Shown here: one piece after another, positions 1 through 64,000 of the stretch
Position numbering within the stretch: position 1 is the stretch's first letter
How the letters are laid out: each line of letters starts with the position of its first letter
Source: a phage
Assembly: GCA_024449565.1 (NCBI GenBank)
Contig: GCA_024449565.1_4810.1
Strand: one strand, 5' to 3'
DNA length: 64,000 nt
The notes under the pieces: generated by a model
Told to the model about the DNA's origin: nothing
Database searches by the model: none
Seen by the model: the letters and a program-made list of their open reading frames with translations, nothing else
Made by a program: the position numbers and the translations under genes

Positions 1-55
1 AAAAAAAATAAAATTAAATTAGATATATAATTTTAAATTAATTTATTTGAATTCC
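1..55. other. AT-rich tract preceding repeat element A (possible DNA-unwinding element)
   Basis: Positions 1-55 are almost entirely A/T; a similar AT-rich tract precedes the second copy of the element near 14900-14960. Confidence 0.35.
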
Positions 56-150
56 TATAAAGTATCGCGGCAACGCGTATCATCCGTATCATCCGTAAGA
101 TTCTTTTGAAAACAACTACTTACTTGATACGGATGATACGTCATTATACG
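56..150. repeat. Iteron-like repeat element A
   Basis: TATAAAGTATCGCGGCAACGCGTATCATCCGTATCATCCGTAAGA (tandem CGTATCATC) followed by inverted copy TACGGATGATACG and CGTCATTATACG; near-identical element at about 14962-15090. Confidence 0.6.
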
Positions 151-184
151 CGTGAAATCCTGCGGCAATCCATTGCCAGGCGAT

Positions 185-322
185 TCAGTGAATATTAAAA
201 AGCACTCCAGCAACTAAAACGCCAATCAGCATTGAGTCATAAACAGCCCATTTCCAAGAAAGCAAAGAGTTGCAATTAATATTTCGCACTTTAACATAAC
301 GTGACTGAATAATCTTTTGCAT
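185..322 (-). CDS. small hydrophobic protein (45 aa, below the ORF-track cutoff)
   Basis: ATG at 322 preceded by AAAGAGGAAG Shine-Dalgarno; translation MQKIIQSRYVKVRNINCNSLLSWKWAVYDSMLIGVLVAGVLFNIH with hydrophobic C-terminus. Confidence 0.35.
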   Translation of the reverse strand: MQKIIQSRYVKVRNINCNSLLSWKWAVYDSMLIGVLVAGVLFNIH

Positions 323-394
323 AACTTCCTCTTTAGTTCATATCAAATTAATAATTGCACAGTTTAAATTGCGCTTATTTACAACTATCTTAAT

Positions 395-1246
395 TCAGAT
401 AATTGGTATTTTCCTGCACTTGCAGTGTATTGCCCATCCAGGAGGACCGATGTCACCCTTTTTGAACTTAAGTTCTCCACCTACTTCCCATAAGCGTTTG
501 TCATCAAGCTTGAATCTCATGCCGTCGACGTGCTCATGTGATATTCGCGGCTCTTTGCCTGCTCCTGAATGCGCCCACTCAAATTCCTCAACGCCATTCT
601 GTCGCATTCTTTCATCACTTAATACGCAATAAAGTTTGCTCGTTTGGTCTTTGGCGATAAGGTCTACGCGTTTTGCAGAGAAGTGTTTTACATTCCTTAA
701 TGCCGCCTGAATGCCGGACGTGCCTTGCTGGGCTGGGTCAGGCGAAGTCAGCGAAAGCATGACTGCTTCGTACACTCTGTTGTGAATATCCTCGCCGACC
801 TTAGTAACTAGAGTCGTGTTAAACGTCTCGCTTGTTCTAAGAGTGTTCTCAACGAATTTGTTATATGTGGCCTTTGGCGCTTCTATGCCTGCGGACTTAA
901 GGCTTGCGAATGTAGCAGAAGTCGCACCCTTTTCAACTGACTTGATGAAATCTGCGGCGATCTTTGACCCGACACGTGCGAATGCCTTTGCCCATTTCAG
1001 TTGAAGTCGCTTCATCAAGGTCTGAAAAGTTGAATCAGCAGAGTCTTGCGCAAAGAACTTTTTCACCTGCTTCTTTTCAAGCCATTCTGCAATTCCTTCT
1101 TGATAATCATCAATCATCGCATAGCAAAGACCTTTCATCTCACGACGATAGGCCATCGCAATAGCGTTGGATGGGATTATCGGACTGCCGCGCCCGATTC
1201 TATCGGGTGAGCGGCGTTCACGTTTTTTCGAAGCTTTAAAAGCCAT
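395..1246 (-). CDS. head morphogenesis protein (Mu F / SPP1 gp7-like)
   Basis: Immediately downstream of portal; C-terminal HCKC motif resembling the NCRC signature of the Mu F family; start trimmed to ATG MAFKASKK at 1246. Confidence 0.65.
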   Translation of the reverse strand: MAFKASKKRERRSPDRIGRGSPIIPSNAIAMAYRREMKGLCYAMIDDYQEGIAEWLEKKQVKKFFAQDSADSTFQTLMKRLQLKWAKAFARVGSKIAADFIKSVEKGATSATFASLKSAGIEAPKATYNKFVENTLRTSETFNTTLVTKVGEDIHNRVYEAVMLSLTSPDPAQQGTSGIQAALRNVKHFSAKRVDLIAKDQTSKLYCVLSDERMRQNGVEEFEWAHSGAGKEPRISHEHVDGMRFKLDDKRLWEVGGELKFKKGDIGPPGWAIHCKCRKIPII

Positions 1247-1247
1247 A

Positions 1248-3623
1248 TCAACCTTGCTTCGGTGAATTAGTAGGATTATTGAGTGCTCCATATGCTTGAG
1301 AGCAATCACCTTTCAACCACTCCTTGAATGAGTTTACATCTAATTCATGGATTGAATCGAATCCGTTCCAACCGTTACCAAATGATGCCTGATAAGCTTC
1401 TTTCGCTTCTTCTGCTGAATCGAATCCAAGCATACACTTGTGCTCATCAAATTCACCAGAATAATTATCATTTTGGTTAACGATGAATACTTTAGGAGAC
1501 TTCATATTTGGGCCAACAAAACAGTCGACTTCATCACCATCAGCACCCTTGGTGCCTTTGATGAATCCGTAGTGGTGCGGCATTTTGACTGCCCATTCAC
1601 CATCAAGGCTGTTACCCCTACGAATGCTGTTGCGAGGATTCTCGATGCCAAGGATCATCCCGTGCAACTTCATCTTAGGCAGCGACGCGGCATCCATCTT
1701 CCCTACGTTGTGGCGTAAGTTGATGACGTGTCCTTTAACGCTTGGAAGGGTAGACGGTTGCACCGACCGTGAATCTTTTTGAGGGTCAAAATCCACATCC
1801 TGACCCTCTTTCAGGTAGTAATCCGCAATACCCTCCAGACCTTCTTTCAACTGCGTTAGGACATCAACCTGATGGCTTGATTCATCATCGGTATCGTCCA
1901 TGTTGATTTCGACAGGCGCTTTGTCAGGGTTTTCCGCCAACTCACCACGCGCGGCACCCTCTGGCATAATACCTGTTTCGCTATAGAACTGGCCGCCCAT
2001 CTTAACGACATCAGCTTTCGCCTGTTCAATAGCGGCCTTACCTTGCAGGACTTCACCAGCAGACTTGCCAAGCAATGCCATATTCTCTGGAGACATCCCT
2101 GGGGTTTCTTCTGCTGCGTCTTCCGGCAGACGGTTGTAGCCGCTGTTTTTGTCGTCTTTGATGCGGTCGCGCTCTTCATCAGGAGAAATGACGCCAGCAT
2201 CAATAAGAGTTTTGCCAGTGTTGGCTCGCTTATCATTGATTTCTGCAAGTTGAGTAGCAGTAAGTGAGCCAACTGGTTCCCATGCAACCTTAACATCGAC
2301 GTCCACCCCTTCTGATTTGAGAAGGATTTTGTAATGGCGGTCGAGAATTTTTGTCAGGTCATGCTGCTGGCACGTTTCCAACTCTTCGTGATAGCTGACC
2401 ATCTCGAATTCACCAGTGGCGTTAAAGCCTTTTGGCGAAGTCCCAAGCAGTTTGGTCGACGGAACTTTTGCGATTGCGGCCACAAGCTGGTACTGGTTCA
2501 TGATGATACTGTCGAAGTCTGACAAGTTGATGTCAAACTGGTCCATCTCTTCTTTTTGGCCAAGCACTTTGACTGCATAGTTGTCGCGGTACTTGATCCA
2601 CATCATCAGACGTTCTGCAAAAGACCGCTCATTGGCAATAGCCTTGTCAACGTCGGTCCGCAGCGTCGTTGTACGCTTGGACATCGCCAGCAATGGCGCT
2701 TCGTTAGCGGTACGTTCAGCGGCATAGATGCGTTCATAAATCTGCTGAGTCAGAGGAATGCCGCCGTAAATATAAGTCGGCTTGAGAATATCAGCTGGCT
2801 CATCATTGCGCAAGATGATGAGGTGACTTCGATGATAACGTTGTCCGCTGATCACCCAGTATTCTGGATCATAGAAGTGCTGTGATGCAGGGTCTGCGGT
2901 ATTTTCAGACGTCAAAAATGGCATCATCCAATAAGGGTCAACCTGAATGATTCCCTTATAAGACCCCTTTGTCACACCATCAATGTTAAAAGGCTTGCTG
3001 TAATATTCTGGGTCATCGCTACGCACATCAAATATGATGACGCGGATACCAAAAATATTTTTGAATCGTTCGGCTTCAACTAAGTGCTCTTTGATATTAA
3101 ATTCTTTATCAATTTGCTTTAGGCGTTCGCTTGCCTGCACTGACAATTCTGACTCAGAACTGGATTTGACTTCCCAACCTTTACGGACCGCATCGCGGCC
3201 TACCATGGAACACGCCTTGTTCACCAGCCAATGCTGTGCGATGATGGCACAAGCTTGATAGCCGATGAATGACTGTGACAAATACCAGTTTTGAAGTTGA
3301 ATAGGTACTGTGTATGGGTTGACCTGCCCTTCTGAACTAATGTTCTTTAAGGCATTGTCCATAACTTTTTTGGATACTGTTGCGGAATCGACTGAACGGC
3401 CTTTTATGATAGCAACACCGTCGCCATTAATATCAGGCTCATATAAAGGGAAGTCATCAACCGTTTTAAAGGTCGGTCGATTGCTTTCAGTCTTTTCCCA
3501 GCGTTGACCGCTGCCGCGCCTTTCAAGGCGTTCAAACGGTGCCAATGGGTCGCCTGGCGGCATCTCCGCTGGTTCGGCTTCTGGTTGCGTCTTCTCCCAG
3601 AGTTTTATGCCAAGAATTTTCAT
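1248..3623 (-). CDS. portal protein with C-terminal inorganic-pyrophosphatase-like domain
   Basis: Large ORF between terminase and Mu F-like gene; ATG at 3623 with AGGTGG SD (track ORF begins at an upstream TTG); C-terminal about 190 aa contain MPHHYGFIKGTKGADGDEVDCFV and AEEAKEAYQASF, matching the family I pyrophosphatase core. Confidence 0.6.
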   Translation of the reverse strand: MKILGIKLWEKTQPEAEPAEMPPGDPLAPFERLERRGSGQRWEKTESNRPTFKTVDDFPLYEPDINGDGVAIIKGRSVDSATVSKKVMDNALKNISSEGQVNPYTVPIQLQNWYLSQSFIGYQACAIIAQHWLVNKACSMVGRDAVRKGWEVKSSSESELSVQASERLKQIDKEFNIKEHLVEAERFKNIFGIRVIIFDVRSDDPEYYSKPFNIDGVTKGSYKGIIQVDPYWMMPFLTSENTADPASQHFYDPEYWVISGQRYHRSHLIILRNDEPADILKPTYIYGGIPLTQQIYERIYAAERTANEAPLLAMSKRTTTLRTDVDKAIANERSFAERLMMWIKYRDNYAVKVLGQKEEMDQFDINLSDFDSIIMNQYQLVAAIAKVPSTKLLGTSPKGFNATGEFEMVSYHEELETCQQHDLTKILDRHYKILLKSEGVDVDVKVAWEPVGSLTATQLAEINDKRANTGKTLIDAGVISPDEERDRIKDDKNSGYNRLPEDAAEETPGMSPENMALLGKSAGEVLQGKAAIEQAKADVVKMGGQFYSETGIMPEGAARGELAENPDKAPVEINMDDTDDESSHQVDVLTQLKEGLEGIADYYLKEGQDVDFDPQKDSRSVQPSTLPSVKGHVINLRHNVGKMDAASLPKMKLHGMILGIENPRNSIRRGNSLDGEWAVKMPHHYGFIKGTKGADGDEVDCFVGPNMKSPKVFIVNQNDNYSGEFDEHKCMLGFDSAEEAKEAYQASFGNGWNGFDSIHELDVNSFKEWLKGDCSQAYGALNNPTNSPKQG

Positions 3624-3728
3624 TGTTAACGCCACCTGACAGTGAAAGGGAATCAATCTATATTATAAATATTCATGTGTTTGTAAGCAAATGATATGTA
3701 TGGTGATCATAAATAGTTCATAAAATAT

Positions 3729-3757
3729 TTTGCTTTTGTATCATTTTGAGTTATATT
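3729..3757 (+). promoter_or_regulatory. sigma70-like promoter TTTGCT-17-TATATT
   Basis: Hexamers with 17-bp spacer about 30 nt upstream of the 3786 ATG. Confidence 0.4.
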
Positions 3758-3785
3758 TTAGTTAACCAAACGAAAGGAGATTGAA

Positions 3786-4202
3786 ATGAGCACAACAATT
3801 GTATTTGTCGTCCTACACAACGGCGAAGTCGTTAACGTATGCGAATATGAAGAACTGGCAAAGGCCACTGCTGCGAGATACGAAGGTGCTACTATTGACC
3901 CGTGGATTTTAGATGCGCGCAGCGTCTTGCAGGCGACTTTAGATGAGTGGTTGTTGGGTCGCAAGGTCTATCCAGTAGACAACATCGACTCAATTCAAGG
4001 CGAAACAGTATACTTTGAAGATGAATGCGTTCGCGGCATCGGCAAATTTATGGGATTGTGCCCATCTTCATCCAAAAATAAATTCTATCGTATTCAAGTT
4101 GAAGAAAACGATATGTTTGATAAAGTCACGCGCTCGATTGTTCCTGGCGGCGGAACTCCAATCTTTATGGCAGAATCAGACATCAAGGGGATTATCAAAT
4201 GA
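3786..4202 (+). CDS. hypothetical protein
   Basis: AAAGGAG SD 7 nt upstream of ATG; plus-strand gene inserted between minus-strand terL and portal. Confidence 0.5.
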   Translation: MSTTIVFVVLHNGEVVNVCEYEELAKATAARYEGATIDPWILDARSVLQATLDEWLLGRKVYPVDNIDSIQGETVYFEDECVRGIGKFMGLCPSSSKNKFYRIQVEENDMFDKVTRSIVPGGGTPIFMAESDIKGIIK

Positions 4203-4438
4203 GAACTTTAACCGAACTCGATGTTTTGAAAGACGTTGCAGCGGCGCTGGGCGTTGAAGTCTCTGAAAAGTCGACACTGGGTGCTCTGCGTCGTGATTTA
4301 CTCGAAGCCGTCGACCGCAACGATTTTGATCGTAAGTGTTTGCAAAAGAAGATTCGACAGGCAGTAAGGGCGGGTAAGCGATTCCGTGCCAGGTCGTTTG
4401 CCGCAAGAAAGCTCGACCTTCAGCACGGAATGCTTTAA
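4199..4438 (+). CDS. hypothetical protein
   Basis: ATGA overlap with upstream gene; basic C-terminus; a 9-bp stem (4381-4389 / 4423-4431) lies in its 3' end. Confidence 0.4.
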   Translation: MRTLTELDVLKDVAAALGVEVSEKSTLGALRRDLLEAVDRNDFDRKCLQKKIRQAVRAGKRFRARSFAARKLDLQHGML

Positions 4439-4441
4439 TTG

Positions 4442-5902
4442 TTAAAGGTTAGAGAAGAAGCCGGATGCTGCAACAATTGGTTTCATCAACGCCATGATTG
4501 CTGCGTCCGCTTTGTTAGGCGATTTGACTCCACGCTTTGCCATATCCTTTTTCGATTCAACTTTAAACTTACCAAGCACAGACGTGTCTTTGCGCGGCGC
4601 TGACATCTCAAAAAGAAATGTCTCAATTTCTTCCGCAGACCAAGCAGGAATCCCAAGTTCTGGAATGCCGTCTGTGTCGATGGAAATCAGCTCATCAGTC
4701 GGGTATACGGCCTGCCCTGTTGCATACTCATATGTCTTCCTGAATCGTTCGGCAATCTCAGTCCATTTTTGCGCTTTTATGTTTGCGAAATGGTCTTTAT
4801 TGAGTATTTCAACGTGTGGTAACTCAAGGAAGACGTCATCAGGATCATCAACAGCACCTTGCGCGTTGAACGCATTAAATTCGATTCTTGGGAATGTTGG
4901 ATTTTCATGGATTGCATACTCATTAAGCTCATCAAATTTTGAACCAGCAAATGCACCAACACCGATGGCGTCATAGGTAATTGATGCGCCGAATGTTAAT
5001 GCATCTTTCCAAACTCCGCTTGCGGACTTAAGCAATTCATCTTCCAGACCTTCCCATGTCTTGATGCCGCGCAATACGTTGCCCGTGACAAATGCTGTGG
5101 CGTTTAAGTCGTCGCCGTCGTCCGCCACGTCGAAGCCTATACGGTTAGACCCTGACAAGCTCCATCCCAGCGTAGGGTGTTTGTGGAGGTTTAGCGCGGC
5201 TTTGACGAATGCACGGTTGATTACAGATTTGTCGCCGCCAGTCTTCGGAACGCCGCCATAAACGTGCTCTGCCTTTTTTGGGTCGCGCTCGTACATGCCT
5301 GCGATAACGTCCAGCATTGTTTGCGACAAGAATGGATTATCTTGCCAGTTTATCTTTTTAACAATGGCATTCTTCGGCGGTCGCATAACAAAGTTCTGGT
5401 AGACAAAATCGGCCTCTTCATCAGGGTTAAAGATGATCCATATTTCTGACCCTTCTTTACGGATTGTTGGCTCAATAATGTCCCACTGTTCTTCAGTAAG
5501 CGCGTGCGCTTCTTCCAGCCAAAGTACGTCAACACCTTCCGTTGATTTGATTTCATCAACATTACGTGCGATACCATAAAATAGAAATTCAGATTTAGTT
5601 CTTTTATGTTCGATAGAGTTCTTTAATAAATTGAACTCATCTTTGAAATCAGAAATTTCTATTTTGTCTTTTAATAGAGTATATACAGATTCAGAAATCT
5701 TGTTCTGGAATTGTCGAACGCAAAGGAATTTTAATTTGAAGTTTGCCGCCAAATAAATAGCAAAACCAGCGGCATCATGCGATTTGGAAGATGCACGACC
5801 GCCGTATATTACTTTGTATCGCGCTTTCGTCTTCCAGACTTCTTTTAAAGCAGGATTCAACTGGTACATGACTTTCCAATTATGTGTTAGTATTTTATTC
5901 AT
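4442..5902 (-). CDS. terL: terminase large subunit
   Basis: Walker A GGRASSKS near N-terminus, ATPase plus nuclease two-domain length (486 aa), position upstream of portal. Confidence 0.9.
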   Translation of the reverse strand: MNKILTHNWKVMYQLNPALKEVWKTKARYKVIYGGRASSKSHDAAGFAIYLAANFKLKFLCVRQFQNKISESVYTLLKDKIEISDFKDEFNLLKNSIEHKRTKSEFLFYGIARNVDEIKSTEGVDVLWLEEAHALTEEQWDIIEPTIRKEGSEIWIIFNPDEEADFVYQNFVMRPPKNAIVKKINWQDNPFLSQTMLDVIAGMYERDPKKAEHVYGGVPKTGGDKSVINRAFVKAALNLHKHPTLGWSLSGSNRIGFDVADDGDDLNATAFVTGNVLRGIKTWEGLEDELLKSASGVWKDALTFGASITYDAIGVGAFAGSKFDELNEYAIHENPTFPRIEFNAFNAQGAVDDPDDVFLELPHVEILNKDHFANIKAQKWTEIAERFRKTYEYATGQAVYPTDELISIDTDGIPELGIPAWSAEEIETFLFEMSAPRKDTSVLGKFKVESKKDMAKRGVKSPNKADAAIMALMKPIVAASGFFSNL

Positions 5903-5910
5903 ATTATAGT

Positions 5911-5939
5911 TTGCTTGTACAATCTATATCAAGTAAAAT
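5911..5939 (+). promoter_or_regulatory. sigma70-like promoter TTGCTT-17-TAAAAT
   Basis: Hexamers with 17-bp spacer; about 40 nt upstream of an intrinsic terminator. Confidence 0.35.
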
Positions 5940-5978
5940 TATGATTCCAGCTTAGTAGTGGATAAAGGGTGATCTTTC

Positions 5979-6006
5979 GGCCAGATTCTTTCTGGCCATT
6001 TTTTTT
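5979..6006 (+). terminator. rho-independent terminator
   Basis: GGCCAG-ATTCTTT-CTGGCC hairpin followed by an 8-T run. Confidence 0.55.
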
Positions 6007-6026
6007 GATTAAAATTCACAAAAAGT

Positions 6027-6054
6027 TTGCCTTTCTGAAATTCTGCATTATAAT
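6027..6054 (+). promoter_or_regulatory. sigma70-like promoter TTGCCT-16-TATAAT
   Basis: Near-consensus hexamers about 27 nt upstream of the 6081 ATG. Confidence 0.5.
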
Positions 6055-6080
6055 CATATTAACTCAAAACCGGAGGTAAT

Positions 6081-6296
6081 ATGAAACTCATCGACCGCGC
6101 CATCAAAGCCATTGATAATCACTCCACAGCGATTGCTTTCGTAATGGGATTTTGTTTCACTGCTGCGTTTGGCGACGTTCACACATTCAAGTCTGTCATC
6201 TTGTGTTGGTCCATTTGGTCACTTATTTCTCTGGTTTTGATTCTTCCGATGACGTGGCTTGTTCTTACTTGTCTTGAATCTCAAGGTGAAGACTGA
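6081..6296 (+). CDS. small membrane protein, two predicted TM helices (holin-like topology)
   Basis: GGAGGT SD; two hydrophobic segments in 71 aa. Confidence 0.45.
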   Translation: MKLIDRAIKAIDNHSTAIAFVMGFCFTAAFGDVHTFKSVILCWSIWSLISLVLILPMTWLVLTCLESQGED

Positions 6297-6517
6297 TGAG
6301 ACTATCAATCAAAGAGCGGGCAAAGCGGCCCAAAAGGAGTGAGCCAAAGGCCAAATACACATGCGTTGGCGGACCGTTCGACGGTCAAGTGGTGTGGCTT
6401 TCAAAATCTAATCCATCGACGGTTGAGTTCAGCCTTCGTGGAATGCGCGGCAGATACCTGCTAAATAGAGAAACAAGTGGCAGCACATTTGTGGAGTGGA
6501 AAGAAAATGGCAAATGA
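6296..6517 (+). CDS. hypothetical protein
   Basis: Start overlaps upstream stop; AGGTGAAG SD. Confidence 0.4.
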   Translation: MRLSIKERAKRPKRSEPKAKYTCVGGPFDGQVVWLSKSNPSTVEFSLRGMRGRYLLNRETSGSTFVEWKENGK

Positions 6518-6740
6518 ATTAACCTTAACGGTGCCAAAAGAAGTGCTAGACAAGGCATATGCAGATTCTGTAAAAGAATTAGCCGTAGTGCTTGGAATTG
6601 AAAGTGAATTCAACGTTCAGCTTCAATTCCTAAAAGATACTCTTCAAATCAAAGAGAATAGAGAGGCTGGCGGCGGTGCGCCTTTAGCTTTGGCAATAAT
6701 CTATGCGGGATTAATTTTGAAGTCTGGAGATGAACTGTGA
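6507..6740 (+). CDS. hypothetical protein
   Basis: Start trimmed to ATG MANELTL with GGAGTGGA SD. Confidence 0.4.
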   Translation: MANELTLTVPKEVLDKAYADSVKELAVVLGIESEFNVQLQFLKDTLQIKENREAGGGAPLALAIIYAGLILKSGDEL

Positions 6741-6936
6741 ATCGTTGGTGCAGTTGGAAGTTGAAACGTCTTGCCTGGGCCAATGCCGCCAATTCTGCTG
6801 GTGTCATCACCGCTGGCGTTGGGTCGGTATGGGATGGCGAAGGCCGTTGGGACTCGCTGTGTGGCACGCGCCTATTCTTTCGCGTAAAATAATTATCGCC
6901 CTTCCCGAAATGGGAAGGGAATTTAAAGAGGTTATC

Positions 6937-7278
6937 ATGAACAACACTTTGTCACAACTGTTAATCTGGACTATCGCTGCTATCATCGGCACCGTTATTA
7001 TGATGTCAAGTGCAAAGGCTGAAACGGATATTTGCGGCAGACTTATTTCTGAAAACGGCGAAATTTATTATGGCAACTCAAAAGGTGATTATATATCGCC
7101 TGAAGTTTGCGCTCAGAAGAAAGCAGAAATGCAAAAGCAGTATCATGAAGATCAATCTATATCTCAAGCCGCGCTGATTGAATTAAGTATATCAGCCATC
7201 ATCTTTCTAATCGTTTTTATGCTCATTATTAAACCAAATAATGGCAGCCACCGTCATATTCCTCTCAAAAGAAATTAA
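6937..7278 (+). CDS. small membrane or secreted protein
   Basis: Start trimmed to ATG MNNTLSQ with AAAGAGG SD; N-terminal hydrophobic signal-like segment and C-terminal TM segment. Confidence 0.45.
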   Translation: MNNTLSQLLIWTIAAIIGTVIMMSSAKAETDICGRLISENGEIYYGNSKGDYISPEVCAQKKAEMQKQYHEDQSISQAALIELSISAIIFLIVFMLIIKPNNGSHRHIPLKRN

Positions 7279-7316
7279 GGTTATAATACGGTTGTCGACA
7301 AAACGAGGACCGTAAA

Positions 7317-9227
7317 ATGCCAAGGCTAATATTCAAAAACAACTTTGAGGTCGCGCTCGCTCAGCCAGCGACGACTTCAGACACCACAATCACAATCCGC
7401 TCAGGGTCGGGCTTTCCGACCTTGGGCGCAAACGAGCGTGTAGTGGCGACAGTCGTCGACGCTGCAACAGGCCTCCAATTCGAAATCATCACTGTAACAG
7501 CCGTGGTTGGAAACGTGCTAACCGTGCAGCGTGCACAGGAAGGGACTGCAGCGCGTGCATGGAGCGTCGGAGATTTTTTATCCATAAGGGTGACGGCTGC
7601 CATATTGACAAGCACAGTAAGGAATTTTGGAGAATTACCTTCTGGAATAAACTTAAATGCCCTTACTGGTTCTTGGTTCGGTCAATACCAGCAGTCTTCT
7701 AATTCTGCGGCTTCGCAAGTTCTGAATTATCCTGTAGCCCAATCAGGCAGCCTTGAGGTTATTTGCTCGGCAAACAACTCTGGTGACCAATCTTGCACGC
7801 AAATATACAGCACGAATCCTGACAACAAGCAGTACAAAAGAACTTATAATTCAGAAACAAGCACATGGTCTACTTGGGCTAAAATATATAACTCTTCCGA
7901 CGTGATTCCAGTCTCCAATGGAGGGACTGGTGTTTCAGACATAGGATCAATAAGAAGAGCAATATTGGTGCAAGGACTTGAATGTAATGATCAAACTGGT
8001 CCCCAATCATACAACAGCTATCGTTCACCAAATTCAGCATACACATGGAAAATAGATAACTCAGGACTTGTGCAAGTCATAAAGACTTCTGATGGTTCTG
8101 CAGTGCCAATACCTATTGAATCAGGAGGGACTGGTGGAATAACTGCTTATAGTGCAAGGGTTAATCTCTCTTTGGATAGGCTGCGCCAAGAAGGTGCTTA
8201 TACAGAACTGAATTCTGCGAACGGAAGATATAGATTTCTTGTAAATGATTCAGGAGATTGGGGAGGTTTTGATGGTTCCACAAACGGCTGGAAGCCATTG
8301 GCAATAGCGCAGGGAGGGACTGGATCAACCACGTTGGAAGGAGCAAGAACGAATCTGAAAATTGACAGGTTCTTGCAAGGTGATATTGATACAAAAATAT
8401 CAACGCCTGATTCGCAATACAACTTTTTCATCACTGACGCTGATTGGGGTCTTTATGATGTAACATCACTAAATAGAGTTGCACTCCCAATTGTCAGCGG
8501 CGGCACAGGCGGAGTAACTGCTGTTGAATCTTGCAAGTCTCTCGCAGCGATGCATTATAAATACCCAGCGCAAACATCATTTGGGCAGCAATACATGGAG
8601 ACTGGGGTTGGATATTACAGCACTGATCAGTCACCAAGTCCAGGTGGAAGCGGTTCTCCATATAACTATGCCGAGATACTTACTATATCTGAATTTGGTA
8701 ATGGAGCTAACTATTCTCAAATCGCATTTTCAGTGTTGACGGAACAACCGCCGCGATACAGACAAAGGTTTGACTCTAATCCAAGGTTGACTAATTGGCG
8801 AGATTTCCTTATTCGCGATTTGAATACCAGCGTAGACAGCAACGGATTCATAAAAATTGCTTCACCAATAGTCAAAATAAGATTTGATGGATCATTTGAG
8901 CTGAACAGCGAGTCAGAAGGCTGCACAGTGTCAAGAGAAGGAAAGGGGCACTATTTGATAAGCGGTTGCCTCGGATTAAATAGTGATGCCGCCTGGGGAG
9001 GCGTTAACGGCGGCTTTGAAATTCCAGTTGATGTGAATAAACAGCCTAGAATTTGGCTTGACTATAAAGTGAATGAAGATGGATCAGTTGACGTATTCAC
9101 ATATCACAGGGTGCACAATGATGCCCCAGTTTTTGCAAGGAATAACCTTGAAGGTTATGCAGACGGAGACCCAATAGACATACCAAAGGATGCATTTATC
9201 TCTGTGAGGGTGCAAATGCCAAAATAA
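7317..9227 (+). CDS. tail fiber protein (GGTG-repeat type)
   Basis: Four repeats of the (S/E/A/V)-GGTG-x-(S/T) motif (SNGGTGVSD, ESGGTGGIT, AQGGTGSTT, VSGGTGGVT) typical of phage tail fibers; GAGGA SD. Confidence 0.7.
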   Translation: MPRLIFKNNFEVALAQPATTSDTTITIRSGSGFPTLGANERVVATVVDAATGLQFEIITVTAVVGNVLTVQRAQEGTAARAWSVGDFLSIRVTAAILTSTVRNFGELPSGINLNALTGSWFGQYQQSSNSAASQVLNYPVAQSGSLEVICSANNSGDQSCTQIYSTNPDNKQYKRTYNSETSTWSTWAKIYNSSDVIPVSNGGTGVSDIGSIRRAILVQGLECNDQTGPQSYNSYRSPNSAYTWKIDNSGLVQVIKTSDGSAVPIPIESGGTGGITAYSARVNLSLDRLRQEGAYTELNSANGRYRFLVNDSGDWGGFDGSTNGWKPLAIAQGGTGSTTLEGARTNLKIDRFLQGDIDTKISTPDSQYNFFITDADWGLYDVTSLNRVALPIVSGGTGGVTAVESCKSLAAMHYKYPAQTSFGQQYMETGVGYYSTDQSPSPGGSGSPYNYAEILTISEFGNGANYSQIAFSVLTEQPPRYRQRFDSNPRLTNWRDFLIRDLNTSVDSNGFIKIASPIVKIRFDGSFELNSESEGCTVSREGKGHYLISGCLGLNSDAAWGGVNGGFEIPVDVNKQPRIWLDYKVNEDGSVDVFTYHRVHNDAPVFARNNLEGYADGDPIDIPKDAFISVRVQMPK

Positions 9228-9235
9228 TTCACTCA

Positions 9236-9260
9236 AGGCGCTGAAAAGCGCCTTTACTTT
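9236..9260 (+). terminator. putative intrinsic terminator
   Basis: AGGCGC-TGAAAA-GCGCCT hairpin followed by a T-rich tract after the tail fiber stop. Confidence 0.4.
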
Positions 9261-9310
9261 ATGCGCTATTAAGTTATACTCATTATACGTTAACAAGTGA
9301 GGTGAATGAA

Positions 9311-9592
9311 ATGAAATTTGAAGACATCGACAAGGCCCAAAAAGCAAAGGCGCTGCCTAAATATGTCATCTGTGGTATTGACCCTGAAGATAACCGCTTG
9401 GTTTTCTTAAAGCAAGTTGATAGCAATGAATCTGGCGACGCAGCTAATTGGTGCACCCCTTTGTTTGAGACAGCAGAAGAAGCCCAGAAGGTATTGTCAG
9501 AAAGCAATTTACCTAAACACTACAGTGTCGTTTCACAAGATGACATGGCAAAATTAGTGTTTAATTTTTATGGATATGGGAGAAGATTCTAA
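9311..9592 (+). CDS. hypothetical protein
   Basis: Start trimmed to ATG at 9311, 6 nt after GAGGTG SD. Confidence 0.45.
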   Translation: MKFEDIDKAQKAKALPKYVICGIDPEDNRLVFLKQVDSNESGDAANWCTPLFETAEEAQKVLSESNLPKHYSVVSQDDMAKLVFNFYGYGRRF

Positions 9593-9801
9593 TGGAAATT
9601 AAATTATTGTCTGATTTCGTAAAAAGTATTGAAGCCAAAGGCATGACAATCAAGGCTAAGAAAGGCGGCCTTGTTTGCATCGATAAGCAACAAAGTGATC
9701 AGAGTATATCTCTTGATGATATCAAGACAATGCAAAAGCTCAATAAGAAAGGTGATTTACACAAGTTCTTAACGGATATTGGAGCGGTGGACAATGGATA
9801 A
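9592..9801 (+). CDS. hypothetical protein
   Basis: Start overlaps upstream stop; GGGAGAAG SD. Confidence 0.45.
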   Translation: MEIKLLSDFVKSIEAKGMTIKAKKGGLVCIDKQQSDQSISLDDIKTMQKLNKKGDLHKFLTDIGAVDNG

Positions 9802-9892
9802 AGAGGCACGGCGCTTTGCATTTTGGGGCACGGTTTGTGTTGTCGCGCTGTTTGGAATTGCTTATGCAATTGTTTACGCTGCAGCGGCATAG
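9794..9892 (+). CDS. small membrane peptide (32 aa, below track cutoff)
   Basis: GGAGCGGTGG SD then ATG; MDKEARRFAFWGTVCVVALFGIAYAIVYAAAA with one TM segment; its stop abuts the next ATG. Confidence 0.3.
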   Translation: MDKEARRFAFWGTVCVVALFGIAYAIVYAAAA

Positions 9893-9894
9893 TT

Positions 9895-10290
9895 ATGATC
9901 ATCGATATTGAAAAGGCACTCAAGCGTGAATTGACGCCAGGTGCGACCCCTGGCGAAGAAGCCTACTACCGACCGAAAGCGCAGCGCACCAATGAGATTC
10001 CGGTTGTTAAGCGGACAGTGAATAAGAACGGTCAGAGGTCGCGACCGCGCTCTATCCGGTCCGGTGAAAGGCTGAAAACGATTCGCCAGTGTCTACAACG
10101 ACTCGAAATCATGGGTTGCCGCGCTTATATCGACCCTGATGGAAAGGTTCTGGTGAGAATTGGCAATAGTACACAACTACAAGACGGATTGCCCTGTGGC
10201 GAATCCAGACCCATAGCAAAGACCGACCGTGTGGCTACTGGCCGCGAGATTGAGGAAAGTTGGTTGGGTGCTTTCTTATTAAAATATTGA
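9895..10290 (+). CDS. hypothetical protein
   Basis: Start trimmed to in-frame ATG MIIDIEK adjacent to upstream stop. Confidence 0.4.
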   Translation: MIIDIEKALKRELTPGATPGEEAYYRPKAQRTNEIPVVKRTVNKNGQRSRPRSIRSGERLKTIRQCLQRLEIMGCRAYIDPDGKVLVRIGNSTQLQDGLPCGESRPIAKTDRVATGREIEESWLGAFLLKY

Positions 10291-10297
10291 GGATTAT

Positions 10298-10546
10298 ATG
10301 AATCAAAATGAATCAGTAGCGTTCTTACAATGGCTGGAAGGTGTTGTGGAGTATTACGCTCCAAAAGACCGTTTCATCTTTCAAGGCAAAAGTTATAAGC
10401 GCAAAGGACAGGCCCAGAAAGCTGCGCGCAAGTACTGGAAAGAAGTTTATTCAGAGTTCTTTCAGCAGATGGGCATCATCGGCTCGACCGTATCCGGCGA
10501 CCCAGCACAGTTGGTATCGATTGATGAATCCAATCGTCACAATTAA
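10298..10546 (+). CDS. hypothetical protein
   Basis: GAGGAT SD 5 nt upstream of ATG. Confidence 0.45.
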   Translation: MNQNESVAFLQWLEGVVEYYAPKDRFIFQGKSYKRKGQAQKAARKYWKEVYSEFFQQMGIIGSTVSGDPAQLVSIDESNRHN

Positions 10547-10621
10547 TAAATCGATTTGAATGCCGCGCTATGCGGCTTTATTATAGTTATTGTTAATCAC
10601 CCAAATATTGAAGGTAATGAT

Positions 10622-11002
10622 ATGTCAAATAAAAATGATTCTGTGAGTCACACATATACTAAAGGCAGCGGCATTGCTTTTGGTTCCAGCATCAAAATTG
10701 ACGCTCCACCTTGCTATTCTGATGGATTGGAAGTTGGCAACCGCGACTTAACATGGGTTTTACGTCGCCAATCCGATTTAGAAGAGAAGCTGGAAAATAT
10801 TGAGCGTTCTCTTGAAAGTCTTCGCGACCAGCTTTTTGGTTGTCCTGAAGATGAGTCAAAACCTGAATCATATGCAGCCAATCGCGGTTTGATTGATAAT
10901 ATGCTTGCTATTACCGCTCGATCAATTGGTAAAACTGTGTCCATTGAATCATTGATCAGCCAGATTGCGGATGGCTTTGGTGATGCCCATAAGAGCGAAT
11001 AG
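10622..11002 (+). CDS. hypothetical protein
   Basis: Start trimmed to ATG MSNKND with GAAGGTAA SD. Confidence 0.45.
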   Translation: MSNKNDSVSHTYTKGSGIAFGSSIKIDAPPCYSDGLEVGNRDLTWVLRRQSDLEEKLENIERSLESLRDQLFGCPEDESKPESYAANRGLIDNMLAITARSIGKTVSIESLISQIADGFGDAHKSE

Positions 11003-11032
11003 TGGGTGGATGTTGCTTTAACCGTGAATCGT

Positions 11033-11059
11033 GGGTCGCTTAGTGCGGCCCTTTATTTT
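11033..11059 (+). terminator. putative intrinsic terminator
   Basis: GGGTCGC-TTAGT-GCGGCCC hairpin followed by TTTATTTT. Confidence 0.45.
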
Positions 11060-11062
11060 GCC

Positions 11063-11134
11063 TGCCGCGCAGGAGTGTACTGCCGCGCAGGAGTGTACTG
11101 CCGCGCAGGAGTGTACTGCCGCGCAGGAGTGTAC
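11063..11134. repeat. perfect tandem repeat, 4 x 18 bp (TGCCGCGCAGGAGTGTAC)
   Basis: Four identical head-to-tail units read directly from the sequence; a partial fifth unit follows. Confidence 0.9.
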
Positions 11135-11755
11135 TGCAAATTTCCTGTGGGTACAAAATAGTACGGTACTGTCTAGGACTTTTTCTTTGAAAAGTTAGTG
11201 GACCAAATGTGTCGTATTTTGATTAGTGTACCGCAAATTCCATCAAGTAGCAAAACGCACCAAAAGACCCATGCCCTAAAAACCACACGAACGCAATAAT
11301 CAATCGCCGTTACAGTTTCCAGCGTTACAATTAGAAAGCGAATGATTCGATGCATAATAATATGAAGCATAATGATTCGAAAGCTAATGGTTGCGCGTAG
11401 GATGATATCGGGAGGGATTATTCGAGATGCGTGTAATTTCGCATGCGTACTATTTTCGGGCGAAGGGTCGGCATATTCTTCGTTTTAGCTCGGAACGAAG
11501 GGAAAGTTTTGCGCCTTTATAAAACAACGACTTACGCGACCCGCCTTAACGGTCCGATATAGGTGTCTATATAAAACAAGGACTTACGCGATGTTCTCCA
11601 TTTAACGTAATACCTGTTATGCGAACTAAGGCGCATCTCGACGAAGATTGTGCGACGACGAAGGGAAGGATAAAGGAGTTTTCGCGTAGGAGCTCATCGA
11701 GATAGGGACGAAGAAAAGCCGCGACTAAGCGCGGCCTATTAGTAACGGAAGGGTA

Positions 11756-12046
11756 TTATAAGGAGACGATTTTAAAGAAAGAGTAACGGCCTTCGCCTTC
11801 GGATACCGCGATATATTCGCCGCCGAACTCCGTAGCAAAATAAACCTTGCCTTCGATAGTAACGCGGAAGGTAGAAATATCTTCCTCTTCGAGTTCCGTA
11901 AATTCGCTAAAATCGATAGGACTATGAAGCTCCTCGATAGTCGCATCTACGTTAAAGAGATAAACGTTTTTAAGTTTTTCGCCAAATACGTTAGAGTTTT
12001 CGGAAGTTTCGACGCGAGCGGAACGGATAGCGGCCAAAGTAATCAT
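11756..12046 (-). CDS. small acidic protein, paralog family member 1
   Basis: AGGAGA SD; 96 aa, acidic; N-terminus MITLAAIRSARVE and NVDATIEE resemble those of the 12682 and 12154 genes. Confidence 0.5.
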   Translation of the reverse strand: MITLAAIRSARVETSENSNVFGEKLKNVYLFNVDATIEELHSPIDFSEFTELEEEDISTFRVTIEGKVYFATEFGGEYIAVSEGEGRYSFFKIVSL

Positions 12047-12153
12047 AATATTCTCCTAGTTAGTCGGGAGGGTAGCGACCTATTCGCTACCTCATCCCCT
12101 CTCGATATAAAACATTATAGTCTTAGTGTACGAAGAAGTAAAGCACTTTTTCG

Positions 12154-12456
12154 TTATTCTGCGATAAAATATTTATAAGCTTTATCGCCTTCTACGTCGA
12201 TATACTCGACGATAATTAACGCTTCGCCGCGCGGCGTAACCGTCTCGATAAGGGTAACGGCTTCGTCGTCGGTCTTCGCGAAGCGGATTGCGCTACGTTC
12301 GGCGTACTTAATATCATCGAAGGAAAGGCCGACGAAAGCGACCGCGCGGACCTTAATAATGGTAGATTCTAGTTCCGCGTTAACGGCAGCGATAAGAGAG
12401 CGAACGGTTAAACGGTCTTCGTCGTAAGTAAGGATAGAAGAGATTAAAGTAGTCAT
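12154..12456 (-). CDS. small acidic protein, paralog family member 2
   Basis: Start trimmed to ATG MTTLISS with GGGAG SD; same N-terminal pattern as neighbours. Confidence 0.45.
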   Translation of the reverse strand: MTTLISSILTYDEDRLTVRSLIAAVNAELESTIIKVRAVAFVGLSFDDIKYAERSAIRFAKTDDEAVTLIETVTPRGEALIIVEYIDVEGDKAYKYFIAE

Positions 12457-12681
12457 AATAAAACTCCCGATGCTAGTAGAAGGAAGGGCCATCACCCGTC
12501 TCGATACAAACAAGTATACGCGAGTGTACGAAGAAGTAAAGAAAAAAGATAAAATAATTTATCTCATTTTTATCGAAAAAGTGCTTTACTTTTTTCTACA
12601 CTATATTATAATGTACTCATATCGGGACGGGATGAGTTAACGAATAGGTCGTTAACGCCCGTCGAGAACTAGGAGTTTAAA

Positions 12682-12966
12682 ATGGCTATTCTTAACGTTT
12701 CTTCCATCCGTAACGCTATCGTCGAGAACTACGGCGTAAAACAAATTTTATCCGAAGTTTACGCCGCGAACGTAGACCAAACTATCGAGGCGGGTGGGGT
12801 AACGGTCGCCGAGGCTTTTAAACTTTACGCGGCGCTACCGGAATCGGACCGCGAAGCCTTCGAAGTAAACGTTAACGGATACTTCTTCGAAGCGGTCGAA
12901 ATCGGTAACATCTTACTCGTTATGGGCGAAGAAGAATTTGATACCTTCTCCCTCGTCGAAGCGTAA
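12682..12966 (+). CDS. small acidic protein, paralog family member 3
   Basis: AGGAG SD; MAILNVSSIRNAIVE and NVDQTIEA shared with the 11756 gene. Confidence 0.5.
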   Translation: MAILNVSSIRNAIVENYGVKQILSEVYAANVDQTIEAGGVTVAEAFKLYAALPESDREAFEVNVNGYFFEAVEIGNILLVMGEEEFDTFSLVEA

Positions 12967-13046
12967 GAGAGGATTTTTAGAGCGTCGTGCGCGGCGCTTT
13001 AATAAAATTCTTTCGCGCCTAGCGCCCTAACAAATAGGAGTTCATT

Positions 13047-13673
13047 ATGGTTAGCTTAAATCGTTTCTCGACTAGCGGCGACGTTATCGCAACTAAGACC
13101 GCCGACCTCGTTGCATTTTATAATGCAAATTCAGGTTCGAAGCCGATTAAAAAATTTGCGGACCGCCGGACCGCCGAGACTCGCGTAATCGCGCTAATCG
13201 AGTCCTTAAACGCGCTCGATGAGCCGTCCAACGAATCGCCAATCCCCGACGCGAAGCCGCGCGAGGAAGTGTCCAGCGATGTAAAAACGCATAAGGCGCG
13301 TGCGGTCGTTAAAAAGGCAGAGCCGACGCAGGAAGAACTCGACGCGATGAGCGATGAAGAGTATGAAGCCTTCGTTAAGAGCGGCTTAAACGATAGTGCA
13401 AATTGCGTAGTGCAAAATGGAACTCCTTCCCATCGCCGTTCGAATAGCGAAGGTATTGCAAAAAGTTGGGACAATAAGGAAGTGGCGCAAAAGCGTCTCA
13501 CCCGTAACGGCGTTATGGTCGAGGGTGTAGGAGAGTTCAAATCGGTCCGCGCAGCTTTCGCCGCGCTGGGATTACCGGATAGCAAGCACATTCGCTTCCG
13601 TATGAAGCTTAAGGAAGCTGGGCGCTTGAACTTCGAGTTCGGCAACAAGTCCTTTACCTTCCAGATTATCTAA
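13047..13673 (+). CDS. hypothetical protein
   Basis: AGGAG SD; 208 aa; contains two in-frame copies of the TAGTGCAAA(A)T motif. Confidence 0.5.
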   Translation: MVSLNRFSTSGDVIATKTADLVAFYNANSGSKPIKKFADRRTAETRVIALIESLNALDEPSNESPIPDAKPREEVSSDVKTHKARAVVKKAEPTQEELDAMSDEEYEAFVKSGLNDSANCVVQNGTPSHRRSNSEGIAKSWDNKEVAQKRLTRNGVMVEGVGEFKSVRAAFAALGLPDSKHIRFRMKLKEAGRLNFEFGNKSFTFQII

Positions 13674-13723
13674 TCGAATGGCGGCCCTTCGGGGTCGCTT
13701 TTCATAGTGCAAATTGGTGGCTT

Positions 13724-13987
13724 ATGAATACGCTTATTCTCATCGCTACGTTGTCCATCGGAAGTGGTCGCACCTTATCCCTTTATGACCATAGTGCAAA
13801 TTGCGCCTATCCTACGCGCGTTGCGGCGATAGTTAATAGTGCAAATAAGATGCTATTCGAGACTTGCTGGAGGGTCGATAACGAGAAAGGTCGGGTAGTC
13901 TTAGGCTATAGTGCAAATCTGCTGGTGGAGTCGTTCGATTGGACGGTTGAAGGTCGTAAATTGTTACGTAAAGTGACTAAAAGATGA
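13724..13987 (+). CDS. hypothetical protein (questionable; ORF spans three motif copies)
   Basis: ORF with GGTGG upstream, but three ATAGTGCAAAT copies fall in-frame inside it, so coding status is uncertain. Confidence 0.3.
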   Translation: MNTLILIATLSIGSGRTLSLYDHSANCAYPTRVAAIVNSANKMLFETCWRVDNEKGRVVLGYSANLLVESFDWTVEGRKLLRKVTKR

Positions 13988-14101
13988 CTTATAATAATAC
14001 ACTTTCTAACGCGTTTATGGTTACAACCTTCCCCGTCGTATTACCGATGGCCCTAGAAGTGGAGAAAATGTGTTCTAGGGCCGTTTTATAGTGCAAATTG
14101 G

Positions 14102-14575
14102 CTAGTGGCGGGAGAATTGCTCTCCTTCTTTGGCCGCCTCTCCAAAATCCTTGTAGAAATCATCCATGGAACGGCCCATTTTACTATTGCCATTTTCATC
14201 AATCATCGTGATGCCGTAGATGATATTCAGTTCACGAATGGCATTAAGTTTGGCTGATGCCGCGACTTCTGGATCACGCACAAGCTTCACTAGATTGTGG
14301 ATGGAACTCTTTACGCTCCACAATTCCTTCAATGGCATCTCTTCCATACGCTTTTTGTAGCGCATCTTGTAGTACGGATTGCGCTGAGTGCACAGGATTC
14401 GCTGGCCAGTGTAGTTATCGGTCGCAACCTCCATGCCAAATACTAGTGCAAAAGCTGCGCGCATGTCATGGCCTTGAATAACAAGGTCAATGAACTCATC
14501 GAATAATGCCTGATTATGCTCTGCAAATCGCGGGTCTTCAAAGTCTTCAGGCATTGCTACATAATCTTGACTCAT
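14102..14575 (-). CDS. hypothetical protein (possible HTH DNA-binding; small-terminase-like is speculative)
   Basis: Start trimmed to ATG MSQDYVA; the start codon lies inside a motif copy; helix-rich N-terminal segment FIDLVIQGHDMRAAFALVFG. Confidence 0.4.
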   Translation of the reverse strand: MSQDYVAMPEDFEDPRFAEHNQALFDEFIDLVIQGHDMRAAFALVFGMEVATDNYTGQRILCTQRNPYYKMRYKKRMEEMPLKELWSVKSSIHNLVKLVRDPEVAASAKLNAIRELNIIYGITMIDENGNSKMGRSMDDFYKDFGEAAKEGEQFSRH

Positions 14576-14802
14576 AGTGCAAATCCCATAGTGCAAATTA
14601 ATAGTGTGAATTATACAATGAATGAACATTATATTCAAGTGCAGATTGATGTTCAAATTGGCTGTAAACGTACATAAATCATAGTGCTAAATGAATAGCG
14701 GACCGTGATGCGTGGTGTACTGTTTGATACGTATAAAAGAAATCCATCCCTTTCGCCGCTTGCTATGCAAATCAATGACTTAGCCGCTGCTGGCTGGTTG
14801 AA

Positions 14803-15090
14803 GCGTATCATGACGTATCATCCGTATTGCCGCAAGTCTTTGTTTTTACTTATATCTTACGGATAATACGTATAAATATAAGTTCAGTATAAGTATGAGG
14901 ATGTAGAAAAAAATTAATTTAAATTAATTCAAAATGGAGTTAATTGTTTTTTTCAAAGTTGTATAAAGTATAGCGGCGACGCGTATCATCCGTATCATCC
15001 GTAAGATGTACCATTGAACCCAGTCGCGGCGCACCATAGAAGTGTGTGGAGTGAACTACGGATAGGTCCAAATCTTACGTCATTATACGT
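14803..15090. repeat. Iteron-like repeat region B (homolog of element A)
   Basis: GCGTATCATGACGTATCATCCGTATTGCCGCAAG, inverted TTACGGATAATACG, then TATAAAGTATAGCGGCGACGCGTATCATCCGTATCATCCGTAAGATG (near-identical to 56-100) and CGTCATTATACG; AT-rich tract at about 14897-14961. Confidence 0.6.
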
Positions 15091-15374
15091 TTAAATTCTA
15101 TGCGTAAGGTTAGCCAGCTAACTATATCTCCTTTTTAATTTCAAGCGGCAATCCCAGAGACGGCGCACCATGTACACAAACACACCACGGTACACGCTCC
15201 AATTCCTAGTGATTTCCTCTCCAATCCCACAACACCACAGTACAATAATCTTCCAAAACCGCACACATATTCAAGACGCAAAATTCACGTCACAATCCTC
15301 ACTACCAACGACACTCTAATAGATTTACACAAATCAATCGATTTATCCGATAATAAAGACTCACATTCCACAGG

Positions 15375-15399
15375 CAAATAAAAAGGGCCAATCGGCCCT
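15375..15399 (-). terminator. rho-independent terminator (minus strand)
   Basis: GGGCC-AATC-GGCCC hairpin with T-run on the minus strand, directly after the stop of the 15417 gene. Confidence 0.55.
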
Positions 15400-15416
15400 C
15401 TTAACATTAATCATAA

Positions 15417-15869
15417 TTAAAATATAAAATTCTTCACTCCAAGCCTTTTAAATTCTTTCCTTAACATCATATTAAACTTCTTCAATTTAGTTTTATTCAT
15501 CCTTAGCGGATTGTAGGTGAACACCTTTTCTATTACTTCCTCACTCATTTTTGAGCGCATATTAGTTGCGTAATAGTTCTTGAACGTATAAATAAGGTAA
15601 TTTGCTTCAAGCTTAAGTTCAATTACTTCCTCCGATTCATCAAGCTCAAGCAATCCTCTTTGCGTAAGAATATCTCTTAATATATCCTGACATTTCTTGC
15701 AATCACCTTTGCCTAAAAGCGAGTCGATGTAATCGCCGCTGACGCGCTCATCACCGAAGTATGTTGCGCGACCACAAAGGCTTTGCACTTCTCCTTCGTC
15801 AAAGTAGTGCGCGCGATGAGCCCACTTCGGTATGGCCCAACCAGCGGCGATAAGCTTATTACCCATCAC
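15417..15869 (-). CDS. hypothetical early protein
   Basis: Last gene of a tightly tiled minus-strand array; followed by terminator. Confidence 0.45.
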   Translation of the reverse strand: MMGNKLIAAGWAIPKWAHRAHYFDEGEVQSLCGRATYFGDERVSGDYIDSLLGKGDCKKCQDILRDILTQRGLLELDESEEVIELKLEANYLIYTFKNYYATNMRSKMSEEVIEKVFTYNPLRMNKTKLKKFNMMLRKEFKRLGVKNFIF

Positions 15870-16465
15870 CCCTCCTTAACGACCCGATAAGCGATGATGT
15901 CTGAACCATAGCCAAGCAACGTTCTGTTCCAACCGATGCAGTCAGAAAAGACATCGTTAGCGACAATGCCGTCTCTGTATTTGACGTCTACCCGTTTCCC
16001 AGGCACCGGATTCTCACCGCCATGCCACGCTGTCCAAGCATCACCATCATTGCTCTTGACAACACGATAAGCAGCAATGTCGCTGCCATTTAACGCTCCT
16101 ATATGGCCCCAGTGAAGATGGTCAGAAAGTCTTGATAAAACTTTATCAGCCCCATCACGCAGCTTGTATTCAACAATCTCGCCAGGCACCGGATTCAAGC
16201 CACCAAACCACACATTCCACGCTTCTTCCTTCGGCGCATCCTCATCCACGCCTATAGTAGCAACGACGTCGTGCAACTGCTTAACAAGCGCCGACGCATC
16301 ACGGACCTGTGAGCGTAATGCAACCAACTCGCGTTGCGCTTCACTGTATTTCGCTTCCAGCGCGGCATAGTCCTCATATTCAACATAGCCGCCTTCATCA
16401 TCCTTTACAACTTCGCAGGTGCAAGCGTGCTGCGTGCAATAATCAACATCGTAACGTTGTATCAT
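15866..16465 (-). CDS. hypothetical protein with two copies of a W-GG-NPVPG ... DIIAYRVV repeat
   Basis: Internal duplication of a roughly 50-aa module; a third copy is in the 17943 gene. Confidence 0.5.
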   Translation of the reverse strand: MIQRYDVDYCTQHACTCEVVKDDEGGYVEYEDYAALEAKYSEAQRELVALRSQVRDASALVKQLHDVVATIGVDEDAPKEEAWNVWFGGLNPVPGEIVEYKLRDGADKVLSRLSDHLHWGHIGALNGSDIAAYRVVKSNDGDAWTAWHGGENPVPGKRVDVKYRDGIVANDVFSDCIGWNRTLLGYGSDIIAYRVVKEG

Positions 16466-16956
16466 TTTAACTTCTCCAAAATTCCAATAGCGATTTGCGT
16501 CTGTTTCTCAAGCGCAAGACGCAGTATGTCAATTTGCAAGTCACGATGGGCCAGTTCAGCGGCGATGTCAGACTTGCTGTAAAGTCCTTCATGAGTCATG
16601 GCATAGATGTGGCGTGTATAATAGCCGCCCTCGTCGAGTTGCTCGATGTCACGTTGCCCGACTGCGTATTGGTCATCGGTCGATGGCGCTTGGTCCTGAA
16701 TTTTAATTGCCGTCACTTCCTTTAATGAATCGCGTGATGCTGGCCTGTTCTCTTCGAACATCTTTCCATCACCAATTTGCTTGCACCAAAGCGAATCGCC
16801 GATTGCGTATCCCCACTGGCCGCAACAATCGTTCCATGCAGGCTTCCCCTCATACGCCCAGATGGTTCCGTTAGAGTCACGTGCAACGAATTTTGCACGA
16901 GCGTCTATTTCGTATTCTTTGCCTTCAAAATTGATGCGTTGCGTTTTGTTAGTCAT
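16462..16956 (-). CDS. hypothetical early protein
   Basis: Tiled minus-strand ORF, ATGA overlap with neighbour. Confidence 0.45.
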   Translation of the reverse strand: MTNKTQRINFEGKEYEIDARAKFVARDSNGTIWAYEGKPAWNDCCGQWGYAIGDSLWCKQIGDGKMFEENRPASRDSLKEVTAIKIQDQAPSTDDQYAVGQRDIEQLDEGGYYTRHIYAMTHEGLYSKSDIAAELAHRDLQIDILRLALEKQTQIAIGILEKLK

Positions 16957-17285
16957 GATGCATCCTTAGTTGGATAGAATTTAGGGTTTTTCTTATAGAA
17001 CGCCTTGAGCCATGCCTTTGCTTCGGCAATGCTGCTGAACTCTTCCTTGGAGAGTCCGGTGCGGTCCTCGCCTGCGACCTTGAAATGGATGCGCACCTTG
17101 AGCCGAAGGTTGGTTGCTCTCGCGTAGTGGCCTTCATAGCCGTCATGATTAAGACTTACTATCGCGGCGAGCATCTCGCAGTCTTCTTTATCGGGATTGC
17201 CGCTGTAACAAATCGGCCAGCCGCGACGTTGGAATGACCTGTATTGGCCTGTCGGCTCAGGGTCCACGTACCATTTCAATTTCAT
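16953..17285 (-). CDS. hypothetical early protein
   Basis: Tiled minus-strand ORF with 4-nt overlap. Confidence 0.45.
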   Translation of the reverse strand: MKLKWYVDPEPTGQYRSFQRRGWPICYSGNPDKEDCEMLAAIVSLNHDGYEGHYARATNLRLKVRIHFKVAGEDRTGLSKEEFSSIAEAKAWLKAFYKKNPKFYPTKDAS

Positions 17286-17605
17286 TCAAATTTCTCCGTC
17301 TCTTTAATGCACTGTAATACCTCTTCGATGCCCACTTCAACTTGCACATCGCTTTGACGCATCTCATCGATGAATTCATCTTCACAGCGTATCGGGTTAT
17401 GCATCGTTGATATTTCAAACACCTCAACGTGACTGACCAGCGGCAAAAGGTGCTTCCTTACTAATTTGATTAAAACGTCGTGCGAGTCCTTGTCTTTTAT
17501 TTCTGATTCAATATTATTTTCTTCACAGAAAAGTGACACTGTGTCACCATCCATGAATCCGAACTTAGATGCAAGCGATTGCGCGCGCAAGTTAAGAGTT
17601 TTCAT
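17282..17605 (-). CDS. hypothetical early protein
   Basis: Tiled minus-strand ORF with 4-nt overlap. Confidence 0.45.
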   Translation of the reverse strand: MKTLNLRAQSLASKFGFMDGDTVSLFCEENNIESEIKDKDSHDVLIKLVRKHLLPLVSHVEVFEISTMHNPIRCEDEFIDEMRQSDVQVEVGIEEVLQCIKETEKFE

Positions 17606-17943
17606 TTGACCTTCTCCAATTGGAATCTTGTTTCTGGAAAGCCTGCGACAAACATGTCACGGCCCTCGACATCACGCTTCACGAACCAACGCATTCCGCT
17701 TACTACCGTGAAGACAATTTGCCTTCCATCAATAATAAGTCCTTTTGCTTCATAAAGCAAATAGGTCTGACCGACTTTGAAGCTGGACAGCTCTTTGCTT
17801 GCGCTGGTGCACTTGAGCCGCCACTGGGTGAGATTGGATTCGCTCGCCTCGATGTCAACAACCTTACCGCGCAGCGGCGATGTGCGCTGAAGTTCGGCCA
17901 TTTGTTCATCAAATGTCAGCTCACGGCCTTCTTGCTCTTCCAT
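17602..17943 (-). CDS. hypothetical early protein
   Basis: Tiled minus-strand ORF; FKVGQTY motif shared with the 19138 gene. Confidence 0.45.
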   Translation of the reverse strand: MEEQEGRELTFDEQMAELQRTSPLRGKVVDIEASESNLTQWRLKCTSASKELSSFKVGQTYLLYEAKGLIIDGRQIVFTVVSGMRWFVKRDVEGRDMFVAGFPETRFQLEKVK

Positions 17944-18443
17944 TATTCCTCCACGACGCGATAAGCAATGATGTCATACCCCGATTCTTTATGACTCCAA
18001 CGGCATTTTTCGGATTCTGAAGGAAAAATCGTCTTTGTGCCTTGCCTTATTGCCACGCGGACTAATTTACCAGGCACAGGATTGCAGCCGCCAGCCCATT
18101 CAATCCAGCCGTCACTCGCCATCGGTTTATCCTTCAAGCACTCATGCTTCTCACCGATGTGGGCGACAGGTTGACGGCTTCCGTGATAGAATGCAAGCGC
18201 AACATCATGGCTTGGGTGAGTATTAGAAAGGCAAATGTCATCACACCAAAGCTCCATGGTGCGCGACTTAAGGGTCATGATATTGATATACCACTCGATG
18301 GTGTAGTGGTCATTAAGGTTGCCAACGATATAGAAGTTGCGACAAAACACCTTATCGCTATCTGACTTCTCGCGACGATAGCTTTTGATTGCGCCTGCCT
18401 TTACGGCCATTTCCAGTACTGCTTCGAGTTGTTCGATTTTCAT
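17943..18443 (-). CDS. hypothetical protein with one W-GG-NPVPG ... DIIAYRVV module
   Basis: C-terminal WAGGCNPVPGKLVRV ... YDIIAYRVVEE matches the repeat in the 15866 gene. Confidence 0.5.
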   Translation of the reverse strand: MKIEQLEAVLEMAVKAGAIKSYRREKSDSDKVFCRNFYIVGNLNDHYTIEWYINIMTLKSRTMELWCDDICLSNTHPSHDVALAFYHGSRQPVAHIGEKHECLKDKPMASDGWIEWAGGCNPVPGKLVRVAIRQGTKTIFPSESEKCRWSHKESGYDIIAYRVVEE

Positions 18444-18676
18444 TTCTTTACTCCGAGTTCAATTTGATAGCCGATTAACAATTCATTTTCGCCGATGGTA
18501 AATGCATCGACTGGCTGCGACATCACCGCTTTTAAATATACCTTCTTGCGCCGCTTTGCCTTGTACAAACAACGGTCGCCGCTGCGGTTGTAAATATTAA
18601 GCCAGGTGCGTTTACTAATCTTATGAGGCACATGCGGCTTGATGAATAATAAACGGGCTTTAAGATTTGATGTCAT
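18440..18676 (-). CDS. hypothetical early protein
   Basis: Tiled minus-strand ORF. Confidence 0.4.
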   Translation of the reverse strand: MTSNLKARLLFIKPHVPHKISKRTWLNIYNRSGDRCLYKAKRRKKVYLKAVMSQPVDAFTIGENELLIGYQIELGVKK

Positions 18677-18968
18677 AATATTTCCCTCCAGCCATATTCT
18701 CTTTAATTTCTTTTAATGCTGCACGACCTTTCTTTGTCATCACGACTGATGAATATCGGGTGGGGTCTTTCTCTCCTGGCACTTTCCAGTCAACAAGGCC
18801 CAGCCGGAATAAGACAGGAATTGATGGCGCGTTAACGTCGTGAAACAGTGAAGGCCGTTTCTCATAAGCCTTCTTGCAGTCGCCGCGCAACATGTATGAT
18901 GTGCTGTCTTCCATGCGATATAAGGTCTGAATCTGGGCTAGGCTTAATCTCATTGCTGTCTTCTCCAA
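18660..18968 (-). CDS. hypothetical early protein
   Basis: Tiled minus-strand ORF. Confidence 0.4.
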   Translation of the reverse strand: MEKTAMRLSLAQIQTLYRMEDSTSYMLRGDCKKAYEKRPSLFHDVNAPSIPVLFRLGLVDWKVPGEKDPTRYSSVVMTKKGRAALKEIKENMAGGKYYDIKS

Positions 18969-19135
18969 ACTGCGTGTAATGTTTTCTGGTCGAACTTGGA
19001 CAACGTTTCACGCTCCGAAGCCTTAAGGAATCGCGTGCCAAAGAACAGCATGCCTTGCGGCGTTTTAACGAGAGACACGCCTTTGTTACGGTAAAAGCTT
19101 ACCATTGCTGAAGCGTTATGGACTTCGGTACTCAT
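18950..19135 (-). CDS. hypothetical early protein
   Basis: Tiled minus-strand ORF. Confidence 0.35.
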   Translation of the reverse strand: MSTEVHNASAMVSFYRNKGVSLVKTPQGMLFFGTRFLKASERETLSKFDQKTLHAVWRRQQ

Positions 19136-19137
19136 AA

Positions 19138-19440
19138 TTAAATCCCCTTAAAAACAAAGCCGCTGATAACAGATTGATAGTAGGTCACGCCGCGCACCTC
19201 TACAACCTTGCAGCGATGGGCCTGGCCCTTATATTCTATCCACCAGACTTCCATATCAGGCAAGTTGTTGCGACGCGTCAACCAGCCGTGAAACAGCTTG
19301 TATGTTTCGCCGACCTTAAAAGGTTTCAGCGTACCGTAAGAATCAACCTTGAATGCGCAGACAACATCTTTGCTGTCTTTGTGTACAGCGTCATGAAATA
19401 ATCCGCTTCTGCCAAACCTTTCGTCGTAACTCATAATCAT
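19138..19440 (-). CDS. hypothetical early protein
   Basis: AAGGAGA SD; FKVGETY motif shared with the 17602 gene. Confidence 0.45.
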   Translation of the reverse strand: MIMSYDERFGRSGLFHDAVHKDSKDVVCAFKVDSYGTLKPFKVGETYKLFHGWLTRRNNLPDMEVWWIEYKGQAHRCKVVEVRGVTYYQSVISGFVFKGI

Positions 19441-19479
19441 TCTCCTTTGCTTGATGAACTAAGTATAATACAGGCAAAT

Positions 19480-19508
19480 AAAAAGGCAAGCATTTAGCTC
19501 ACCTTTTT
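19480..19508 (-). terminator. terminator-promoter unit (minus strand)
   Basis: Hairpin AGGUGAGC-UAAAU-GCUUGCCU (two G-U pairs) plus T-run on minus strand; TTGCCT then 16 nt then TATACT follows; 30-bp identical copy at 20733. Confidence 0.5.
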
Positions 19509-19511
19509 GAA

Positions 19512-19772
19512 TTAAATATTCTTCGCCTCTTCGTGAAGTCCGACCGACCTTAGTTTGCGCCGCAAGTAAGCTTTCTTTTCGCTCTCCCGCCCTTTCGGAG
19601 TAACGCGCCAGCGTAATGTGTTCTCCAGATTCTTGCGTCGGTTGTGCTCGTCGAGTAGCTCTACCAGTGCCTTTGCGTCGTCGAGTGTTAACACCACGGG
19701 CCGCGACCCATTAACGGCTTGTCGAAGCTTCCGCGCGGCAACGGCCAACTTGGTCATCGGACCCTTGTTCAC
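19512..19772 (-). CDS. hypothetical early protein
   Basis: Tiled minus-strand ORF followed by terminator. Confidence 0.45.
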   Translation of the reverse strand: MNKGPMTKLAVAARKLRQAVNGSRPVVLTLDDAKALVELLDEHNRRKNLENTLRWRVTPKGRESEKKAYLRRKLRSVGLHEEAKNI

Positions 19773-20152
19773 GGCAACTCCTTATTCATAGGCGTGATAG
19801 ACAACACCTTCACTTCAGTGATGTCACGGTTGTATTGGCGCTTGATTTGTAGAATCTGAGATTGGATGCGCGCAATAAAGTGCGACGTGATTCCTTCCTT
19901 AACGTTAATCAAGGCCGCAAGCTGAATTGAGTCGATGTCGCTTCTCAATGTTGTTGGACAGTAAATCGTACTTGGTGCGCCGTAAGCCCGTTGCACTTCA
20001 TAAGCAGAAGCTTTGAATGACACAAGAAACATTCTTTCTTCAAGTTGGCTTTCGCTTCTTGGATTCTTATCGCAACCAGACATGTGTTTCACAAACTCTT
20101 CATGCGGAAGGTGCATGACGTCGTGGCAATAAGGGCAGCGTTTCATTCTCAT
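19769..20152 (-). CDS. hypothetical protein with N-terminal Cys/His cluster (zinc-finger-like)
   Basis: CPYCH ... H ... C pattern in first 30 aa. Confidence 0.4.
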   Translation of the reverse strand: MRMKRCPYCHDVMHLPHEEFVKHMSGCDKNPRSESQLEERMFLVSFKASAYEVQRAYGAPSTIYCPTTLRSDIDSIQLAALINVKEGITSHFIARIQSQILQIKRQYNRDITEVKVLSITPMNKELP

Positions 20153-20385
20153 TTTGCATACTCCATAGCATATTGCTGCAGCTTAAATGCAGCCTTGTTC
20201 AATTGTTTGTGCCTTGCGTACAAGCGCTCACGTTCTTCTTCAGGGCAATCGGCACGAAGAATAGTCATGGCAATACTTGACATCGCATTAAGGGTGCGCT
20301 GAAAAGCCGACACCATGCGCAGCTCATTACGCTTGTTGAAAGACAACTTACCCAGCGCGACATTCATAATTGCACCTCGACACAC
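20149..20385 (-). CDS. hypothetical early protein
   Basis: Tiled minus-strand ORF. Confidence 0.4.
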   Translation of the reverse strand: MCRGAIMNVALGKLSFNKRNELRMVSAFQRTLNAMSSIAMTILRADCPEEERERLYARHKQLNKAAFKLQQYAMEYAK

Positions 20386-20681
20386 GATTCACTAGCCTTG
20401 AAGCTCCATCCTTCCAGACCGACTTCGCCGCAACAGCGCACCTTTGCCCATCCAGTCATGAGCCATTGGTGATACTTTTCGAAGTAGGTCGGCTTTTCTG
20501 AATAACAATGTATGAGGCCGTCATTGTCAATGGCCACGTAACGCGTCCAAGGCGCAACGGGTACAACTACGTCGCCGTGGTCCTCTGGCCAAGGCTTGAT
20601 GTGTACAGCTGTGTTCAAGTCTACGTTTAACACGCTTCCTAACCGCTCGTCTTGTTCCTGGTCGATGCCTAAGTAAATCAT
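20364..20681 (-). CDS. hypothetical early protein
   Basis: Start trimmed to ATG MIYLGID with GAGGTGA SD (track ORF begins at a TTG inside the terminator). Confidence 0.4.
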   Translation of the reverse strand: MIYLGIDQEQDERLGSVLNVDLNTAVHIKPWPEDHGDVVVPVAPWTRYVAIDNDGLIHCYSEKPTYFEKYHQWLMTGWAKVRCCGEVGLEGWSFKASESCVEVQL

Positions 20682-20731
20682 AATCACCTCACTTGTTCGT
20701 CTTGATGAAAAGAGTATAATTATTGATAAAA

Positions 20732-20760
20732 GAAAAGGCAAGCATTTAGCTCACCTTTTT
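20732..20760 (-). terminator. terminator-promoter unit (minus strand), copy 2
   Basis: Same hairpin as at 19480; on minus strand TTGCCT then 17 nt then TATACT follows. Confidence 0.5.
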
Positions 20761-20765
20761 GATAT

Positions 20766-21098
20766 TCATTTTACATAGTGGAGTAGGTCAATCTCTATCT
20801 GTTCACGTGTCCTTGTTATCTTTGTATCACCCGTCCGGTGAGAGAATCGATAGATGGTCAACTCTCCGTCATTTCCTCTGTCAAACTTCATGCTGGCTAG
20901 TCTACAAGCATATATTGCATTAAGCCTTTCGCCATAAGACAGAAGATTGAAGGTCAATACTGTGTTGCCCATTCTTGCATTTTCTTTTATGCACTTCTTT
21001 AAGAAGTAATAAGAATCAGCAAATGCATTGGCCTTCTTCCACACTTCCTTTATCAATCCACGCTCATGCGCGGCGAGTATTTGATCACGGGTCATCAC
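20766..21098 (-). CDS. hypothetical early protein
   Basis: Tiled minus-strand ORF followed by terminator. Confidence 0.45.
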   Translation of the reverse strand: MMTRDQILAAHERGLIKEVWKKANAFADSYYFLKKCIKENARMGNTVLTFNLLSYGERLNAIYACRLASMKFDRGNDGELTIYRFSHRTGDTKITRTREQIEIDLLHYVK

Positions 21099-21331
21099 TG
21101 CACCTCTGTTATTCCGGTGATACGAACGATTACGGTGTCATCTAAATTGAACTGCTGCCGCGCGACGCGCTTGATGTCGTCCTTAAGGTCCGCAATCAAC
21201 TCCCTTGTTAACACTGTACGCTCTGAAACGTCATATTGAACGTCAAAGGTATACTCGCCATAAAATACCGCGCCATTGGGAAGTTGCACGACATAGAATG
21301 CCATATACATGGCGTTAATATAATCTTCCAT
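21095..21331 (-). CDS. hypothetical early protein
   Basis: Start trimmed to ATG MEDYINA, TAATG overlap with upstream stop. Confidence 0.35.
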   Translation of the reverse strand: MEDYINAMYMAFYVVQLPNGAVFYGEYTFDVQYDVSERTVLTRELIADLKDDIKRVARQQFNLDDTVIVRITGITEVQ

Positions 21332-21678
21332 TACACATTCTCCACGGGTCGACGGATGAGTTTGCGTAATCCTTCGGGCCAGACCTTCTTGATGACGGCT
21401 TTTGCTGGGCTGGATGAAAGCTTCTTCAGCTTCAATAGGACACACCCTTCATCATCGTTCGGTTGCACCTGGATAACGACTCGCGCTTGTCGGTCGATGA
21501 CCATGACATCCCCAACGCGGATGTCTTTCACCAACACGCCCATCTCTTTCGTACCGGATATGCCAATCACGTGGTCGCAACGGACTCGCGACGGTATCAA
21601 CGTACCGCCTTCAGCCATCTCACGCACGCGCTTCTTAATCTCTGCGCCATACAACGTTTCATCTTTAACATGAGCCAT
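21331..21678 (-). CDS. hypothetical early protein
   Basis: Tiled minus-strand ORF. Confidence 0.4.
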   Translation of the reverse strand: MAHVKDETLYGAEIKKRVREMAEGGTLIPSRVRCDHVIGISGTKEMGVLVKDIRVGDVMVIDRQARVVIQVQPNDDEGCVLLKLKKLSSSPAKAVIKKVWPEGLRKLIRRPVENV

Positions 21679-22159
21679 GGTCGAGTACCTTATAAAGAGT
21701 GCAAGAAGGACTGCTGAATTCCCTTAATGCATAAGCCACGTTCAAGCTGCCAGGTTCTTTCTTTGCGTTTGTCACTTCCATGCATTGGCAGCCGTTTATG
21801 CTGTATCGTCTTACTACAACAGCATTGAAAATCTGACTGCCGTAATAGACGCAGACGATAACATCACCGACTTCTATTTTATCAGCCGGAACAGGCTTAA
21901 GGCGCGGCTTTTTATCAACATAAGTCTTGATAGGAACTTGTACGCAACGAGATTGATGGTAAATAGGTCTTGTTGCACCCTTGACGTTGCGCTTCAGCAA
22001 TTCATCAATGGCATAGTCAACATCATCACTTTCAAACTCCTTCATGATGAAGTCTCTTACCCTTACACGAAGGTTAACATCTGCTTCTGCACGTCTCAAT
22101 GCGTGTAAAATTTCTTCAGCTTCTTCTTTGTTCAACATTAAAGGGCGATGTATGATCAT
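21665..22159 (-). CDS. hypothetical early protein
   Basis: Tiled minus-strand ORF. Confidence 0.45.
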   Translation of the reverse strand: MIIHRPLMLNKEEAEEILHALRRAEADVNLRVRVRDFIMKEFESDDVDYAIDELLKRNVKGATRPIYHQSRCVQVPIKTYVDKKPRLKPVPADKIEVGDVIVCVYYGSQIFNAVVVRRYSINGCQCMEVTNAKKEPGSLNVAYALREFSSPSCTLYKVLDHGSC

Positions 22160-22161
22160 AA

Positions 22162-22425
22162 TTAACCTCTGATTTGTGACACAAAACGTTTATAATGTTC
22201 TTTGGCCAGGACGCGTGCGCGCTCTTTCGTATGGCCGCTGGCTTCAAGTACGCGGCGAAGCTGCTTGATTGCGTCTGCCTTGCTGATTTTATTATTGCTA
22301 AATTGATATTTATTCATTTCTTCATCTTCTCTCAATTCTGATTCAAAATCCAAACAATCTTCTTCGCCACTTCTCGTTTCGAGAAATAATTTGCACTTGC
22401 CTTTTATCATAAGTTTGTTATTCAT
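22162..22425 (-). CDS. hypothetical early protein
   Basis: Tiled minus-strand ORF. Confidence 0.4.
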   Translation of the reverse strand: MNNKLMIKGKCKLFLETRSGEEDCLDFESELREDEEMNKYQFSNNKISKADAIKQLRRVLEASGHTKERARVLAKEHYKRFVSQIRG

Positions 22426-22643
22426 GCTTCACAAGCCGCCTTAATTTGACGTGGAGTAACGATGACCACTTCACCAACCAGTGACTTGTCATCTTCTTTT
22501 ACCGTATCGATTCGAACGCGATAGTGATTGCGACCGCGCGAATCAGTAAGGTGTTGATCCAGCTCAAGGATGGTTCCTGCACGCATGTGATGTCCTGATA
22601 TCCAACGGATACGGTCGCCAGCCTTAAGGGTTTTCTTGCTCAT
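22422..22643 (-). CDS. hypothetical early protein
   Basis: Start trimmed to ATG MSKKTLK to remove overlap with the 22651 gene. Confidence 0.35.
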   Translation of the reverse strand: MSKKTLKAGDRIRWISGHHMRAGTILELDQHLTDSRGRNHYRVRIDTVKEDDKSLVGEVVIVTPRQIKAACEA

Positions 22644-22650
22644 CTTCAAC

Positions 22651-22929
22651 TCACTTATAATATTTAAACATAGCCGCGCAAAAGTCTTGCATGGCATTCT
22701 TAATTTGCTTCTTAAACAACGGGTCATGCATCGTTTCAACATTCGTCTTAATCCGAACGTGACCGATAACATCAAACGCAGTCGCTGGCATCGGCTCATA
22801 GATTTCATGATCGTTCAAGATTATATCTAGCTTTGACTCAGAAATCACGGGATAATTCTTGCCAGCAGTAAATTGGTCATCAATAGGTGATGTGCACTTG
22901 ACAAAGAATACTTTGTATGTAGTAATCAT
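22651..22929 (-). CDS. hypothetical early protein
   Basis: Tiled minus-strand ORF. Confidence 0.4.
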   Translation of the reverse strand: MITTYKVFFVKCTSPIDDQFTAGKNYPVISESKLDIILNDHEIYEPMPATAFDVIGHVRIKTNVETMHDPLFKKQIKNAMQDFCAAMFKYYK

Positions 22930-23135
22930 AGAGAATCCTTCGGGCCGCAGTAGCGCCCGTCCAGGTAGCGGTCATATTGGATTAAAGCGAATGTTTTCAG
23001 CGAAAGGTTACGGCGCTTAAACAGATGACCAGTTGCTGGATTCTGCTCGTGCGCCGTTGGATAAAGGCGTGACAGGTAGTGGATGAGGACTTGCAAAGCC
23101 CTACGTTGATTTGTTATTCTCCCCTGTGTATTCAT
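22926..23135 (-). CDS. hypothetical early protein
   Basis: Tiled minus-strand ORF. Confidence 0.35.
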   Translation of the reverse strand: MNTQGRITNQRRALQVLIHYLSRLYPTAHEQNPATGHLFKRRNLSLKTFALIQYDRYLDGRYCGPKDSL

Positions 23136-23325
23136 GGCTGAATCTACCCTCTGTCAATATCCGGTCATGGATGACTATACCAGTACAGCGCAGGCGGTTG
23201 GCATTGCTTCGCGCCTTTGCTGCTTGATGAGGATTGAACAAGCCAAACAAACTAGCCTTAAAAGCAAACTGGTAATATTTGATTAAGGTACTAAGTGCTA
23301 ACTCAATCCTGTCTAAATTAATCAT
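23101..23325 (-). CDS. hypothetical early protein
   Basis: Tiled minus-strand ORF. Confidence 0.35.
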   Translation of the reverse strand: MINLDRIELALSTLIKYYQFAFKASLFGLFNPHQAAKARSNANRLRCTGIVIHDRILTEGRFSHEYTGENNKST

Positions 23326-23364
23326 AATATCACCTCGTCAGAAAAGCAAATATTTTGATGATAA

Positions 23365-24012
23365 TTATCCTGTGGCCTGCATATTGCGTACATACTTCTG
23401 CTCTAATGAATAGATGAAGTCGGCGACAGTCAATCCCTTCGTGTGCCATTCATACATGGTGAAGCCTGTATTCAGGAAATAGCCGCGCACTTTATCCATT
23501 GCTTCAGCTTCCTCCATTGAAGCCATCAGCGCGGCGACGTTGTCATAAGAAGGCACAAATCCCTTCTTGCGTAGCGCATTGCGCAAATCTTTAGTTCTGA
23601 ATCCAATCTTGCAAGGGTCATCACGACCAGTAGATGATGCAACCTTTGGTAGCGCAAGGAACTCTTTAAGGAACATTGCAATGTTCAAGTCGCCTGCGTC
23701 ATCAAGCTTCTGGATTCGGTTGCGACCGCGACCCTTGAATTCACTTGCGCGAGGGTGAGTGCCAAAACAGTGCGCACCTTCCAGTTTAGGGTCGATGATC
23801 ATTACATCTTTACCAATGCGCAGCTCTACGTAGTAAAGATAAGACTCATCGACAAGCTTTGTACGCTTGCAAGTGATTGAGTCCTTATCATAACCAAAGC
23901 CACGCAACACGGTTGAAATCATCCGGTTCATTTCTTCGCCGTGAACATCACTTTCTTTGTTCAGTTCACCAAGATGTTGAAAGAATTTAGCGATGTTGAT
24001 TGCTTTATTCAT
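23365..24012 (-). CDS. hypothetical protein
   Basis: 215-aa ORF adjacent to the VirE-like gene. Confidence 0.45.
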   Translation of the reverse strand: MNKAINIAKFFQHLGELNKESDVHGEEMNRMISTVLRGFGYDKDSITCKRTKLVDESYLYYVELRIGKDVMIIDPKLEGAHCFGTHPRASEFKGRGRNRIQKLDDAGDLNIAMFLKEFLALPKVASSTGRDDPCKIGFRTKDLRNALRKKGFVPSYDNVAALMASMEEAEAMDKVRGYFLNTGFTMYEWHTKGLTVADFIYSLEQKYVRNMQATG

Positions 24013-25682
24013 CAGAATTCATCCTTATCTCTTCCCAAAGAACGTTTACGTTCAATAACCTTCTTCAAGAACTCAATATCTTCAGGGTCAGACTCATCGC
24101 GGATAAGATACGCTAAGATGGTCATCAAGTCAGAAATGTATTCCCCTGCTTCATTCTTAATCAGCGGCGTAAAGTAACCGCGCTGGTTGCGATAGGTCGC
24201 AGGTTCAAAGCCAAGCTTTGACATGTGCGGCGCAAGGGTACGAGAGAAAGGCGACTTGCCGCACTTCGCTCTGAATCCCATAGCGATAGCACCACTGGTA
24301 ATGTGCCAGCGTCCGCTGTGATGTCGGTCATAAGGCGCGGTGATGACGACTTCAACAAGGTCGTTGTCAACCATCTCATCACGGATAACGCCTCGCGCAC
24401 GTTCCATTTCATTCTTGCTGAACTCAGTAAGCATGCGAGATGTTTCACCAACAAACGCGTTATAGCCTGCTTCGCCGTGCTTCTCCATCCACGCAGCACA
24501 CTCAGCCATCAACTGCCAAACGTCTTCTTTCAAAGTAGAAAGGTCAGCTTGGAAGTCTTTCGACCAGTTCGGTTGCCCGTCCTTATCAGCGAGTTGGCCA
24601 ACAAAGATAGGATACACACGACGGTTGCCTGTGTCATCACGTTGCATGCCTGCGTATTCGTTGCCGTCCATGATAGCAATCCACTGGCGTGGTTTCACCT
24701 GCGTATCTTCAAATTTGAAGTCCAGGTCGTCTTCCGTCTTAGTCAGGAATGCTTTCATGTTTTCGATGTCGGCCTTTTTAAAGCCTGTCATCTCGCCGAC
24801 GTTCGCGATAATTGAGCGACCCGTAATAGCTCGCAAGAACGGGTTGAAGTTCTGCGCGGCTAAGTTCAACGGAATCGGTGTTGCGTGGCGGTCGTTCATA
24901 ATAGCTTCGCAAAGCAGCTTGCTAAAATAACTCTTGCCTGCGTTCTGGCCGCCGATGAGCGCGATGGAGATTGGCGCTTGACAGCCAGGGTTGGTCAGGC
25001 GGTTGTAGAGCGATAGCCAAAAATACACACCGATTTGTCGGTTTAACTCTGTATCGAACGGTCGGAATAGCTCGATAAGGTATTTCTCGATGCGCGCAGT
25101 ACCGTCCCATTCAGGCAGCTTCTTGTAGAAGAAGTCCATCAGGTCGTCACGCTGATAACGCATGGCCCATTCCTTATAGGATTGAGCGACCTGACGTGAG
25201 TTTGGGTTGGACAGTCCTGCTGCGTCGACAGCGGCAACTATCTCTGTGACTTCTAAGGTACGGTCAGTGAATGTTTCGCCGCGATGGTCGACTAAGCGCC
25301 CACGAAAAGTATCTTTGTGAGGGAATGGAACAACGCCACTTCCCTTATCAAACAACGCGTCGAAAACCGCATAACGGTTCATGTCACTTGTCCGGTCTGC
25401 CTGTAGAACGAAGTCATCTTTGGTCGGCTTGTAGTGAGGGAACTTGATTACCTGAAGTGAGGCGAGCAAGCGTGCTCTTTCAACCAAGTCTTCTTCACCG
25501 TAGCATTCCATGCGCTCTGAATCTTTTTCAACGGCTTTATGTTGAAGGCTGATTTTAGCTCTGGTGCCTTGCTGCTCTGCTGCCTGCATTTCTTCCGAAA
25601 CGCCTGCATCTTGAATTTCGTCAAAGATTGCACCAAATTCATCACCTGTATCCTCTGGAAGATTGTCATTATTAATTGACAT
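24012..25682 (-). CDS. VirE-like / P4-type primase-associated P-loop ATPase (putative replicative helicase)
   Basis: Walker A IGGQNAGKSYFSKLL; 556 aa; adjacent to primase-polymerase-like gene. Confidence 0.55.
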   Translation of the reverse strand: MSINNDNLPEDTGDEFGAIFDEIQDAGVSEEMQAAEQQGTRAKISLQHKAVEKDSERMECYGEEDLVERARLLASLQVIKFPHYKPTKDDFVLQADRTSDMNRYAVFDALFDKGSGVVPFPHKDTFRGRLVDHRGETFTDRTLEVTEIVAAVDAAGLSNPNSRQVAQSYKEWAMRYQRDDLMDFFYKKLPEWDGTARIEKYLIELFRPFDTELNRQIGVYFWLSLYNRLTNPGCQAPISIALIGGQNAGKSYFSKLLCEAIMNDRHATPIPLNLAAQNFNPFLRAITGRSIIANVGEMTGFKKADIENMKAFLTKTEDDLDFKFEDTQVKPRQWIAIMDGNEYAGMQRDDTGNRRVYPIFVGQLADKDGQPNWSKDFQADLSTLKEDVWQLMAECAAWMEKHGEAGYNAFVGETSRMLTEFSKNEMERARGVIRDEMVDNDLVEVVITAPYDRHHSGRWHITSGAIAMGFRAKCGKSPFSRTLAPHMSKLGFEPATYRNQRGYFTPLIKNEAGEYISDLMTILAYLIRDESDPEDIEFLKKVIERKRSLGRDKDEF

Positions 25683-25818
25683 TTAATCCTCCTGATACGG
25701 CTTTGTTATATTGTTGCATGGATATATCCTTTCAGGGTGCGGTAAATAAACGCCAGAAATCTGGCGTTGTATATTAATATAGTAAAACTCAATTTAAAGC
25801 AATATAACTGGTGAACTA

Positions 25819-26109
25819 TCAGCAAGGAAATTGGTCAGCGTATGCCTTTCTCAATTTGTTTACTGATTGAACAGCATGAAGGTATTGGCAATCGGTGAAG
25901 ATGCGGCGCAAATGATCCATAGAAGACAGGTCATCGTTAGTAACCACCAGAATCTCTTCCGAAGGGCAGCCAGCTTCTTTGACAATCTCATTAAGATTTT
26001 CGCCACTAATTTCTTCAACACGTTTCACCTCATCGATACCGTAAACATCAACGGCAACTTCGATGTCGTCATCGCTGATATTTTCACCATAAAGAATTAC
26101 AATATTCAT
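25819..26109 (-). CDS. hypothetical protein
   Basis: 96-aa ORF; start overlaps the stop of a small downstream peptide gene (ATGA). Confidence 0.4.
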   Translation of the reverse strand: MNIVILYGENISDDDIEVAVDVYGIDEVKRVEEISGENLNEIVKEAGCPSEEILVVTNDDLSSMDHLRRIFTDCQYLHAVQSVNKLRKAYADQFPC

Positions 26110-26210
26110 TTACTCACCCCTGCCAAATAATATGCCATATCCAATACATATAATAGCCCCAGGATGATAACAAGGGAAATGATTAATGTGTATTTCTTTA
26201 CGGCTTTCAT
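26106..26210 (-). CDS. small hydrophobic peptide (34 aa, below track cutoff)
   Basis: MKAVKKYTLIISLVIILGLLYVLDMAYYLAGVSK; stop overlaps the next start codon. Confidence 0.3.
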   Translation of the reverse strand: MKAVKKYTLIISLVIILGLLYVLDMAYYLAGVSK

Positions 26211-26228
26211 AAGTATCTATACCTAAAT

Positions 26229-26492
26229 TTACTGTTGAGGATCACCAATGGAGTCTGTCGCATCCCATTCAACGCGTGCTGTGCGTTCTGCTGGTGGGCA
26301 ACCTTCGCCAGCTTGAAGCTCAACAACACCTTCATGAGAGCAGCACTGGCACTCTACAAGGTCGCCATCTTCCCAGGCACCTTCCTCCGCGTTGCGATGC
26401 TGCCGCACCTTGATAACATCGCTTGCACAGTTAGGACAAGTCGAGAGATTGCTGGTAACGTTCCAGGTGAACTCGTTACGGAAAGCACCCAT
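26229..26492 (-). CDS. Cys-rich small protein (zinc-ribbon-like)
   Basis: Start trimmed to ATG MGAFRNE; CPNC ... CQCC pairs. Confidence 0.4.
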   Translation of the reverse strand: MGAFRNEFTWNVTSNLSTCPNCASDVIKVRQHRNAEEGAWEDGDLVECQCCSHEGVVELQAGEGCPPAERTARVEWDATDSIGDPQQ

Positions 26493-26493
26493 G

Positions 26494-26784
26494 CTACACC
26501 TCTTGATCTCTTTGCTGTTGAATCGCGGCTGAAGCTTCGTCAAAATTGACTGGCTCAACGGTGAACGTTGCACTGACCGTAAGGTTTTTAATAGTCAGCA
26601 GCGTATTGAATCGTTCGGCCTGAAGATTCATAGCGACATGCGTGGATACGTTAAGGATTGCCCCAACAACTTCCTCCACTGCGTAGCCTGCAAACAAAGG
26701 AAGAATCTGGTTGACAAGCTTAAGCTCGTTTTCAACACGAAGATTTTGTGCTTCTTCAACGGTCATCATTTTTGGTTCGTTCAT
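26494..26784 (-). CDS. hypothetical protein
   Basis: Tiled minus-strand ORF. Confidence 0.4.
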   Translation of the reverse strand: MNEPKMMTVEEAQNLRVENELKLVNQILPLFAGYAVEEVVGAILNVSTHVAMNLQAERFNTLLTIKNLTVSATFTVEPVNFDEASAAIQQQRDQEV

Positions 26785-26786
26785 TT

Positions 26787-26933
26787 TTATTCCTTAACAA
26801 ATTCAGAGTAGTGTTGGGCCGCAGCCGCTTGATGGTGAGCCATGACTCCTTGAAGGGTCGGAAGCTCTGCTGGTTTAGGTTCTAACGACTTTAACAGACA
26901 TTCAACCTCGATGTTCAATTCTTCGCTTTGCAT
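26787..26933 (-). CDS. small protein (48 aa, below track cutoff)
   Basis: ATG at 26933 preceded by GAGGTGA SD; stop abuts the start of the 26494 gene. Confidence 0.4.
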   Translation of the reverse strand: MQSEELNIEVECLLKSLEPKPAELPTLQGVMAHHQAAAAQHYSEFVKE

Positions 26934-26991
26934 GAATCACCTCTGCTTCAGTTCATAAAATGATTATAGTTGCTATGAAAATAAAAGCAAA

Positions 26992-28074
26992 CTATTTTAT
27001 GCCACCTGCACGACGATTTATCATGTCAAGTTGATTCTCAATATAAGGCATGACGATTGCTTCAACAAAAGCAGTCCAACCTTTCTTGCCTTCCCCTTTC
27101 CGGTGACAGTCGTGGGCGCAACCGAACACAAACTCATGTTCTGCACCAGGAATAGGGCCGCGAAAGTAAGCGCCATACGGGTCGCCGTTGGTGTGTTCTT
27201 CACCCCAAGGACAGATTATGCGGCACTTGCCTGACATGTTCTCGATGACGTCGCCATCAGACCCTTCACCCATTTTGTTGCGCGATAGAATCTGCTGGGC
27301 TATTTTATACCAAACAGCATCATACTTGTATTCATCGACGTCAATTTGAATCTCACGCTTTTGCGGCATGACGACGTGAAAGCCAAATGCCTGACAAATG
27401 TCTTCGATGGTGTAGCGCAATGAGTAGTCTGCATGGACAAGTCGGCAGCGGAACGGGTCGCCGTTCTCATCGACATATTTATAGGGGCCGTCGTGAGTCA
27501 CACGCTTGTTGTTGATGCACCCAGGAACACGGCCCACGCGCGTTACGTCTTTAATCGTGTTGTCGCCGCCCTTCTTGAGTACCATGTTAACGAAAGACCC
27601 AAGGAACGCTTTGAACTGAATAAGATGGTCAATCGGTTCTTTAAAGAAGTACCAAAGCTGGTGGTTGTTCGGTGAAGTCTCGACGATGACAGTCGGCTTC
27701 AGTCGCTCAAAAAAGAATTCCAAATCTAAATCGCCTTTGGACCCTTTACCGTGACCGATGTCGTCGACCATCATCGCCATGCCATGGCCAAAGGCCGACT
27801 CTGTACGCCAGTATCGCATCTCACCCGTCTTTGGGTTGGGAGACTTACGCATTGAACTTATGCAGGCGTAACCGTTCTGATGTTGCATCAGCGGCTTTCC
27901 CAACTTCCAAGGCTTAGGCCAGAAGCTACTGTTAATCTTCTTGCCGCGCTCGTCAGTCTGCACCGTTGCTTCAGGCGCAAACACCGTCATGACGCGCTCA
28001 TCTTCTGGAATGCCTCTTTGGAGTTCTGTTAAAAACTCTTCGATTATTTTTGCTTCTTCTCTTAAACTAGCCAT
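26992..28074 (-). CDS. primase-polymerase-like protein with C-terminal Cys/His cluster
   Basis: 360 aa; acidic MMVDDIGHG segment and CRIICPWGEEH ... FGCAHDCH cluster; sits beside the VirE-like ATPase. Confidence 0.45.
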   Translation of the reverse strand: MASLREEAKIIEEFLTELQRGIPEDERVMTVFAPEATVQTDERGKKINSSFWPKPWKLGKPLMQHQNGYACISSMRKSPNPKTGEMRYWRTESAFGHGMAMMVDDIGHGKGSKGDLDLEFFFERLKPTVIVETSPNNHQLWYFFKEPIDHLIQFKAFLGSFVNMVLKKGGDNTIKDVTRVGRVPGCINNKRVTHDGPYKYVDENGDPFRCRLVHADYSLRYTIEDICQAFGFHVVMPQKREIQIDVDEYKYDAVWYKIAQQILSRNKMGEGSDGDVIENMSGKCRIICPWGEEHTNGDPYGAYFRGPIPGAEHEFVFGCAHDCHRKGEGKKGWTAFVEAIVMPYIENQLDMINRRAGGIK

Positions 28075-28105
28075 CTTTCTTTCCTTCGGTGATCAATACC
28101 TGCAG

Positions 28106-28131
28106 TATAATATTGAGTGATACAAAGTCAA
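28106..28131 (-). promoter_or_regulatory. sigma70-like promoter TTGACT-16-TATACT (minus strand)
   Basis: Read on the minus strand upstream of the 28074 start; divergent from the plus-strand promoter at 28168. Confidence 0.45.
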
Positions 28132-28167
28132 CAATATTTACCATTTAGTTCACAATTTCGATTTACT

Positions 28168-28196
28168 TTGCTTTATACTATATCTGCAATTATACT
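28168..28196 (+). promoter_or_regulatory. sigma70-like promoter TTGCTT-17-TATACT
   Basis: Hexamers with 17-bp spacer upstream of the 28235 gene. Confidence 0.45.
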
Positions 28197-28234
28197 ATCA
28201 GAAAATATTTCCGCACTAACAAAGGTCGCCTGAA

Positions 28235-28561
28235 ATGAACGAAAAAGAGACGAAGCAACGCGAACGTGCAACACACGTCGGAATCGTTGAGTCCTTCCTT
28301 AATACAAGATTGAATTCAAGCCTAACAATCATGCGATTCCTGGGTCAACCAGACAGAATCAAATTTATTTTTGCCGCAAATCCGGTATCGCTGTACATCC
28401 CTGTTGAATCCATGGCGTACTTAGTGCGCGACGAGAAAGGATGGAAGATACCAAACACAACTGTTTTCTTCAGTCATGTTGATGGTGAGATGTTTGAACG
28501 AAAAGAAGATTGCCATTTTATTCCAGTATATCTGGACCTTGACAGCGTAGTGGAGTTATAA
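28235..28561 (+). CDS. hypothetical protein
   Basis: First gene of the plus-strand replication operon. Confidence 0.45.
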   Translation: MNEKETKQRERATHVGIVESFLNTRLNSSLTIMRFLGQPDRIKFIFAANPVSLYIPVESMAYLVRDEKGWKIPNTTVFFSHVDGEMFERKEDCHFIPVYLDLDSVVEL

Positions 28562-29745
28562 TGAACATTCCAGAATTTAATGATGAGCCAGTGATTCAGT
28601 TTAACGCGCAACAAATCGATGCCATCGAGAAGGCCGTTGCATGGTACAAGCGGTTGCAGGACGGTAAAACGACGAAGCGTGTGTTTTTCATTGCTGGCTA
28701 TGCAGGGACTGGTAAAACCTCTATTGCTCGCGAGATTGTGCGTCGCTGTGTCGGTGAGTACGGCGCTATCTATATTGCGCCGACCGGAAAGGCTGCAAGC
28801 CGATTAAAGCAAAAAGGCTGTCGTGGCGCTAAGACCCTTCACCAGTTCATCTATAACGTGCGCGGCGTAAATGACGACAATGAGCCAATCTTTTCGAGAA
28901 AGTCAAAGCTGGATGAAAGGCCGCACCTTGTTGTACTCGATGAAGCGTCGATGGTTGGCGAGTGGGACACAGAGCGCCTTCTTGATCACCGCATCCCTGT
29001 CCTGGCATTAGGCGACATTGGACAAGTCCCTCCGGTAAAAGCCGCTGCCTACTTTACTGAAGATGCCGTTGACGTGCTGTTAACAGAAATCATGCGGCAA
29101 GGGAAAGAGTCCAATATAATCCGCGCCTCCTTCTTCGTGCGCCAAGGCAACCGCCTTCCTCCGCGTGAATACGATGACGTCAAAGTATTGGCAGAATCGC
29201 CGCGCGTTACTGCATTGAAGAAATTCATGGGCGAAGATGATCAAATTATTTGCTCCTATAATAGCACCAAAGATAAATGGAATTCGTTATTACGGCAAGT
29301 GAGCGGACGTATAACGCCAATGCCAGGAATCGGCGAGAAGGTTATTTGCACCTTCAACCAACACGGTCCAGGATTCTGTAATGGCGAGCAGGGGATTGTT
29401 ATTAGCTATGAGCCAGTGCCGGACTTTGAAAGGGATGAAGACGAGTCGAATGAAATGATGTATGTCAACTTGCGCTCATTGACTGATGGTAAAGATATAA
29501 AGGTAAAGATTAATCCTCTTTCCTTCTCTACTGATCAGGAAGTGCGCAAAGAAGCGCAACGTGCTGTTGGAGGCATGGACTATGGATATGTCATCACGGT
29601 GCACAAATCGCAAGGCAGCGAGTGGGACAATGTGTGCGTGCTGGAAGAAATCTTGCGCGGCGTTCCGTACTCCAAGATGATGTACACCGCAATCACCCGT
29701 GCCAAGAAGAATCTGACCGTGTACCGTGATTTGAAAGCGCGTTAA
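28561..29745 (+). CDS. dda: Dda/RecD-like superfamily 1 DNA helicase
   Basis: Walker A GYAGTGKT, Walker B VVLDEASMV, C-terminal VHKSQGSEWDNV and AITRAKKNLTV motifs. Confidence 0.8.
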   Translation: MNIPEFNDEPVIQFNAQQIDAIEKAVAWYKRLQDGKTTKRVFFIAGYAGTGKTSIAREIVRRCVGEYGAIYIAPTGKAASRLKQKGCRGAKTLHQFIYNVRGVNDDNEPIFSRKSKLDERPHLVVLDEASMVGEWDTERLLDHRIPVLALGDIGQVPPVKAAAYFTEDAVDVLLTEIMRQGKESNIIRASFFVRQGNRLPPREYDDVKVLAESPRVTALKKFMGEDDQIICSYNSTKDKWNSLLRQVSGRITPMPGIGEKVICTFNQHGPGFCNGEQGIVISYEPVPDFERDEDESNEMMYVNLRSLTDGKDIKVKINPLSFSTDQEVRKEAQRAVGGMDYGYVITVHKSQGSEWDNVCVLEEILRGVPYSKMMYTAITRAKKNLTVYRDLKAR

Positions 29746-29903
29746 TGTTGACGTAAATTTACGAAAAATAAAACTGAAAATCAGTTTAATTAAAGTGGCA
29801 TTGCCGCCATAGTTTTTAGTTGCTACTGGCGGCGACTGAAGGCATAATTAAGTTATCCCAAACGGGGAATATAAAATAAACTAATTTATTTAAGGACTGT
29901 CAA

Positions 29904-30743
29904 ATGGCCGAAGCAATCAAAGTATTATCTAAAGAAGAAAAACAAGCCGCTGCAGCAGAACGTCGTCGCGTAGCTGAAGAAAAACGTTTGGCTAAAAAGA
30001 AAGAAGCCGAAGAAAAGCGCCAGAAGCGCGAACAGGAAAAACAAGCCAAGCGTGAAGAAGCCGCGCTGAAACGCAAGCAGGCTGCTGACGAGAAGGCTCA
30101 GAAGCGTGCTGAAGAAGCAGCTAAGAAAGCTAAAGAGCGTGCAGAAAAGGCCGCTGCTAAGAAAGCAGAGCGTGAAGCCGCTAAAGCAGCAAAAGAAATC
30201 GAAAAGGCAAAGGCTAAAGAAGAAGCCAAGCGCCTGAAAGCCGAGCAGGCTGCGGCCAAGAAAGCAGAGCGTGATCAAGCCCGTGCTGCAGCGAAGGCCG
30301 AAAAAGAGAAGGCCAAAGAAGAAGCTAAAGCGAAACGCAAGGCAGAGCGTGAAGCTGCTAAGATTGCGGCGAAAGAAGCTGCAGAACAGCAGAAAGAACA
30401 GCGTAAGAAAGAAGCTGAAGAACGTCGCAAAGCCATCGCAGAACGTAAGGCTGCTAAAAAGGCAAACGGTCAGCGTCGTGCAAAAGCCACTCACTTCATC
30501 TACACTGGCAATGGCCTGAGCCAGCCGCAAGAGCATTCCACCCGTGGACGCGTTCTGGCGGCGATCAAAGAAGGCGAAGTTGGCGTGGCACAGTCTATCG
30601 ATGAGCTGGGCGAAAAAGTTAAAGATCAACTGTTTGGCGCTTCCGTTCGCTCCTACCTGAGCAAGCTGGAAGAGATGGGACACATCGAGTTTGTCGATGT
30701 TGAATCCAACGACGATGCTGAAGACGGTGATCAAGCGGAATAA
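29904..30743 (+). CDS. Lys/Ala/Glu-rich low-complexity protein with structured C-terminal domain
   Basis: About 190 aa of KAE-rich sequence then an 85-aa C-terminal domain; preferred-codon usage unlike neighbours; own terminator. Confidence 0.55.
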   Translation: MAEAIKVLSKEEKQAAAAERRRVAEEKRLAKKKEAEEKRQKREQEKQAKREEAALKRKQAADEKAQKRAEEAAKKAKERAEKAAAKKAEREAAKAAKEIEKAKAKEEAKRLKAEQAAAKKAERDQARAAAKAEKEKAKEEAKAKRKAEREAAKIAAKEAAEQQKEQRKKEAEERRKAIAERKAAKKANGQRRAKATHFIYTGNGLSQPQEHSTRGRVLAAIKEGEVGVAQSIDELGEKVKDQLFGASVRSYLSKLEEMGHIEFVDVESNDDAEDGDQAE

Positions 30744-30771
30744 CCTGTAGGACGGTTATATAGCGGTAATT

Positions 30772-30798
30772 GACCCACACTTGATGTGGGTCTTTTTT
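30772..30798 (+). terminator. rho-independent terminator
   Basis: GACCCACAC-TTGA-TGTGGGTC hairpin followed by TTTTTT. Confidence 0.7.
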
Positions 30799-30824
30799 CG
30801 TCTGTACTAAATAGAAATGACTTG

Positions 30825-30853
30825 TTGCTGTAAATTAATTTAGCTATTATACT
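30825..30853 (+). promoter_or_regulatory. sigma70-like promoter TTGCTG-17-TATACT
   Basis: Hexamers upstream of the 30878 gene. Confidence 0.4.
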
Positions 30854-30877
30854 TCTCATATCACCCACAAAGGAAAA

Positions 30878-31873
30878 ATGAACATGAAACAACCTGTAAT
30901 GATTATCGGCGGCGGCTTGGCAGGACTTATTACCGCGTGTCACTTCCCGAACTCCATTGTGTACGAAGCAGGGGAACGAGCGCCACAGCACAAGGCGCTG
31001 CTACGCTTTCGCGGCGAAGAAGTAAGCCGTATTACCGGAATCCCTTTTAAGGCCGTGACAGTTGACAAGGCTGTGTATTTTCGCGGTAACTACTATAACG
31101 ACCATTGCCCAATCAACCTTGCCAATATGTATTCGATGAAGGTCACCAATCAGTTTGGTAGCCGTTCAATCATGAAGCTTAAAACTGCAACGCGTTATAT
31201 TGCGCCGGACGACTTCTATGATCAGCTTGTCGATAAACTGGGTGATCGCATATTCTTCAATACTCCGGTTGACACGCTTTGCGGCTATAGCGAGACGCCA
31301 ATCATCAATACATCGCCGCTGCCAGTCATGATGAAGCTGGCAGGAATTGATCAAAATATTGACTTTTCATTCGATAAAGCAAACATTCGCGTTTACCGCT
31401 TTAAGATTAAACGTAAGTGTGAACTGTATCAAACCATTTACTTTCCTGATTGCTCCGTCAGAACTTACCGTGCATCAATCACTGGCGACACATTGATCAT
31501 TGAAACAATTCCTTTGGTTAGCGTAAGTGAAGCCGCAGTTGAAGCCGCTGGCGGCATTACTCGTTACCGTGACATTAAGTTGCGTGCAGAAGTTGACGAA
31601 GTGTTGACGGCCTTTGGTCTTTCATGGAGTGACATTTCTCTCGAAGAAGTTGAAAAGGTCGACCAGAAGTATGGCAAGATTGTCGACATTCCGAAAGACT
31701 TGCGACACGCTCTACTCCTACAGCTGACCATGGATTTGAACGTATTCAGTGTCGGTCGATTCGCTACTTGGCGAAACATTTTGCTTGATGACGTTGCTCA
31801 TGACCTTGTTGAAGTTGAAAAACTCATCAAAGCAAATAACTATCAAAAATTTGCTTATATTGCTAATAAATAA
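30878..31873 (+). CDS. FAD/NAD(P)-binding Rossmann-fold oxidoreductase
   Basis: N-terminal dinucleotide-binding motif VMIIGGGLAGL; 331 aa. Confidence 0.45.
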   Translation: MNMKQPVMIIGGGLAGLITACHFPNSIVYEAGERAPQHKALLRFRGEEVSRITGIPFKAVTVDKAVYFRGNYYNDHCPINLANMYSMKVTNQFGSRSIMKLKTATRYIAPDDFYDQLVDKLGDRIFFNTPVDTLCGYSETPIINTSPLPVMMKLAGIDQNIDFSFDKANIRVYRFKIKRKCELYQTIYFPDCSVRTYRASITGDTLIIETIPLVSVSEAAVEAAGGITRYRDIKLRAEVDEVLTAFGLSWSDISLEEVEKVDQKYGKIVDIPKDLRHALLLQLTMDLNVFSVGRFATWRNILLDDVAHDLVEVEKLIKANNYQKFAYIANK

Positions 31874-31874
31874 T

Positions 31875-31919
31875 TTGCTTTCTGCTTCAATGGGCGTATA
31901 CTTTAATCATTGAAGCAGA
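31875..31919 (+). promoter_or_regulatory. promoter TTTGCT-16-TATACT inside a 12-bp inverted repeat (operator-like)
   Basis: TCTGCTTCAATG (31881-31892) and CATTGAAGCAGA (31908-31919) flank the -10; no T-run, so not a typical terminator. Confidence 0.4.
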
Positions 31920-31939
31920 ACTCATAAGAGGAAACGAAA

Positions 31940-32386
31940 ATGAAACGCATCACTGGAATCGCGCTTGCCGCAACTGCTATTCTCGGAACCATGTATATGG
32001 AAGCGACTGAAGCTGCCATCCGTACTTCCGATTCAATCGCTGTTTACGATTGCGAAGCGATGGACGGCAAGACCGCAGCGACGACTGGCGCAACAATTAC
32101 CACTTACATCGGTGTGAACGAGCAGGAAGGTCTGAATATTCAGATTCAGGGATTCACCGGAAAAGGCGCCAACCGGACTCCGTGGATGCAGCGTTTCACT
32201 TTCGTTCAGCCTCGTTCGACTGGCGACTTTATTAACCTGATTGGTGAAAACCGTTCTGGTGCAGAAATCTTTACCTCAATGAGTTCTAATAATGAACCAA
32301 AGAAAAGTTTTCAGTTGCTTTATAACGCACAATTCGTTTATCATTGCACCTTCTCTGGTGATCAGCAACTAGTGAATTACCGTTAA
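31940..32386 (+). CDS. secreted or periplasmic protein
   Basis: N-terminal signal-peptide-like segment MKRITGIALAATAILGT; AGAGGA SD. Confidence 0.45.
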   Translation: MKRITGIALAATAILGTMYMEATEAAIRTSDSIAVYDCEAMDGKTAATTGATITTYIGVNEQEGLNIQIQGFTGKGANRTPWMQRFTFVQPRSTGDFINLIGENRSGAEIFTSMSSNNEPKKSFQLLYNAQFVYHCTFSGDQQLVNYR

Positions 32387-32399
32387 TAGGATAATTAAA

Positions 32400-33209
32400 A
32401 TGAAAGTTGAATTAATTCGATACACCCAAGATGCACTTGACCTTTTGCTGGAAACAAAGAACACGCGCATGACTGGTAAGCCAGTCTCTGAGATGACAGA
32501 ATCAGAGAAGCAAGAGCACTGGCGCTACATGCTTGATACAATCAAGTCTCCTTTTGACTTTGTGGACTATATCTTTGATATCACAGCTGTATCAAAGAAC
32601 ATGACCCATCAGATGGTACGCACACGCACAGGCGCATATCAAGAACGCACCAGCCGCGCTCAGGAGTCGTCTGCATTTGATGCGATTCGTCCGAAGGCAT
32701 TCGAGCACCCTTCTGACTGCAATGATGAAAATGCATTTGATGATGTGCACATAAGAAATCACTCATTGGCAGAGAAGTGGGATGATGCGATGGCCACGAT
32801 TGACGCTCTATACCAAGAGCTTCGCGCGGCTGGCGCAGAGATTCAAGATGCACGTGCCGTGTTGCCTTCTAATATGCAAACGCATATCATGGCAAAGTTC
32901 AACTTGCGCACTCTACAACAAATGGCCTCTAACCGCTTGTGCACGCGTACTCAAGGCGAGTATCAAGAAGTATTCCGTGCAATGGTTGCGGAAGTCCTTA
33001 AGGTGCACCCGTGGGCCAATCCTTTACTACAGCCGCAGTGCATCGGTATGGGTAAGTGTGCATTTCCTCGTCACGGTAAGGCCCATTGCCCATGGTATCG
33101 TGATTGGATGGATACGACTGCACAGCAAGAAGAATTGCGCATTCAGTTTTGGGATGCCGCGCCAATCACCAACAATCCAGTTGCTAAAGATGGAGTATCA
33201 AAAGGATGA
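32400..33209 (+). CDS. ThyX-like flavin-dependent thymidylate synthase homolog with non-canonical motif
   Basis: SPFDFVDYIFDI ... THQMVRTRTGAYQERTSR aligns with the ThyX core, but the RHR-X7-S signature reads RTR-X7-TS. Confidence 0.5.
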   Translation: MKVELIRYTQDALDLLLETKNTRMTGKPVSEMTESEKQEHWRYMLDTIKSPFDFVDYIFDITAVSKNMTHQMVRTRTGAYQERTSRAQESSAFDAIRPKAFEHPSDCNDENAFDDVHIRNHSLAEKWDDAMATIDALYQELRAAGAEIQDARAVLPSNMQTHIMAKFNLRTLQQMASNRLCTRTQGEYQEVFRAMVAEVLKVHPWANPLLQPQCIGMGKCAFPRHGKAHCPWYRDWMDTTAQQEELRIQFWDAAPITNNPVAKDGVSKG

Positions 33210-34078
33210 GCATTAAAAACAGCGAAATCTTAAATGTATTCGACCTTGACGGAACGCTGTTTGATGACCGTTGGCGCTTAGACCGCATTAAGGTGGCAGG
33301 TCCGTTGTCAGACTATGATGATTATCACAGCGGTATTGGTTATGATCAGTTCTATCCTCACATTGCATCAGCAGTAGAGTCGGCATCTCTTCGCGGTGAG
33401 GCGGTTGAATATTGGACTGCAAGGCCAGAAAAATACAGACAAGTGACTTTTGAACGTCTGGACAATGTTTTTCCTTTTGATGAATTTACAATCAAGATGA
33501 GAGACTATGGCGACAAACGTCCATCAACTATTATGAAATCTGCATGGCTATCGCACGCATTGCGGCACGGCGATTATCGAATCATCAACGTATTCGACGA
33601 CCGACAAGACGTACTCGCGCGGATGCAAGATGAAGCATTGTATTATAATTCCGTTGCTCAAAATAAAATCGCTTTTACATTTAATCTTTGCAAGGCAGGT
33701 GAAGTGGTGCAACAATTAGCAATTGATCCAAGCGCAACAGGGCAAGAAGAGACTAAGGCTGTGGAAGTTGAACAATCTCCGGCAACTGCCGCCGATATTC
33801 TTGATGCAATGGCAGCAACCTTCCGTGAGCGCAACGCTGTCTATGGCGATAACGCTGTGATGGTAGGTCAGGTTATGCAAGTGCTTTTCCCTAATGGCGT
33901 GACGTTGAAAACGCCGGAAGACTACCACATGTGGCATCTGTTCGAGCTTAAGATTGTCAAGCTTACACGCTTCGCAATCAGCGGCCTGAAGCACGAAGAC
34001 TCTATACACGATGATGGTGTTTACAGCGCCATGTGTGAACGTCTTGTTAACACCCATAATATTAATTTCAATAAATAG
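33206..34078 (+). CDS. HAD-superfamily phosphatase with C-terminal domain of unknown function
   Basis: HAD motif I VFDLDGTLFDD near N-terminus; ATGA overlap with the ThyX-like gene. Confidence 0.55.
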   Translation: MSIKNSEILNVFDLDGTLFDDRWRLDRIKVAGPLSDYDDYHSGIGYDQFYPHIASAVESASLRGEAVEYWTARPEKYRQVTFERLDNVFPFDEFTIKMRDYGDKRPSTIMKSAWLSHALRHGDYRIINVFDDRQDVLARMQDEALYYNSVAQNKIAFTFNLCKAGEVVQQLAIDPSATGQEETKAVEVEQSPATAADILDAMAATFRERNAVYGDNAVMVGQVMQVLFPNGVTLKTPEDYHMWHLFELKIVKLTRFAISGLKHEDSIHDDGVYSAMCERLVNTHNINFNK

Positions 34079-34125
34079 TTTACTTGTGCGTTTCGATGAG
34101 TTATATTTATCTCATCGAAACGAAG
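34079..34125 (+). promoter_or_regulatory. promoter TTTACT-17-TATATT with perfect 12-bp inverted-repeat operator
   Basis: CGTTTCGATGAG (34089-34100) and CTCATCGAAACG (34111-34122) flank the -10; related element at 41010-41055. Confidence 0.5.
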
Positions 34126-34143
34126 TCCAAAAAGGATAAATAA

Positions 34144-34827
34144 ATGAAAAAAGTAATTGTTGTAACTGGCTGCAATTCCGGTCTTGGTAAGTCCATTTTT
34201 GACACCCTTGGCGCTTACGGTCATGAAGTTGTCGGTATTGATTTGGAGAACGGCTATGACATCCGTAACGCGAAACAGATGAAAGAGCTTCTCTCTCAAT
34301 ACGACGTAGAAGGCTTGATCAACTGCGCTGGCGTCAACTCCAACAACTGGTTCGAAGATGTTAACTACGAAGAGTTCAATCGCGTTATGCACACCAACGC
34401 CTTCTCTTTCGTCAACACGACTCAGGCCGCGCTGAAAAGTCTTATTGACAACAAAGGTTTTGTGATCAACATCGTTTCCAACGCTGCGCATATTCCTATG
34501 ACGTCCAGCTTGTGTTATAATGCTTCCAAGGCTGCTGCGCTCATGATTAGCAAGCAGATGGCTCACGAGCTTACGCCTAAATACGGGATCACGGTATTCT
34601 CTATTAGTCCTAACAAGCTACGTGGTACTGGCATGTCCAAACAGATTGAAGATGCTGTTTGCGCGACTCGCGGCTGGACTCCTGAATACGCTGCTGAATA
34701 CCAGAAAAAGGCACTGATGAATGGATTGGAGACTGAGCCGCAAGTAATTGCTGACTTCATTCGCCATATCTTAATTACGGGCGCATGGCGCTTTATGTCT
34801 GGTACTGATATTCCATTTGGGAAATAA
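34144..34827 (+). CDS. short-chain dehydrogenase/reductase (classical SDR)
   Basis: TGCNSGLG cofactor motif, NCAG, and YNASK catalytic Tyr/Lys. Confidence 0.7.
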   Translation: MKKVIVVTGCNSGLGKSIFDTLGAYGHEVVGIDLENGYDIRNAKQMKELLSQYDVEGLINCAGVNSNNWFEDVNYEEFNRVMHTNAFSFVNTTQAALKSLIDNKGFVINIVSNAAHIPMTSSLCYNASKAAALMISKQMAHELTPKYGITVFSISPNKLRGTGMSKQIEDAVCATRGWTPEYAAEYQKKALMNGLETEPQVIADFIRHILITGAWRFMSGTDIPFGK

Positions 34828-34830
34828 ATC

Positions 34831-35001
34831 ATGACTATCAAAGTTGTTGTAGAAGTGATTGGCGACGTAGCAGAAGTGAAGATTGATCAAGAAGGTGTTG
34901 GATTTGAAGTAATAAGAATCGAAAACGCAAAGATTAACCACGAGCGCGTCGGTTCCATTGAGACTTATTCCATCGAAGGCAACACAGTAATTAATCAATA
35001 A
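34831..35001 (+). CDS. small protein (56 aa, below track cutoff)
   Basis: ATG 3 nt after the SDR stop; MTIKVVVEVIGDVAEVKIDQEG ... Confidence 0.3.
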   Translation: MTIKVVVEVIGDVAEVKIDQEGVGFEVIRIENAKINHERVGSIETYSIEGNTVINQ

Positions 35002-35021
35002 TATTTAATTAAGGAAACAAA

Positions 35022-35573
35022 ATGCCACATTTTAAAATTGAACAAATCGCCCTGTCAATCCCAGATGCTCAACGCGCTCAGGACTTCCTGGCTAAAATAG
35101 GCCTGACAGAATGGTTCCATGATCACGTTGTTGCTACTGGTCGCGTATTTGAAGCTGATTACTTTAAAGGTCAGCGCGGCGATTGCACCAATGAAGCTAA
35201 CTTGCGCTTCAACTATCAGGCTGGCAACGGTACTGATGGCGGCGCTGGTAAGCCTCTTGAGCTTGAAATCCTTGACTATACAAAAGGTTGCAACTGGATT
35301 CGCGAAAACATCGAATACATCGATGCGCACGACAATCAGGTTAGCCATCTTGGTATGCACGTGACTGCCGCTGAACTTGCTGAATGGCGCAAGTTCTTTA
35401 AAGAAGAAGGCATTCAGGTTGCGCAGGAAGTTGTGACCGACTCTCACACCAACCCAAACATTGCTGGTCAGCGTCGTTACAACTATGTAATCTTTGATAC
35501 GCGTGAAATCATCGGCGTTGATTTGAAGTTTATCGTGCGGTTGAATCAAGACGGTACTCCGTACACTGCATAA
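35022..35573 (+). CDS. VOC-family (glyoxalase/dioxygenase-like) protein
   Basis: Two beta-alpha-beta-beta-beta-like modules (KIEQIALSIPDAQRAQDFLAKIGL and HLGMHVTAAELAEWRKFF); AAGGAAA SD. Confidence 0.5.
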   Translation: MPHFKIEQIALSIPDAQRAQDFLAKIGLTEWFHDHVVATGRVFEADYFKGQRGDCTNEANLRFNYQAGNGTDGGAGKPLELEILDYTKGCNWIRENIEYIDAHDNQVSHLGMHVTAAELAEWRKFFKEEGIQVAQEVVTDSHTNPNIAGQRRYNYVIFDTREIIGVDLKFIVRLNQDGTPYTA

Positions 35574-35589
35574 CGAATCTTGAATCTGT

Positions 35590-35615
35590 GGCCGTCCTAA
35601 TGGGCGGCCTTTTTG
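35590..35615 (+). terminator. putative intrinsic terminator
   Basis: GGCCGTCC-TAAT-GGGCGGCC hairpin followed by TTTTT. Confidence 0.5.
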
Positions 35616-35627
35616 TAGGAGGCCAAT

Positions 35628-36170
35628 GTGTTATTTCTCCCTTATGACTTCGAAACAACAGGATTAACCGTGCACCCGAAAGCGCCGCTTGGAATGCAGC
35701 CGCGCCCTATTGAATTTGCAGGGTTGTTGACGGACGGCAAAGAGATTCTTGAAACGTTCGAGTTCATAATTAATCCTGAAATTGTGATTGAAGAAATCAT
35801 CACAAAGATTACCGGATTGACAAATGAAGACCTTGAGTGCAATCCACCATTCATCAATTTTGTCCCGCAGCTAAAAGAAATCTTCAAGAAGACGGATGCC
35901 ACTATCGCGCACAACCATGCGTTCGATAAAAACATTCTTGATTATGCACTACAGCGCGAAGGACTTACGCTTGATGATGTTAATTTTCCAGAAATAAACA
36001 TTTGTACAGTTGAGCAAACCTTGCCTATTTTTGGCCGAAGAGTTAAGCTTCAAGAGCTGTATGAATTATATTTCGGAAAATATGAACAGAAACACCGTGC
36101 ATTAGACGACGTAATATTACTGCACAAAGTCTGCCAACAAATTGGCGTATATGACATCTGGAGTAAATAA
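35628..36170 (+). CDS. DnaQ-like 3'-5' exonuclease (DEDDh)
   Basis: Exo I DFETTG, Exo II AHNHAFD, Exo III HRALDD; GGAGG SD; GTG start. Confidence 0.75.
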   Translation: MLFLPYDFETTGLTVHPKAPLGMQPRPIEFAGLLTDGKEILETFEFIINPEIVIEEIITKITGLTNEDLECNPPFINFVPQLKEIFKKTDATIAHNHAFDKNILDYALQREGLTLDDVNFPEINICTVEQTLPIFGRRVKLQELYELYFGKYEQKHRALDDVILLHKVCQQIGVYDIWSK

Positions 36171-39067
36171 TGTTTCCACAATTGAGAGTTCGCAGCGGTT
36201 ACACGTTCAAAGAAGTTTATGGACGGCATCCTGAAATTATAGCACGGCTCAAAGAGTTGGGCTGCGAAGTCGCGGCATTAGTTGATAACAACACATGGGG
36301 TCACGTTCGCTGGGAAAAGGAATGCCAGAAAAATGATATTAAGCCTATGTTTGGAATGGAGATTCCAATCATCGACCCTGATGCGGACCCGAAAAAGGGA
36401 TTCAAACCGAAGGCTTGGATATTGGCCCTTGACTTAAAATCTTTTTACAACGCTACAACACTTGCAACGCAGCGCGGTGGACTTACCCGTGCAGAGTTCG
36501 GTGCGCTTGATGGCGTCGTTAAATTCTGTGGCGGTGCCGTGGAGTTGCTGCGGCCAGAGGACTACGACTATATAGACGTCAACCCATCATCGTTCCTTTT
36601 GGCAAAGCGCCAGGCATTGGCTCATCGTAGCAGTGGAAGGCCGCTGGTTTTAACCGGATACAACCACATGCCTTCACCTGAGCACGTTGACTTTGCTTAT
36701 GCGTGGGAAGTGCGCGACACGGTCAAGCCGCACTGCATCGTTGACGCGGAAGACTTGCGAAAACAGCTTAAAGGCATCTTGACTGAAGATGAACTTGATC
36801 AGGCAACGGCCAATGCTGTTGACATAGCAAACGGCATAGTCGGACTTGACCTGAAATTACGCAAGGCACCGATTATTCACCTTGCTGGTGACATGGTAAA
36901 GCTTGCTCGCGAGGGTATGGAGTACCGTCTAAAAGCAGGTCACATCAAAGAATGGACTCAGGAATACGAGGACCGCTTCAACGAAGAAATTCACCAGATT
37001 CAGCTGAAAGATTTCGACTCATACTTTCTGGTGGTAGCGGACCTTGTACGATTCGCAAAAACAAAAATGCTCGTCGGTCCTGCGCGCGGCTCATCGGCTG
37101 GTTCACTTGTTTGCTATTGCCTCGGCATCACGGAAGTGGACCCAATCCCGTATAAGCTGCTGTTTGCCCGATTCATCGACGTAAGCCGCGCCGACCTTCC
37201 TGACATCGACATCGACTTTGAAGATACCAAACGCTATATGGTGTTTGATTATCTTAAAGAGAAATATGGCGAAATGAACGTTGCAAAGCTTGGCAACATC
37301 AACACGCTTAAGGCCAACTCAGTAATGGCTCAGGTTGGTAAGAAGTTCAACATTGGATATCACGAAACAGCCAACATCAAAAACGCATTGCTTGAATACT
37401 CATCCGGTGACGCCCGTTATGGTCACGGTCTGGAGGATACCTTTGCAACAACGACCACGGGCCAAGAGTTCGTGGCGAAATATCCTGACGCCGCGCGATG
37501 CATGGGTGACCTTGAGATTCACCCTTCCCACACTGGCGTTCACGCAGCGGGAATCATTGTGTGTAATGACCCAATCTCTGATTACTGTACTGTAACTGCA
37601 GAAGGGATTGCGCAAATCGATAAGCCTGACAGCGAATACCTCAACCTTTTGAAGCTTGATGCGCTGGGCCTTCGTACTCTCGGTATTATTTCTGATACAG
37701 GCGTTATTGATGCTGAAACGCTCTACGGAATCAAGCTTGATGATCAAAGCGTCCTTGACATTCTTAACGAAAACAAGATGTCAGGCATCTTCCAGTTTGA
37801 AGGTGATGCTGTACGCTCAGTAACAAACTTTGTTCATGTCGATAACTTTAACAAAATCGACAACCTGACAGCTTTGGGTCGACCTGGCCCGTTGTCATCC
37901 GGTATGGCCCAGAAATACATTGAACGCGCGGCAGGGCGTGCGCCGATTGAATACGACGTGCCGCAGCTTGAGCCGTACTTAAAAGAGACTTACGGCGTGT
38001 TTCTTTACCAAGAGCAAATCATGGCCGTGGTTAAAGAGATTGGTTCATTTGACTGGGCGAAAACGTCCGCTGTGCGTAAGGCGATGTCAGGCCGTAAGGG
38101 TGAAGAATACTTTAACAAGCTTGGCGAGGACTTTGTTGCAGGCGCAATCAATAACGGCGTACCGGAAGCGGATGCAAGAAAGCTTTGGCAAGCAATGGCT
38201 ACGTTCGGGTCATGGGGCTTTAACAAGTCGCACTCCGTGTCATACGCGGTCGTGACCTACTGGACATTGTGGCTTAAGCGACACTACCCGTTGGAATTTG
38301 CCGCTGCCTGCTTACGCGCTGCTAAGGACGAAGACCAGACGATTGCGATATTACGTGAACTTGCGAAGGAAGGCGTGGATTACGTTCCAATCGACCCTGA
38401 TCACTCTTCGATGAACTGGACCATCGCGAACGGAAAGCTAATCGGCGGCATTATGAACGCGAAAGGGTACGGAATGGTGAAGGCGATGAAGTACATCGAA
38501 GCGCGTGAAGCCGGAACCTTAACGCAGAAGCAAAAGGACGCATTGGCCAATGCTGAAGTAAAATATGGCGACCTTACAGAGATGCACACAAAGTTCGGCT
38601 GGGCGTATAATGACCCGTATCTGATTGGCGTGACGTCCGGCGCTTCAATACGCCAGATGAAGGAAGTCGGTGATGACGAGCGCGCAATAGTAATCGGCAA
38701 GTTGACAAAGAAAGTGCTTGCGGACGAGAACGAAGCAACACGCATCCGTAAACGACTTGAGCGCGGCATCTATACAAAGCAAGGCAAGCTTAAAAAGGGT
38801 CTTCAAGCTGATGGCCGCTACGCAGAGTTTGACCAGTACGGGAACAAGCTTGAGACTCAGTTCATCGACCTTATGTGCAAAGACGACTCGACCGACTCGC
38901 CAATGCGCTTCAGGATTCGTCCAGAGAAGTTCCAGAAGTACGGGAAGTACATCGCTGAAAACGTCGGGAACGGCGCATTCTTCCTGATGAAAGGTCGTAA
39001 GCTTGAAGGCATTGACATGTTCATCGTTGACGTGATCAAACAGGTGTATCCAGATGGCAACAAATAA
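36170..39067 (+). CDS. dnaE: DNA polymerase III alpha-type (DnaE family) replicative polymerase
   Basis: N-terminal PHP-like region; GPARGSSAGSLVCYCLGITEVDP ... DIDIDF matches the DnaE catalytic core. Confidence 0.9.
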   Translation: MFPQLRVRSGYTFKEVYGRHPEIIARLKELGCEVAALVDNNTWGHVRWEKECQKNDIKPMFGMEIPIIDPDADPKKGFKPKAWILALDLKSFYNATTLATQRGGLTRAEFGALDGVVKFCGGAVELLRPEDYDYIDVNPSSFLLAKRQALAHRSSGRPLVLTGYNHMPSPEHVDFAYAWEVRDTVKPHCIVDAEDLRKQLKGILTEDELDQATANAVDIANGIVGLDLKLRKAPIIHLAGDMVKLAREGMEYRLKAGHIKEWTQEYEDRFNEEIHQIQLKDFDSYFLVVADLVRFAKTKMLVGPARGSSAGSLVCYCLGITEVDPIPYKLLFARFIDVSRADLPDIDIDFEDTKRYMVFDYLKEKYGEMNVAKLGNINTLKANSVMAQVGKKFNIGYHETANIKNALLEYSSGDARYGHGLEDTFATTTTGQEFVAKYPDAARCMGDLEIHPSHTGVHAAGIIVCNDPISDYCTVTAEGIAQIDKPDSEYLNLLKLDALGLRTLGIISDTGVIDAETLYGIKLDDQSVLDILNENKMSGIFQFEGDAVRSVTNFVHVDNFNKIDNLTALGRPGPLSSGMAQKYIERAAGRAPIEYDVPQLEPYLKETYGVFLYQEQIMAVVKEIGSFDWAKTSAVRKAMSGRKGEEYFNKLGEDFVAGAINNGVPEADARKLWQAMATFGSWGFNKSHSVSYAVVTYWTLWLKRHYPLEFAAACLRAAKDEDQTIAILRELAKEGVDYVPIDPDHSSMNWTIANGKLIGGIMNAKGYGMVKAMKYIEAREAGTLTQKQKDALANAEVKYGDLTEMHTKFGWAYNDPYLIGVTSGASIRQMKEVGDDERAIVIGKLTKKVLADENEATRIRKRLERGIYTKQGKLKKGLQADGRYAEFDQYGNKLETQFIDLMCKDDSTDSPMRFRIRPEKFQKYGKYIAENVGNGAFFLMKGRKLEGIDMFIVDVIKQVYPDGNK

Positions 39068-39476
39068 CCGTGAGCAGAAATACATATTCGTGCCTTTGAA
39101 GAAGCATTCAGAATCGGTATTGAAGCTTCAACGAATCGAGTCGATGACTGGTGATGGCGTGCCGGACGTAATCGGCACCAACCGGAAAGGGCGCGGCTTT
39201 TGGCTTGAAATGAAGTTCTTTGAATCGTGGCCTGCAAGGGCCACCACTGCACCTTTTAGAAATGCATTTGAGAAAGGCCAATGCAGCTTTCTTTCTTCGT
39301 GGAATGATTGGAAATACCCATCATTTGTTCTGCTTAAGGTTGATTCTGAGAAGATGTTTTATTTAGTCCACCCTTCTATTGAATTAAAGCGTTATAATAT
39401 TGCAGACGTTCAACGTGAGATAATCGTGAAGGGAACTATTCATCACATCATCAAGTATTTAGAGGAATTGTCATGA
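39054..39476 (+). CDS. VRR-NUC / PD-(D/E)xK-like nuclease
   Basis: GVPDVIG ... FWLEMKF resembles the PD ... E-x-K motif; upstream partner of the SNF2 helicase. Confidence 0.5.
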   Translation: MATNNREQKYIFVPLKKHSESVLKLQRIESMTGDGVPDVIGTNRKGRGFWLEMKFFESWPARATTAPFRNAFEKGQCSFLSSWNDWKYPSFVLLKVDSEKMFYLVHPSIELKRYNIADVQREIIVKGTIHHIIKYLEELS

Positions 39477-40996
39477 AAACACAAGGGATGCGCCACCAAT
39501 TATTGGCGCTTGATAAAGCAGGTCGCAGAAAATACTTTGCTTATTTTATGGAGCAGGGTCTTGGCAAAACCTGGACTGCTTTGGCAGAGTTTGAAAAACA
39601 CTTCGCCGCTGGCGCATTTGATGCCATGGTTATCATCGCTCCTAACGGTGTACACTCAAACTGGATTCGCCGTGAAGCACCAGAGCACCTTTCCATCAAA
39701 TGGATTGGTCATTACTGGCGCGGCAATGACAAGATGAAAACTAAAAAGGGCAAAGCAATTTGGGAGAAGATGTTTGCTGATCACTATCCTGAAGGTGAAG
39801 TGCCTGCGCGCATCTTCTCATTCAACATTGACACGGTGAATACGCCAGTCGGTTATCAACACATCGAATCGGTCCTGAAGAAGTATCGCTGTTTGATGAT
39901 CATTGATGAATCGACGCGTATCAAAAATAACACAGCCAAACGCTCCATCAAGGTTGTAGAATTGGGACGGCTGGCAAAGGCCCGTCGAATCCTTTCTGGC
40001 ACGCCGCTGCCACGCTCGCCTGCTGATATTTACATGCAGTATCACTTCCTTGAAGCTGGCTTGCTTGGCACCAAATCGTTCCGTGCATTCAACTCTGAAT
40101 TCACAGTACTGCTTGAAGCGCACGACCCAGAGATGCAGGCCATTCTCAAGAAAATCGGCGGCAACGGTTATGGCATTCCGCAAGTGCCGCGCAAAGACCA
40201 GTTTGGTCGACCGATGTACAAAAACCTTGACAAGCTTATCCGGCTGATGGAGCCGCACTATTTCCGCGCGACAAAAGCGGAATACTTGCCGGACCTTCCA
40301 GAGAAGGTGTACAAGTTTATCGACTTCGAGTTGTCGCCTAAGCAGCGCGATGTCTACGATGAACTCAAGAATGAGTACAACTATCTGATGGAGTACAAAG
40401 GGGAAGAAGAAAACGTTAAGTTTGAGATGATCGCATCTCGCACTAAGATGAAGCAGGTGACATCAGGCTTTGTTAAGGTATATGATGAGATGGTCTACAT
40501 GGAAGACAACCCACGATTCACAGCCTTTAAGGATTATGTGGAAGGGGTGCTGGAAGACGACCCAGAGCGCAAATTCATTGTTTGGGCCATCTTTAAGGAA
40601 GAGATGAACCAGATTAAGGACTGGCTTGAGTCTGAAGGCGTGGTCACTGGTGTGTATAACGGTGAGACATCAAAAGAGCAGCGTGAGTTCTTGATTGATG
40701 ATTTCCAGAAGAACACAGTCGAGAACGGTGGGACGCAAGTGTTGGTTTGTCACGCTGCAGCGGCAGGCATCGGGATCACGCTTACCGCCGCCGACTTGGC
40801 AATCTATTATTCTTGCAACTATGACAACGAGTTGCGCAAACAATCCGAAGACCGAAATCACCGCATCGGCACCAAATCAAGCGTGTTGTATGTTGATTTT
40901 ATTGGGGTTGATACCATCGACGAAGAAATTCAGCGTTCATTAAGTATGAAGTCTATGCTTGCTGATCACATCCTCGACGGCAAAAAGATGAATTAA
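39473..40996 (+). CDS. SNF2-family helicase/ATPase
   Basis: Motif I QGLGKT, motif II IIDESTRIKN, C-terminal motif VI QSEDRNHRIGT. Confidence 0.75.
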   Translation: MKTQGMRHQLLALDKAGRRKYFAYFMEQGLGKTWTALAEFEKHFAAGAFDAMVIIAPNGVHSNWIRREAPEHLSIKWIGHYWRGNDKMKTKKGKAIWEKMFADHYPEGEVPARIFSFNIDTVNTPVGYQHIESVLKKYRCLMIIDESTRIKNNTAKRSIKVVELGRLAKARRILSGTPLPRSPADIYMQYHFLEAGLLGTKSFRAFNSEFTVLLEAHDPEMQAILKKIGGNGYGIPQVPRKDQFGRPMYKNLDKLIRLMEPHYFRATKAEYLPDLPEKVYKFIDFELSPKQRDVYDELKNEYNYLMEYKGEEENVKFEMIASRTKMKQVTSGFVKVYDEMVYMEDNPRFTAFKDYVEGVLEDDPERKFIVWAIFKEEMNQIKDWLESEGVVTGVYNGETSKEQREFLIDDFQKNTVENGGTQVLVCHAAAAGIGITLTAADLAIYYSCNYDNELRKQSEDRNHRIGTKSSVLYVDFIGVDTIDEEIQRSLSMKSMLADHILDGKKMN

Positions 40997-41009
40997 TATC
41001 AAAAATAAT

Positions 41010-41055
41010 TTGACTTGTCACGGAAGATGAGTCATAATTACTTCATCGAAACGAA
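41010..41055 (+). promoter_or_regulatory. promoter TTGACT-17-CATAAT with operator-like element
   Basis: Shares GATGAGT ... TCATCGAAACGAA with the 34079 element. Confidence 0.45.
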
Positions 41056-41070
41056 ACAGAGGAATACAAA

Positions 41071-41334
41071 ATGGTACGCATCCTTGAACGTTACAAAAAT
41101 GAATCTACTGGCGCAATCGCTTTCAAACGTCTTTTGGTCAAAGAAATTGACGGTATGTTCCGCGTTGTTAAAGAGTTTGATTATGGCAACGGTGCTGGGG
41201 TGAATACCGTTATTATGCCTGGTATCAAGGCATATAAAACATTAAAAGGCGCTGAGAAGGCTTTGGCGGCTTGGAAGTCTGAACGTTATCAAATGACCCG
41301 TGTTGAAGGTCTAATGCAAGAAGGTAAAATATGA
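41071..41334 (+). CDS. hypothetical protein
   Basis: 87-aa ORF after promoter; AGAGGAA SD. Confidence 0.45.
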   Translation: MVRILERYKNESTGAIAFKRLLVKEIDGMFRVVKEFDYGNGAGVNTVIMPGIKAYKTLKGAEKALAAWKSERYQMTRVEGLMQEGKI

Positions 41335-41582
41335 GCAACAAAGTATTGTTAATTGGTCCGCCAGCTTGCGGCAAAACGACTAGCGCAAAGAATATTGCTG
41401 AAGTCATGGGATTGAATAACATTTACGACATAGGAAAGGGTGGAGAAGACAATTTTAAGTCCGCACTCAAAGATGACAAGGAAGGTCTTTATGTCACTGT
41501 GAAATTACCGCGCGGCATTCGCCGTGAACAATTTGATATTGTAATTGAAGTCAACAGAGGATTTATCGATGTCAGATATTAA
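41331..41582 (+). CDS. small P-loop NTPase-like protein
   Basis: Walker A GPPACGKTT near N-terminus; only 83 aa. Confidence 0.35.
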   Translation: MSNKVLLIGPPACGKTTSAKNIAEVMGLNNIYDIGKGGEDNFKSALKDDKEGLYVTVKLPRGIRREQFDIVIEVNRGFIDVRY

Positions 41583-42126
41583 TTGGGAAGATGATTTGCC
41601 GCAGGTTGCTCCTGAGAGCATTCAAGAGCGCCTTGCGCGCTTAGTATCGGAATTGGCAGAACGCCAAGAAGCTTTGACAGAGCTTGAAGATGAAGCTGAT
41701 ATGCAAAAGCAGCGCATCAGTGAAATCAAAACTGTTCTGCTTCCTGGTGTTATGGATGAGCTTGGCGTGTCCGAAATCAAGCTTGAAGACAAGACCAAAA
41801 TCAAGGTCGAGTCAAAAGTGAATGCTTCAATCAAGAAAGAAAACGAATTAAAAGTTTTCGATTGGCTTGTCAACAACGGTTACGGCGGCCTGATCAAGTC
41901 CAGCGTCACGGCTGAGTTCGGTCGCGAAGAAATCGAACAGGCGCAAGAGATTGTTGCCGCACTGCGTGAAGATGGTGTTGAAGCCACATTGAAACAAGGC
42001 GTTCATTCTGCTACACTGAAGTCGTTTGTAAAAGAACAGCTGGAAGCAGGCAATCCAGTTAGTGAAGATATTAGCGTTTTTGAATACAAAGAAGCTAAAA
42101 TAACCTTGCCTAAAAGCAAAAAGTAA
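41569..42126 (+). CDS. hypothetical coiled-coil protein
   Basis: Start trimmed to ATG MSDINWEDD with AGAGGA SD. Confidence 0.4.
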   Translation: MSDINWEDDLPQVAPESIQERLARLVSELAERQEALTELEDEADMQKQRISEIKTVLLPGVMDELGVSEIKLEDKTKIKVESKVNASIKKENELKVFDWLVNNGYGGLIKSSVTAEFGREEIEQAQEIVAALREDGVEATLKQGVHSATLKSFVKEQLEAGNPVSEDISVFEYKEAKITLPKSKK

Positions 42127-42185
42127 TTTAACCTTTATCTTGAAATCAGGTTGCCACGAAACTTGATACTATAGGAAAATATCAA

Positions 42186-43046
42186 ATGTCTAAGAAAGAA
42201 ACTACCGAAGTTGCAGCGAAAAACACCCAGATGTCCGCTATGGCTGATTTTGTCGACATGACCGATTTTGGCGCTGGTTTTGAAGGTGCCGATGCCGATG
42301 CGTATGCCATTCCTTTTATCGTCGTACTGCAAAAGATGTCTCCGATGGTCGACGAAGATGATCCAAAACACGTGCCTGGCGCAAAAGCTGGTATGCTGTA
42401 CAACACCGTTACTGGTGAGTTGTATGACGGCAAGAAAGGCGTGCAGATCATCCCTTGTGCATTCAAACGCACCTTCATCCTTTGGGGCGGTCGCGAGTCC
42501 GACGATAAAGGCTTTAAAGGTGAATTCACCAAAGAGCACGTTGATGCAGAAGTCGCGGCAGGCCGCGCTGTTGAAATCAACGGTAAGGTGTTTGTTCCAG
42601 ACGAAAACGGCAAAGTGCACGAGAAAAAATCTCCTTACTATGCAGATACACGTAACCACTTCGTCATTCTGTTGAATGAAGAAACGGGTGAATTTGGCAG
42701 CGCCATGTTGTCTTTGACTTCTTCAATGATCAAGCCGTCTCGAATGCTGATGACCGCGCTACAGCAGAAGAAAGTTCAGACTCCGCAAGGTCTGAAAACG
42801 CCGCCGACCTTTATGAACATCGTTCGCATGGGTGCTGCATCCCAGTCCAAAGACGGCAACACCTGGTCCGTTCTGAAGTTTGAGCTGGAAGGTCTGGTGC
42901 AGGACAAAGGTCTGTACGAAGTCGCCAAAGCATTCCACAACGACGTGGTTGGCGGCAACGTTAACATTGACCGCAGCAAGCAGGAAGAAGCAAGCGGTGC
43001 CGCTGGTCCTGTCAATGAAACTCCGACCGACGCAGAAGAGTTTTAA
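42186..43046 (+). CDS. putative ssDNA-binding protein (acidic C-terminal tail ending in Phe)
   Basis: C-terminus ...NETPTDAEEF resembles the acidic F-terminated tails of T7 gp2.5, T4 gp32 and bacterial SSB; weak evidence. Confidence 0.3.
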   Translation: MSKKETTEVAAKNTQMSAMADFVDMTDFGAGFEGADADAYAIPFIVVLQKMSPMVDEDDPKHVPGAKAGMLYNTVTGELYDGKKGVQIIPCAFKRTFILWGGRESDDKGFKGEFTKEHVDAEVAAGRAVEINGKVFVPDENGKVHEKKSPYYADTRNHFVILLNEETGEFGSAMLSLTSSMIKPSRMLMTALQQKKVQTPQGLKTPPTFMNIVRMGAASQSKDGNTWSVLKFELEGLVQDKGLYEVAKAFHNDVVGGNVNIDRSKQEEASGAAGPVNETPTDAEEF

Positions 43047-43103
43047 TCGACAATCAAATCAACAAGGCTGCCGATTGGCGGCCTTTTATTTATCTGGTGC
43101 ATC

Positions 43104-43622
43104 ATGATAGAAAGAATTGTACCGCTCCTGAAGATTCTGGCCCTTGTCGGCGCGTTTGCCGCTGGATCATACGTTGAAGACCTTAAGCAAACCAACGCAT
43201 CACTGGCCAAGGATAATCAATATCTGACATCGCTTAATGAGCGTAAGGACAAGATAAATGCACTCGAAGAGCAAATTGCAACTTTACAGGTTGAATCGGC
43301 ATCGGCATATGAGAAGGGTCGCCAGGAAGCGCAACTGGTTGCTGATGACACTATTGCTCGTTACAAGTCTGGGAATATCAAGCTGCGCGAGCAACTCAGC
43401 TGCTCCCGTGAGTTACTCAGGAGTGTGCCCGACTCTGCGACCACTGGACGCCTCTCTATCCCAGAAGGAAACTGTGGACTATCAGAAGAAGATGTCAGAT
43501 TTCTTGTTCAGTTCGCCGCAGAAACAAATCGATTAAAAGAGAAAGTTAATAGCTTGATTGATACTTATAATCAGGCTAAAATAAAAATCGATCAATTCAA
43601 TGCATCAAAGGAAAATAAATGA
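43104..43622 (+). CDS. Rz-like inner-membrane spanin (i-spanin)
   Basis: N-terminal TM segment IVPLLKILALVGAFAAGSYV then coiled-coil periplasmic domain; contains an embedded +1-frame lipoprotein ORF. Confidence 0.5.
   Translation: MIERIVPLLKILALVGAFAAGSYVEDLKQTNASLAKDNQYLTSLNERKDKINALEEQIATLQVESASAYEKGRQEAQLVADDTIARYKSGNIKLREQLSCSRELLRSVPDSATTGRLSIPEGNCGLSEEDVRFLVQFAAETNRLKEKVNSLIDTYNQAKIKIDQFNASKENK
43309..43536 (+). CDS. Rz1-like outer-membrane lipoprotein spanin (o-spanin), embedded
   Basis: +1 frame inside the i-spanin gene: basic n-region, hydrophobic core, lipobox-like ISSC, Pro-containing mature peptide; start uncertain (43258, 43309 or 43345). Confidence 0.4.
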   Translation: MRRVARKRNWLLMTLLLVTSLGISSCASNSAAPVSYSGVCPTLRPLDASLSQKETVDYQKKMSDFLFSSPQKQID

Positions 43623-44242
43623 AACAGATTTATGCAAACATTCGCCATTGGGCTTCTGACCGTAACATCATCCAAGGTTGCGACCTTAAGGACCAATACC
43701 CGAAGCTTATCAGCGAGTTTGGGGAGTTAACCGACCACGTTGATCAACTCCATGACCTTGTGTTCTTCGACCCTGAAATTGGCTATACAGAGCAGGCCAT
43801 CTGTGACTTGCAGGCCGCAATTAAGGACGACATTGGCGATTGCCTTGTTGTGTTGACCATCCTGGCAGCGCAAAACGGTACTGAAATCGAAAACATTAAT
43901 GGCGGCGGTTGCGCTGATAAAGGTGCTCACCCTCATTCATTTATCCTTCGCCTGGCAAAGACCCTTGGACGACTTGGTGATGCTATTGCCAAGAATCAGA
44001 CCATGGATATTGACGTCACCATCATGGCCGCAGTCGATTACCTTTCCGGCGTAGCTCATGATTATGGCCTTCGCTTATCCGACTGTGCGCAAGCGGCCTA
44101 CGAAGACATCAAGGACCGCAAAGGTGTCATGTACAACGGAACGTTCATCAAATCTACTGATCCAGCTTATGAGCACTCCTGCAAAATGGTAAAGAAGCTG
44201 GAACTTGAAGACCGTGTGATCAGAGAAGTTACAGGACAATAA
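43619..44242 (+). CDS. MazG-like nucleoside triphosphate pyrophosphohydrolase
   Basis: EFGEL ... DIGDCLVVLTILAAQNG resembles the MazG E-x-x-E and helix motifs. Confidence 0.5.
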   Translation: MKQIYANIRHWASDRNIIQGCDLKDQYPKLISEFGELTDHVDQLHDLVFFDPEIGYTEQAICDLQAAIKDDIGDCLVVLTILAAQNGTEIENINGGGCADKGAHPHSFILRLAKTLGRLGDAIAKNQTMDIDVTIMAAVDYLSGVAHDYGLRLSDCAQAAYEDIKDRKGVMYNGTFIKSTDPAYEHSCKMVKKLELEDRVIREVTGQ

Positions 44243-44244
44243 TT

Positions 44245-45207
44245 ATGACAGCATTAAAACCAATGAAGGGTTGCCAACGTAAGCAGATTATCGAGCGCGG
44301 CGAAGATGTGCCGCTGCCTTGCGGACTTTCATTCAAGGTCGATGGCATACGCGCAATGGCGTATGACAACTTGCCAATGGGCACATCCGGCATGGCGCTG
44401 AGAAACGTTCAAATCAAAAAAGAGTTCCTCTTTTTGGGTGAACTAATTCACGGACTTGATGGAGAGCTAATCGACGGCAATCCAAATGACAAGAACGTCA
44501 TGCAACAGGCCTATACTGCATGCATGAATACTGATGCAATCACTAACTTTACATGGTGGGTGTTTGATGACTTCAGCGACCCTGATTTGCCTTTTGAAAA
44601 GCGTTATGCAAACTATCGAGCTAGAGTTGCTGAAGTTAATCAACATCTCATCAACCATGGTCGACGCCCATTCCTTCGCGCTCTCGAATATCGCAACATC
44701 GAAAATATGGAGCAGTACGCGGCAATGCAAATCGAAGCAGACCAGCTTGGCTATGAAGGCTTGTATGGCAAGTCTTGGACGGGCAAATACAAGCATGGCC
44801 GCGCAACGCCAAAGTCACGTGATGTGTGGAAGGACAAGCCGTGGACAGATGAAGAAGGGTTGATCATAGACTTCGTTGAGATGATGGAGAACAACAACGA
44901 AGCATTCATTGACGAATTGGGTCGCACCAAGCGTTCAAAAGAGGCTGAAGGCTTAGTTGCAAAAGGATACCTTGGATCATTTGTAGTTGTCAATCCAAAA
45001 TATGTTGATGAGAAAGGTGAAATGATTCCTTTCCGCGTCTCCGCTGGTTCAATGCCTATGGCAGAGAGAAAAATGCTTTGGGAGAATCGCGAGAATTATC
45101 GAAACAAGTATTTGACATATAAATTCTTTAACTTTGGCATAGTTGACGTGCCGCGCTCTGCCTTGTATAAGTGCTTCCGTGATATTACCGATATGGAGTA
45201 TTTTTAA
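44245..45207 (+). CDS. ATP-dependent DNA ligase
   Basis: Motif I KVDGIR (adenylation Lys), later EGLIID and EGLVAKG motifs; 320 aa. Confidence 0.75.
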   Translation: MTALKPMKGCQRKQIIERGEDVPLPCGLSFKVDGIRAMAYDNLPMGTSGMALRNVQIKKEFLFLGELIHGLDGELIDGNPNDKNVMQQAYTACMNTDAITNFTWWVFDDFSDPDLPFEKRYANYRARVAEVNQHLINHGRRPFLRALEYRNIENMEQYAAMQIEADQLGYEGLYGKSWTGKYKHGRATPKSRDVWKDKPWTDEEGLIIDFVEMMENNNEAFIDELGRTKRSKEAEGLVAKGYLGSFVVVNPKYVDEKGEMIPFRVSAGSMPMAERKMLWENRENYRNKYLTYKFFNFGIVDVPRSALYKCFRDITDMEYF

Positions 45208-45281
45208 CACACTGGATAAATAATTGTTGCGTATAATCTATCGCGCCGTTTTCTAGAATTTAATATACAGTGTATACATAA

Positions 45282-45309
45282 AGCCGGAAATTTCCGGCTT
45301 TTCTTTTAT
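45282..45309 (+). terminator. rho-independent terminator
   Basis: AGCCGGA-AATT-TCCGGCT hairpin followed by a T-run. Confidence 0.65.
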
Positions 45310-45338
45310 TTACTTTCGGCGTATTTACTTTCAAAACC

Positions 45339-45367
45339 TTGAGCCTATACTATTAATATTCATAATC
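45339..45367 (+). promoter_or_regulatory. sigma70-like promoter TTGAGC-17-ATAATC
   Basis: Hexamers upstream of the 45383 gene. Confidence 0.35.
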
Positions 45368-45382
45368 AAAAGGTGAATTATA

Positions 45383-45925
45383 ATGAAAGCGAACAAATTA
45401 AAGATTGTTTTGATCATCATCATGGCTATGCTGACAGTTATATTCTTCACCAAGACTGCATCGGCTGAAAATATGTTTACGCCGCCGAATGGAAGTGCAA
45501 AAGTTTTGACAAGATATTTCAACAATGGGCAGTCATTTGAGTTTTGCTGGAATAAATACGACGTAATAAAAGAAAGATTTGACAAAGAAAAGATGTGCGT
45601 AATGAATGATCGCGGTCGGCAGGTCGTGTCGTTTGTGTTCGGAATGTCAATGGCAAAAGTTGATGCCCCTGAAATCGTTGTCAGGTATAATACATTGGAC
45701 AGCGGCCTTGTCGACAAGACATACCCTGTTGCAGTAGACAGCAGGACAGGCGGCGCACTAATACTCACTCCAGAAGATAAATCAGATGTCGTTAACATGC
45801 TCATCAACAGCAAAGACGTAATCGTGTTTTATCACATTGAAGGCGTATCAGACTACCAAATGGCCTACTATCCACTGCCCTTGAGAGATGCTTCAGGTAA
45901 TGTTAAGACACAGGAAGTGCGTTGA
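45383..45925 (+). CDS. secreted protein
   Basis: Signal peptide MKANKLKIVLIIIMAMLTVIFFTKTASA; AAAAGGTGA SD. Confidence 0.5.
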   Translation: MKANKLKIVLIIIMAMLTVIFFTKTASAENMFTPPNGSAKVLTRYFNNGQSFEFCWNKYDVIKERFDKEKMCVMNDRGRQVVSFVFGMSMAKVDAPEIVVRYNTLDSGLVDKTYPVAVDSRTGGALILTPEDKSDVVNMLINSKDVIVFYHIEGVSDYQMAYYPLPLRDASGNVKTQEVR

Positions 45926-46152
45926 CATGGGTGGTAGTTATGCAGAAAGATTTGGAAGAAAACAAAAGGCTGAAAAAGGCTTTGACGTCTCAAATCTTAT
46001 CCCTGTTGGTAAAGCTTATTGGGGAGTCAATTAGCAACAAGGTGGCACGGGCCGCGATTGTGGGTGCAATTGGTATGGCGGGGTATTATTTCGACTTACC
46101 AGACATTGATACAAGTTCCGCTCCGCCCGTCCAAGTTGAAGCCGTAAAATAA
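45922..46152 (+). CDS. hypothetical small protein
   Basis: ATGA overlap with upstream gene; one weakly hydrophobic segment. Confidence 0.4.
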   Translation: MTWVVVMQKDLEENKRLKKALTSQILSLLVKLIGESISNKVARAAIVGAIGMAGYYFDLPDIDTSSAPPVQVEAVK

Positions 46153-46154
46153 AC

Positions 46155-46177
46155 AAAGGCCCATATGGGCCTTTTTC
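46155..46177. terminator. bidirectional intrinsic terminator
   Basis: A-run, GGCCC-ATAT-GGGCC hairpin, T-run between convergent genes. Confidence 0.65.
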
Positions 46178-46822
46178 TTACATAACTGCTAGTGCATCTT
46201 TGTAACGCTTTCTTCGCAACTCACCGTGGTTTGCTGCGTTCGGCGCGGCCCCGTTAATCCGCTTAACGGTTGAATCAAAATTTCCTGCATCCGCAAGAGG
46301 AATACAGCCGCTATTCTTAAAGAACCATGCCGCGCTGTCAGCAATGTATTTTGGTTCAGTCAGAATATCAGGATTGTTCAATGCATCATAGCCTGATTGA
46401 CGCGTATATTCCGCATAGTTGGCCTTTCCAGTCAGCTGAATGGCACCACGGCCACGGTACTTCCAACCGTCGCCAGATGCTACTGAACCGTTGCCCATGC
46501 GGTTTGCATATGTATTATTGGCGATTTCCACAGGTTTACGGGCAATCGACAGTGCCAATGAGTTCGGGGCACTTCCAGAGCGACCGTTGACGCTGTAACG
46601 ACTAGGCCATGTATTGGCAAGACCTTGAGCGGAATAATTCAGATTTTCCACAAAGGTCTTCAGACTGCCTGTTTCCACTCCTACGTTTGCAAGCAGCGCC
46701 GCGACGGCATTCTTGCTTTTGATTCCGTAGTGCTCACAAGCCTGCTTGAAGGGGTCGACCCATTTTTCAGCAACATCCATGCTGCATCCGGTCCCTTTAG
46801 ATATTACGTTTGCATTAATCAT
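46178..46822 (-). CDS. endolysin, glycoside hydrolase family 19-like
   Basis: GRGAIQLTGKANY signature and upstream GVETGS segment. Confidence 0.7.
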   Translation of the reverse strand: MINANVISKGTGCSMDVAEKWVDPFKQACEHYGIKSKNAVAALLANVGVETGSLKTFVENLNYSAQGLANTWPSRYSVNGRSGSAPNSLALSIARKPVEIANNTYANRMGNGSVASGDGWKYRGRGAIQLTGKANYAEYTRQSGYDALNNPDILTEPKYIADSAAWFFKNSGCIPLADAGNFDSTVKRINGAAPNAANHGELRRKRYKDALAVM

Positions 46823-46830
46823 AAATCACC

Positions 46831-48615
46831 TTATGCGCTTCTGTACCAGCCGTTCAAGACGACATATCGCGGCAGAGTTGAAACAGCCGTCGGCACGGAC
46901 TGTCCTGCATCGCCAGTGTTACCGACCACATCGTGAGTGTGAGCGGGAAGTGTATAGCTGTGGCTGTGATTTCCGGAAAATTGAATATTCAAGCCATGGG
47001 TGTGTGAACCAGAAGATTGAATATTGTGGACATGGTTGCCGTTAGTTGAAGTGTTGAATTTGTAGTTATCATAATCCGTCTTTCTGCTTCCAATGTTGTT
47101 GTTTGTTCCATCATAAACTCCGTATCGAGCTTGGTCGGCAAACGCCTCGCCCCATCCGCTGTCGTGATGGTGGTTACCAGCTGCATCCATACCGTGAGAG
47201 TGAGCACCGTTTTGGCTTGTATCACCTATGTGGTTATGGTTGCCTGCGTCTCCAGTGGTATTTGACCATGGACCACTTTGTCGCGTGGTAATGTTCACGC
47301 TGTGATTGTGGAGTGGAAGCATTGCAGCGGTAAGGGTAACAGAGTCTGCACCGCCTGTATCAAGACCGTTTCGCGCCGTGCCAGACGTGCGAATCACCAT
47401 GTTATCAGGCAACCTTGTCCATACCTGACCGTAAGCGCCCAGTTTAGTATTTGGGTTAGTCCCGTTGGTAAGGAATCGAGTCTCACCAACTTCGAATACG
47501 TCGCCCATGGTAATCAACTTCGCGGCAAGCGCGTCAAGTTGCCTTTTGGTAACAAATTGCTGCGGCTCCGTAGCATCAACGCCGATTTGCGCCGCGCCGA
47601 ATGCCTGAAGAAGACGCCAAACAGTGCCGTCATAGATGATGGTGAATGGCAACAGGCCTACGATAGCGCCAGCTGGCAACTCGCTGCCGTCGAATCCAAG
47701 AACGGCAACTTTGTTTACACCAATGGTCACGGTGACAGGTCCGGTAGTCGTCACATCATTGACGATTGTCAGGCGACTACCTGCTGACGGAGGCCATGAA
47801 TACCCTGCTGGAACGGTAAGGATTATGTCTTGCGCTCCTTTACCTGATGCAAGATTCGGCGTTCCAATTTGCACGTCTTGAACAGTGGCATTTTGAATCC
47901 AAGCACTCCAAGCACCAGAAGTATAAGAGCGAGTAAACAAATAGCCATTCATTGATGTATATTGCTGCAAGGCAAAGGTTTGCGCATCGACCTGCCAAGC
48001 GCAGACCTGCAGCCGACCTGCAACCTTCGTTGCGCCAACTGCATTCGGGATGTTAGAGCACAGAGCGGCGACGGAATCGGATTGAATCACGATAGTTGTG
48101 GAAGTCGTGATATTATCGAAGTCCACAAAACTTGAAATCAATCCACGAACAAAGTACGGGTTTTGCGCATCGCCGCCAGCAGGCATCGGAATGTATTTTC
48201 GCGCTTCGCTGGGCAGCGTTAATTCCTGCCAAGATTCCGTTTCTCCGTTGGCTGGCACGGCGCTTGTGTTGCCGTCGACCACGCTTTGAAAGATGCGCCA
48301 CTCAGGCGCTGAAGGCGTTCCAGAGTTGCTTACTACGATGGCGTTTTTCGGGTATCCATCCGGCTTCAAGTCAGAAGAGAAATATTGTTGAGCGCCATGA
48401 TCTTGAATAAACATAAGGTTGTCTGTAATCAAATTCAGCAACCAGTTCATGGATTCGCGCTCAACAGCTTTCGCGGCGACGTTTCCAGCCTCCAGGGCAA
48501 GCGCATAGTCAGGGGTGTAGCCGCGCTGGAAGTTCACATAACCACTTGGGCTTGCATCCGGCACCACGGATACATCACCGCTTTGCGCGAAAGGTCTGTT
48601 AATAAGTGTTGGCAT
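46831..48615 (-). CDS. tail fiber protein with C-terminal HxH repeats
   Basis: Start trimmed to ATG MPTLINR with AGAGGA SD; NHNH, AHSHG, NHHHD, HVHN, HTHG, HSHS, HTHD runs near C-terminus. Confidence 0.65.
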   Translation of the reverse strand: MPTLINRPFAQSGDVSVVPDASPSGYVNFQRGYTPDYALALEAGNVAAKAVERESMNWLLNLITDNLMFIQDHGAQQYFSSDLKPDGYPKNAIVVSNSGTPSAPEWRIFQSVVDGNTSAVPANGETESWQELTLPSEARKYIPMPAGGDAQNPYFVRGLISSFVDFDNITTSTTIVIQSDSVAALCSNIPNAVGATKVAGRLQVCAWQVDAQTFALQQYTSMNGYLFTRSYTSGAWSAWIQNATVQDVQIGTPNLASGKGAQDIILTVPAGYSWPPSAGSRLTIVNDVTTTGPVTVTIGVNKVAVLGFDGSELPAGAIVGLLPFTIIYDGTVWRLLQAFGAAQIGVDATEPQQFVTKRQLDALAAKLITMGDVFEVGETRFLTNGTNPNTKLGAYGQVWTRLPDNMVIRTSGTARNGLDTGGADSVTLTAAMLPLHNHSVNITTRQSGPWSNTTGDAGNHNHIGDTSQNGAHSHGMDAAGNHHHDSGWGEAFADQARYGVYDGTNNNIGSRKTDYDNYKFNTSTNGNHVHNIQSSGSHTHGLNIQFSGNHSHSYTLPAHTHDVVGNTGDAGQSVPTAVSTLPRYVVLNGWYRSA

Positions 48616-48625
48616 TGCCGTTCCT

Positions 48626-51364
48626 CTACACGATGTATTTAATTTTTGATAAAAGGGTTGATGCCCAATCACCAGTTAAGTCAGTTATGTTCATGCTTGA
48701 AACATAACCGCCAGCAGCACTTCTTGGAAAGTTTACTGTCGCTACAACATCCCCATTCGAAGCTATCAATTGAACTCCAGTCGCCAGTGACCCTGGGTTT
48801 TTGATGTATATAGAAGTTGCAGTTTTCTTTGCAAAGTCTTCGCTTGTTGAAATCGCAAGCGCATTCATCGTATTACCAGAAACAAGCATCAAGCTTAAAA
48901 TATCAAGTTCAAGAGTCGTACCAACTTCGGTCGGCAAGTCTTTCCCTGATATCAAGCCAATGCTTATTCCACCTGTCGAACCATCCCAAGTCGTTCCTGC
49001 AACAATCTCAGCGGCAAGGTCAACTTCGATACGTTGCAAATCACCTGCGCCTATGCTGTAGAATTTAGGGATATAGCCGCCCATACCATCCGGTACGGTT
49101 ACGAAAAGTTTTTGACCGTTTACCGTGTTGTTTTTAACTATTGCGATAAATGACAAAGGACCAGTCAGGCTGCCAGTGTATTTAGTAGCAAGTACAGCGC
49201 GTGCATAACCGGACGCTGGCACAGTTCCTATTGTAGCGGAAAGCTTGAATGATGGGAACTGGTTGGGCGCACCGCTGATTGGCGTCGCCGTTACCGTGTT
49301 ATCTCCGTCCTTGACGATATTGCCAAAAGATGTGCCGTCATTGGGCTGTGTGTATCGCCAGTAGTTTGTGATCGCGGCACGTGGGATTTCACGACCAAAG
49401 TCATCTCTTGATGCTTTTGAGATTGAATAGTCGTTGACAAGTGCGCCGTCGATAACTTGGTTCACACCTTTCAGAGATTCAAGCTGTCGTATTACGCCTT
49501 TAAAGTTGTTCAGCGGCCACTCGTTTATGCCGCCAACTCTGATGATGCCGTCAGTGTTAATCCATGCGACACCTTCCGTTTCGAATCCTACTCGCGTGTC
49601 TGTTATGTTGCTGACAGTCAAATCAATATCAGATAAGTCTGCGACTTCTTGGTAAAGCTGCCAACGTATTCCGGCATTTGCTGGCAAGAATCCTTCATTC
49701 CTGTCGCCAACTAGCGTCTTAAAGTTGTCGGATAAGTTGTTGGCGAAATAAGGCCCGATGACATATTCCATGTAATAGTCAGCGGTCGGCGGCGGCGGTA
49801 CGCCGTCCAATCGGCTAACGTTCCATGAGCGTCTGATGCCGTCAGTCTCTGCAATCAATGTTGCGTTTCCTGGGTACGGGTAGCCGCCGATTGAACCAGA
49901 GTATGCAAGCGATGAACCAGGCTGCATGAATGATTCACCTACCACGCCATCCCTTGTTGTCAACGGACCGTTTGCGCAAGATATGTTGTTGAGCGTTCCT
50001 GCCGTAACAGACAGGATTGCCGTTCCATCTGCAGGAGGATTTTGAGTCCCATAGAAATAAGGCTCAGGCCCATTAGGATTTTGAACAGGGTCGCAAACAC
50101 AAATGGAGTATCCAAAAAGAAGCGCATCAGACCCTTCAGGCAATTCGCGAGTCTGGGTTGATCCAGCGGCAGTTGCTTTCAACTCAATTGAAAAGCTTGT
50201 TTTCACCCCAGCCGTCGCGTTTGCAGTTTGCTCTACAATCCAGATTCTGTACCAATCGCCGCCGATTGCCTTGATGCCACCACGATTTGATTCCCTTCTC
50301 ACACCGTCGAACTTGCCTGTGATGAAATAACTCAAAGAAGAGTCAAGGTTGAACTGCCCAGTCACTGGGTCGAAAAGTTTTCCATTACTCGATGCATCAC
50401 TGTTCTCTGTTACGGAAACAGAAGCCACGTTTTCAGAAAGCACTTTTATGTAGAAGCTATAGCAAACGTTGACACCAGCCTGAGAAGGAAGCGCAATAGA
50501 TTGGGCGCTTGGATTATTGGCCAAAGAATACACAGGCTCGCCGCTGGAAGCGGTCTTGATGACCCGTACTGCGTTGGCGAAATTCTCTATGGCCTCTCCT
50601 GGGTAGTCACCGCACAGTTGTCCGTAATAGTCAGGGCCGCCATATTGTCGTGTATCGCCGCCGACAATACCAGCGCCGGAACCATTGCCCCATGAATACC
50701 AGTCTGGGTGCGCCATCCGTGACACGGTGCCTGACACTCCGCTGATGGTAAGTCCTGCGTTGTTGCCATGGCTTAAAAGTATCTGCTTATAATCGTGCTG
50801 AATCTCAGTTGACCCTTGCCAGTCGTACAGAAGGAATGAGCCATTGGTTGATTCAGACGAAGACACCGCGCCTTGAGTATTGTCGGTCACATATGCGTAG
50901 CGTGATGAAGAATAATCCCAAGCCTCTCCACGGTTGAAAATCCACTTAAGCATGCGGTTGATACTTTCGATGCGGCCATCACTTGTAAGCGTCAGATAAC
51001 GAAGCTTAAGAAGTATGCGTGCTTCTTCGATATTCTTTACAACCTTCCCGCCAGCACCAAAGAAGTTGCCGCCGATGTTGTCCGCACCTTCAAAGTTGTC
51101 GCGCGTCGGTCCAAACGCCCAGTTGTGCTCATAATTGCTTAAGTCCACAAAGTCTCTTGGTATGCAAAGAATGTCGCACCAAATATAAATGCCCATTGCA
51201 TCACAAGTATCAATGTTGAATATGTTCTTGTACCAGTCAATCCAAAACTGATCTTGATATCGCTCGTACCAGTCACTTTTCTTTTGCACCAAAGATGTGA
51301 TGTTTGGCGCATTGTTCTGCATCCACTTAAGGTTTTGCAACAGGTTTGTGTCAAACTTTTGCAT
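48626..51364 (-). CDS. large baseplate/tail protein (912 aa)
   Basis: Position between baseplate J-like gene and tail fiber; Gly/Ser/Thr-rich C-terminal half. Confidence 0.45.
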   Translation of the reverse strand: MQKFDTNLLQNLKWMQNNAPNITSLVQKKSDWYERYQDQFWIDWYKNIFNIDTCDAMGIYIWCDILCIPRDFVDLSNYEHNWAFGPTRDNFEGADNIGGNFFGAGGKVVKNIEEARILLKLRYLTLTSDGRIESINRMLKWIFNRGEAWDYSSSRYAYVTDNTQGAVSSSESTNGSFLLYDWQGSTEIQHDYKQILLSHGNNAGLTISGVSGTVSRMAHPDWYSWGNGSGAGIVGGDTRQYGGPDYYGQLCGDYPGEAIENFANAVRVIKTASSGEPVYSLANNPSAQSIALPSQAGVNVCYSFYIKVLSENVASVSVTENSDASSNGKLFDPVTGQFNLDSSLSYFITGKFDGVRRESNRGGIKAIGGDWYRIWIVEQTANATAGVKTSFSIELKATAAGSTQTRELPEGSDALLFGYSICVCDPVQNPNGPEPYFYGTQNPPADGTAILSVTAGTLNNISCANGPLTTRDGVVGESFMQPGSSLAYSGSIGGYPYPGNATLIAETDGIRRSWNVSRLDGVPPPPTADYYMEYVIGPYFANNLSDNFKTLVGDRNEGFLPANAGIRWQLYQEVADLSDIDLTVSNITDTRVGFETEGVAWINTDGIIRVGGINEWPLNNFKGVIRQLESLKGVNQVIDGALVNDYSISKASRDDFGREIPRAAITNYWRYTQPNDGTSFGNIVKDGDNTVTATPISGAPNQFPSFKLSATIGTVPASGYARAVLATKYTGSLTGPLSFIAIVKNNTVNGQKLFVTVPDGMGGYIPKFYSIGAGDLQRIEVDLAAEIVAGTTWDGSTGGISIGLISGKDLPTEVGTTLELDILSLMLVSGNTMNALAISTSEDFAKKTATSIYIKNPGSLATGVQLIASNGDVVATVNFPRSAAGGYVSSMNITDLTGDWASTLLSKIKYIV

Positions 51365-51370
51365 AGTTCC

Positions 51371-52642
51371 TCACACAAATTTAACGTTGATGAAGCCGCG
51401 CATAGTATTCGCCTTATCCCAAGGGTTGGCAATCCACTCGCTGCCGTAATCGGATGGATAATTTGGCGCTGCCTGTCCGCTTTTTACTGCTGCAATTTTG
51501 CAATCTTTGATATAAAGTCCTGGATATTCGCAGGATACTGCTGAAGCAATTTCAAAAGAAGATTGAGATTGACCCACTGCATATCCTTGCTCGCCGTTAA
51601 AATTGCCATTGCCGTAATTCAGTACAGCGGCAATAATAGACTCTGCATCAGCGGTCGCCGTTCCTCTTGAAACGGTTATGTCAACATACAAGTCATATAT
51701 CACTGCAGTATTAAATTTGACAAAATAAGACAGTTGCGATTCTTCGTCGACAACTTCTATTCCATCAGGCGAGTTGACTGGATCACCTTGATTAGCAGCG
51801 CCAAAGTCCCAAGGTTGACCGCCCATCTTCGCCTTGAATATCGTCTCCGCAAACACTTGCTTGTCAAATGTTCCGCTTGCGCACACCCAAACACCGTTAG
51901 GCGTTGAGAAGGTGATGCCGCGCACCGTTCCAGGCGCTCCTGTGTCGTTCTCAACGACCATCACAGATTCTACACCGTCGACCGACATGGCGCGAGCGCG
52001 AATGGCACCAAGCGATGCAATGCCCTGCTGGTAAAGACGCTTAACACGAGCGGCCTTTAATGCTCCGTCGCTCATGTATTGTGTTCCTGGCACGGTCGTT
52101 GTTGCCGACGTTGAATAAGTTCTTGACCATCCGATGACATCATAACCTTGCACCACTGTAAACTCTTCATCAGGCGCAACAGTGAATGATCCATAATCTT
52201 TTGACGCAAGAGTCATATTGCTTGTCTTGCCAGTCGAAGTGATTTGAACGTCTTCCAGAACATACCAGTATGTACCATTTGAATCAGTAAGAAGACTTCC
52301 AGCAGGAATTTCCAGCAGCGGCGTTCCCTCTGCAGTCACACCTTTCAACATCGTGCTTACGTTCTTTGTGCGCTCGATACCAAGAAGCGCCGCGATTGCA
52401 TCAAGATATACTCCATATGAGTAGTTAGGGTTGATGAGACTTCCCAATTCGGCATTGTTCTTCATCACTGAAGTTCTTGCCAACGTTTCTGTTGCGATTA
52501 GAGTGCCTTGCGGCGTCGAAGCATCAACATCAAGCCCGACCCCTAAAGACTCAATCCATTCACCTTGAACATCAGCCAATAAATCTGCCGTGTCAATGGT
52601 GATCACACCAGTGCTTACTATGTAAGAATATTGTGCACTCAT
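51371..52642 (-). CDS. baseplate J-like protein
   Basis: 423 aa; position and size fit the gpJ/gp47 family; recognised by gene order and general sequence character. Confidence 0.55.
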   Translation of the reverse strand: MSAQYSYIVSTGVITIDTADLLADVQGEWIESLGVGLDVDASTPQGTLIATETLARTSVMKNNAELGSLINPNYSYGVYLDAIAALLGIERTKNVSTMLKGVTAEGTPLLEIPAGSLLTDSNGTYWYVLEDVQITSTGKTSNMTLASKDYGSFTVAPDEEFTVVQGYDVIGWSRTYSTSATTTVPGTQYMSDGALKAARVKRLYQQGIASLGAIRARAMSVDGVESVMVVENDTGAPGTVRGITFSTPNGVWVCASGTFDKQVFAETIFKAKMGGQPWDFGAANQGDPVNSPDGIEVVDEESQLSYFVKFNTAVIYDLYVDITVSRGTATADAESIIAAVLNYGNGNFNGEQGYAVGQSQSSFEIASAVSCEYPGLYIKDCKIAAVKSGQAAPNYPSDYGSEWIANPWDKANTMRGFINVKFV

Positions 52643-53367
52643 TCTATCATATTCCCAGTTCTGTTTCCAGGCCCGTTACCGATATGCCCGTGAGTGGATA
52701 CATCAATGCCGCCGACCGTTGTGCCAGTCGGAAGCGTTGCCGTCGTTCCTTCTTTGCCTTCTATCCCACCATTGAATGTTGCCTTTCCATTTACTATCAA
52801 TTGTTGATCGATAGTGGTTATCGGGGTCTTGACGTTTACTCCAGCAGACGCAGTTATGTTTATTGAGTCATCGCTTAGTGCAATTCTCACAGCGCCGCTG
52901 AGGGATTGAATTACCATTGACCCTGCATCCTCTCCGCTTATGGTGTATTTTCGGAATACATCCGGTATGAACAGTCCATCAGCGAAAGTTTTTACACGGC
53001 CATTGGTAGGCGCGGTCGGCTTCAATTCTTCAAGGAATGTCGACAACTCGCGGTCGCCAGCGAATATCCAGCCCAAGTCGCCTTCCTTCAAAGGGAAGTT
53101 GATCACGAATCCGCCGCCGCCGATTGCCAGTACCGGAATTGACACCAAAGGTTGACGCTCCACTGGCTTATCATCAAGACTTACGAAATGAATAACAGGT
53201 TTTATGACTGCTAAATTTTTCTTGCGGTCATAAGATATTACTTGCGCAGGAATCATACCATCAGTGGTATACTTGCCACGGTCCAGCATTCCCTGAAGCG
53301 CGGCAAACATACTTGATTTGTCAGTTTGGTTGGGGCTTGTAAGTTGGGTTAACTTTTCTGCCATCAT
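52639..53367 (-). CDS. baseplate protein (spike/gpV-like, tentative)
   Basis: Start trimmed to ATG MMAEKL with AAGGAG SD; Gly-rich C-terminus; position upstream of J-like gene. Confidence 0.4.
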   Translation of the reverse strand: MMAEKLTQLTSPNQTDKSSMFAALQGMLDRGKYTTDGMIPAQVISYDRKKNLAVIKPVIHFVSLDDKPVERQPLVSIPVLAIGGGGFVINFPLKEGDLGWIFAGDRELSTFLEELKPTAPTNGRVKTFADGLFIPDVFRKYTISGEDAGSMVIQSLSGAVRIALSDDSINITASAGVNVKTPITTIDQQLIVNGKATFNGGIEGKEGTTATLPTGTTVGGIDVSTHGHIGNGPGNRTGNMIE

Positions 53368-53414
53368 AGACTCCTTATATCTGATCAACAAATTATAATC
53401 TATAAGGAGTCTAT
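53366..53414 (-). promoter_or_regulatory. 14-bp perfect inverted repeat sequestering the RBS and start codon
   Basis: ATAGACTCCTTATA (53366-53379) and TATAAGGAGTCTAT (53401-53414), 21-nt loop; the 3' arm on the mRNA contains the AAGGAG SD and the first two bases of the ATG. Confidence 0.5.
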
Positions 53415-53424
53415 AAGCAATATT

Positions 53425-53946
53425 TTAGCGATTTGACTTTGATTCTTTAATGGCAGCTTCGTTTGAGTAGGCTTCATTAAGTGATTTTGCTATTAAACCA
53501 TCAAACATGGCAAATGCATCACGCAGTGAATAGTATTCTTCCAACTCCTTTAAAGATGCAAGGCCGTTATTTATTAGACTTGCAACCATTGGCTCAAGAT
53601 AATTAGGCTCTACTGTCGGTGCATCCGCCAAGAATCTATTTGGAATTTTGGTGCTTTTCCAATCGCTAAGGAATCCAAAGTTGTGCTTTTTAACGGCTTC
53701 CATCAATACTTTCAACACAAGATTAGGCGGCAAGTGATTAGGAATACTTTTCACTTCCTCACTAATTACTTTTTCAGAATTAAGCCTTACTTTGGACCCG
53801 TCGTATTTGATTACATAACATTCACTCAATAATTCAAGTGGGGTTAATATACTTATGTCATCGACCATTTCAAATGCATCTATTGCGCTGAATTGATGAA
53901 TTTCATAAGTTACGCCAAACAAGTCGATTATTTTATTCTTTCTCAT
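53425..53946 (-). CDS. hypothetical tail/baseplate protein
   Basis: Tiled ORF within the tail module. Confidence 0.45.
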   Translation of the reverse strand: MRKNKIIDLFGVTYEIHQFSAIDAFEMVDDISILTPLELLSECYVIKYDGSKVRLNSEKVISEEVKSIPNHLPPNLVLKVLMEAVKKHNFGFLSDWKSTKIPNRFLADAPTVEPNYLEPMVASLINNGLASLKELEEYYSLRDAFAMFDGLIAKSLNEAYSNEAAIKESKSNR

Positions 53947-53948
53947 AT

Positions 53949-54821
53949 TTATGCCGATGGTGCAACGCCGCCCGTCACCGTAAATATATCATCACGACTC
54001 GCTAAATCATATTCAAGTTGCATGATGACAAATGTGGTGTCGTTCAAGCTTGGGTTTAAGACTGATTTGAATTTAACACCTTGTGCAAGCTTCAAATCTG
54101 CGTTATACATACAAGTGAAGTCTGCACCCCACTCGTTCCACATCGGTATTCCGACAAATTCCTCAATGACTGTAATCTGGTCTGGATTTAGAATTTTGTC
54201 TTTATCCTTAACAATTAACGTATCGTCATCAATGTATGCCGCGATTGAGTTGCGTTGATAGTTCTGGATCTCAAGCAGCAGCGCAGCAGCAACATATGTT
54301 GTTCTTCCTGGGTTCACAAGTCGCTGATTGTTAATCGACGTGTCACAAATAACAGTATCGATGCCCATTTGTTTTGCAGACCATTCCACAAACTCTTTGA
54401 AAGTCGGGTTGGATGGCGCGGCTTGAGTTATGAACTTCGTTCTGTTTATTTGGTTGGTGTAACAAGTGATTCTGATGACAATATTCGGCGGCGGTGCTGT
54501 GATCTCAACTGTCGTCACCTGTCCCTTGTATACCAAGTTGCTGCTGATTACGCTCCCTTCTCTGTATCCAGCTTCAATAGTCACGTTAACATAGTTCGCC
54601 GCCAACTGACCTTGATCACGCAGACGTTTGTTGAATGCCGTGAAGTTGGAAAGCAGGTACTCTCTCAAGTACCCTGTCAATCCTGCGACTTCAATCGTGG
54701 CCTTATTCTGAACGGAAAGTGCTGCCTTTTTGATTCGGCATCTAAGCATCAATCCTTCATCAAGCACTTGGCTTGTGCCATCCGGCATAGATAAGGTGAC
54801 TTTAAGGATTCTCTTTTTCAA
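53949..54821 (-). CDS. tail/baseplate protein (hub-like, tentative)
   Basis: 290-aa ORF immediately downstream of the tape measure gene. Confidence 0.4.
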   Translation of the reverse strand: MKKRILKVTLSMPDGTSQVLDEGLMLRCRIKKAALSVQNKATIEVAGLTGYLREYLLSNFTAFNKRLRDQGQLAANYVNVTIEAGYREGSVISSNLVYKGQVTTVEITAPPPNIVIRITCYTNQINRTKFITQAAPSNPTFKEFVEWSAKQMGIDTVICDTSINNQRLVNPGRTTYVAAALLLEIQNYQRNSIAAYIDDDTLIVKDKDKILNPDQITVIEEFVGIPMWNEWGADFTCMYNADLKLAQGVKFKSVLNPSLNDTTFVIMQLEYDLASRDDIFTVTGGVAPSA

Positions 54822-54825
54822 ATTA

Positions 54826-57006
54826 TCACCACTTCAAAGGTGTAGCAGTAAGGTTGTTTATGTCATTGATATCATCTTGTTCAAGCACTCGTTTCGTTTC
54901 GAATGCCGTGCTGCGTGGGTCTTGAGCGCCGTTGACGTTGATGACAACGTTTTTCTGACCCATAGTAATATCACGCCCACCAGGTCGACTATTCGCGGAA
55001 AGGTCGCCGCCGTATTTCTGGAATGCCTCAAGTTGGAATGCAGCAAGACGAGCATTCTTCATCGCTTCGGCTTGAATGTTCGGTCTTACACCTGGAGTTG
55101 AAGCCAGTTGCATGTTTTTAATATAATCCCTTTGCGTTCCAAGTTTAAGGTAAGTTTGAGCAAAGTCAATATCGCCTTTGTTAACTTGCCCTTGCATCAA
55201 CTGCTCAACTGGCACGTTTAGGTATCCTGCAACGGCTTCTTGCAACTGTCTGTATTGCACCGTTTGGCGGGATTGGCCTTGTACTGGTGCATAACGGCCC
55301 TTTGGTGCTTCCGCTCCGCTACCGCTAAGTACTGGAGTAACTGGTGCACCTTGCGGCGCTCCTGTGGCGTATTCTCCATTCGCCTGTCGGTCGAGAGCGG
55401 CCATTACCTTGCCAGGGTATGCACGGGTGTTCTTTCCCCATCCGCTTCGGTCATATCCACCGTGATACATAGTCAGCGCAAGATTCCAATCGCCATTGGC
55501 AGCTGTTAAATATTCCTTGAGAAGTTGAGCGCCGCCCATAATGTTTTGTCTTGGGTCGTTACCGTCTGTGATACCAAGTCCCTTGAAGTTGGAAGGCATT
55601 ATTTGCATCAATCCGGTCGCGCCTGCTCCGCTCACAGCGTTAGGGTTGAATCCAGATTCGACTTCTGTGACGGCCTTCATCATCGCAACAGGGATTCCAT
55701 AACGCTTGGAAGCTTCCTCATAGATTGAGTCATATGCAGTCGGATTTCCTGACCCCAAGTTGTTGCCTACGGTCGCACCAGTGCTTAGTGCTGGTGTGCC
55801 AGGCATTGCGGATTGGCCTGCGCTTCGTCCTATCTCACCAGCCCATGCAGCCCACGCTTGTCGCTCATCAATAACACCAGCAAAGGTTGAAACGGCGCTT
55901 GAAAACAGGTTGATGTCGCGAGTGAAAAGTGCTTGCGCAGAGCGTTGTTCAGCCGCGTTTTGCTCCTGGTTCCTCTGGCGCTTCACATCGCCGTCAGCCA
56001 TCTGAGTTATCCATCTATCAACGGCACGCTCGTGACGCTCGTTAACAGCCGCCTGTTTATCGAACGGGTGTTTCAAATCAGCGATGAAATTGTCGACAAA
56101 TTCAGACCATCCATCAGACATCCTTTGGAACATCATCTGGAATCCTTCGACTGTATCGGCAGTCTTGCTGACAAGCGTCGAGAATGCTGGCATCACGTTC
56201 TCGCCGATTACCAGTTCAATGCGTCGCCAGTCTTCTTGAATTTGGCCCATGCTGTTTCGTATCGTTTCAAGCGCAGCCTGCTGTCTTTGCAGCTTCGCCG
56301 TTTCTTCGTCGCTTATACGGGTGCTTTCTTTGACTGATTGATTTCGCTCACGAAGCGCACGGACTTCATCGGCGGTAAAACCTGCCAGAGCACCAATAGC
56401 ACGAGCGGTTTGCTCATTCACACTTCTCAGCTTTGTGCCAATTTCATCAAGCAGCTGGTTTGTGTCTTTGATGCCGCCGTTACTGTTGAAAGGACTGGTC
56501 CCCATCTTGTTCAGCAGCAAGTTATCCTTGTTCATCACATCTGGGTTGGTGTATGCGTTGAATGCGAGATTAGAAGCCTTGCTGATTAAATCCCTTGACC
56601 CTTGCGCACCAAGAACTCCGCCTGAACTTTCATTCAATTGTCGCTGTAATTGCTCTACGCCAATTGGTGAAAGACCTGCTTCAAATCCAAGCTTCCTTTG
56701 CGCTTCGTATTCTTTTCGAACATCAACGATAGATTTGACTACGACAGCCAATCCTGCGACAACAGGGACGAGCGCGGCAAAGCGATAAGTAAGCCGCGCA
56801 AGGATTCCGTCAATAGACCCCAGTTCAGCTGTGAGAGGCTTCAACTCACCAAACACATCCTTGAATGCTCCAGTGAAGTCTTTGCCAGCGGACTTTGCCT
56901 TTTTGTTTGTCTGATCAACCTTATCTTGCAATTGCTCAAGACGATTGATGGACTCTTTCAAGTCCACCGTATATTGAAGAACAAATTTTTCTAATGAGTC
57001 AGACAC
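54826..57006 (-). CDS. tail tape measure protein with lytic transglycosylase (SLT) domain
   Basis: Coiled-coil-rich N-terminal two-thirds; C-terminal EVESGFNPNAVSGAGATGLMQIM SLT motif; GTG start with AAGGGG SD. Confidence 0.65.
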   Translation of the reverse strand: MSDSLEKFVLQYTVDLKESINRLEQLQDKVDQTNKKAKSAGKDFTGAFKDVFGELKPLTAELGSIDGILARLTYRFAALVPVVAGLAVVVKSIVDVRKEYEAQRKLGFEAGLSPIGVEQLQRQLNESSGGVLGAQGSRDLISKASNLAFNAYTNPDVMNKDNLLLNKMGTSPFNSNGGIKDTNQLLDEIGTKLRSVNEQTARAIGALAGFTADEVRALRERNQSVKESTRISDEETAKLQRQQAALETIRNSMGQIQEDWRRIELVIGENVMPAFSTLVSKTADTVEGFQMMFQRMSDGWSEFVDNFIADLKHPFDKQAAVNERHERAVDRWITQMADGDVKRQRNQEQNAAEQRSAQALFTRDINLFSSAVSTFAGVIDERQAWAAWAGEIGRSAGQSAMPGTPALSTGATVGNNLGSGNPTAYDSIYEEASKRYGIPVAMMKAVTEVESGFNPNAVSGAGATGLMQIMPSNFKGLGITDGNDPRQNIMGGAQLLKEYLTAANGDWNLALTMYHGGYDRSGWGKNTRAYPGKVMAALDRQANGEYATGAPQGAPVTPVLSGSGAEAPKGRYAPVQGQSRQTVQYRQLQEAVAGYLNVPVEQLMQGQVNKGDIDFAQTYLKLGTQRDYIKNMQLASTPGVRPNIQAEAMKNARLAAFQLEAFQKYGGDLSANSRPGGRDITMGQKNVVINVNGAQDPRSTAFETKRVLEQDDINDINNLTATPLKW

Positions 57007-57009
57007 AGT

Positions 57010-57426
57010 TTACCCCTTGTTTGGAGTCTCGCCGCTGAGGAATGGCGCGATTAATCGCATCGATTCGCCAATAAATGCTGCAGCCATTTCGCCGCCAACC
57101 TGTTCCCAGTATCCTTCACGTTCAGCGTGAGTCTCTGGGTTGATTCCGTTTTCCATCAACACCGCTTCGAAAACCAATTTTAAGTTTTCCCAGTCGCCAA
57201 GATGGTTGTCAATAAGTGCGCCAGTGCTCAGAGGAATTTCTTGCCCGACATCAAGTTCAACCTTCGCAAAGCTTAATACTTCCATTGTGTATTCTGAACG
57301 AAAGGCGGGGTCTTTTGACATCGCAAATTCGATGAATCGGCGCTGTATGTTCCAACCTTCCATCGCAGTCATTTTGCTGATTTTAATTTCTACTTTGCGA
57401 CCAGTTTGTTTATTGGTGATCTTCAT
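57010..57426 (-). CDS. tail assembly chaperone (tentative)
   Basis: Small gene immediately upstream of tape measure; AGGAATAT SD. Confidence 0.4.
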   Translation of the reverse strand: MKITNKQTGRKVEIKISKMTAMEGWNIQRRFIEFAMSKDPAFRSEYTMEVLSFAKVELDVGQEIPLSTGALIDNHLGDWENLKLVFEAVLMENGINPETHAEREGYWEQVGGEMAAAFIGESMRLIAPFLSGETPNKG

Positions 57427-57427
57427 T

Positions 57428-57988
57428 TTATATTCCTACTGTTGATTTTATTTTATTATATAACGAACTCACAGTTGTAGTCAAACTGACTGGCTCTTTA
57501 ATAGCCACGCCATTTGACGATTCATCTGCGGACTGTTTAGGGTCAAAGCTTCCTTGAATACTAAATGACGTCTGTTCAAATGTTATTACAATTGAGACTC
57601 CATTCAGGTTTTCTTCTGACTGAGTTATTTCGACATCAGACATCGACATTTTGCTTGCAATTATGCTTCGAGAAGTTATTGAAAATGTAACTTCATCATT
57701 GTCGAATGTATTAATTATGTTTTCAATAGTCGATTGGTCATTGCAAATTACGTTTAGCGCCATGTGCGCTGGCATTATTACTTTTGCCGCCTGTAGATTG
57801 CTTACTGAGGATATGCTTGATACTTCCACCACCTGCATTGCCGTTCCAGCAAGTGGAAATTGAGTGGTTTCTGCTGGTGATGTTATTTCTGCAGATACTG
57901 GAGAAAGCTTTGTCCATACAGGAATCCCTGTTGACTCATTCGTTATGGTCAAAGATTGACCAGAGAGCAGAATCGAAACAAAGTCCAT
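57428..57988 (-). CDS. hypothetical tail protein
   Basis: Tiled ORF within the tail module. Confidence 0.4.
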   Translation of the reverse strand: MDFVSILLSGQSLTITNESTGIPVWTKLSPVSAEITSPAETTQFPLAGTAMQVVEVSSISSVSNLQAAKVIMPAHMALNVICNDQSTIENIINTFDNDEVTFSITSRSIIASKMSMSDVEITQSEENLNGVSIVITFEQTSFSIQGSFDPKQSADESSNGVAIKEPVSLTTTVSSLYNKIKSTVGI

Positions 57989-58521
57989 CAGAACATCCCC
58001 TTGATGCCATTCATCACCTTTGTTGCAACGCCAGTGACGCTGGCAGTGGTTTCTTTTATATAAGCTATGCCGCGCTCGATGACAGTTGAGTCGGCTGCTT
58101 GCGCTGTTTGAATAGACACATCCTGCTGTGTTAATATTTCGTGGAATACCAGTTGTATGGGTTGTGAAGTTATATTGTCAGCATCTTGGCTGAAATTGTT
58201 ATTTTGCAGCACCATACGTTCAAATATTAGCCCACGAGAATTTATTGTGTATATCGTGGACCTGTTTTGCAACATCTTTGCGATTGCGTCGGACGCGCTT
58301 TTTGTCTGTGCTATTACAGTCACAGTCAATATTCTAGGCATTTTGACTCTGCCATCGACGATATAGCTTCCGTCTTCCCTTTGGTTTTTGAATATCTTTG
58401 CTTGGAGTCTTATTTTAACGTTAACAATCGCCCAACCAAGCGTTGACACTTCCCCAAGGTTGAAGCTTCTTATTGTGAAGCTTCTGTTGGAAAGACTATA
58501 TGACAATAAATCGATAGCCAT
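57988..58521 (-). CDS. hypothetical tail protein
   Basis: Tiled ORF within the tail module. Confidence 0.4.
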   Translation of the reverse strand: MAIDLLSYSLSNRSFTIRSFNLGEVSTLGWAIVNVKIRLQAKIFKNQREDGSYIVDGRVKMPRILTVTVIAQTKSASDAIAKMLQNRSTIYTINSRGLIFERMVLQNNNFSQDADNITSQPIQLVFHEILTQQDVSIQTAQAADSTVIERGIAYIKETTASVTGVATKVMNGIKGMF

Positions 58522-59018
58522 TAAATTGACCCCAATATGCTCTGCACCACGCCTTTTGCAATTTGCGATGTGCTCTGTGCGCCGCCGTAGCTGGCAAACA
58601 CGAATGTGTATCTGTTTGTCTTACGACGACCGGACTGCTCAATGGAGTCGCCAAGCGGACCGCTGATGATGGTCCCGTTCGAAAACGCCACTCTGCCGCC
58701 ATCAGGATATGTAATAAGCATTGATGTGACATCCTGGATAGGAAGCCACTTGAATCCGCCTTTACGAGCGGAAAGCAAAAGCTTTAGGTTTATGTCGTCT
58801 TCAGTGTTTGGGATCACTGCAATGGATACGCGAACGACGGCGGCCTTGTCATAAATACAAATGCCGCCGTCATAAGTAAGTTGATAGCCTACTGATTCAA
58901 CTTCCTCAATAATTAGCGAATCCTGGTCATCAGACAAAGAACTGATATTCAGCCCAACAGGAAAAGATTGGAGAGCGACAATTCTAATGCTTGTGCCAAA
59001 TCCACTAATATTGACCAT
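58521..59018 (-). CDS. tail tube-like paralog
   Basis: N-terminus MVNISGFGTSIRIVA nearly matches MINVSGFGASIRLVA of the 59969 tube gene; similar length. Confidence 0.6.
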   Translation of the reverse strand: MVNISGFGTSIRIVALQSFPVGLNISSLSDDQDSLIIEEVESVGYQLTYDGGICIYDKAAVVRVSIAVIPNTEDDINLKLLLSARKGGFKWLPIQDVTSMLITYPDGGRVAFSNGTIISGPLGDSIEQSGRRKTNRYTFVFASYGGAQSTSQIAKGVVQSILGSI

Positions 59019-59020
59019 GT

Positions 59021-59287
59021 TTACTCCGCAGATGCAGATTTAACTGCTGCAAGAATTTCATCCTTATAAGAAAGACCTTTGATGTCAATCTCATGTTCCT
59101 TTGCATAAGCCTTCAATTCAGAGACGCTCATTGAATCAAAATCAACTTTCGATTCTACTGCCTTCTCTTCAACCTGTTCTTTCTTCTCCGCAACAGGGTT
59201 TGAAGTCTTTTTGAATAATTCCGATGCGTCTTCAAATTTTTCTCCAAATTTCATGACGCCATTAGCAAAATGAATTACTTGTGCCAT
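59021..59287 (-). CDS. hypothetical protein
   Basis: 88-aa ORF between the two tube paralogs; Lys/Glu-rich with short helical C-terminus. Confidence 0.4.
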   Translation of the reverse strand: MAQVIHFANGVMKFGEKFEDASELFKKTSNPVAEKKEQVEEKAVESKVDFDSMSVSELKAYAKEHEIDIKGLSYKDEILAAVKSASAE

Positions 59288-59643
59288 TATTGATTACTCA
59301 CCTTTATACGTTCGCCATAAATAGTCACCACTTCAGCGGTGAATCCAAGAATACCGTTTTGGATGGTGACAGTCAATGAGTCGATTCCGGCAACGTCTGC
59401 TTTCTTCAGAATAGCATCTGCAATCGACTTTCTCGCACCGTCTTCATCAACGGGCGATTTGAAAACAGTGCCCAAATAATCGACTCCGTTTTCAACATCG
59501 TACAAGTCTTCACCAAGTCGCATTTGATGCGCCGCCTTGATAACTTGTACCATGGCCTTTTCTCCTGACAGAATATTCAAATTTCTTCCATCAGGCAGAA
59601 ACAGGTCATTGTTATCATTAACTTCAATCGTTAGAGTTGTCAA
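59287..59643 (-). CDS. hypothetical tail protein
   Basis: Tiled ORF within the tail module. Confidence 0.4.
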   Translation of the reverse strand: MTTLTIEVNDNNDLFLPDGRNLNILSGEKAMVQVIKAAHQMRLGEDLYDVENGVDYLGTVFKSPVDEDGARKSIADAILKKADVAGIDSLTVTIQNGILGFTAEVVTIYGERIKVSNQ

Positions 59644-59969
59644 ATTGCAAACTCCGCTTCAGCAGTTTTCTGGAATTCAGCCAACTCAGATTCTGACATG
59701 TAATATAAATTACAGCCGCCAGAGTTAAAATGCTCATAATCGGGTACGCTGTCAAAAATAAAGTTGCCGTACCCAATCATGAGATATTTATAAGGCACCA
59801 TTGGTATACCACCAAAACAACGTACCCCCTGAATCAACAATTCGCCATTGCGGTAAACATCTGCGCACATGTGCTCAATTGCGGCGAATATGTGCAGCTG
59901 CCAATAAGCACCGTCAACGTTAAAGCTGATATTCTGGTTAGGTACACTGTCAAGTGGTATTTGATACAT
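59640..59969 (-). CDS. hypothetical tail protein
   Basis: Tiled ORF with 4-nt overlap. Confidence 0.4.
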   Translation of the reverse strand: MYQIPLDSVPNQNISFNVDGAYWQLHIFAAIEHMCADVYRNGELLIQGVRCFGGIPMVPYKYLMIGYGNFIFDSVPDYEHFNSGGCNLYYMSESELAEFQKTAEAEFAI

Positions 59970-60436
59970 TATAAAATCTCTTGGTTGCTCACGCCAGTTT
60001 TGACTACGTTCTCAAACTTAAAGCGATATTGACGTGTTTTTACACGACCCTGAGACTGGATGCCAGGAATCACTGAACCAGTCGTCAAAGTTCCCTTGTT
60101 CAGTGTGATGACCATGCCAGAAGGGTAGGTCAGAATAAGGGTGATCACGTCTTTCGCAGAGTTCTTGCGCTTGCCTACACGGTTAGCCGCTGCCAGAACA
60201 TCTAAGTTTACATCGCTTTCAGAAGTAGGGATGATGTTGACGCCTACTTCAAGAGGGTTGGCACGGTTCCAGACTACCAAGTCACCGTTCAATCCCATTG
60301 CCGCTTCAGAGATTTGAAGATCAGGCGCGTCAATCGGATCAGCATCATCTGCGAAATCAGAAAGAGTTACACCATTTGGAAAAGTGTTTGATGCCACTAA
60401 ACGAATCGAAGCGCCAAAACCGGAAACGTTAATCAT
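59969..60436 (-). CDS. tail tube protein
   Basis: 155-aa gene immediately downstream of sheath. Confidence 0.65.
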   Translation of the reverse strand: MINVSGFGASIRLVASNTFPNGVTLSDFADDADPIDAPDLQISEAAMGLNGDLVVWNRANPLEVGVNIIPTSESDVNLDVLAAANRVGKRKNSAKDVITLILTYPSGMVITLNKGTLTTGSVIPGIQSQGRVKTRQYRFKFENVVKTGVSNQEIL

Positions 60437-60483
60437 TACAGATTCCTCTCAGAGAGATGGCCGCCAGTTACGGCGGCAATTAT

Positions 60484-62022
60484 TTAGATAAGAACGTCAC
60501 GACCTTCAACGCGACGCACAGCATCATCTTTAGAGTAGATTAGCGTGTATGTTGCATAGTATTCGGTGCGCCCATCGGAGGTGGTTTCAGTATCAAAGTC
60601 TACAGTCAGCCAGTAACCGATAGTTTCAACCTGCCGCCAAGCAGTGTTGTCACCGGAAGTTTGCGTGATGTATTGTTTCTGAATCTCAGTCAGCGCCTTG
60701 CCAACAGAGATGGTGCCGTTAACCTTTGCATTGTCAACAGCAACTTGAATCATGGCTTGTACAGTCGCTTTACCTTCTTCGTTTGCAGGCACGCGACCAA
60801 GATTCAAGAACATGCTGAACAGCTGAGAAGTGATAGCAGATTTAAGCCACATCTCGTTGGCATAAGTATTCATGTCAACTGCTGCGGTAGACCCGCCCAT
60901 CAATACGCCGCGCTGGAAGAATGCCAAGGTTTGTCCGGCCTGCTGAGTTGCACCGATGTAGTTAGCACGGTTTTGATCAGCAGTATCTGCGCGAGAGTCA
61001 GTTGAAACAGTCACATTGCGAGTATCAAACTGATAATACATGTAGTTTTGAGTTGCATTCACAGTATTATAGTTTGTTGCCGCGAGGATTTCAGCAGGTG
61101 CTTGGTCGATGTAATCGTTTGCAAGGTTAGTTGCACGAATCATCATGCCAACGCCTGAGTACCCTTTCAGAGCGGTATAGTATGACCCGATATTAGCGAA
61201 CGAAGTCGAGAATAAATACATGTACATATTATTCTGCGAATGAGTCCACGCTGCCACAGCGGTAATCTCTTCCAGAGTTCGGTCTGCTCCAGCGAAAAGG
61301 AATGAGCCGAAGTTGTTGGAGATTTCCACAGATGCTGCGATTGCTTCTACCGGACTTGAAACGCCCTGGCCTGCAACGGTTACGGTGCCAGTGGTGGTCC
61401 AACCCAATGCTTGAGACGGGTCTGTCGGTTGGCCTGTGACGTTGATAGACAGATTGCCTGCACCAGCAGTCGACGGCGCTGCTTCCAGCGTGAACTGCTG
61501 AGTATTAGCGTTCCAATACACTTCTGCATCAGCAAGTGCAGGCACCGACGTACCGCCTTCTGCTGCAAATTTAGTATTGATTGCCGTTTCCAGAAGTTCA
61601 GCCACATTCGCCAGACTTGTTGCCGCTGAAAGGTTAATTGCGTCAGTCAGGTAGTCTGTGCCATCATAAGTAATGCTTAAGATAGCGCCAGTGAATGCTT
61701 GAAAAGTAGCAAGCACTTTAGGCTCAGTATCACCGATTACCATTGCTGGAATCGCAGTTGAAACAATTCGCGAGAAGCTGATTGAATCAGGCGAGTTAAT
61801 TTGCTTGCTGATGAATCCAAAATATGATGCTGCGCGCTTATATTCTTCGGAAGAATAACCGAAATATGATCCAACAGCATCAGCCGTTGAAAATTCTGCT
61901 ACAATGCCTGGCGGCAGAACTGTATTAGAAGTCATGACGCGAAGCGACAGTTTGCGAACTGCAACAGCCGCGCCTGCTCCGACCCCTGATACAATTTTAA
62001 TATAACGAGATTGACTGATCAC
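60484..62022 (-). CDS. tail sheath protein
   Basis: 512 aa; position upstream of tube; GTG start with AAGAGGA SD. Confidence 0.75.
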   Translation of the reverse strand: MISQSRYIKIVSGVGAGAAVAVRKLSLRVMTSNTVLPPGIVAEFSTADAVGSYFGYSSEEYKRAASYFGFISKQINSPDSISFSRIVSTAIPAMVIGDTEPKVLATFQAFTGAILSITYDGTDYLTDAINLSAATSLANVAELLETAINTKFAAEGGTSVPALADAEVYWNANTQQFTLEAAPSTAGAGNLSINVTGQPTDPSQALGWTTTGTVTVAGQGVSSPVEAIAASVEISNNFGSFLFAGADRTLEEITAVAAWTHSQNNMYMYLFSTSFANIGSYYTALKGYSGVGMMIRATNLANDYIDQAPAEILAATNYNTVNATQNYMYYQFDTRNVTVSTDSRADTADQNRANYIGATQQAGQTLAFFQRGVLMGGSTAAVDMNTYANEMWLKSAITSQLFSMFLNLGRVPANEEGKATVQAMIQVAVDNAKVNGTISVGKALTEIQKQYITQTSGDNTAWRQVETIGYWLTVDFDTETTSDGRTEYYATYTLIYSKDDAVRRVEGRDVLI

Positions 62023-62034
62023 GTCGGTGTCCTC

Positions 62035-62520
62035 TTATTTAATGACTTGGCTGCTGACAGATTGCCACATGAGGCTAGTGTGAATCAAAGGCTTGTCGAA
62101 TCCCTTCACACGTACAGTATATCTGGCGTTTGGTTGCCACGGTCCGTTTTTAATTGATTCGACAATCTTTGCTTCCATCGCAAGCCCAATTTGACCCAAT
62201 GCCTGTCTAGCGTCTATTTTACCGGAAAAAATCTTTTTAGCAATTTTATTCTCTATTTCACTGCGCTCACTAACGAATAATTCATAGGCATATCTCATGA
62301 ATGGTCTGGGTGGCACTTCTACCCTGACTGGGCCTTGTCCAAAGTTCAAAACGGCTATGTGACCAAACTCGTTAAGCCGCGCGACTTCTGACACCAGTAT
62401 GCCTTCTCCACCAGTTTCTGAAGGGTATCTGGTAGAATCAAACCATCCTGCCTCAACAGTAAGACCCTTCATAGATTGAAGTGCCTTAATCTGTTTTTCT
62501 ATCATTTTTGATTTTGTCAT
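62035..62520 (-). CDS. hypothetical neck/tail completion protein
   Basis: Start trimmed to ATG MTKSKM; upstream of sheath. Confidence 0.4.
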   Translation of the reverse strand: MTKSKMIEKQIKALQSMKGLTVEAGWFDSTRYPSETGGEGILVSEVARLNEFGHIAVLNFGQGPVRVEVPPRPFMRYAYELFVSERSEIENKIAKKIFSGKIDARQALGQIGLAMEAKIVESIKNGPWQPNARYTVRVKGFDKPLIHTSLMWQSVSSQVIK

Positions 62521-62521
62521 A

Positions 62522-63103
62522 TTACACCGGAACGTCACCCAAATCATTATTAACAGCTCTTGCCACTGCAGGAGTATCAATTGAAATTGCGTTTCTGTGA
62601 AGTATTACCAAATCAAAAGAAGGGAATGATTCAAACTGCGACATGTCATCATAAAACTTTTCATTATTATTCATGTCGATTCGATATACTGATGCTTGAT
62701 GCTTTTTGAACCAATCTCTCAGATTGGCTTTATGAGTTATGAATCTTGCTAAATAAGTCAAAACATCATTAGCTGTAGGCTTTTCTGGATTGCCAGGGAC
62801 TTCTGGAAATAAGCCGCTAATTTGAAAACGTGTTGCGTATATTTGATCTTCAATATCTTTAAATTTGCCATTGACGAATTGAGATTCATCATTGACAAAT
62901 TCATTCTTTCTCATCGACCAACCGAATGGAACTGAGAATAAAAGGTTAAACCAAATCTGATCACCAGTCGGAATGCCCTGTTGAGTCGGTTGATACTTTT
63001 TCTGGACCGGAACAGCAGAAAGGTCTGCACGACTATACGCCGCCAGACCTTCTTCAATTCGCGTCGCCAGCATGTCAATCAGGTCGACATCTGTCATATA
63101 CAC
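62522..63103 (-). CDS. hypothetical virion protein
   Basis: Tiled ORF upstream of sheath. Confidence 0.4.
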   Translation of the reverse strand: MYMTDVDLIDMLATRIEEGLAAYSRADLSAVPVQKKYQPTQQGIPTGDQIWFNLLFSVPFGWSMRKNEFVNDESQFVNGKFKDIEDQIYATRFQISGLFPEVPGNPEKPTANDVLTYLARFITHKANLRDWFKKHQASVYRIDMNNNEKFYDDMSQFESFPSFDLVILHRNAISIDTPAVARAVNNDLGDVPV

Positions 63104-63104
63104 C

Positions 63105-63491
63105 TCAAGTAGACACTGGAAAGCTTTGTTTTACTTCCACGGCAAGGCAAGACGTCCAACCATCTTGGTCAAACCATGTCGTTTCATCTTCCATCTTGTA
63201 CGTTTTGCCACCAAACACAAAATAGTCGCCGGAAGCGTCGCGGTCAAGGTCAACAATGTCTTTGTCCACCCAGATTTTGACATAGTTCTTTTGAAGCTCT
63301 AATCCAAGCTCAACGTATTGGTTTCGAAGAACAGCCTGCACCGAAGCAAGTAGGGTGATTGGTTCTTCATATGTAGTGACATAGTTGCGCATCTTATCAA
63401 GGGTGCGCCCCTTGTACATGTAATATTGAATCGGTTGGCGACCGATGACCTTTGTCGCAACTCGATATAAGTTTACGCCAGGAATCCTCAC
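63105..63491 (-). CDS. hypothetical virion protein
   Basis: Tiled ORF. Confidence 0.4.
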   Translation of the reverse strand: MRIPGVNLYRVATKVIGRQPIQYYMYKGRTLDKMRNYVTTYEEPITLLASVQAVLRNQYVELGLELQKNYVKIWVDKDIVDLDRDASGDYFVFGGKTYKMEDETTWFDQDGWTSCLAVEVKQSFPVST

Positions 63492-63943
63492 CAGAATACC
63501 CCACCAATTTTACGAAAGCCTTCGCGCTCTGGAAGCCCACCGAATGACAAGCCGCCAACGGCCAGTGCTTGCAGAAGCGCCCAAAGCGCCATGCCATAAG
63601 GAGTGCTTGAAAGCCAGTATTCCCAACCATCACTCGCAGGCGGCGCTACCTTATTCACGGTGATGTCACCGATTGTTGCACCAGTCACGAAGCCGCCTTG
63701 TTCAACTCCGTCACCAGAAGACACAGACACCTGTTGGTCTGCGGCTATGCATAAAAGATGAGCCGTCATATATTCCAATGCCAGCTCCAATTTACTGCCA
63801 TTTAAAACACGACAAGGACTGTCTTGTGATTCAATAAATTCACATGCCATGTCATAGAATACTTGAAGCGTTGTGTCAGGGAATTTGACCTGATCAGCAA
63901 ACTGTGGAAATTTTATTCTGAACTTTTCGTAATCTAATGACAT
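63488..63943 (-). CDS. hypothetical virion protein
   Basis: Start trimmed to ATG MSLDYEKF with AAGGTG SD. Confidence 0.4.
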   Translation of the reverse strand: MSLDYEKFRIKFPQFADQVKFPDTTLQVFYDMACEFIESQDSPCRVLNGSKLELALEYMTAHLLCIAADQQVSVSSGDGVEQGGFVTGATIGDITVNKVAPPASDGWEYWLSSTPYGMALWALLQALAVGGLSFGGLPEREGFRKIGGVFW

Positions 63944-63957
63944 GGCATTCACCTTAT

Positions 63958-64000
63958 TTAAACGCGGAACAAATCATCTTCTTGTTCGCCGCTCAATTTA
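63958..64000 (-). CDS. C-terminal fragment of a gene continuing beyond the window
   Basis: Open frame reading ...KLSGEQEDDLFRV then stop at 63958-63960; start lies outside the window. Confidence 0.3.
   Translation of the reverse strand, partial: KLSGEQEDDLFRV

What the first reader, a model, noticed from the sequence alone, without database searches (positions are those of the whole stretch)
35628..39067. Phage-encoded DnaE-type polymerase with a separate DnaQ-like proofreading exonuclease
A full-length DnaE-family polymerase (965 aa) is preceded, with a TAATG overlap, by a stand-alone DEDDh exonuclease. Together with the prim-pol, VirE-like ATPase, Dda helicase, SSB-like protein and ligase this forms a largely host-independent replisome, noteworthy in a genome of this size class.
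Basis: partly seen in the sequence, partly recalled or inferred. Interest (0 to 1): 0.4.

Follow-up and report, generated by a model that had tools for sequence, protein, structure and literature searches.

The report
Phage DnaE polymerase with separate exonuclease
This E. coli phage (genus Wifcevirus) carries its own bacterial-type DNA polymerase and, overlapping it, a small exonuclease gene that most likely supplies proofreading; both genes are real and look active, but the pair is already annotated in near-identical published phages, so it is ordinary.

Summary
Both ORFs exist exactly as described: a 180-aa DEDDh exonuclease (35628-36170) and a 965-aa DnaE-type polymerase (36170-39067), joined by a TAATG overlap. 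All catalytic residues are present in both.

The window is a Wifcevirus, a ~68-kb E. coli myovirus 97.8% identical to phage Bas101. GenBank records and a 2020 paper already call these genes "DNA polymerase III alpha subunit" and "DEDDH exonuclease". Related phages such as Pbunavirus share the gene order. DnaE homologues occur in 1214 of 50,697 phage records.

New detail from this work:
- The polymerase's PHP domain is shortened and has lost at least six of its nine metal ligands.
- The exonuclease gene lies upstream in 77 of 80 related viral loci.
- Four other phage lineages whose DnaE has an intact PHP have no such exonuclease nearby. This is the complementarity known from bacteria, and it supports a proofreading role in trans.

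"Full-length" and "largely host-independent" are overstated. The polymerase has no tau-binding tail and no recognisable clamp-binding motif. The exonuclease has no epsilon-type tether. I found no clamp, clamp loader or SSB.

Verdict: real, active-looking, already known. Interest is low.

The parts
35590..35609 (+). Terminator-like hairpin (GGCCGTCC-TAAT-GGGCGGCC followed by TTTTTG) between the upstream VOC-fold gene and the exonuclease gene
   Evidence: This is a consensus match only; function was not shown.
35617..35622 (+). AGGAGG ribosome-binding site, 5 nt upstream of the GTG start of the exonuclease gene
   Evidence: Read directly from the sequence.
35628..36170 (+). Stand-alone DEDDh 3'-5' exonuclease, 180 aa, consisting of the catalytic domain only. 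Catalytic codons: D7 35646-48, E9 35652-54, D100 35925-27, H156 36093-95, D161 36108-10.
   Evidence: Pfam RNase_T 9.6e-22. phrog_192 'DNA polymerase exonuclease subunit' 2.3e-37. Alignment to E. coli epsilon. The five catalytic residues are invariant in 71 unique family members.
36170..39067 (+). C-family (DnaE-type) DNA polymerase, 965 aa. Catalytic codons: D345 37202-04, D347 37208-10, D497 37658-60.
   Evidence: Pfam. phrog_405 4.6e-271. TIGR00594 superfamily, 475 bits against a cut-off of 434. PDB sequence hits to Taq, E. coli and Mtb DnaE, about 1e-85. AF2 model pLDDT 84.6; Foldseek TMq 0.70-0.76 to DnaE1 structures.
36170..36889 (+). Shortened, degenerate PHP domain (aa 1-240). The nine canonical metal-ligand columns read R6 R8 E15 N40 E64 K81 G122 Y164 H166.
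   Evidence: Alignment A5 with E. coli DnaE and four phage DnaE that have canonical PHP. R6 and R8 are conserved in 35 and 34 of the 37 family members. The Pfam PHP hit is marginal.
36896..38158 (+). Palm/thumb (aa 243-500) and fingers (aa 519-663) domains
   Evidence: Pfam DNA_pol3_alpha and DNA_pol3_finger. R306-G307-S308, R334, K495 and H688 match E. coli R362-G363-S364, R390, K553 and H760.
38432..39046 (+). C-terminal region. It holds an HhH-like segment (aa ~755-785), a conserved helical linker, and an OB-like fold (aa 838-959) with a basic loop insertion (aa ~856-896). No tau-binding domain follows, and no Q[LAIV]x[LMI]F motif is present.
   Evidence: AF2 secondary structure is beta-beta-beta-alpha-beta-beta. 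Local Foldseek matches to OB proteins appear at ranks 49-50. Family alignment and motif scan.
39054..39476 (+). 140-aa protein overlapping the polymerase 3' end by 14 nt. It is possibly a PD-(D/E)XK-type nuclease, judged from the motif GVPDVIG...WLEMK.
   Evidence: phrog_2165 4.1e-35. No Pfam or PDB sequence match. The nuclease reading is inference from the motif only. The gene is conserved downstream of the polymerase in many related loci.
39473..40996 (+). SNF2-family ATPase/helicase, 507 aa, overlapping the previous gene by 4 nt. It is the last gene of the overlapping four-gene string.
   Evidence: Pfam SNF2-rel_dom 8.4e-22 and Helicase_C 5.8e-11. It is found downstream in most related loci.
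35022..35573 (+). 183-aa VOC-fold (glyoxalase/methylmalonyl-CoA-epimerase-like) protein, frequently conserved immediately upstream of the exonuclease. Whether it belongs to the module is uncertain.
   Evidence: Found upstream in about 45 of 80 loci at 44-63% identity. AF2 pLDDT 93. Foldseek best hit 3gm5, E 1e-7. Weak Pfam Glyoxalase_4 hit.

Best explanation
The two overlapping genes encode the catalytic core of the phage's own replicative DNA polymerase.

The 965-aa protein is a compact C-family (DnaE-type) polymerase. Its domains run: degenerate PHP, palm, thumb, fingers, HhH, OB.

The 180-aa protein is a minimal DEDDh 3'-5' exonuclease. It most likely acts in trans as the proofreader, because the polymerase's own PHP domain has lost its metal site and cannot do this job.

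The one-base TAATG overlap couples their translation. They head a string of four overlapping genes: exonuclease, polymerase, a 140-aa protein, and an SNF2 ATPase.

Shown here: both active sites are intact, the PHP site is degenerate, and gene linkage is conserved across a large phage family.

Inferred: the two proteins associate physically, the exonuclease edits the polymerase's errors, and this polymerase replicates the phage genome from primers made by the phage's AEP-type primase.

Unknown: how a tether-less exonuclease docks on the polymerase, and what gives processivity. No clamp gene and no clamp-binding motif were found.
For: Active sites:
- Polymerase D345/D347/D497, plus R306-G307-S308, R334, K495 and H688, match the E. 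coli alpha active-site residues. They are invariant in a 37-member family alignment.
- The exonuclease DEDDh residues match epsilon. They are invariant in 71 unique relatives.

Fold:
- The AF2 model has pLDDT 84.6 and pTM 0.77. It superposes on full-length Taq, Mtb and E. coli DnaE1 with TMq 0.70-0.76, better than on PolC at 0.64.

PHP domain:
- The nine ligand columns read RRENEKGYH instead of HHDHEH[C/H]DH.
- R6 and R8 are conserved across the family.

Linkage:
- The exonuclease gene lies upstream on the same strand in 77 of 80 IMG/VR loci, even where polymerase identity falls to 34-38%.
- In 42 of those loci the genes overlap or are 30 nt or less apart.

Comparative test:
- Four other phage DnaE lineages (Gordonia Turuncu, Mycobacterium Cuke, Microbacterium Kate, Bacillus Riggi) have all nine PHP ligands and no DEDDh gene within 4 kb.
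- Bacteria show the same pattern of inactive PHP paired with a separate DnaQ (PMC3919608, PMC12926913).

Other:
- It is the only DNA polymerase annotated in the near-identical complete genome.
- The polymerase is only 30% identical to host DnaE, so it is not a recent host acquisition.
Against: - There is no direct evidence that the two proteins bind each other or that the exonuclease edits polymerase errors.
- The exonuclease lacks epsilon's C-terminal alpha-binding segment and clamp-binding motif, so the known docking mode cannot apply.
- No natural exonuclease-polymerase fusion appeared among the 150 best cluster representatives or among the long polymerase relatives checked.
- In 20 of 77 loci, more than 150 nt separates the two genes.
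- The comparative PHP/exonuclease test rests on only four outgroup phages. In those, only 4 kb on each side was searched.
- No processivity factor was identified.
Confidence: 0.72

Rival explanations
1. The exonuclease is not a polymerase subunit. It would work independently, for example in host DNA or RNA degradation for nucleotide salvage, in end processing during recombination or repair, or in primer or flap removal. It would sit next to the polymerase only because early or middle replication genes are co-expressed.
For: It lacks any epsilon-type tether. It fails all curated dnaQ models; its best NCBIfam matches are generic 'DEDD exonuclease domain' and PolC-type exonuclease models. PADLOC shows only the generic DEDDh domain. 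In 20 of 77 loci other DNA separates the two genes. Nucleotide-metabolism genes (ThyX, PNKP-like, MazG) lie in the same region.
Against: The gene keeps its position directly upstream of the polymerase across relatives whose polymerase identity is as low as 34%. PHP-intact phage DnaE lineages lack it nearby. PHROG 192, which it matches at 2.3e-37, groups proteins annotated as polymerase exonuclease subunits.
Confidence: 0.15
2. The phage core is not autonomous. The phage alpha-exonuclease pair plugs into host factors (beta clamp, clamp loader, SSB) through non-canonical contacts, so replication remains strongly host-dependent.
For: No clamp, clamp loader or SSB was detected in the window or annotated in the complete Bas101 genome. 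The part of the genome outside the window holds only head genes. The polymerase keeps the HhH and OB domains that flank the clamp-binding site in E. coli alpha.
Against: No Q[LAIV]x[LMI]F motif occurs in any of 37 family polymerases, and there is no tau-binding domain. The same polymerase family occurs in phages of very different hosts (Escherichia, Pseudomonas, Xanthomonas, Burkholderia, Luteibacter and marine metagenomes), which argues against a host-specific clamp contact. Earlier surveys also found viral C-family polymerases without clamps (PMC3201878).
Confidence: 0.25
3. The polymerase is a repair or translesion enzyme (DnaE2-like), or an inactive homologue, and the host Pol III replicates the phage genome.
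For: It falls below every DnaE equivalog cut-off, for example 495.7 bits against 1002 for NF004226. It also has a degenerate PHP, as DnaE2 does (PMC3919608).
Against: It scores higher against the DnaE1-type model (495.7 bits) than against the error-prone DnaE2 model (331 bits). All catalytic residues are present and invariant in the family. No ImuA or ImuB partners are present. The gene is embedded among primase, helicase and ligase genes, linked to a proofreading-type exonuclease, and is the only polymerase in the genome.
Confidence: 0.04

Closest known systems
Annotated 'DNA polymerase III alpha subunit' + 'DEDDH exonuclease' of Wifcevirus phages (vB_Eco4M-7, WFC, FEC19, Bas98-101, TH35)
   Same: These are the same genes. 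DNA identity is 94-97.8% over the whole 3440 nt and the polymerase is up to 99.7% identical in amino acids. The CDS boundaries are the same in Bas101. The pair is listed in Necel et al. 2020 (PMC7048862).
   Different: Nothing substantive differs. None of these records or papers analyses the domains, the PHP site or the mode of coupling, and no biochemistry was found.
Pbunavirus (PB1-like) and related ~65-73 kb myoviruses of Pseudomonas, Pantoea, Serratia, Xanthomonas, Burkholderia and Luteibacter
   Same: The polymerase is orthologous at 57-69% identity. The gene order is the same: ThyX, PNK-like, ~184-aa protein, Pol III alpha, ~136-aa protein, helicase, as in phage DRL-P1 (PMC8481504).
   Different: In Pbunavirus the exonuclease is often annotated 'hypothetical', and the VOC-fold gene was not found upstream (L012). 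The Pbunavirus polymerase carries a ~70-aa coiled insertion after the HhH. The Wifcevirus polymerase instead has a longer basic insertion in the OB loop.
E. coli Pol III core (alpha-epsilon-theta)
   Same: Both have a C-family polymerase with an inactive PHP domain plus a separately encoded DEDDh exonuclease. All catalytic residues are shared. The folds are alike, with TMq about 0.7.
   Different: Identity is only 30% for alpha and 26% for epsilon. The phage exonuclease lacks epsilon residues ~181-243, which hold the clamp-binding motif, the Q-linker and the alpha-binding helix. The phage polymerase lacks QADMF and the tau-binding domain. No theta, clamp or clamp loader is present. In the phage the two genes are adjacent and overlapping, whereas in E. 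coli they are unlinked.
DnaE-like polymerases of actinobacteriophages and Bacillus phages (e.g. Turuncu, Cuke, Kate, Riggi)
   Same: These are phage-encoded C-family polymerases, 30-37% identical over the palm and fingers.
   Different: They keep all nine PHP metal ligands and have no DEDDh gene within 4 kb. Proofreading is presumably intrinsic to PHP, as in Mycobacterium tuberculosis DnaE1. Some are split into two CDSs.
PolC of Firmicutes
   Same: It is a C-family polymerase that uses a DEDDh exonuclease. The phage exonuclease's best solved relative is the Thermotoga PolC exonuclease domain, 2p1j, E 4e-6.
   Different: In PolC the exonuclease is inserted inside the PHP domain of one polypeptide and the OB domain is N-terminal. 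The phage polymerase model fits DnaE1 better than PolC, with TMq 0.70-0.76 against 0.64.

Membership tests
C-family DNA polymerase (Pol III alpha superfamily, TIGR00594) | Score above the curated superfamily cut-off | tested here: met
   TIGR00594 scores 475.2 bits against a cut-off of 434.35. Pfam DNA_pol3_alpha 3e-63 and DNA_pol3_finger 1e-37.
C-family DNA polymerase (Pol III alpha superfamily, TIGR00594) | Three catalytic aspartates in the palm (E. coli D401, D403, D555) | tested here: met
   D345, D347 and D497 align to them. They are invariant in 37 relatives.
C-family DNA polymerase (Pol III alpha superfamily, TIGR00594) | Overall fold: N-terminal PHP, palm, thumb, fingers, HhH, C-terminal OB (DnaE order) | tested here: met
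   AF2 model pLDDT 84.6. Foldseek to 2hpi, 7pu7, 3e0d and 5fku gives E about 1e-45 and TMq 0.70-0.76. The OB assignment rests on predicted secondary structure and weak local matches.
DnaE1 (replicative alpha subunit orthologue, NF004226/PRK05673) | Score above the equivalog cut-off | tested here: not met
   495.7 bits against a cut-off of 1002. All other DnaE equivalog models also fall below their cut-offs.
DnaE1 (replicative alpha subunit orthologue, NF004226/PRK05673) | Internal beta-clamp-binding motif (E. coli 920-QADMF-924) and C-terminal tau-binding domain | tested here: not met
   No Q[LAIV]x[LMI]F occurs in the window protein or in 36 relatives. The protein ends directly after the OB fold.
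PHP-proofreading DnaE (active PHP exonuclease, as in M. tuberculosis DnaE1) | Nine metal ligands HHDHEH[C/H]DH | tested here: not met
   The nine columns read R6 R8 E15 N40 E64 K81 G122 Y164 H166 in alignment A5. The criterion is from PMC12926913.
DEDDh exonuclease superfamily (Pfam RNase_T, PF00929) | Pfam gathering score and the five residues D-E-D-H-D in Exo motifs I-III | tested here: met
   78.7 bits against a cut-off of 24. D7, E9, D100, H156 and D161 are present and invariant in 71 relatives.
DnaQ / Pol III epsilon subunit (TIGR01406, TIGR00573, NF004316) | Score above the curated cut-offs | tested here: not met
   TIGR01406 scores 43.8 against 222.7. TIGR00573 scores 37 against 71.5. 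NF004316 scores 36.6 against 196. No E. coli epsilon structure was hit at E 1e-3 or better.
DnaQ / Pol III epsilon subunit (TIGR01406, TIGR00573, NF004316) | C-terminal segment that binds the alpha PHP domain, preceded by a clamp-binding motif | tested here: not met
   The protein ends about 19 residues after the last catalytic Asp. Epsilon residues ~181-243 have no counterpart. Family members are 174-207 aa.
DnaQ / Pol III epsilon subunit (TIGR01406, TIGR00573, NF004316) | Physical complex with the polymerase and proofreading of its errors | not testable with these tools
   Only indirect support exists: conserved adjacency and complementarity with PHP loss. No multimer prediction tool was available.

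The most novel reading that the evidence does not exclude
The phage pair may be a minimal, clamp-independent C-family replicase. In it, a tether-less 180-aa DEDDh exonuclease would dock directly on the shortened, metal-free PHP domain, whose conserved R6/R8 replace the HxH ligands. That would be a mode of alpha-epsilon assembly different from the E. coli C-terminal-tether mode. Processivity would come from the basic insertion in the OB loop or from another phage protein. One candidate is the strongly conserved VOC-fold protein encoded just upstream in about half of the related loci.
Probability: 0.25. Interest if true: 0.45.

Novelty: already known. Interest (0 to 1): 0.15.

Why it matters
As a discovery it matters little. 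The genes are already annotated in near-identical GenBank phages and named in the literature, and phage DnaE homologues are common (2.4% of phage records).

Its residual value is as a model system. No member of this large phage DnaE family appears to have been studied biochemically. The family pairs a bacterial-type polymerase that has lost its PHP proofreader with a bare exonuclease domain that has no known docking segment, and no clamp is present.

Working out how the two associate, and how processivity is achieved, would show a second solution to assembling a C-family replicase core. This holds for phages reported to complete a cycle in about 10 minutes. It concerns therapeutic phage groups (Pbunavirus, Wifcevirus).

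Tried and rejected
- Clamp-binding motif. I scanned the window polymerase and 36 relatives for Q[LAIV]x[LMI]F and inspected the aligned C-termini. None was found. The pairwise MAFFT alignment places E. coli QADMF over the first OB strand (KLTK), which I regard as a misalignment.

- Natural exonuclease-polymerase fusions as evidence of interaction. None appeared among the 150 best exonuclease cluster representatives. The over-long polymerase relative P0099 has an intein, not a fused exonuclease.

- Clamp, clamp loader or SSB in the window. Pfam, PHROGs and NCBIfam scans of 30 ORFs of the window, 28 of them on either side of the polymerase (21.6-45.9 kb), gave none. Two weak 'clamp loader' PHROG hits (the Dda helicase, and an 83-aa P-loop ORF) are just Walker-A similarity. 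The likeliest candidate is the 279-aa Lys/Ala/Glu-rich protein with an acidic tail at 29904-30743, which has no OB-fold signal.

- Defence or anti-defence role for the exonuclease. PADLOC gave only the generic DEDDh domain model.

- The 140-aa downstream protein. It has no Pfam or PDB sequence match even at E 5 or below. The PD-(D/E)XK reading is motif-based only.

- PHP ligand mapping. My first mapping of the last two PHP ligands, from the pairwise E. coli alignment A1, was shifted by two residues. It was replaced by the multi-sequence alignment A5.

- Complex prediction. A multimer or fusion structure prediction was not possible with the tools and input restrictions.
Full report
**Observation.** The window has a 180-aa ORF at 35628..36170 (+, GTG start) and a 965-aa ORF at 36170..39067 (+). 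The sequence reads ...AGTAAATAATGTTT.... An AGGAGG site sits 5 nt before the GTG. A G+C-rich hairpin followed by a T run (35590-35609) lies just upstream.

Pfam assigns the first protein to RNase_T/DEDDh exonucleases (9.6e-22). It assigns the second to PHP (marginal: 26.6 bits against 26.4), DNA_pol3_alpha (3e-63) and DNA_pol3_finger (1e-37).

**What the window is.** The 3440-nt stretch is 94-97.8% identical to about 29 Escherichia/Shigella phages of the genus Wifcevirus, including Bas98-101, vB_Eco4M-7, WFC, FEC19 and TH35. In those records the same two CDSs are annotated as 'DNA polymerase / DNA polymerase exonuclease subunit' or as 'DNA polymerase III alpha subunit / DEDDH exonuclease'.

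The window covers all of the ~68.7-kb Bas101 genome except roughly 6.7-10.7 kb, which holds head genes. Necel et al. [quoted passage not shown] Humolli et al. 2025 describe the genus, and its distant kinship to Pbunavirus, without discussing the polymerase (PMC11990801). The Pbunavirus DRL-P1 gene table shows the same order: ThyX, PNK-like, 184-aa 'hypothetical', Pol III alpha, 136-aa protein, helicase (PMC8481504).

**The polymerase.** The E. coli alignment is 30% identical. It matches D401/D403/D555 to D345/D347/D497. It also matches R362-G363-S364, R390, K553 and the steric-gate H760 to R306-G307-S308, R334, K495 and H688. All are invariant in 37 relatives at 57-86% identity.

Sequence search of the PDB hits Taq, E. 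coli and M. tuberculosis DnaE at about 1e-85 over residues 240-798. An AlphaFold2 model (pLDDT 84.6, pTM 0.77) superposes on full-length DnaE1 structures with TMq 0.70-0.76. It fits PolC less well, at 0.64.

After the fingers come an HhH-like segment (about 755-785), a conserved helical linker, and a beta-beta-beta-alpha-beta-beta OB-like domain (838-959). The first OB loop carries a basic insertion, which is longer in Wifcevirus than in relatives. The protein ends there. It has no tau-binding domain, and neither it nor any of 36 relatives has a Q[LAIV]x[LMI]F clamp-binding motif.

NCBIfam places it in the Pol III alpha superfamily (TIGR00594, 475 bits against 434). It falls far below the DnaE equivalog threshold (495.7 against 1002). 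It is closer to the DnaE1 model than to the DnaE2 model (331 bits) or to PolC.

**The PHP domain.** I aligned the N-terminus with E. coli DnaE and with four phage DnaE that carry the canonical HHDHEH[C/H]DH ligands. At those nine columns the window protein reads R6, R8, E15, N40, E64, K81, G122, Y164, H166. It also lacks about 50 residues in the middle of the domain. R6 and R8 are conserved in 35 and 34 of the 37 family members. By the criterion of Timinskas et al. and the 2026 survey (PMC3919608, PMC12926913), this PHP is inactive as an exonuclease.

**The exonuclease.** D7, E9, D100, H156 and D161 align with epsilon D12, E14, D103, H162 and D167. They are invariant in 71 unique relatives extracted from viral contigs.

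The protein is only the catalytic domain. It stops about 19 residues after the last Asp, and relatives are all 174-207 aa. Epsilon's clamp-binding motif, Q-linker and alpha-binding helix are absent.

It fails all curated dnaQ models. Its only solved sequence relative at E 1e-3 or better is the Thermotoga PolC exonuclease domain. A whole-library search found 474 clusters at E 1e-10 or better. The best 150 are almost all stand-alone proteins of about 180 aa, and none is fused to a polymerase. So it is 'DnaQ-like' only at the superfamily level.

**Linkage.** I used the polymerase family alignment to fetch 80 IMG/VR loci and searched them with the window proteins.
- The exonuclease gene lies upstream on the same strand in 77 loci.
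- Of the other three, two contigs end at or inside the polymerase gene. The third (L042) has only 680 nt upstream, with no match.
- In 42 of the 77 the genes overlap or lie 30 nt or less apart. In 20 they are more than 150 nt apart.
- Linkage persists where polymerase identity is only 34-38%.

As a control, I examined four phage lineages with DnaE-like polymerases outside this family: Gordonia Turuncu, Mycobacterium Cuke, Microbacterium Kate and Bacillus Riggi. All have the nine PHP ligands intact and no DEDDh homologue within 4 kb. This small sample reproduces the bacterial rule that a separate DEDDh proofreader accompanies an inactivated PHP. It is the best available argument that the exonuclease is the polymerase's proofreader. 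Physical association and editing remain inferred.

**Context and the 'host-independent replisome'.** These genes are confirmed:
- a RepB-type AEP primase (26992-28074, -)
- a VapE/VirE-like ATPase (24012-25682, -)
- a Dda-like SF1 helicase (28561-29745, +)
- an SNF2 ATPase (39473-40996, +)
- an ATP-dependent ligase (44245-45207, +)
- ThyX, a PNKP-like phosphatase and a MazG-like protein

I found no clamp, clamp loader or SSB in the window, and none is annotated in the complete Bas101 genome.

Kazlauskas and Venclovas (PMC3201878) showed that 40-140-kb dsDNA viruses often encode their own polymerase, rarely of the C-family (28 of 808 genomes), and typically without a clamp. They also noted that the region after the fingers in viral C-family enzymes is unlike E. 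coli's. In today's phage collection, 1214 of 50,697 records have a homologue of this polymerase. The arrangement is therefore typical rather than noteworthy for its size class, and 'largely host-independent' goes beyond the evidence.

**Verdict.** The finding is real, and its core interpretation is right. It is an active-looking phage DnaE-type polymerase with a linked, active-looking DEDDh exonuclease that most probably proofreads in trans because the PHP site is dead.

It is already known at the level of annotation and literature, so novelty is 'already known' and interest is low (0.15). What remains open is mechanistic: how a tether-less exonuclease engages the polymerase, and what provides processivity without a clamp or clamp-binding motif. 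That is the most novel reading not excluded here (probability about 0.25).

Noticed in passing
window 35022-35573 (+): A 183-aa VOC-fold protein. AF2 pLDDT is 93, and the best structural match is a methylmalonyl-CoA-epimerase-like protein, 3gm5. It is encoded immediately upstream of the exonuclease in about 45 of 80 related viral loci. It is 44-63% identical even where the polymerase is only ~37% identical, so it is better conserved than either replication protein, and it sometimes overlaps the exonuclease start. It has no PHROG or NCBIfam match. Q8, E80, E82, H109, H113 and H142 are invariant. Function unknown.
   Followed up: partly
window 35628-40996 (+): Four consecutive genes overlap one another: exonuclease/polymerase by 1 nt, polymerase/140-aa protein by 14 nt, and 140-aa protein/SNF2 ATPase by 4 nt. 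This suggests one translationally coupled unit. The 140-aa protein (phrog_2165, mislabelled 'DNA helicase') has a PD-(D/E)XK-like motif GVPDVIG...WLEMK but no Pfam or PDB sequence match.
   Followed up: partly
relatives P0099 (1215 aa) and P0115 (1232 aa, Pfam intein hit) of the window polymerase; insertion point corresponds to window ~38222-38233: P0099 carries a ~255-aa insertion with intein features, including an HNH-like CxxC...H segment. It sits exactly inside the conserved GFNK|SHS active-site motif, next to the steric-gate His. P0115 is of similar length and has a Pfam intein match, but its insertion site was not examined. The window protein has no intein.
   Followed up: partly
window 29904-30743 (+): A 279-aa protein. 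Its first ~190 residues are almost entirely Lys/Ala/Glu/Arg (histone-H1-like or coiled-coil composition). A small globular C-terminal domain and an acidic tail (ESNDDAEDGDQAE) follow. It matches phrog_4765 (unknown function) and has no Pfam hit.
   Followed up: partly
window 30878-31873 (+): A 331-aa protein with an N-terminal GGGLAGL dinucleotide-binding (Rossmann, FAD/NAD-type) motif. It has no Pfam or NCBIfam match and matches phrog_4828 (unknown function). It lies just upstream of the flavin-dependent thymidylate synthase ThyX (32400-33209). An SDR-family reductase (34144-34827) lies nearby. This may be a nucleotide-modification or redox module.
   Followed up: no
window 41331-41582 (+): An 83-aa ORF that consists of little more than a Walker-A P-loop (LIGPPACGKTT). 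It is far too short for a complete NTPase domain. It gives weak hits to AAA and clamp-loader-like profiles through the P-loop only.
   Followed up: no
window 41545-43046 (+): Two conserved proteins match the recently defined Pfam families 'Pam3 gp33-like' (DUF7307, 3e-37) and 'Pam3_Gp34' (2e-85). They lie downstream of the SNF2 gene, between the replication and lysis genes. Function unknown.
   Followed up: no
window 38735-38857 (polymerase aa ~856-896): The first loop of the C-terminal OB-like domain is strongly basic across the family (consensus RIKKRGGK..KG). In Wifcevirus it carries an extra ~25-aa insertion (LERGIYTKQGKLKKGLQADGRYAEFDQYGNKLE). It is modelled at low confidence, with pLDDT about 52-64. 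It is a candidate DNA-contact element.
   Followed up: no

What the first reader, a model, noticed from the sequence alone, without database searches (positions are those of the whole stretch)
43104..43622. Embedded Rz/Rz1-type spanin pair located in the replication operon, 2.5 kb from the endolysin
The i-spanin-like gene contains a complete +1-frame ORF with a lipoprotein-type signal (ISSC lipobox-like) and Pro-containing mature region, the classic embedded architecture. The pair sits between an SSB-like gene and MazG on the plus strand, while the GH19 endolysin is on the minus strand at 46178 and no holin is adjacent. Lysis genes are scattered rather than in a cassette.
Basis: partly seen in the sequence, partly recalled or inferred. 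Interest (0 to 1): 0.5.

Follow-up and report, generated by a model that had tools for sequence, protein, structure and literature searches.

The report
Embedded spanin gene pair, already catalogued
This is a real pair of nested phage genes (an Rz/Rz1-type spanin) that most likely breaks the host's outer membrane at the end of infection, but the same pair is already listed in the spanin database and annotated in closely related E. coli phages, so it is ordinary.

Summary
Window 43104-43622 (+) encodes a 172-aa membrane-anchored, two-helix protein that matches PHROG 1327 "Rz-like spanin" (E 5.7e-27). Entirely inside it, in the +1 frame (43258-43536), lies an ORF with a consensus lipoprotein signal (lipobox ISSC). 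The window is a Wifcevirus-type E. coli myophage, about 95% identical in DNA to WFH, ECML-117 and Mansfield. The nested ORF, its lipobox Cys and a second Cys are intact in 14 Wifcevirus genomes, in four metagenomic relatives (53-66% i-spanin identity), and in Pantoea LIET2, Yersinia PY54 and Burkholderia Mica. Across those three phages the nested protein is better conserved (41-45%) than its host frame (27-30%). In PY54 and Mica the homologous pair follows a holin and an endolysin. It is already known: ECML-117's pair (98.8% identical i-spanin) is in Kongari et al. 2018, and Mansfield and Bas98-101 carry i-/o-spanin annotations. Its position after a conserved terminator, coupled to MazG and ligase and 2.5 kb from the endolysin, is conserved, and unlinked spanins have a T4 precedent. 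"No holin adjacent" needs a caveat: a 69-aa homologue of the lysis-related protein PA1-LRP abuts the endolysin. No experiment exists for this pair.

The parts
43064..43085 (+). Intrinsic terminator hairpin (9 pairs, 6 G-C, followed by a T-run) between the Pam3_Gp34-like gene and the i-spanin gene. It probably attenuates transcription into the Rz/Rz1-MazG-ligase unit.
   Evidence: Found by the terminator scan. Annotated as a terminator in WFH and Mansfield. The hairpin is kept, with sequence changes that preserve pairing, in L019-L022 and in Pantoea phage Kyle. The intergenic stretch has low diversity (pi 0.0075).
43104..43622 (+). i-spanin (Rz-like) CDS, 172 aa. The RBS is weak (GGTG). The stop TGA overlaps the MazG-like start codon (ATGA at 43619-43622).
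   Evidence: PHROG 1327 'Rz-like spanin' E 5.7e-27. 98.8% identical to the ECML-117 i-spanin of SpaninDB. hhalign of the family profile against lambda Rz gives E 2.8e-5.
43116..43175 (+). N-terminal transmembrane anchor of the i-spanin (residues about 5-24, IVPLLKILALVGAFAAGSYV). Only MIER precedes it, giving an N-in/C-out type II topology.
   Evidence: Hydropathy scan gives 1.75 over residues 1-19. It is helical in the AF2 model. SpaninDB starts the periplasmic domain at residue 25, EDLQQ....
43176..43421 (+). Periplasmic helix 1 of the i-spanin (to residue 106), including the conserved GN-x2-L-x5-C motif with Cys100.
   Evidence: The AF2 model has a continuous helix 5-106 with pLDDT 86-93 over residues 31-90. 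G90, N91, L94 and C100 are invariant in 8 lineages. C100 aligns with lambda Rz Cys99.
43422..43484 (+). Non-helical linker of the i-spanin (residues 107-127), including Cys124. This is the part of Rz that shares DNA with the conserved core of the o-spanin.
   Evidence: AF2 model: no secondary structure at 107-127 and a pLDDT dip to 57.
43485..43616 (+). Periplasmic helix 2 of the i-spanin (residues 128-171).
   Evidence: AF2 model helix 128-171.
43245..43249 (+). Shine-Dalgarno AAGGA, 8 nt upstream of the first ATG of the nested ORF.
   Evidence: AAGGA plus an ATG at the same spacing is present in all five Wifcevirus-like lineages. The frame-0 residue that supplies the 'AT' of the ATG varies (N/Y/H/D), and the Lys codon is AAG in all five.
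43258..43536 (+). o-spanin (Rz1-like) ORF in the +1 frame, fully embedded. The long form is 92 aa from ATG 43258, as annotated in Mansfield and Bas98-101. The short form is 75 aa from ATG 43309, as in SpaninDB. Both give the same mature product.
   Evidence: Weak PHROG 4306 'Rz-like spanin' match, E 8.6e-4. 41-45% identical to the embedded o-spanins of LIET2, PY54 and Mica.
43375..43386 (+). Lipobox I-S-S-C. The Cys codon at 43384-43386 is the predicted lipidation and cleavage site. Ala then Ser follow it (no Asp at +2), which predicts outer-membrane sorting.
   Evidence: Regex and hydropathy test. The Cys is invariant in 14 genomes and in all distant homologues. The lipobox consensus is quoted.
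43384..43533 (+). Mature o-spanin, 50 aa (CASNSAAPVSYSGVCPTLRPLDASLSQKETVDYQKKMSDFLFSSPQKQID). It carries a second conserved Cys and the family motif CP-x3-P-x-D-x2-L-x3-ET-x-D[YF]Q-x2-MS-x-FLF.
   Evidence: Alignment A1 and the translations. No variable site at 43443-43489 among 14 genomes.
46178..46822 (-). Canonical (no signal-anchor) GH19-type endolysin, the last gene of the minus-strand structural operon. It is the partner lysis function.
   Evidence: Pfam PF00182 31.3 bits and PHROG 181 E 4e-69. No TMD in the hydropathy scan.
45943..46152 (+). 69-aa protein with an amphipathic helix and a Gly/Ala-rich hydrophobic stretch, convergent with the endolysin. It is a homologue of Pantoea phage PA1-LRP and a candidate, unproven, holin-like helper.
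   Evidence: tblastn to PA1 gives 51.9% identity, E 4e-4, and to Kyle E 1e-10. The published primers map PA1-LRP to that ORF. Alignment A5. PHROG 5165.

Best explanation
The locus is a two-component spanin of the embedded (lambda Rz/Rz1) architecture in a Wifcevirus-type E. coli myophage.

Proposed mechanism (inferred from the lambda model, not shown for this phage): the 172-aa i-spanin is anchored in the inner membrane by its N-terminal helix. It extends two long periplasmic helices joined by a flexible linker. [quoted passage not shown] The two subunits bind through their C-terminal parts and span the periplasm through the peptidoglycan mesh, probably stabilised by intermolecular disulfides (i-spanin C100 and C124; o-spanin second Cys). 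They stay inert until the GH19 endolysin removes the peptidoglycan. They then collapse and fuse the inner and outer membranes, which completes lysis.

Because the complex is inert until the wall is degraded, the genes can sit outside a lysis cassette. Here they are the first genes after a conserved terminator in the replication arm. The RBS is weak and the stop codon overlaps the MazG-like start codon, so they are probably made at a low level together with MazG and ligase.

Shown here: sequence anatomy, homology and conservation.
Inferred: lipoprotein processing, complex formation, membrane fusion and expression timing.
For: Identity of the phage
- 95% DNA identity to Wifcevirus genomes.

i-spanin
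- PHROG 1327 Rz-like spanin, E 5.7e-27.
- N-terminal TMD.
- AF2 model: helix 5-106, linker 107-127, helix 128-171, mean pLDDT 79.8.
- The family profile aligns to lambda Rz at E 2.8e-5, with Cys100 on lambda Cys99.
- The homologue in Mica (tblastn E 2e-6) passes Pfam PF03245 at 62.4 bits.

o-spanin
- Consensus lipobox and signal.
- Intact in 14 of 14 Wifcevirus genomes, in 4 of 4 relatives at 53-66% i-spanin identity, and in LIET2, PY54 and Mica.
- 41-45% identity in the nested frame against 27-30% in the host frame.
- The third frame is full of stops.
- An exhaustive phmmer search finds seven further small (64-98 aa) homologous proteins.

Context of homologues
- In PY54 and Mica the homologous pair follows a holin and an endolysin.

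Selection
- Diversity of the spanin gene (pi about 0.024) is lower than in MazG (0.10) and ligase (0.073).

Prior curation
- ECML-117 is listed as an embedded pair in SpaninDB.
- Mansfield and Bas98-101 are annotated i-spanin/o-spanin.

Model
- The statement that spanins stay inert within the peptidoglycan mesh until the endolysin acts comes from Kongari 2018.
Against: - No experiment exists for this pair or any close relative: no lipid labelling, no complementation, no mutant phenotype.
- The window's i-spanin does not itself reach Pfam PF03245 (no hit at E <= 0.1). The o-spanin hits no Pfam or NCBIfam model, and its PHROG matches are weak (best 8.6e-4).
- The mature o-spanin has only 8% Pro, unlike lambda Rz1.
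- The pair is not linked to a recognisable holin, and the phage's holin is unidentified.
- Neither protein is listed among the proteins the vB_Eco4M-7/ECML-117 mass-spectrometry study identified in the passages I read. This is weak evidence, because small membrane proteins are easily missed.
- The structure search against viral models was uninformative.
Confidence: 0.9

Rival explanations
1. Only the 172-aa protein is real. The nested +1 ORF is an untranslated by-product of the host frame's sequence, and outer-membrane disruption is done by something else.
For: Alternative-frame open stretches of this length are not rare: 8.7% of synonymous shuffles reach 92 codons or more. The ORF has no Pfam or NCBIfam match. 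Several GenBank records of relatives do not annotate it.
Against: The signal peptide, lipobox Cys, second Cys and a 30-residue motif are conserved in lineages whose host-frame proteins are only 27-30% identical, and the nested frame is the better conserved one. Only 0.84% of shuffles give a lipoprotein-type ORF. A conserved Shine-Dalgarno sequence plus ATG sits in front of it. Failure to annotate o-spanins is a documented problem: 196 of 528 were missed according to Kongari 2018.
Confidence: 0.03
2. The 172-aa membrane-anchored coiled-coil protein works in DNA replication, for example as a membrane organiser like phi29 p16.7, as its operon context would suggest. Its resemblance to Rz is then only that of generic coiled coils.
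For: It lies between replication genes and is translationally coupled to MazG and ligase. There is a marginal PHROG 6682 'GP16.7-like replication protein' match, E 0.048. There is no direct Pfam Rz hit.
Against: The PHROG Rz match is 25 orders of magnitude better. The conserved C-terminal half (GN-x2-LR...C...CGLS-x2-D-x2-FL) is shared with proteins that sit in canonical lysis cassettes in PY54 and Mica. The nested lipoprotein gene is unexplained by this reading.
Confidence: 0.03
3. The pair is a genuine spanin, but it is made early or mid-infection as part of a lysis programme tuned for the very short latent period reported for Wifcevirus. The locus after the terminator would be a dedicated 'envelope-protein slot' rather than an accident of genome mosaicism.
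For: The position after a conserved terminator is kept in relatives at 53-66% i-spanin identity. In Pantoea phage Kyle the same slot holds a different 201-aa protein with hydrophobic, Gly-rich stretches (my reading of the sequence). The BASEL paper cites a report of 3-5 min from adsorption to release for two Wifcevirus isolates.
Against: There are no transcript data. The Kyle protein has no assigned function (PHROG 1544 'unknown function'; no holin Pfam hit). Unlinked spanins occur in T4 without any such special explanation.
Confidence: 0.2

Closest known systems
Escherichia phage ECML-117 embedded i-spanin/o-spanin pair (SpaninDB entries ECML-117_EIS/EOS; Kongari et al. 2018, PMC6139136). The same genes are annotated in Escherichia phages Mansfield (CPT_Mansfield_057/058) and Bas98-101.
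   Same: It is the same gene pair. The i-spanin is 98.8% identical. The architecture, lipobox and genomic position are the same.
   Different: Only a few substitutions differ. SpaninDB starts the o-spanin at the internal ATG (75 aa), whereas Mansfield and Bas start it at the upstream ATG (92 aa). In 2018 the pair was a singleton family. Relatives at 53-66% i-spanin identity now exist in metagenomes.
Yersinia phage PY54 ORF63 Rz-like spanin with embedded o-spanin. Pantoea phage LIET2 gp065 and Burkholderia phage Mica gp32/gp31 are similar.
   Same: Both subunits are homologous: i-spanin 27-30% and o-spanin 41-45% identity. They share the embedded +1 architecture, the conserved Cys residues and the ET-x-D[YF]Q-x2-MS-x-FLF motif.
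   Different: In PY54 and Mica the pair directly follows a holin and an endolysin in a canonical cassette. In the window it is unlinked and sits in the replication arm. Their signal peptides are short (15-20 aa).
Lambda Rz/Rz1 (prototype embedded two-component spanin; Pfam PF03245 Phage_lysis and the Rz1 lipoprotein)
   Same: The architecture is the same: a type II membrane protein with two periplasmic helices and a linker, and a small outer-membrane lipoprotein nested in the +1 frame over the linker region. The i-spanin shows remote homology (hhalign E 2.8e-5, Cys100 aligned with lambda Cys99).
   Different: The window's i-spanin does not reach the Pfam threshold. The o-spanin shows no detectable similarity to lambda Rz1 and is much less Pro-rich (8% here; lambda has 10 Pro in 40 residues). 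The pair is not adjacent to a holin and endolysin.
T4 pseT.3/pseT.2 spanins
   Same: These are spanin genes located away from the holin and endolysin genes.
   Different: The T4 genes have the separated architecture, not the embedded one. No sequence relationship was tested or claimed.
PB1-type unimolecular spanins of Pbunavirus (distant relatives of Wifcevirus)
   Same: They have the same presumed role in related myophages.
   Different: Pbunaviruses use a single-chain u-spanin with an AWAC lipobox, together with a pinholin and a SAR endolysin. The window uses a two-component spanin with a canonical GH19 endolysin, so the lysis genes have been exchanged between the two genera.

Membership tests
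Two-component spanin, embedded architecture (criteria of Kongari et al. 2018) | The i-spanin is a type II inner-membrane protein with a single N-terminal TMD. | tested here: met
   Hydropathy 1.75 over residues 1-19, and no other TMD. Only MIER precedes the helix. SpaninDB sets the periplasmic domain from residue 25.
Two-component spanin, embedded architecture (criteria of Kongari et al. 2018) | The periplasmic domain of the i-spanin is largely alpha-helical, with two helical (coiled-coil) segments joined by a linker. | tested here: met
   AF2 model: helices 5-106 and 128-171, linker 107-127, mean pLDDT 79.8. Oligomeric coiled-coil formation itself was not tested.
Two-component spanin, embedded architecture (criteria of Kongari et al. 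2018) | The o-spanin has an outer-membrane lipoprotein signal with lipobox [LVI][ASTVI][GAS]C. | tested here: met
   ISSC is preceded by a basic n-region and the hydrophobic core LLMTLLLVTSLG. The Cys is invariant in all homologues. No dedicated predictor (LipoP or SignalP) was available.
Two-component spanin, embedded architecture (criteria of Kongari et al. 2018) | No inner-membrane retention signal (Asp at +2 after the lipidated Cys), so the lipoprotein goes to the outer membrane. | tested here: met
   The mature N-terminus is C-A-S in the window. It is C-V-S, C-A-R, C-A-N or C-K-S in relatives. The sorting rule is from established knowledge of the Lol pathway.
Two-component spanin, embedded architecture (criteria of Kongari et al. 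2018) | The o-spanin gene lies wholly inside the i-spanin gene in the +1 frame. | tested here: met
   43258-43536 lies within 43104-43622, with a frame offset of +1.
Two-component spanin, embedded architecture (criteria of Kongari et al. 2018) | Periplasmic cysteines are available for homotypic intermolecular disulfides. | tested here: met
   i-spanin C100 is invariant in 8 lineages and C124 is present in 7 of 8. The mature o-spanin has a second Cys in the CP motif. Disulfide formation is not testable here.
Two-component spanin, embedded architecture (criteria of Kongari et al. 2018) | Lipoprotein processing, i-/o-spanin complex formation, and complementation of a lambda Rz/Rz1 lysis defect. 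| not testable with these tools
   No experimental data were found for Wifcevirus spanins in the papers searched.
Lysis cassette membership (holin-endolysin-spanin cluster) | The spanin genes are adjacent to, and co-oriented with, the holin and endolysin genes. | tested here: not met
   The endolysin is 2.56 kb away on the other strand, and no recognised holin was found. This is not a defining feature of spanins, as T4 shows.
Pfam PF03245 Phage_lysis (bacteriophage Rz lysis protein) | A score at or above the gathering threshold (25.4 bits). | tested here: not met
   The window protein has no hit at E <= 0.1. Relatives are sub-threshold (L021 18.7, LIET2 22.3, PY54 17.1 bits) and only Mica passes (62.4 bits). 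Remote homology is supported by hhalign against lambda Rz, E 2.8e-5, probability 74%.
PHROG 1327 (Rz-like spanin) | A significant full-length profile match. | tested here: met
   E 5.7e-27, 95.5 bits, residues 6-160 on profile positions 9-156 of 158.
Lambda Rz1-type o-spanin (Pro-rich Rz1 lipoprotein family) | Sequence similarity to lambda Rz1, or a Pro-rich mature domain. | tested here: not met
   The nested ORF hits no Pfam model of any kind, which I take to include the Rz1 lipoprotein family. It has 4 Pro in 50 residues. It belongs instead to the PY54/LIET2/Mica o-spanin sequence family.

The most novel reading that the evidence does not exclude
Two things remain open. First, the Wifcevirus o-spanin may really be translated from the conserved upstream ATG (43258). 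That start has a conserved AAGGA Shine-Dalgarno sequence and would give an unusually long (42-aa), highly basic lipoprotein signal peptide, possibly alongside the internal start at 43309. Second, the whole pair may be expressed with the replication genes from a conserved 'envelope-protein slot' downstream of an attenuating terminator. That would be an arrangement tuned to the very short latent period reported for this genus.
Probability: 0.2. Interest if true: 0.3.

Novelty: already known. Interest (0 to 1): 0.1.

Why it matters
It matters little beyond correct annotation. Many GenBank records of this genus still label the i-spanin 'hypothetical protein' and omit the nested o-spanin, and the RefSeq records I inspected (WFH, ECML-117, FEC19) name only the i-spanin. 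This locus is therefore a clean example of why embedded lipoprotein genes need a dedicated search. It also shows that this phage group has a complete outer-membrane disruption function while its holin is still unidentified. That gap is relevant to anyone who wants to explain the very fast lysis reported for Wifcevirus phages or to engineer them.

Tried and rejected
- Pfam and NCBIfam scans of both spanin subunits gave no usable hit.
- A Foldseek search of the AF2 i-spanin model against BFVD gave nothing below E = 1, as expected for an extended two-helix protein.
- The IMG/VR scan returned only four near-identical loci.
- The word-indexed protein search returned only five clusters. These did lead to the useful relatives with 53-66% i-spanin identity.
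- The exhaustive phmmer search with the o-spanin found 15 proteins. Eight are long (276-3061 aa) proteins matched in 3-12 separate stretches, which I discount as compositional matches.
- I recalled the Kyle slot protein as a 'GTA 3TM holin'. Pfam did not confirm this (no such hit), so I dropped the label.
- Holin search: hydropathy flagged the small proteins at 185-322 (-), 6081-6296 (+), 6730-7278 (+) and 11173-11370 (-).
- tblastn of the Kyle slot protein against the window found nothing.
- The PDB sequence search with the upstream Pam3_Gp34-like protein found nothing, so 'SSB-like' stays untested.
- Rfam found no RNA family at 42900-46300.
- Within-genus substitutions in the overlap were too few (18 variable sites) to separate selection on the two frames.
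Full report
**What the window is.** A megablast of 41500-47000 finds 29 phage records at 90-99% identity. All are Wifcevirus-type E. coli/Shigella myophages, including vB_EcoM_WFH, WFC, ECML-117, FEC19, Mansfield, vB_Eco4M-7 and Bas98-101. The genome has two convergent arms. The plus-strand arm carries replication and nucleotide-metabolism genes: DNA polymerase, helicases, DUF7307, Pam3_Gp34-like, the finding, MazG-like and ATP-dependent ligase. The minus-strand arm carries the structural genes, and its last gene is the endolysin.

**The observation.** ORF 43104-43622 (172 aa) and the nested +1 ORF 43258-43536 (92 aa) are present as described.

The outer protein has one N-terminal hydrophobic segment. 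It matches PHROG 1327 'Rz-like spanin' over its whole length (E 5.7e-27) and PHROG 2466 more weakly. It has no Pfam or NCBIfam hit.

The nested ORF reads MHSKSKLQLYRLNRHRH-MRRVARKRNWLLMTLLLVTSLGISSC-ASNS.... ISSC fits the consensus lipobox [LVI][ASTVI][GAS]C (consensus quoted). It is preceded by a basic n-region and a hydrophobic core. Its PHROG matches to Rz-like spanin families are weak (best E 8.6e-4).

**Is it more than chance?** Length alone is not convincing. In 5000 synonymous-codon shuffles of the Rz gene, 8.7% reach an alternative-frame open stretch of 92 codons. Only 0.84% give an ORF with a lipoprotein-type signal by my criteria.

Conservation settles the question:
- The nested ORF, its lipobox Cys and a second Cys are intact in all 14 Wifcevirus genomes compared.
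- The protein search found four metagenomic relatives whose i-spanins are 53-66% identical to the window's. All four loci (L019-L022) have the nested lipoprotein ORF (MRKAAKNLRPLRIALLLLTGLAISGC..., and similar).
- Three distant phages also carry a homologous nested ORF: Pantoea LIET2, Yersinia PY54 and Burkholderia Mica.
- Across these distant phages the nested protein is 41-45% identical to the window's, whereas the host-frame protein is only 27-30% identical.
- The family shares a motif: lipobox-C, then 12-16 residues, then CP-x3-P-x-D-x2-L-x3-ET-x-D[YF]Q-x2-MS-x-FLF.
- The third frame is closed by 6-17 stops in each of the four genes examined.
- An exhaustive phmmer run with the 75-aa form found seven further small (64-98 aa) proteins of this family. 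It also found long multi-stretch matches that I discount as compositional.

**Anatomy of the i-spanin.** An AF2 model built on a 6-sequence alignment has mean pLDDT 79.8. It shows one helix from residue 5 to 106 (membrane anchor plus a long periplasmic helix), a non-helical linker at 107-127, and a second helix at 128-171. This is the lambda Rz plan as described in Kongari 2018.

The mature o-spanin is encoded over Rz residues about 94-144, that is, over the linker and the helix ends. This is where Kongari et al. place lambda Rz1 relative to Rz.

G90, N91, L94, C100, G125, D130, L134, V148 and L151 are invariant in eight lineages.

A profile of the eight sequences aligns to lambda Rz at E 2.8e-5 (probability 74%), and window Cys100 falls on lambda Cys99. 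Of the relatives, only Mica's i-spanin passes the Pfam PF03245 threshold (62.4 bits). L021, LIET2 and PY54 are sub-threshold. The window protein is therefore a remote relative of the Rz family, not a scored Pfam member.

**Context of homologues.** In PY54 the homologous pair follows a holin and a glycoside hydrolase. In Mica it follows a holin and a SAR endolysin. This independently ties the family to lysis.

**Position in the genome.** A 9-bp G+C-rich hairpin followed by a T-run (43064-43085) sits directly upstream. It is annotated as a terminator in WFH and Mansfield. The hairpin is kept, with changes that preserve pairing, in L019-L022 and even in Pantoea phage Kyle.

No sigma-70-like promoter was found between the terminator and the start codon. 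The i-spanin RBS is weak (GGTG). Its TGA stop overlaps the MazG-like ATG (ATGA). The likeliest reading, which is inference, is low-level expression by terminator read-through, together with MazG and ligase.

The gene order DNA polymerase, helicase, DUF7307, Pam3_Gp34, Rz/Rz1, MazG-like, ligase, two small genes, then the convergent endolysin is fully visible in L019-L021. The short contig L022 shows only the stretch from DUF7307 to the start of the ligase gene. The placement is therefore old and stable, not a recent accident.

The spanin gene is also less diverse within the genus (pi about 0.024) than MazG (0.10) or ligase (0.073).

Spanins away from the holin and endolysin have a textbook precedent in T4 pseT.3/pseT.2. 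They are also mechanistically unproblematic, because the complex is held inert by the peptidoglycan mesh until the endolysin acts (model quoted).

**Start codon of the o-spanin.** SpaninDB uses the internal ATG (43309, 75 aa). Mansfield and Bas98-101 use the first ATG (43258, 92 aa).

In all five Wifcevirus-like lineages the upstream ATG is present with AAGGA 8 nt before it. This holds even though the frame-0 residue that supplies the 'AT' varies (Asn, Tyr, His, Asp), and the Lys codon inside the Shine-Dalgarno sequence is AAG every time. The internal ATG has no Shine-Dalgarno sequence and could be conserved simply because frame 0 needs Tyr-Glu there.

I therefore favour 43258, which implies a 42-residue, very basic signal peptide. 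Either start gives the same 50-residue mature lipoprotein.

**Prior knowledge.** ECML-117 (i-spanin 98.8% identical) is listed in Kongari et al. 2018 as an embedded two-component spanin. It forms a singleton family for both subunits, and its coordinates and sequences are in the supplementary tables. Mansfield (2019) annotates i-spanin and o-spanin with RBSs. Bas98-101 (2025) annotate both. The RefSeq records inspected (WFH, ECML-117, FEC19) name the i-spanin 'Rz-like spanin'. The finding is correct but already known.

One point of interest concerns the distantly related Pbunavirus (PB1-like) phages. They use a unimolecular spanin with an AWAC lipobox, together with a pinholin and a SAR endolysin. 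The lysis genes have therefore been exchanged between the two genera.

**The rest of the lysis system.** The endolysin (46178-46822, minus strand) is GH19-type and has no N-terminal hydrophobic segment, so a holin is expected. No ORF in the window matches a holin family.

However, a conserved two-gene unit lies between the ligase terminator and the endolysin:
- One gene encodes a 180-aa protein with a signal peptide (45383-45925).
- The other encodes a 69-aa protein (45943-46152) with an amphipathic helix and a Gly/Ala-rich hydrophobic stretch.

The 69-aa protein is a homologue of Pantoea phage PA1-LRP. I mapped the published primers onto the PA1 genome to confirm which ORF that is. In that study, LRP expressed alone inhibited E. 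coli growth, and it enhanced killing when co-expressed or fused with the homologous endolysin. No holin had been found in that phage either. That evidence is modest, but it means 'no holin is adjacent' should read 'no recognised holin'.

All three functions lie within 3.7 kb around the point where the two arms converge.

**Verdict.** The locus is a real, well-conserved, embedded two-component spanin. It is a new isolate's copy of an already catalogued pair, in a conserved but non-cassette position. Its function is inferred from homology and anatomy and has not been demonstrated. Interest is low.

Noticed in passing
window 45943-46152 (+): A 69-aa protein convergent with, and 25 nt from, the endolysin. 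It has an invariant IL-x-LLV-x-L-x-GE amphipathic helix and a Gly/Ala-rich hydrophobic stretch ending GYY[FY]. It is a homologue of Pantoea phage PA1-LRP, a reported 'lysis-related protein' that enhances killing when co-expressed or fused with the endolysin (PMC11538084). It is a candidate holin-like factor.
   Followed up: partly
window 45383-45925 (+): A 180-aa protein with a classical signal peptide (…TKTASA/EN) and two invariant Cys. It always lies directly upstream of the LRP-like gene in the window, L019-L021, Kyle and PA1. The pair has promoter-like hexamers in front (45324-45366) and terminators on both sides (45280-45301 and 46155-46174). Its function is unknown.
   Followed up: partly
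L024 (Pantoea phage Kyle) 3520-4125: At the position that holds Rz/Rz1 in the window (after the conserved terminator, overlapping the MazG start), Kyle has an unrelated 201-aa protein. It has a Gly-rich N-terminus and, by my reading of the sequence, two C-terminal hydrophobic segments. It matches PHROG 1544 (unknown function). No Rz homologue is present in the 13-kb Kyle stretch examined.
   Followed up: partly
L019 9065-9520 and L020 9078-9530 (minus strand): Two metagenomic relatives keep the whole gene order but carry a different, 150-aa endolysin (PHROG 90/17029) in place of the 214-aa GH19 enzyme. The endolysin has been swapped while the spanin and the LRP-like module stayed.
   Followed up: partly
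window 43258 versus 43309: Public resources disagree on the o-spanin start: 75 aa in SpaninDB and 92 aa in Mansfield and Bas98-101. The conserved AAGGA plus ATG favours the longer form, which has an unusually long basic n-region.
   Followed up: yes
It ends in an acidic tail (…TDAEEF) and has no PDB sequence match. A 31.2-kDa 'unknown protein' (the size expected for 286 aa) was found by mass spectrometry in vB_Eco4M-7 and ECML-117; equating it with this gene is my inference from size and gene order. Its role is unverified.
   Followed up: partly
window 6081-6296 (+): A 71-aa protein with one strong hydrophobic segment (Kyte-Doolittle 2.32) and a second weaker one by eye. It has no PHROG match at E <= 0.01 and only a marginal Pfam match (E 0.05). 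It lies far from the other lysis genes, next to the terminase gene.
   Followed up: partly
window 43623-45000 (+): MazG-like and ligase are much more diverse within the genus (pi 0.10 and 0.073) than the spanin gene (0.024). The annotated MazG length differs between relatives (594 versus 624 nt).
   Followed up: no
L007 (vB_EcoM_WFC) 4001-4510: In the WFC lineage the i-spanin is two residues shorter (170 aa, ending …SKEK) because of a change at the very 3' end, next to the overlap with the MazG start.
   Followed up: no

What the first reader, a model, noticed from the sequence alone, without database searches (positions are those of the whole stretch)
46831..47400. Dense His-x-His repeats at the tail fiber C-terminus
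The C-terminal ~150 aa contain at least seven HxH or HxHxH motifs. Established knowledge: similar motifs coordinate iron in the distal tips of T4 gp37 and gp12. Inference: a metal-stabilised receptor-binding tip here, with no downstream chaperone gene evident (the next gene is the endolysin).
Basis: partly seen in the sequence, partly recalled or inferred. Interest (0 to 1): 0.4.

Follow-up and report, generated by a model that had tools for sequence, protein, structure and literature searches.

The report
T4 gp37-like His-x-His fibre tip
The histidine pairs are real and mark a T4-long-tail-fibre-type, probably metal-stapled needle tip on the conserved baseplate fibre of a Wifcevirus coliphage, a feature already described in print for this genus, so the finding is correct but ordinary.

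Summary
The window is a Wifcevirus, an E. coli myovirus 98% identical to vB_EcoM_WFH. The tail-fibre gene (46831..48615, minus strand, 594 aa) carries eight His-x-His motifs in residues 436-561. Four lie before and four after a 43-residue segment. No shuffle out of 100,000 reaches that count.

A profile of the domain family hits the T4 gp37 tip crystal structure 2XGF (E=4e-17). A profile of seven Wifcevirus-like fibres aligns to gp37 811-1026 with 98.6% probability, His pairs on His pairs. All 16 outer histidines are invariant in 12 Wifcevirus orthologues and in relatives down to 32% identity. Amino-acid variation is concentrated in the presumed head domain (33% against about 6% of columns).

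The best reading is a gp37-type collar-needle-head tip with up to eight octahedral metal sites. It is fused to a Pbunavirus-type baseplate-binding N-terminus (PDB 9b45). Trimer geometry and metal binding could not be tested here.

The next gene is the endolysin, 8 bp downstream. No gp38 or gp57A homologue is detectable. A hidden chaperone cannot be excluded.

Humolli et al. 2025 (PMC11990801) already report this tip and its HxH motifs for the ManiWeber orthologue. The finding is therefore already known and of low interest.

The parts
46831..48615 (-). Tail-fibre gene, 594 aa plus stop. It is the orthologue of ManiWeber Bas99_0031 and WFC gp051, both annotated 'tail protein'.
   Evidence: ORF. 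The annotated orthologues start at MPTLINR. The DNA is 88-98% identical in 29 Wifcevirus records. It matches PHROG 5717 'tail protein' at E=1e-176.
47503..48615 (-). N-terminal baseplate-binding and bead-like shaft region (aa 1-371), Pbunavirus fibre type.
   Evidence: phmmer matches PDB 9b45 (Pseudomonas phage Pa193 gp47 tail fibre), residues 3-368, at E=3.9e-32. The Pa193 structure is described in PMC11456595.
47311..47502 (-). Collar domain, N-terminal part (aa 372-435), ending in the ...GGADSVTLTAAMLP lead-in to the first HxH.
   Evidence: P18, N19, W29, G52 and D54 (224-aa numbering) are invariant in 16 family members. The AF2 monomer gives pLDDT 79-95 here. Relatives hit Pfam Gp10_C. There is weak profile similarity to T4 gp10 C-terminal domain 2FKK.
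47164..47310 (-). Ascending needle strand (aa 436-484) with four HxH motifs at 436, 460, 472 and 482.
   Evidence: Positions. The region aligns to the gp37 HxH motifs. The histidines are invariant.
47035..47163 (-). Presumed head (distal tip) domain (aa 485-527). It is the most variable part of the protein.
   Evidence: It is the 46-residue interval between the fourth and fifth HxH. Fourteen of 43 columns vary among 12 orthologues against about 6% elsewhere (Fisher p=1e-6). dN is 0.16-0.19 against 0.016 in the N-terminus. In T4 the equivalent segment (933-959) contacts the receptor (PMC12609058).
46933..47034 (-). Descending needle strand (aa 528-561) with four HxH motifs at 528, 538, 550 and 559.
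   Evidence: Positions. The region aligns to the gp37 motifs at 966-998. The histidines are invariant.
46834..46932 (-). Collar domain, C-terminal return strand (aa 562-594), ending ...GWYRSA.
   Evidence: G201, W220 and R222 are invariant in 46 family members, and the W-x-R-[TS]-A ending is common to the family. pLDDT is 88-94.
46178..46822 (-). Endolysin (GH19 chitinase-like). It is the next gene, 8 bp downstream, and the last gene of this operon.
   Evidence: Pfam Glyco_hydro_19 and PHROG 181 endolysin. A terminator-like hairpin lies at 46155-46174, and a terminator is annotated there in relatives.
48626..51364 (-). Upstream baseplate wedge protein (DUF2612 / Phage_Wedge1 N-terminus), the likely attachment partner of the fibre.
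   Evidence: Pfam DUF2612 at E=1e-15. The same synteny is seen in the relative's contig. In Pa193 the wedge/triplex subunit gp46 carries the fibre-attachment loop.

Best explanation
The C-terminal 223 residues of the conserved Wifcevirus baseplate fibre form a T4 gp37-type receptor-binding tip. In the trimer, each chain leaves a small collar domain and runs outward as one strand of a six-stranded needle carrying four HxH motifs. It then forms a roughly 43-residue head at the far end and returns along the needle with four more HxH motifs. It finishes back in the collar with the ...GWYRSA ending. Each HxH from the three chains would supply six imidazoles that coordinate one metal ion octahedrally on the three-fold axis (Fe2+ in gp37). 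That gives up to eight metal staples that stiffen the needle. The head is the likely receptor contact. The N-terminal 371 residues are a Pbunavirus-type baseplate anchor and bead-like shaft. The gene is co-transcribed with the endolysin as the end of the late structural operon, with no dedicated chaperone gene next to it. Shown here: the motifs, their statistics, their conservation, the profile homology to gp37, the N-terminal homology and the gene order. Inferred: trimeric geometry, metal binding and metal identity, receptor contact by the head, and independence from a chaperone.
For: Eight HxH motifs are present and 0 of 100,000 shuffles reach that count. The layout is 4 | 46-residue interval | 4, with spacings 24, 12, 10 | 10, 12, 9. 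T4 gp37 has 3 | 37 | 4 with spacings 32, 14 | 14, 9, 9. The ascending strand is almost the same length in both (49 against 50 residues from the first HxH to the head). The family profile hits 2XGF (gp37 tip) at E=3.8e-17 with His pairs aligned. hhalign of seven Wifcevirus-like fibres against gp37 811-1026 gives 98.6% probability and E=8e-16. Pairwise BLASTP gives 3e-5. All 16 outer histidines are invariant in seven fibres at 32-55% identity and in 12 Wifcevirus orthologues, whereas the x positions and the middle His of HHH vary. In 46 family members the HxH count ranges from 4 to 12. It always splits n/n or n/n+-1 around a 35-83-residue interval, as an out-and-back needle requires. Variation is concentrated in the head. 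AF2 folds the two collar segments together with confidence. [quoted passage not shown] The same tip type is described in Felixounavirus Bas63 fibres (PMC12609058).
Against: The window protein itself passes no Pfam model (Collar, Gp10_C or Phage_fiber). The C-terminal domain alone finds nothing in the PDB by phmmer. Repeat- and composition-rich sequence can inflate profile scores. The monomer AF2 model has pLDDT below 50 across the needle and head and finds no structural neighbour. A trimer could not be modelled. No metal data exist for any Wifcevirus fibre.
Confidence: 0.85

Rival explanations
1. The tip has the same structure, but the fibre is not the specificity-determining receptor binder. 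It would act like a T4 short-tail-fibre analogue or a 'mechanical' trigger fibre that binds a conserved envelope component. The second, variable fibre would then choose the host O-antigen.
For: Humolli et al. propose this because the fibre is highly conserved across the genus while the other fibre is variable, and all four BASEL isolates depend on O16 O-antigen (PMC11990801). The C-terminal 224 aa are at least 90% identical in all 28 Wifcevirus records. dN/dS is below 0.1 everywhere. The N-terminus is the Pbunavirus baseplate fibre, the one that would transmit the contraction signal.
Against: Within the protein, amino-acid change is about sevenfold enriched in the head, with two clear allele classes. 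That pattern is expected of a surface that does meet a variable ligand. This reading concerns biological role and does not conflict with the structural explanation.
Confidence: 0.4
2. The fibre does need a dedicated folding chaperone, as gp37 needs gp38 and gp57A. That chaperone would be one of the many small unannotated genes elsewhere in the genome, or a host factor. On this reading the 'no chaperone' remark reflects annotation limits, not biology.
For: T4 fibre chaperones are small and poorly conserved. More than half of the roughly 114 genes in ManiWeber are 'hypothetical'. The window lacks about 4-7 kb of the genome. Fibre chaperones are 'often' but not always encoded immediately downstream (PMC6116203).
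Against: No window ORF of 40 aa or more resembles gp38 or gp57A; the best E-value is 0.97. No chaperone or assembly product is annotated in ManiWeber. The fibre-to-endolysin adjacency is kept in a 55%-identical relative even though its endolysin is of another type. There is no C-terminal intramolecular chaperone domain, since the protein ends in the collar strand. [quoted passage not shown]
Confidence: 0.45
3. The histidine cluster is a compositional or low-complexity feature, or a generic His-rich metal-scavenging tail, with no defined structural role.
For: The region is rich in G, N, S, T and H. No Pfam model fires on the window protein.
Against: The motif count is far beyond chance with composition held fixed. 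Only positions 1 and 3 of each motif are strictly conserved, out to about 30% identity. The symmetric up/down arrangement is conserved family-wide. The family shows homology to a solved iron-binding needle.
Confidence: 0.02

Closest known systems
T4 long tail fibre distal subunit gp37, receptor-binding tip (residues 811-1026, PDB 2XGF)
   Same: Both have the collar-needle-head order, with HxH motifs on both the outgoing and returning strands. The needle strand length is nearly equal. The two share profile-level homology. Both end in a hydrophobic strand that returns to the collar.
   Different: The window protein has eight HxH (4+4) against seven (3+4). Its inter-motif segment is longer (46 against 37 residues). 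Pairwise identity is only about 28% over 115 residues. Its collar is nearer the Gp10_C type than Pfam 'Collar'. It is a single 594-aa protein attached directly to a simple baseplate, not the last of four long-tail-fibre proteins. No gp38 or gp57A homologues are found.
Conserved tail fibre of Wifcevirus ManiWeber/Bas99 (called 'Gp32' in Humolli et al. 2025, PLoS Biol, PMC11990801; GenBank Bas99_0031)
   Same: It is the orthologue. The locus DNA is 93.6% identical, it has the same length and position, and all HxH are identical. The paper already describes the T4 gp37-like elongated tip with conserved HxH motifs.
   Different: There are a few substitutions, mostly in the needle x positions and the head. 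The paper stresses overall conservation and a 'mechanical' role. The concentration of variation in the head is shown here.
Felixounavirus long and short tail fibres (Bas63 gp27 and gp26; FelixO1 'GP37')
   Same: Both have a gp37-like collar/needle/head tip with six or seven HxH motifs (PMC12609058). tblastn links the Wifcevirus tip to Felixounavirus fibres at about 28-34% identity over the full domain.
   Different: The N-terminal anchors and shaft lengths differ, and so does the number of HxH.
Pseudomonas Pbunavirus tail fibre (Pa193 gp47, PDB 9b45)
   Same: The N-terminal ~370 residues are homologous (E=4e-32), comprising the baseplate-binding loops and three-bead shaft. The gene follows the wedge gene in both.
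   Different: Pa193 gp47 is 962 aa. Its distal part shows no significant similarity to the HxH tip (second alignment stretch score -2.5).
T4 short tail fibre gp12 and R-type pyocin fibres
   Same: Both use a trimeric HxH site that coordinates a buried metal octahedrally (PMC6116203). PHROG 'tail collar' families match the window tip.
   Different: These have a single HxH site (Zn in the gp12 crystal, Fe in pyocin fibres), not a multi-site needle. Pyocin fibres need a downstream chaperone.

Membership tests
T4 gp37-type receptor-binding tip (collar-needle-head, PDB 2XGF) | Multiple HxH motifs on both an ascending and a descending segment that flank a short head segment | tested here: met
   There are 4 + 4 motifs around a 46-residue interval. 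gp37 has 3 + 4 around 37.
T4 gp37-type receptor-binding tip (collar-needle-head, PDB 2XGF) | Detectable sequence homology to gp37 residues 811-1026 | tested here: met
   The family profile hits 2XGF at E=3.8e-17. hhalign gives 98.6% probability and E=8e-16. Pairwise BLASTP gives E=3e-5. The single-sequence phmmer search of the PDB found nothing.
T4 gp37-type receptor-binding tip (collar-needle-head, PDB 2XGF) | Collar domain assembled from segments before and after the needle | tested here: inconclusive
   AF2 packs residues ~1-75 and ~180-220 of the domain together at pLDDT 79-95. Relatives hit Pfam Gp10_C. The window protein itself passes neither Collar nor Gp10_C, and the model found no fold neighbour.
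T4 gp37-type receptor-binding tip (collar-needle-head, PDB 2XGF) | Conservation of the coordinating histidines (positions 1 and 3 of HxH), with x free to vary | tested here: met
   All 16 histidines are invariant in 12 orthologues and in seven relatives at 32-55% identity. The x positions show N/S, S/V and H/Y variation.
T4 gp37-type receptor-binding tip (collar-needle-head, PDB 2XGF) | Intertwined homotrimer with octahedral Fe2+ sites on the three-fold axis | not testable with these tools
No metal analysis is possible. A published AlphaFold-Multimer model of the orthologue is reported to show it.
T4 gp37 assembly system | Dependence on gp38 (adjacent downstream gene) and gp57A chaperones | tested here: not met
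   The downstream gene is a GH19 endolysin 8 bp away. No gp38 or gp57A homologue is found in any window ORF of 40 aa or more. None is annotated in ManiWeber.
Pfam Phage_fiber (PF03335) 14-residue repeat | Passes the Pfam gathering score | tested here: not met
   No Pfam family appears for the window protein even at E<=10. T4 gp37 and relative P0014 do pass.
Pbunavirus-type baseplate tail fibre (Pa193 gp47, PDB 9b45) | Homologous N-terminal baseplate-binding region, encoded directly after the wedge (DUF2612/Phage_Wedge1) gene | tested here: met
   E=3.9e-32 over residues 20-391 of the 613-aa ORF (= 1-372 of the 594-aa protein). The upstream gene carries DUF2612. The same order is seen in a relative's contig.
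Fibres with a C-terminal intramolecular chaperone (Peptidase_S74 / T5-like) | A C-terminal chaperone domain after the receptor-binding domain | tested here: not met
   The protein ends 33 residues after the last HxH, in the conserved collar strand ...GWYRSA. No such Pfam domain is found.

The most novel reading that the evidence does not exclude
The multi-metal gp37-type needle of Wifcevirus, and likewise of Felixounavirus and Sf14-type fibres, may fold and load its eight metal sites without any phage-encoded chaperone. T4 gp37 cannot fold without gp38 and gp57A. If so, this would be a naturally chaperone-free, compact gp37-like tip (223 residues) whose small head could be swapped for receptor engineering.
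Probability: 0.3. Interest if true: 0.4.

Novelty: already known. Interest (0 to 1): 0.15.

Why it matters
The result gives a secure domain map for the conserved Wifcevirus baseplate fibre: anchor, collar, eight-site needle and a variable 43-residue head. It also points to the head as the place to look for receptor contacts. The structure type and its presence in this genus are already published, so the finding adds no new biology. The only open question of some practical interest is whether such a needle folds without a dedicated chaperone. That would matter for recombinant production and engineering of receptor-binding proteins.

Tried and rejected
- Pfam scans of the whole fibre and of the C-terminal domain, up to E=10, gave no family.
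- phmmer of the C-terminal 199 aa against the PDB gave nothing. Only a family profile reached 2XGF.
- The search for homologous proteins returned only distant (38% identity or less) Xenorhabdus and Photorhabdus fibres, not the Wifcevirus orthologues.
- The genomic context of one of those fibres (P0151) was a decayed prophage remnant and uninformative about chaperones.
- Tandem Repeats Finder found no DNA-level repeat, so recent repeat expansion is rejected.
- The idea that ORF 1248..3656 was the second fibre was wrong. It is the portal.
- Chance or low complexity as an explanation is rejected.

Full report
**Identity of the window.** The region 46100-48700 is 98% identical to Escherichia phage vB_EcoM_WFH and 88-98% identical to 29 records, all of the genus Wifcevirus (E. 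coli and Shigella myoviruses of 66-72 kb). Every annotated orthologue begins at the ATG 19 codons further in (MPTLINRPF...). Distant homologues begin at the same place. The GTG would overlap the upstream gene, which ends at 48626. The gene is therefore taken as 46831..48615 (-), 594 aa.

**The observation.** The protein has 19 histidines, and 17 of them lie in the last 160 residues. They form eight H-x-H motifs at residues 436, 460, 472, 482 (HHH), 528, 538, 550 and 559 of the 594-aa protein. This is window 46933-47310, inside the stated coordinates. Shuffling the C-terminal 189 residues with composition fixed gives 1.4 motifs on average, and none of 100,000 shuffles reaches eight. No other ORF in the window has even three. 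There is no DNA-level tandem repeat.

**What the domain is.** The motifs fall into two groups of four around a 46-residue interval. The spacings are 24, 12, 10 | 10, 12, 9.

- T4 gp37, read from the T4 record, has seven motifs at 883, 915, 929 | 966, 980, 989, 998. Its spacings are 32, 14 | 14, 9, 9, around the 933-959 head.
- The distance from the first motif to the head is 49 residues here and 50 in gp37.
- Single-sequence searches are weak or empty. Pfam gives nothing, the PDB gives nothing for the C-terminal domain alone, and BLASTP against gp37 811-1026 gives E=3e-5.
- Profiles are decisive. A 16-member alignment of the domain family hits 2XGF (the gp37 tip) at E=3.8e-17, with His pairs on His pairs, and weakly hits the gp10 C-terminal domain.
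- An alignment restricted to seven Wifcevirus-like full-length fibres aligns to gp37 811-1026 with 98.6% probability and E=8e-16.
- T4 gp37 itself is Pfam Collar + Phage_fiber. Relatives of the window protein are Gp10_C + Phage_fiber. PHROG families called tail collar or tail fibre match the region.

**Family-wide pattern.** An exhaustive HMMER scan of 1.84 billion representatives found 305 proteins at E<=1e-3. In phage genomes the domain occurs in 233 records. These include Felixounavirus (FelixO1 'GP37') and Pantoea phages at about 28-35% identity. In 46 members the number of HxH motifs ranges from 4 to 12. The count always splits n/n or n/n+-1 around a 35-83-residue interval. The chain ends in W-x-R-[TS]-A. 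An out-and-back needle of modular length would produce exactly this pattern.

**Conservation.**

- In seven fibres at 32-55% identity, all sixteen outer histidines are invariant.
- In twelve Wifcevirus orthologues they are again invariant, while the x positions vary (N/S, S/V) and the middle His of HHH is H or Y.
- This fits the gp37 geometry, where positions 1 and 3 face the axis and x faces solvent. That geometry is established knowledge (PMC12609058; PMC6116203).
- Variation within the genus is not uniform. It affects 4.6% of columns in the N-terminal 371 residues, about 6% in the collar segments, 12-14% in the needle strands and 33% in the 43-residue inter-motif segment (Fisher p=1e-6).
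- dN is 0.16-0.19 in that segment against 0.016 in the N-terminus.
- Synonymous divergence is saturated there and two allele classes are visible, which suggests exchange by recombination.
- The segment is therefore best read as the head, the part that contacts a ligand.

**The rest of the protein and its setting.** Residues 1-372 match Pseudomonas phage Pa193 gp47 (PDB 9b45) at E=3.9e-32. In that structure the first ~340 residues form three beads, and loops 38-52 dock on the wedge/triplex subunit (PMC11456595). The upstream gene (48626..51364) has the DUF2612/Phage_Wedge1 N-terminus. This is therefore the baseplate-attached fibre. Downstream, 8 bp away, is a GH19 endolysin (46178..46822). It is followed by a strong hairpin at 46155-46174, which relatives annotate as a terminator. 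Beyond it lie convergent genes.

**Chaperone question.**

- No room exists for a gene between the fibre and the endolysin.
- T4 gp38 and gp57A find nothing among all 763 window ORFs of 40 aa or more; the best E-value is 0.97.
- ManiWeber's PHROG-style annotation lists no assembly or chaperone product.
- A 55%-identical fibre on a 72.5-kb metagenomic contig is also followed directly by an endolysin, of a different family.
- The protein has no C-terminal intramolecular chaperone domain.
Most genes are hypothetical, and a few kilobases of the genome lie outside the window.

**Comparison with the literature.** Humolli et al. 2025 (PLoS Biol, PMC11990801) make several relevant statements.

- They report that this fibre is highly conserved in the genus.
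- They suggest that it may have a more mechanical role, while a second, variable fibre targets O-antigen.

ManiWeber's gene is the orthologue of the window gene. One detail needs correction: gp12's single HxH site holds zinc in the crystal, while iron is documented for gp37, pyocin fibres and spike tips (PMC6116203).

**Verdict.** This is a real, non-random and correctly interpreted feature. It is a gp37-type, probably metal-stapled needle tip with eight predicted sites, on a Pbunavirus-type baseplate fibre. It is already known for this genus, so interest is low. Two points are added here. Variation is concentrated in the head. The fibre-to-endolysin adjacency, with no detectable chaperone, is conserved. 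The second point leaves a modestly interesting question open, namely whether the needle folds without a dedicated chaperone.

Noticed in passing
window 1248..3656 (-): The 802-aa ORF is a portal protein (Phage_portal_3, E=3e-88) fused to a C-terminal inorganic-pyrophosphatase-like domain (InPase PF18823, E=2e-46). The whole fusion is shared at about 51% identity with Pseudomonas (Pbunavirus-like) and Serratia phages. It is annotated only as 'minor head protein' in ManiWeber.
   Followed up: partly
window 7317..9227 (+): This is the position of the second, variable Wifcevirus tail fibre. Here it is 636 aa with a Phage_tail_C_2 (PF25670) C-terminus (E=4e-58). The ManiWeber gene at the same position is 777 aa and is described as a T-shaped dual-RBD fibre. 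This phage therefore seems to carry a different distal module.
   Followed up: partly
window 47035..47163 (-), fibre head segment: Two allele classes of the head exist among 12 Wifcevirus isolates (AFADQ...RK-TDY against ANTND...RKGGDW, the latter with a one-residue insertion). Synonymous divergence is saturated only in this segment, which suggests recombinational exchange of the head.
   Followed up: partly
window 48616..48672 (-): The mechanical ORF start (GTG 48672) overlaps the upstream wedge gene. It adds 19 residues that are absent from all annotated orthologues and homologues. The ATG at 48615 is the likely start.
   Followed up: yes
window 46155..46174: An 8-bp GC-rich hairpin (AAAGGCCC/GGGCCTTT) with T-runs sits between the endolysin stop and the convergent 76-aa gene. 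It looks like a bidirectional terminator closing the late operon, and relatives annotate a terminator there.
   Followed up: partly
window 45383..45925 (+) and 45922..46152 (+): Two small genes converge on the endolysin. One is a 180-aa protein with a signal-peptide-like N-terminus and no family match. The other is a 76-aa protein with a hydrophobic segment (PHROG 5165, unknown function), which could be a lysis accessory or holin candidate next to the endolysin.
   Followed up: no
ManiWeber PQ850618.1 (L001/L003): The paper calls the HxH fibre 'Gp32' and the T-shaped fibre 'Gp114'. In the GenBank record the HxH fibre is Bas99_0031, Bas99_0032 is the endolysin, and the other fibre is Bas99_0109. 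The numbering has shifted between paper and record.
   Followed up: no
(database behaviour): The word-indexed protein search returned no Wifcevirus orthologue of the tip, although 28 exist in GenBank phage records. The closest protein in the 50% representative library is a 56%-identical fibre from a 72.5-kb metagenomic contig of a Wifcevirus-like phage (SRR26188688).
   Followed up: no
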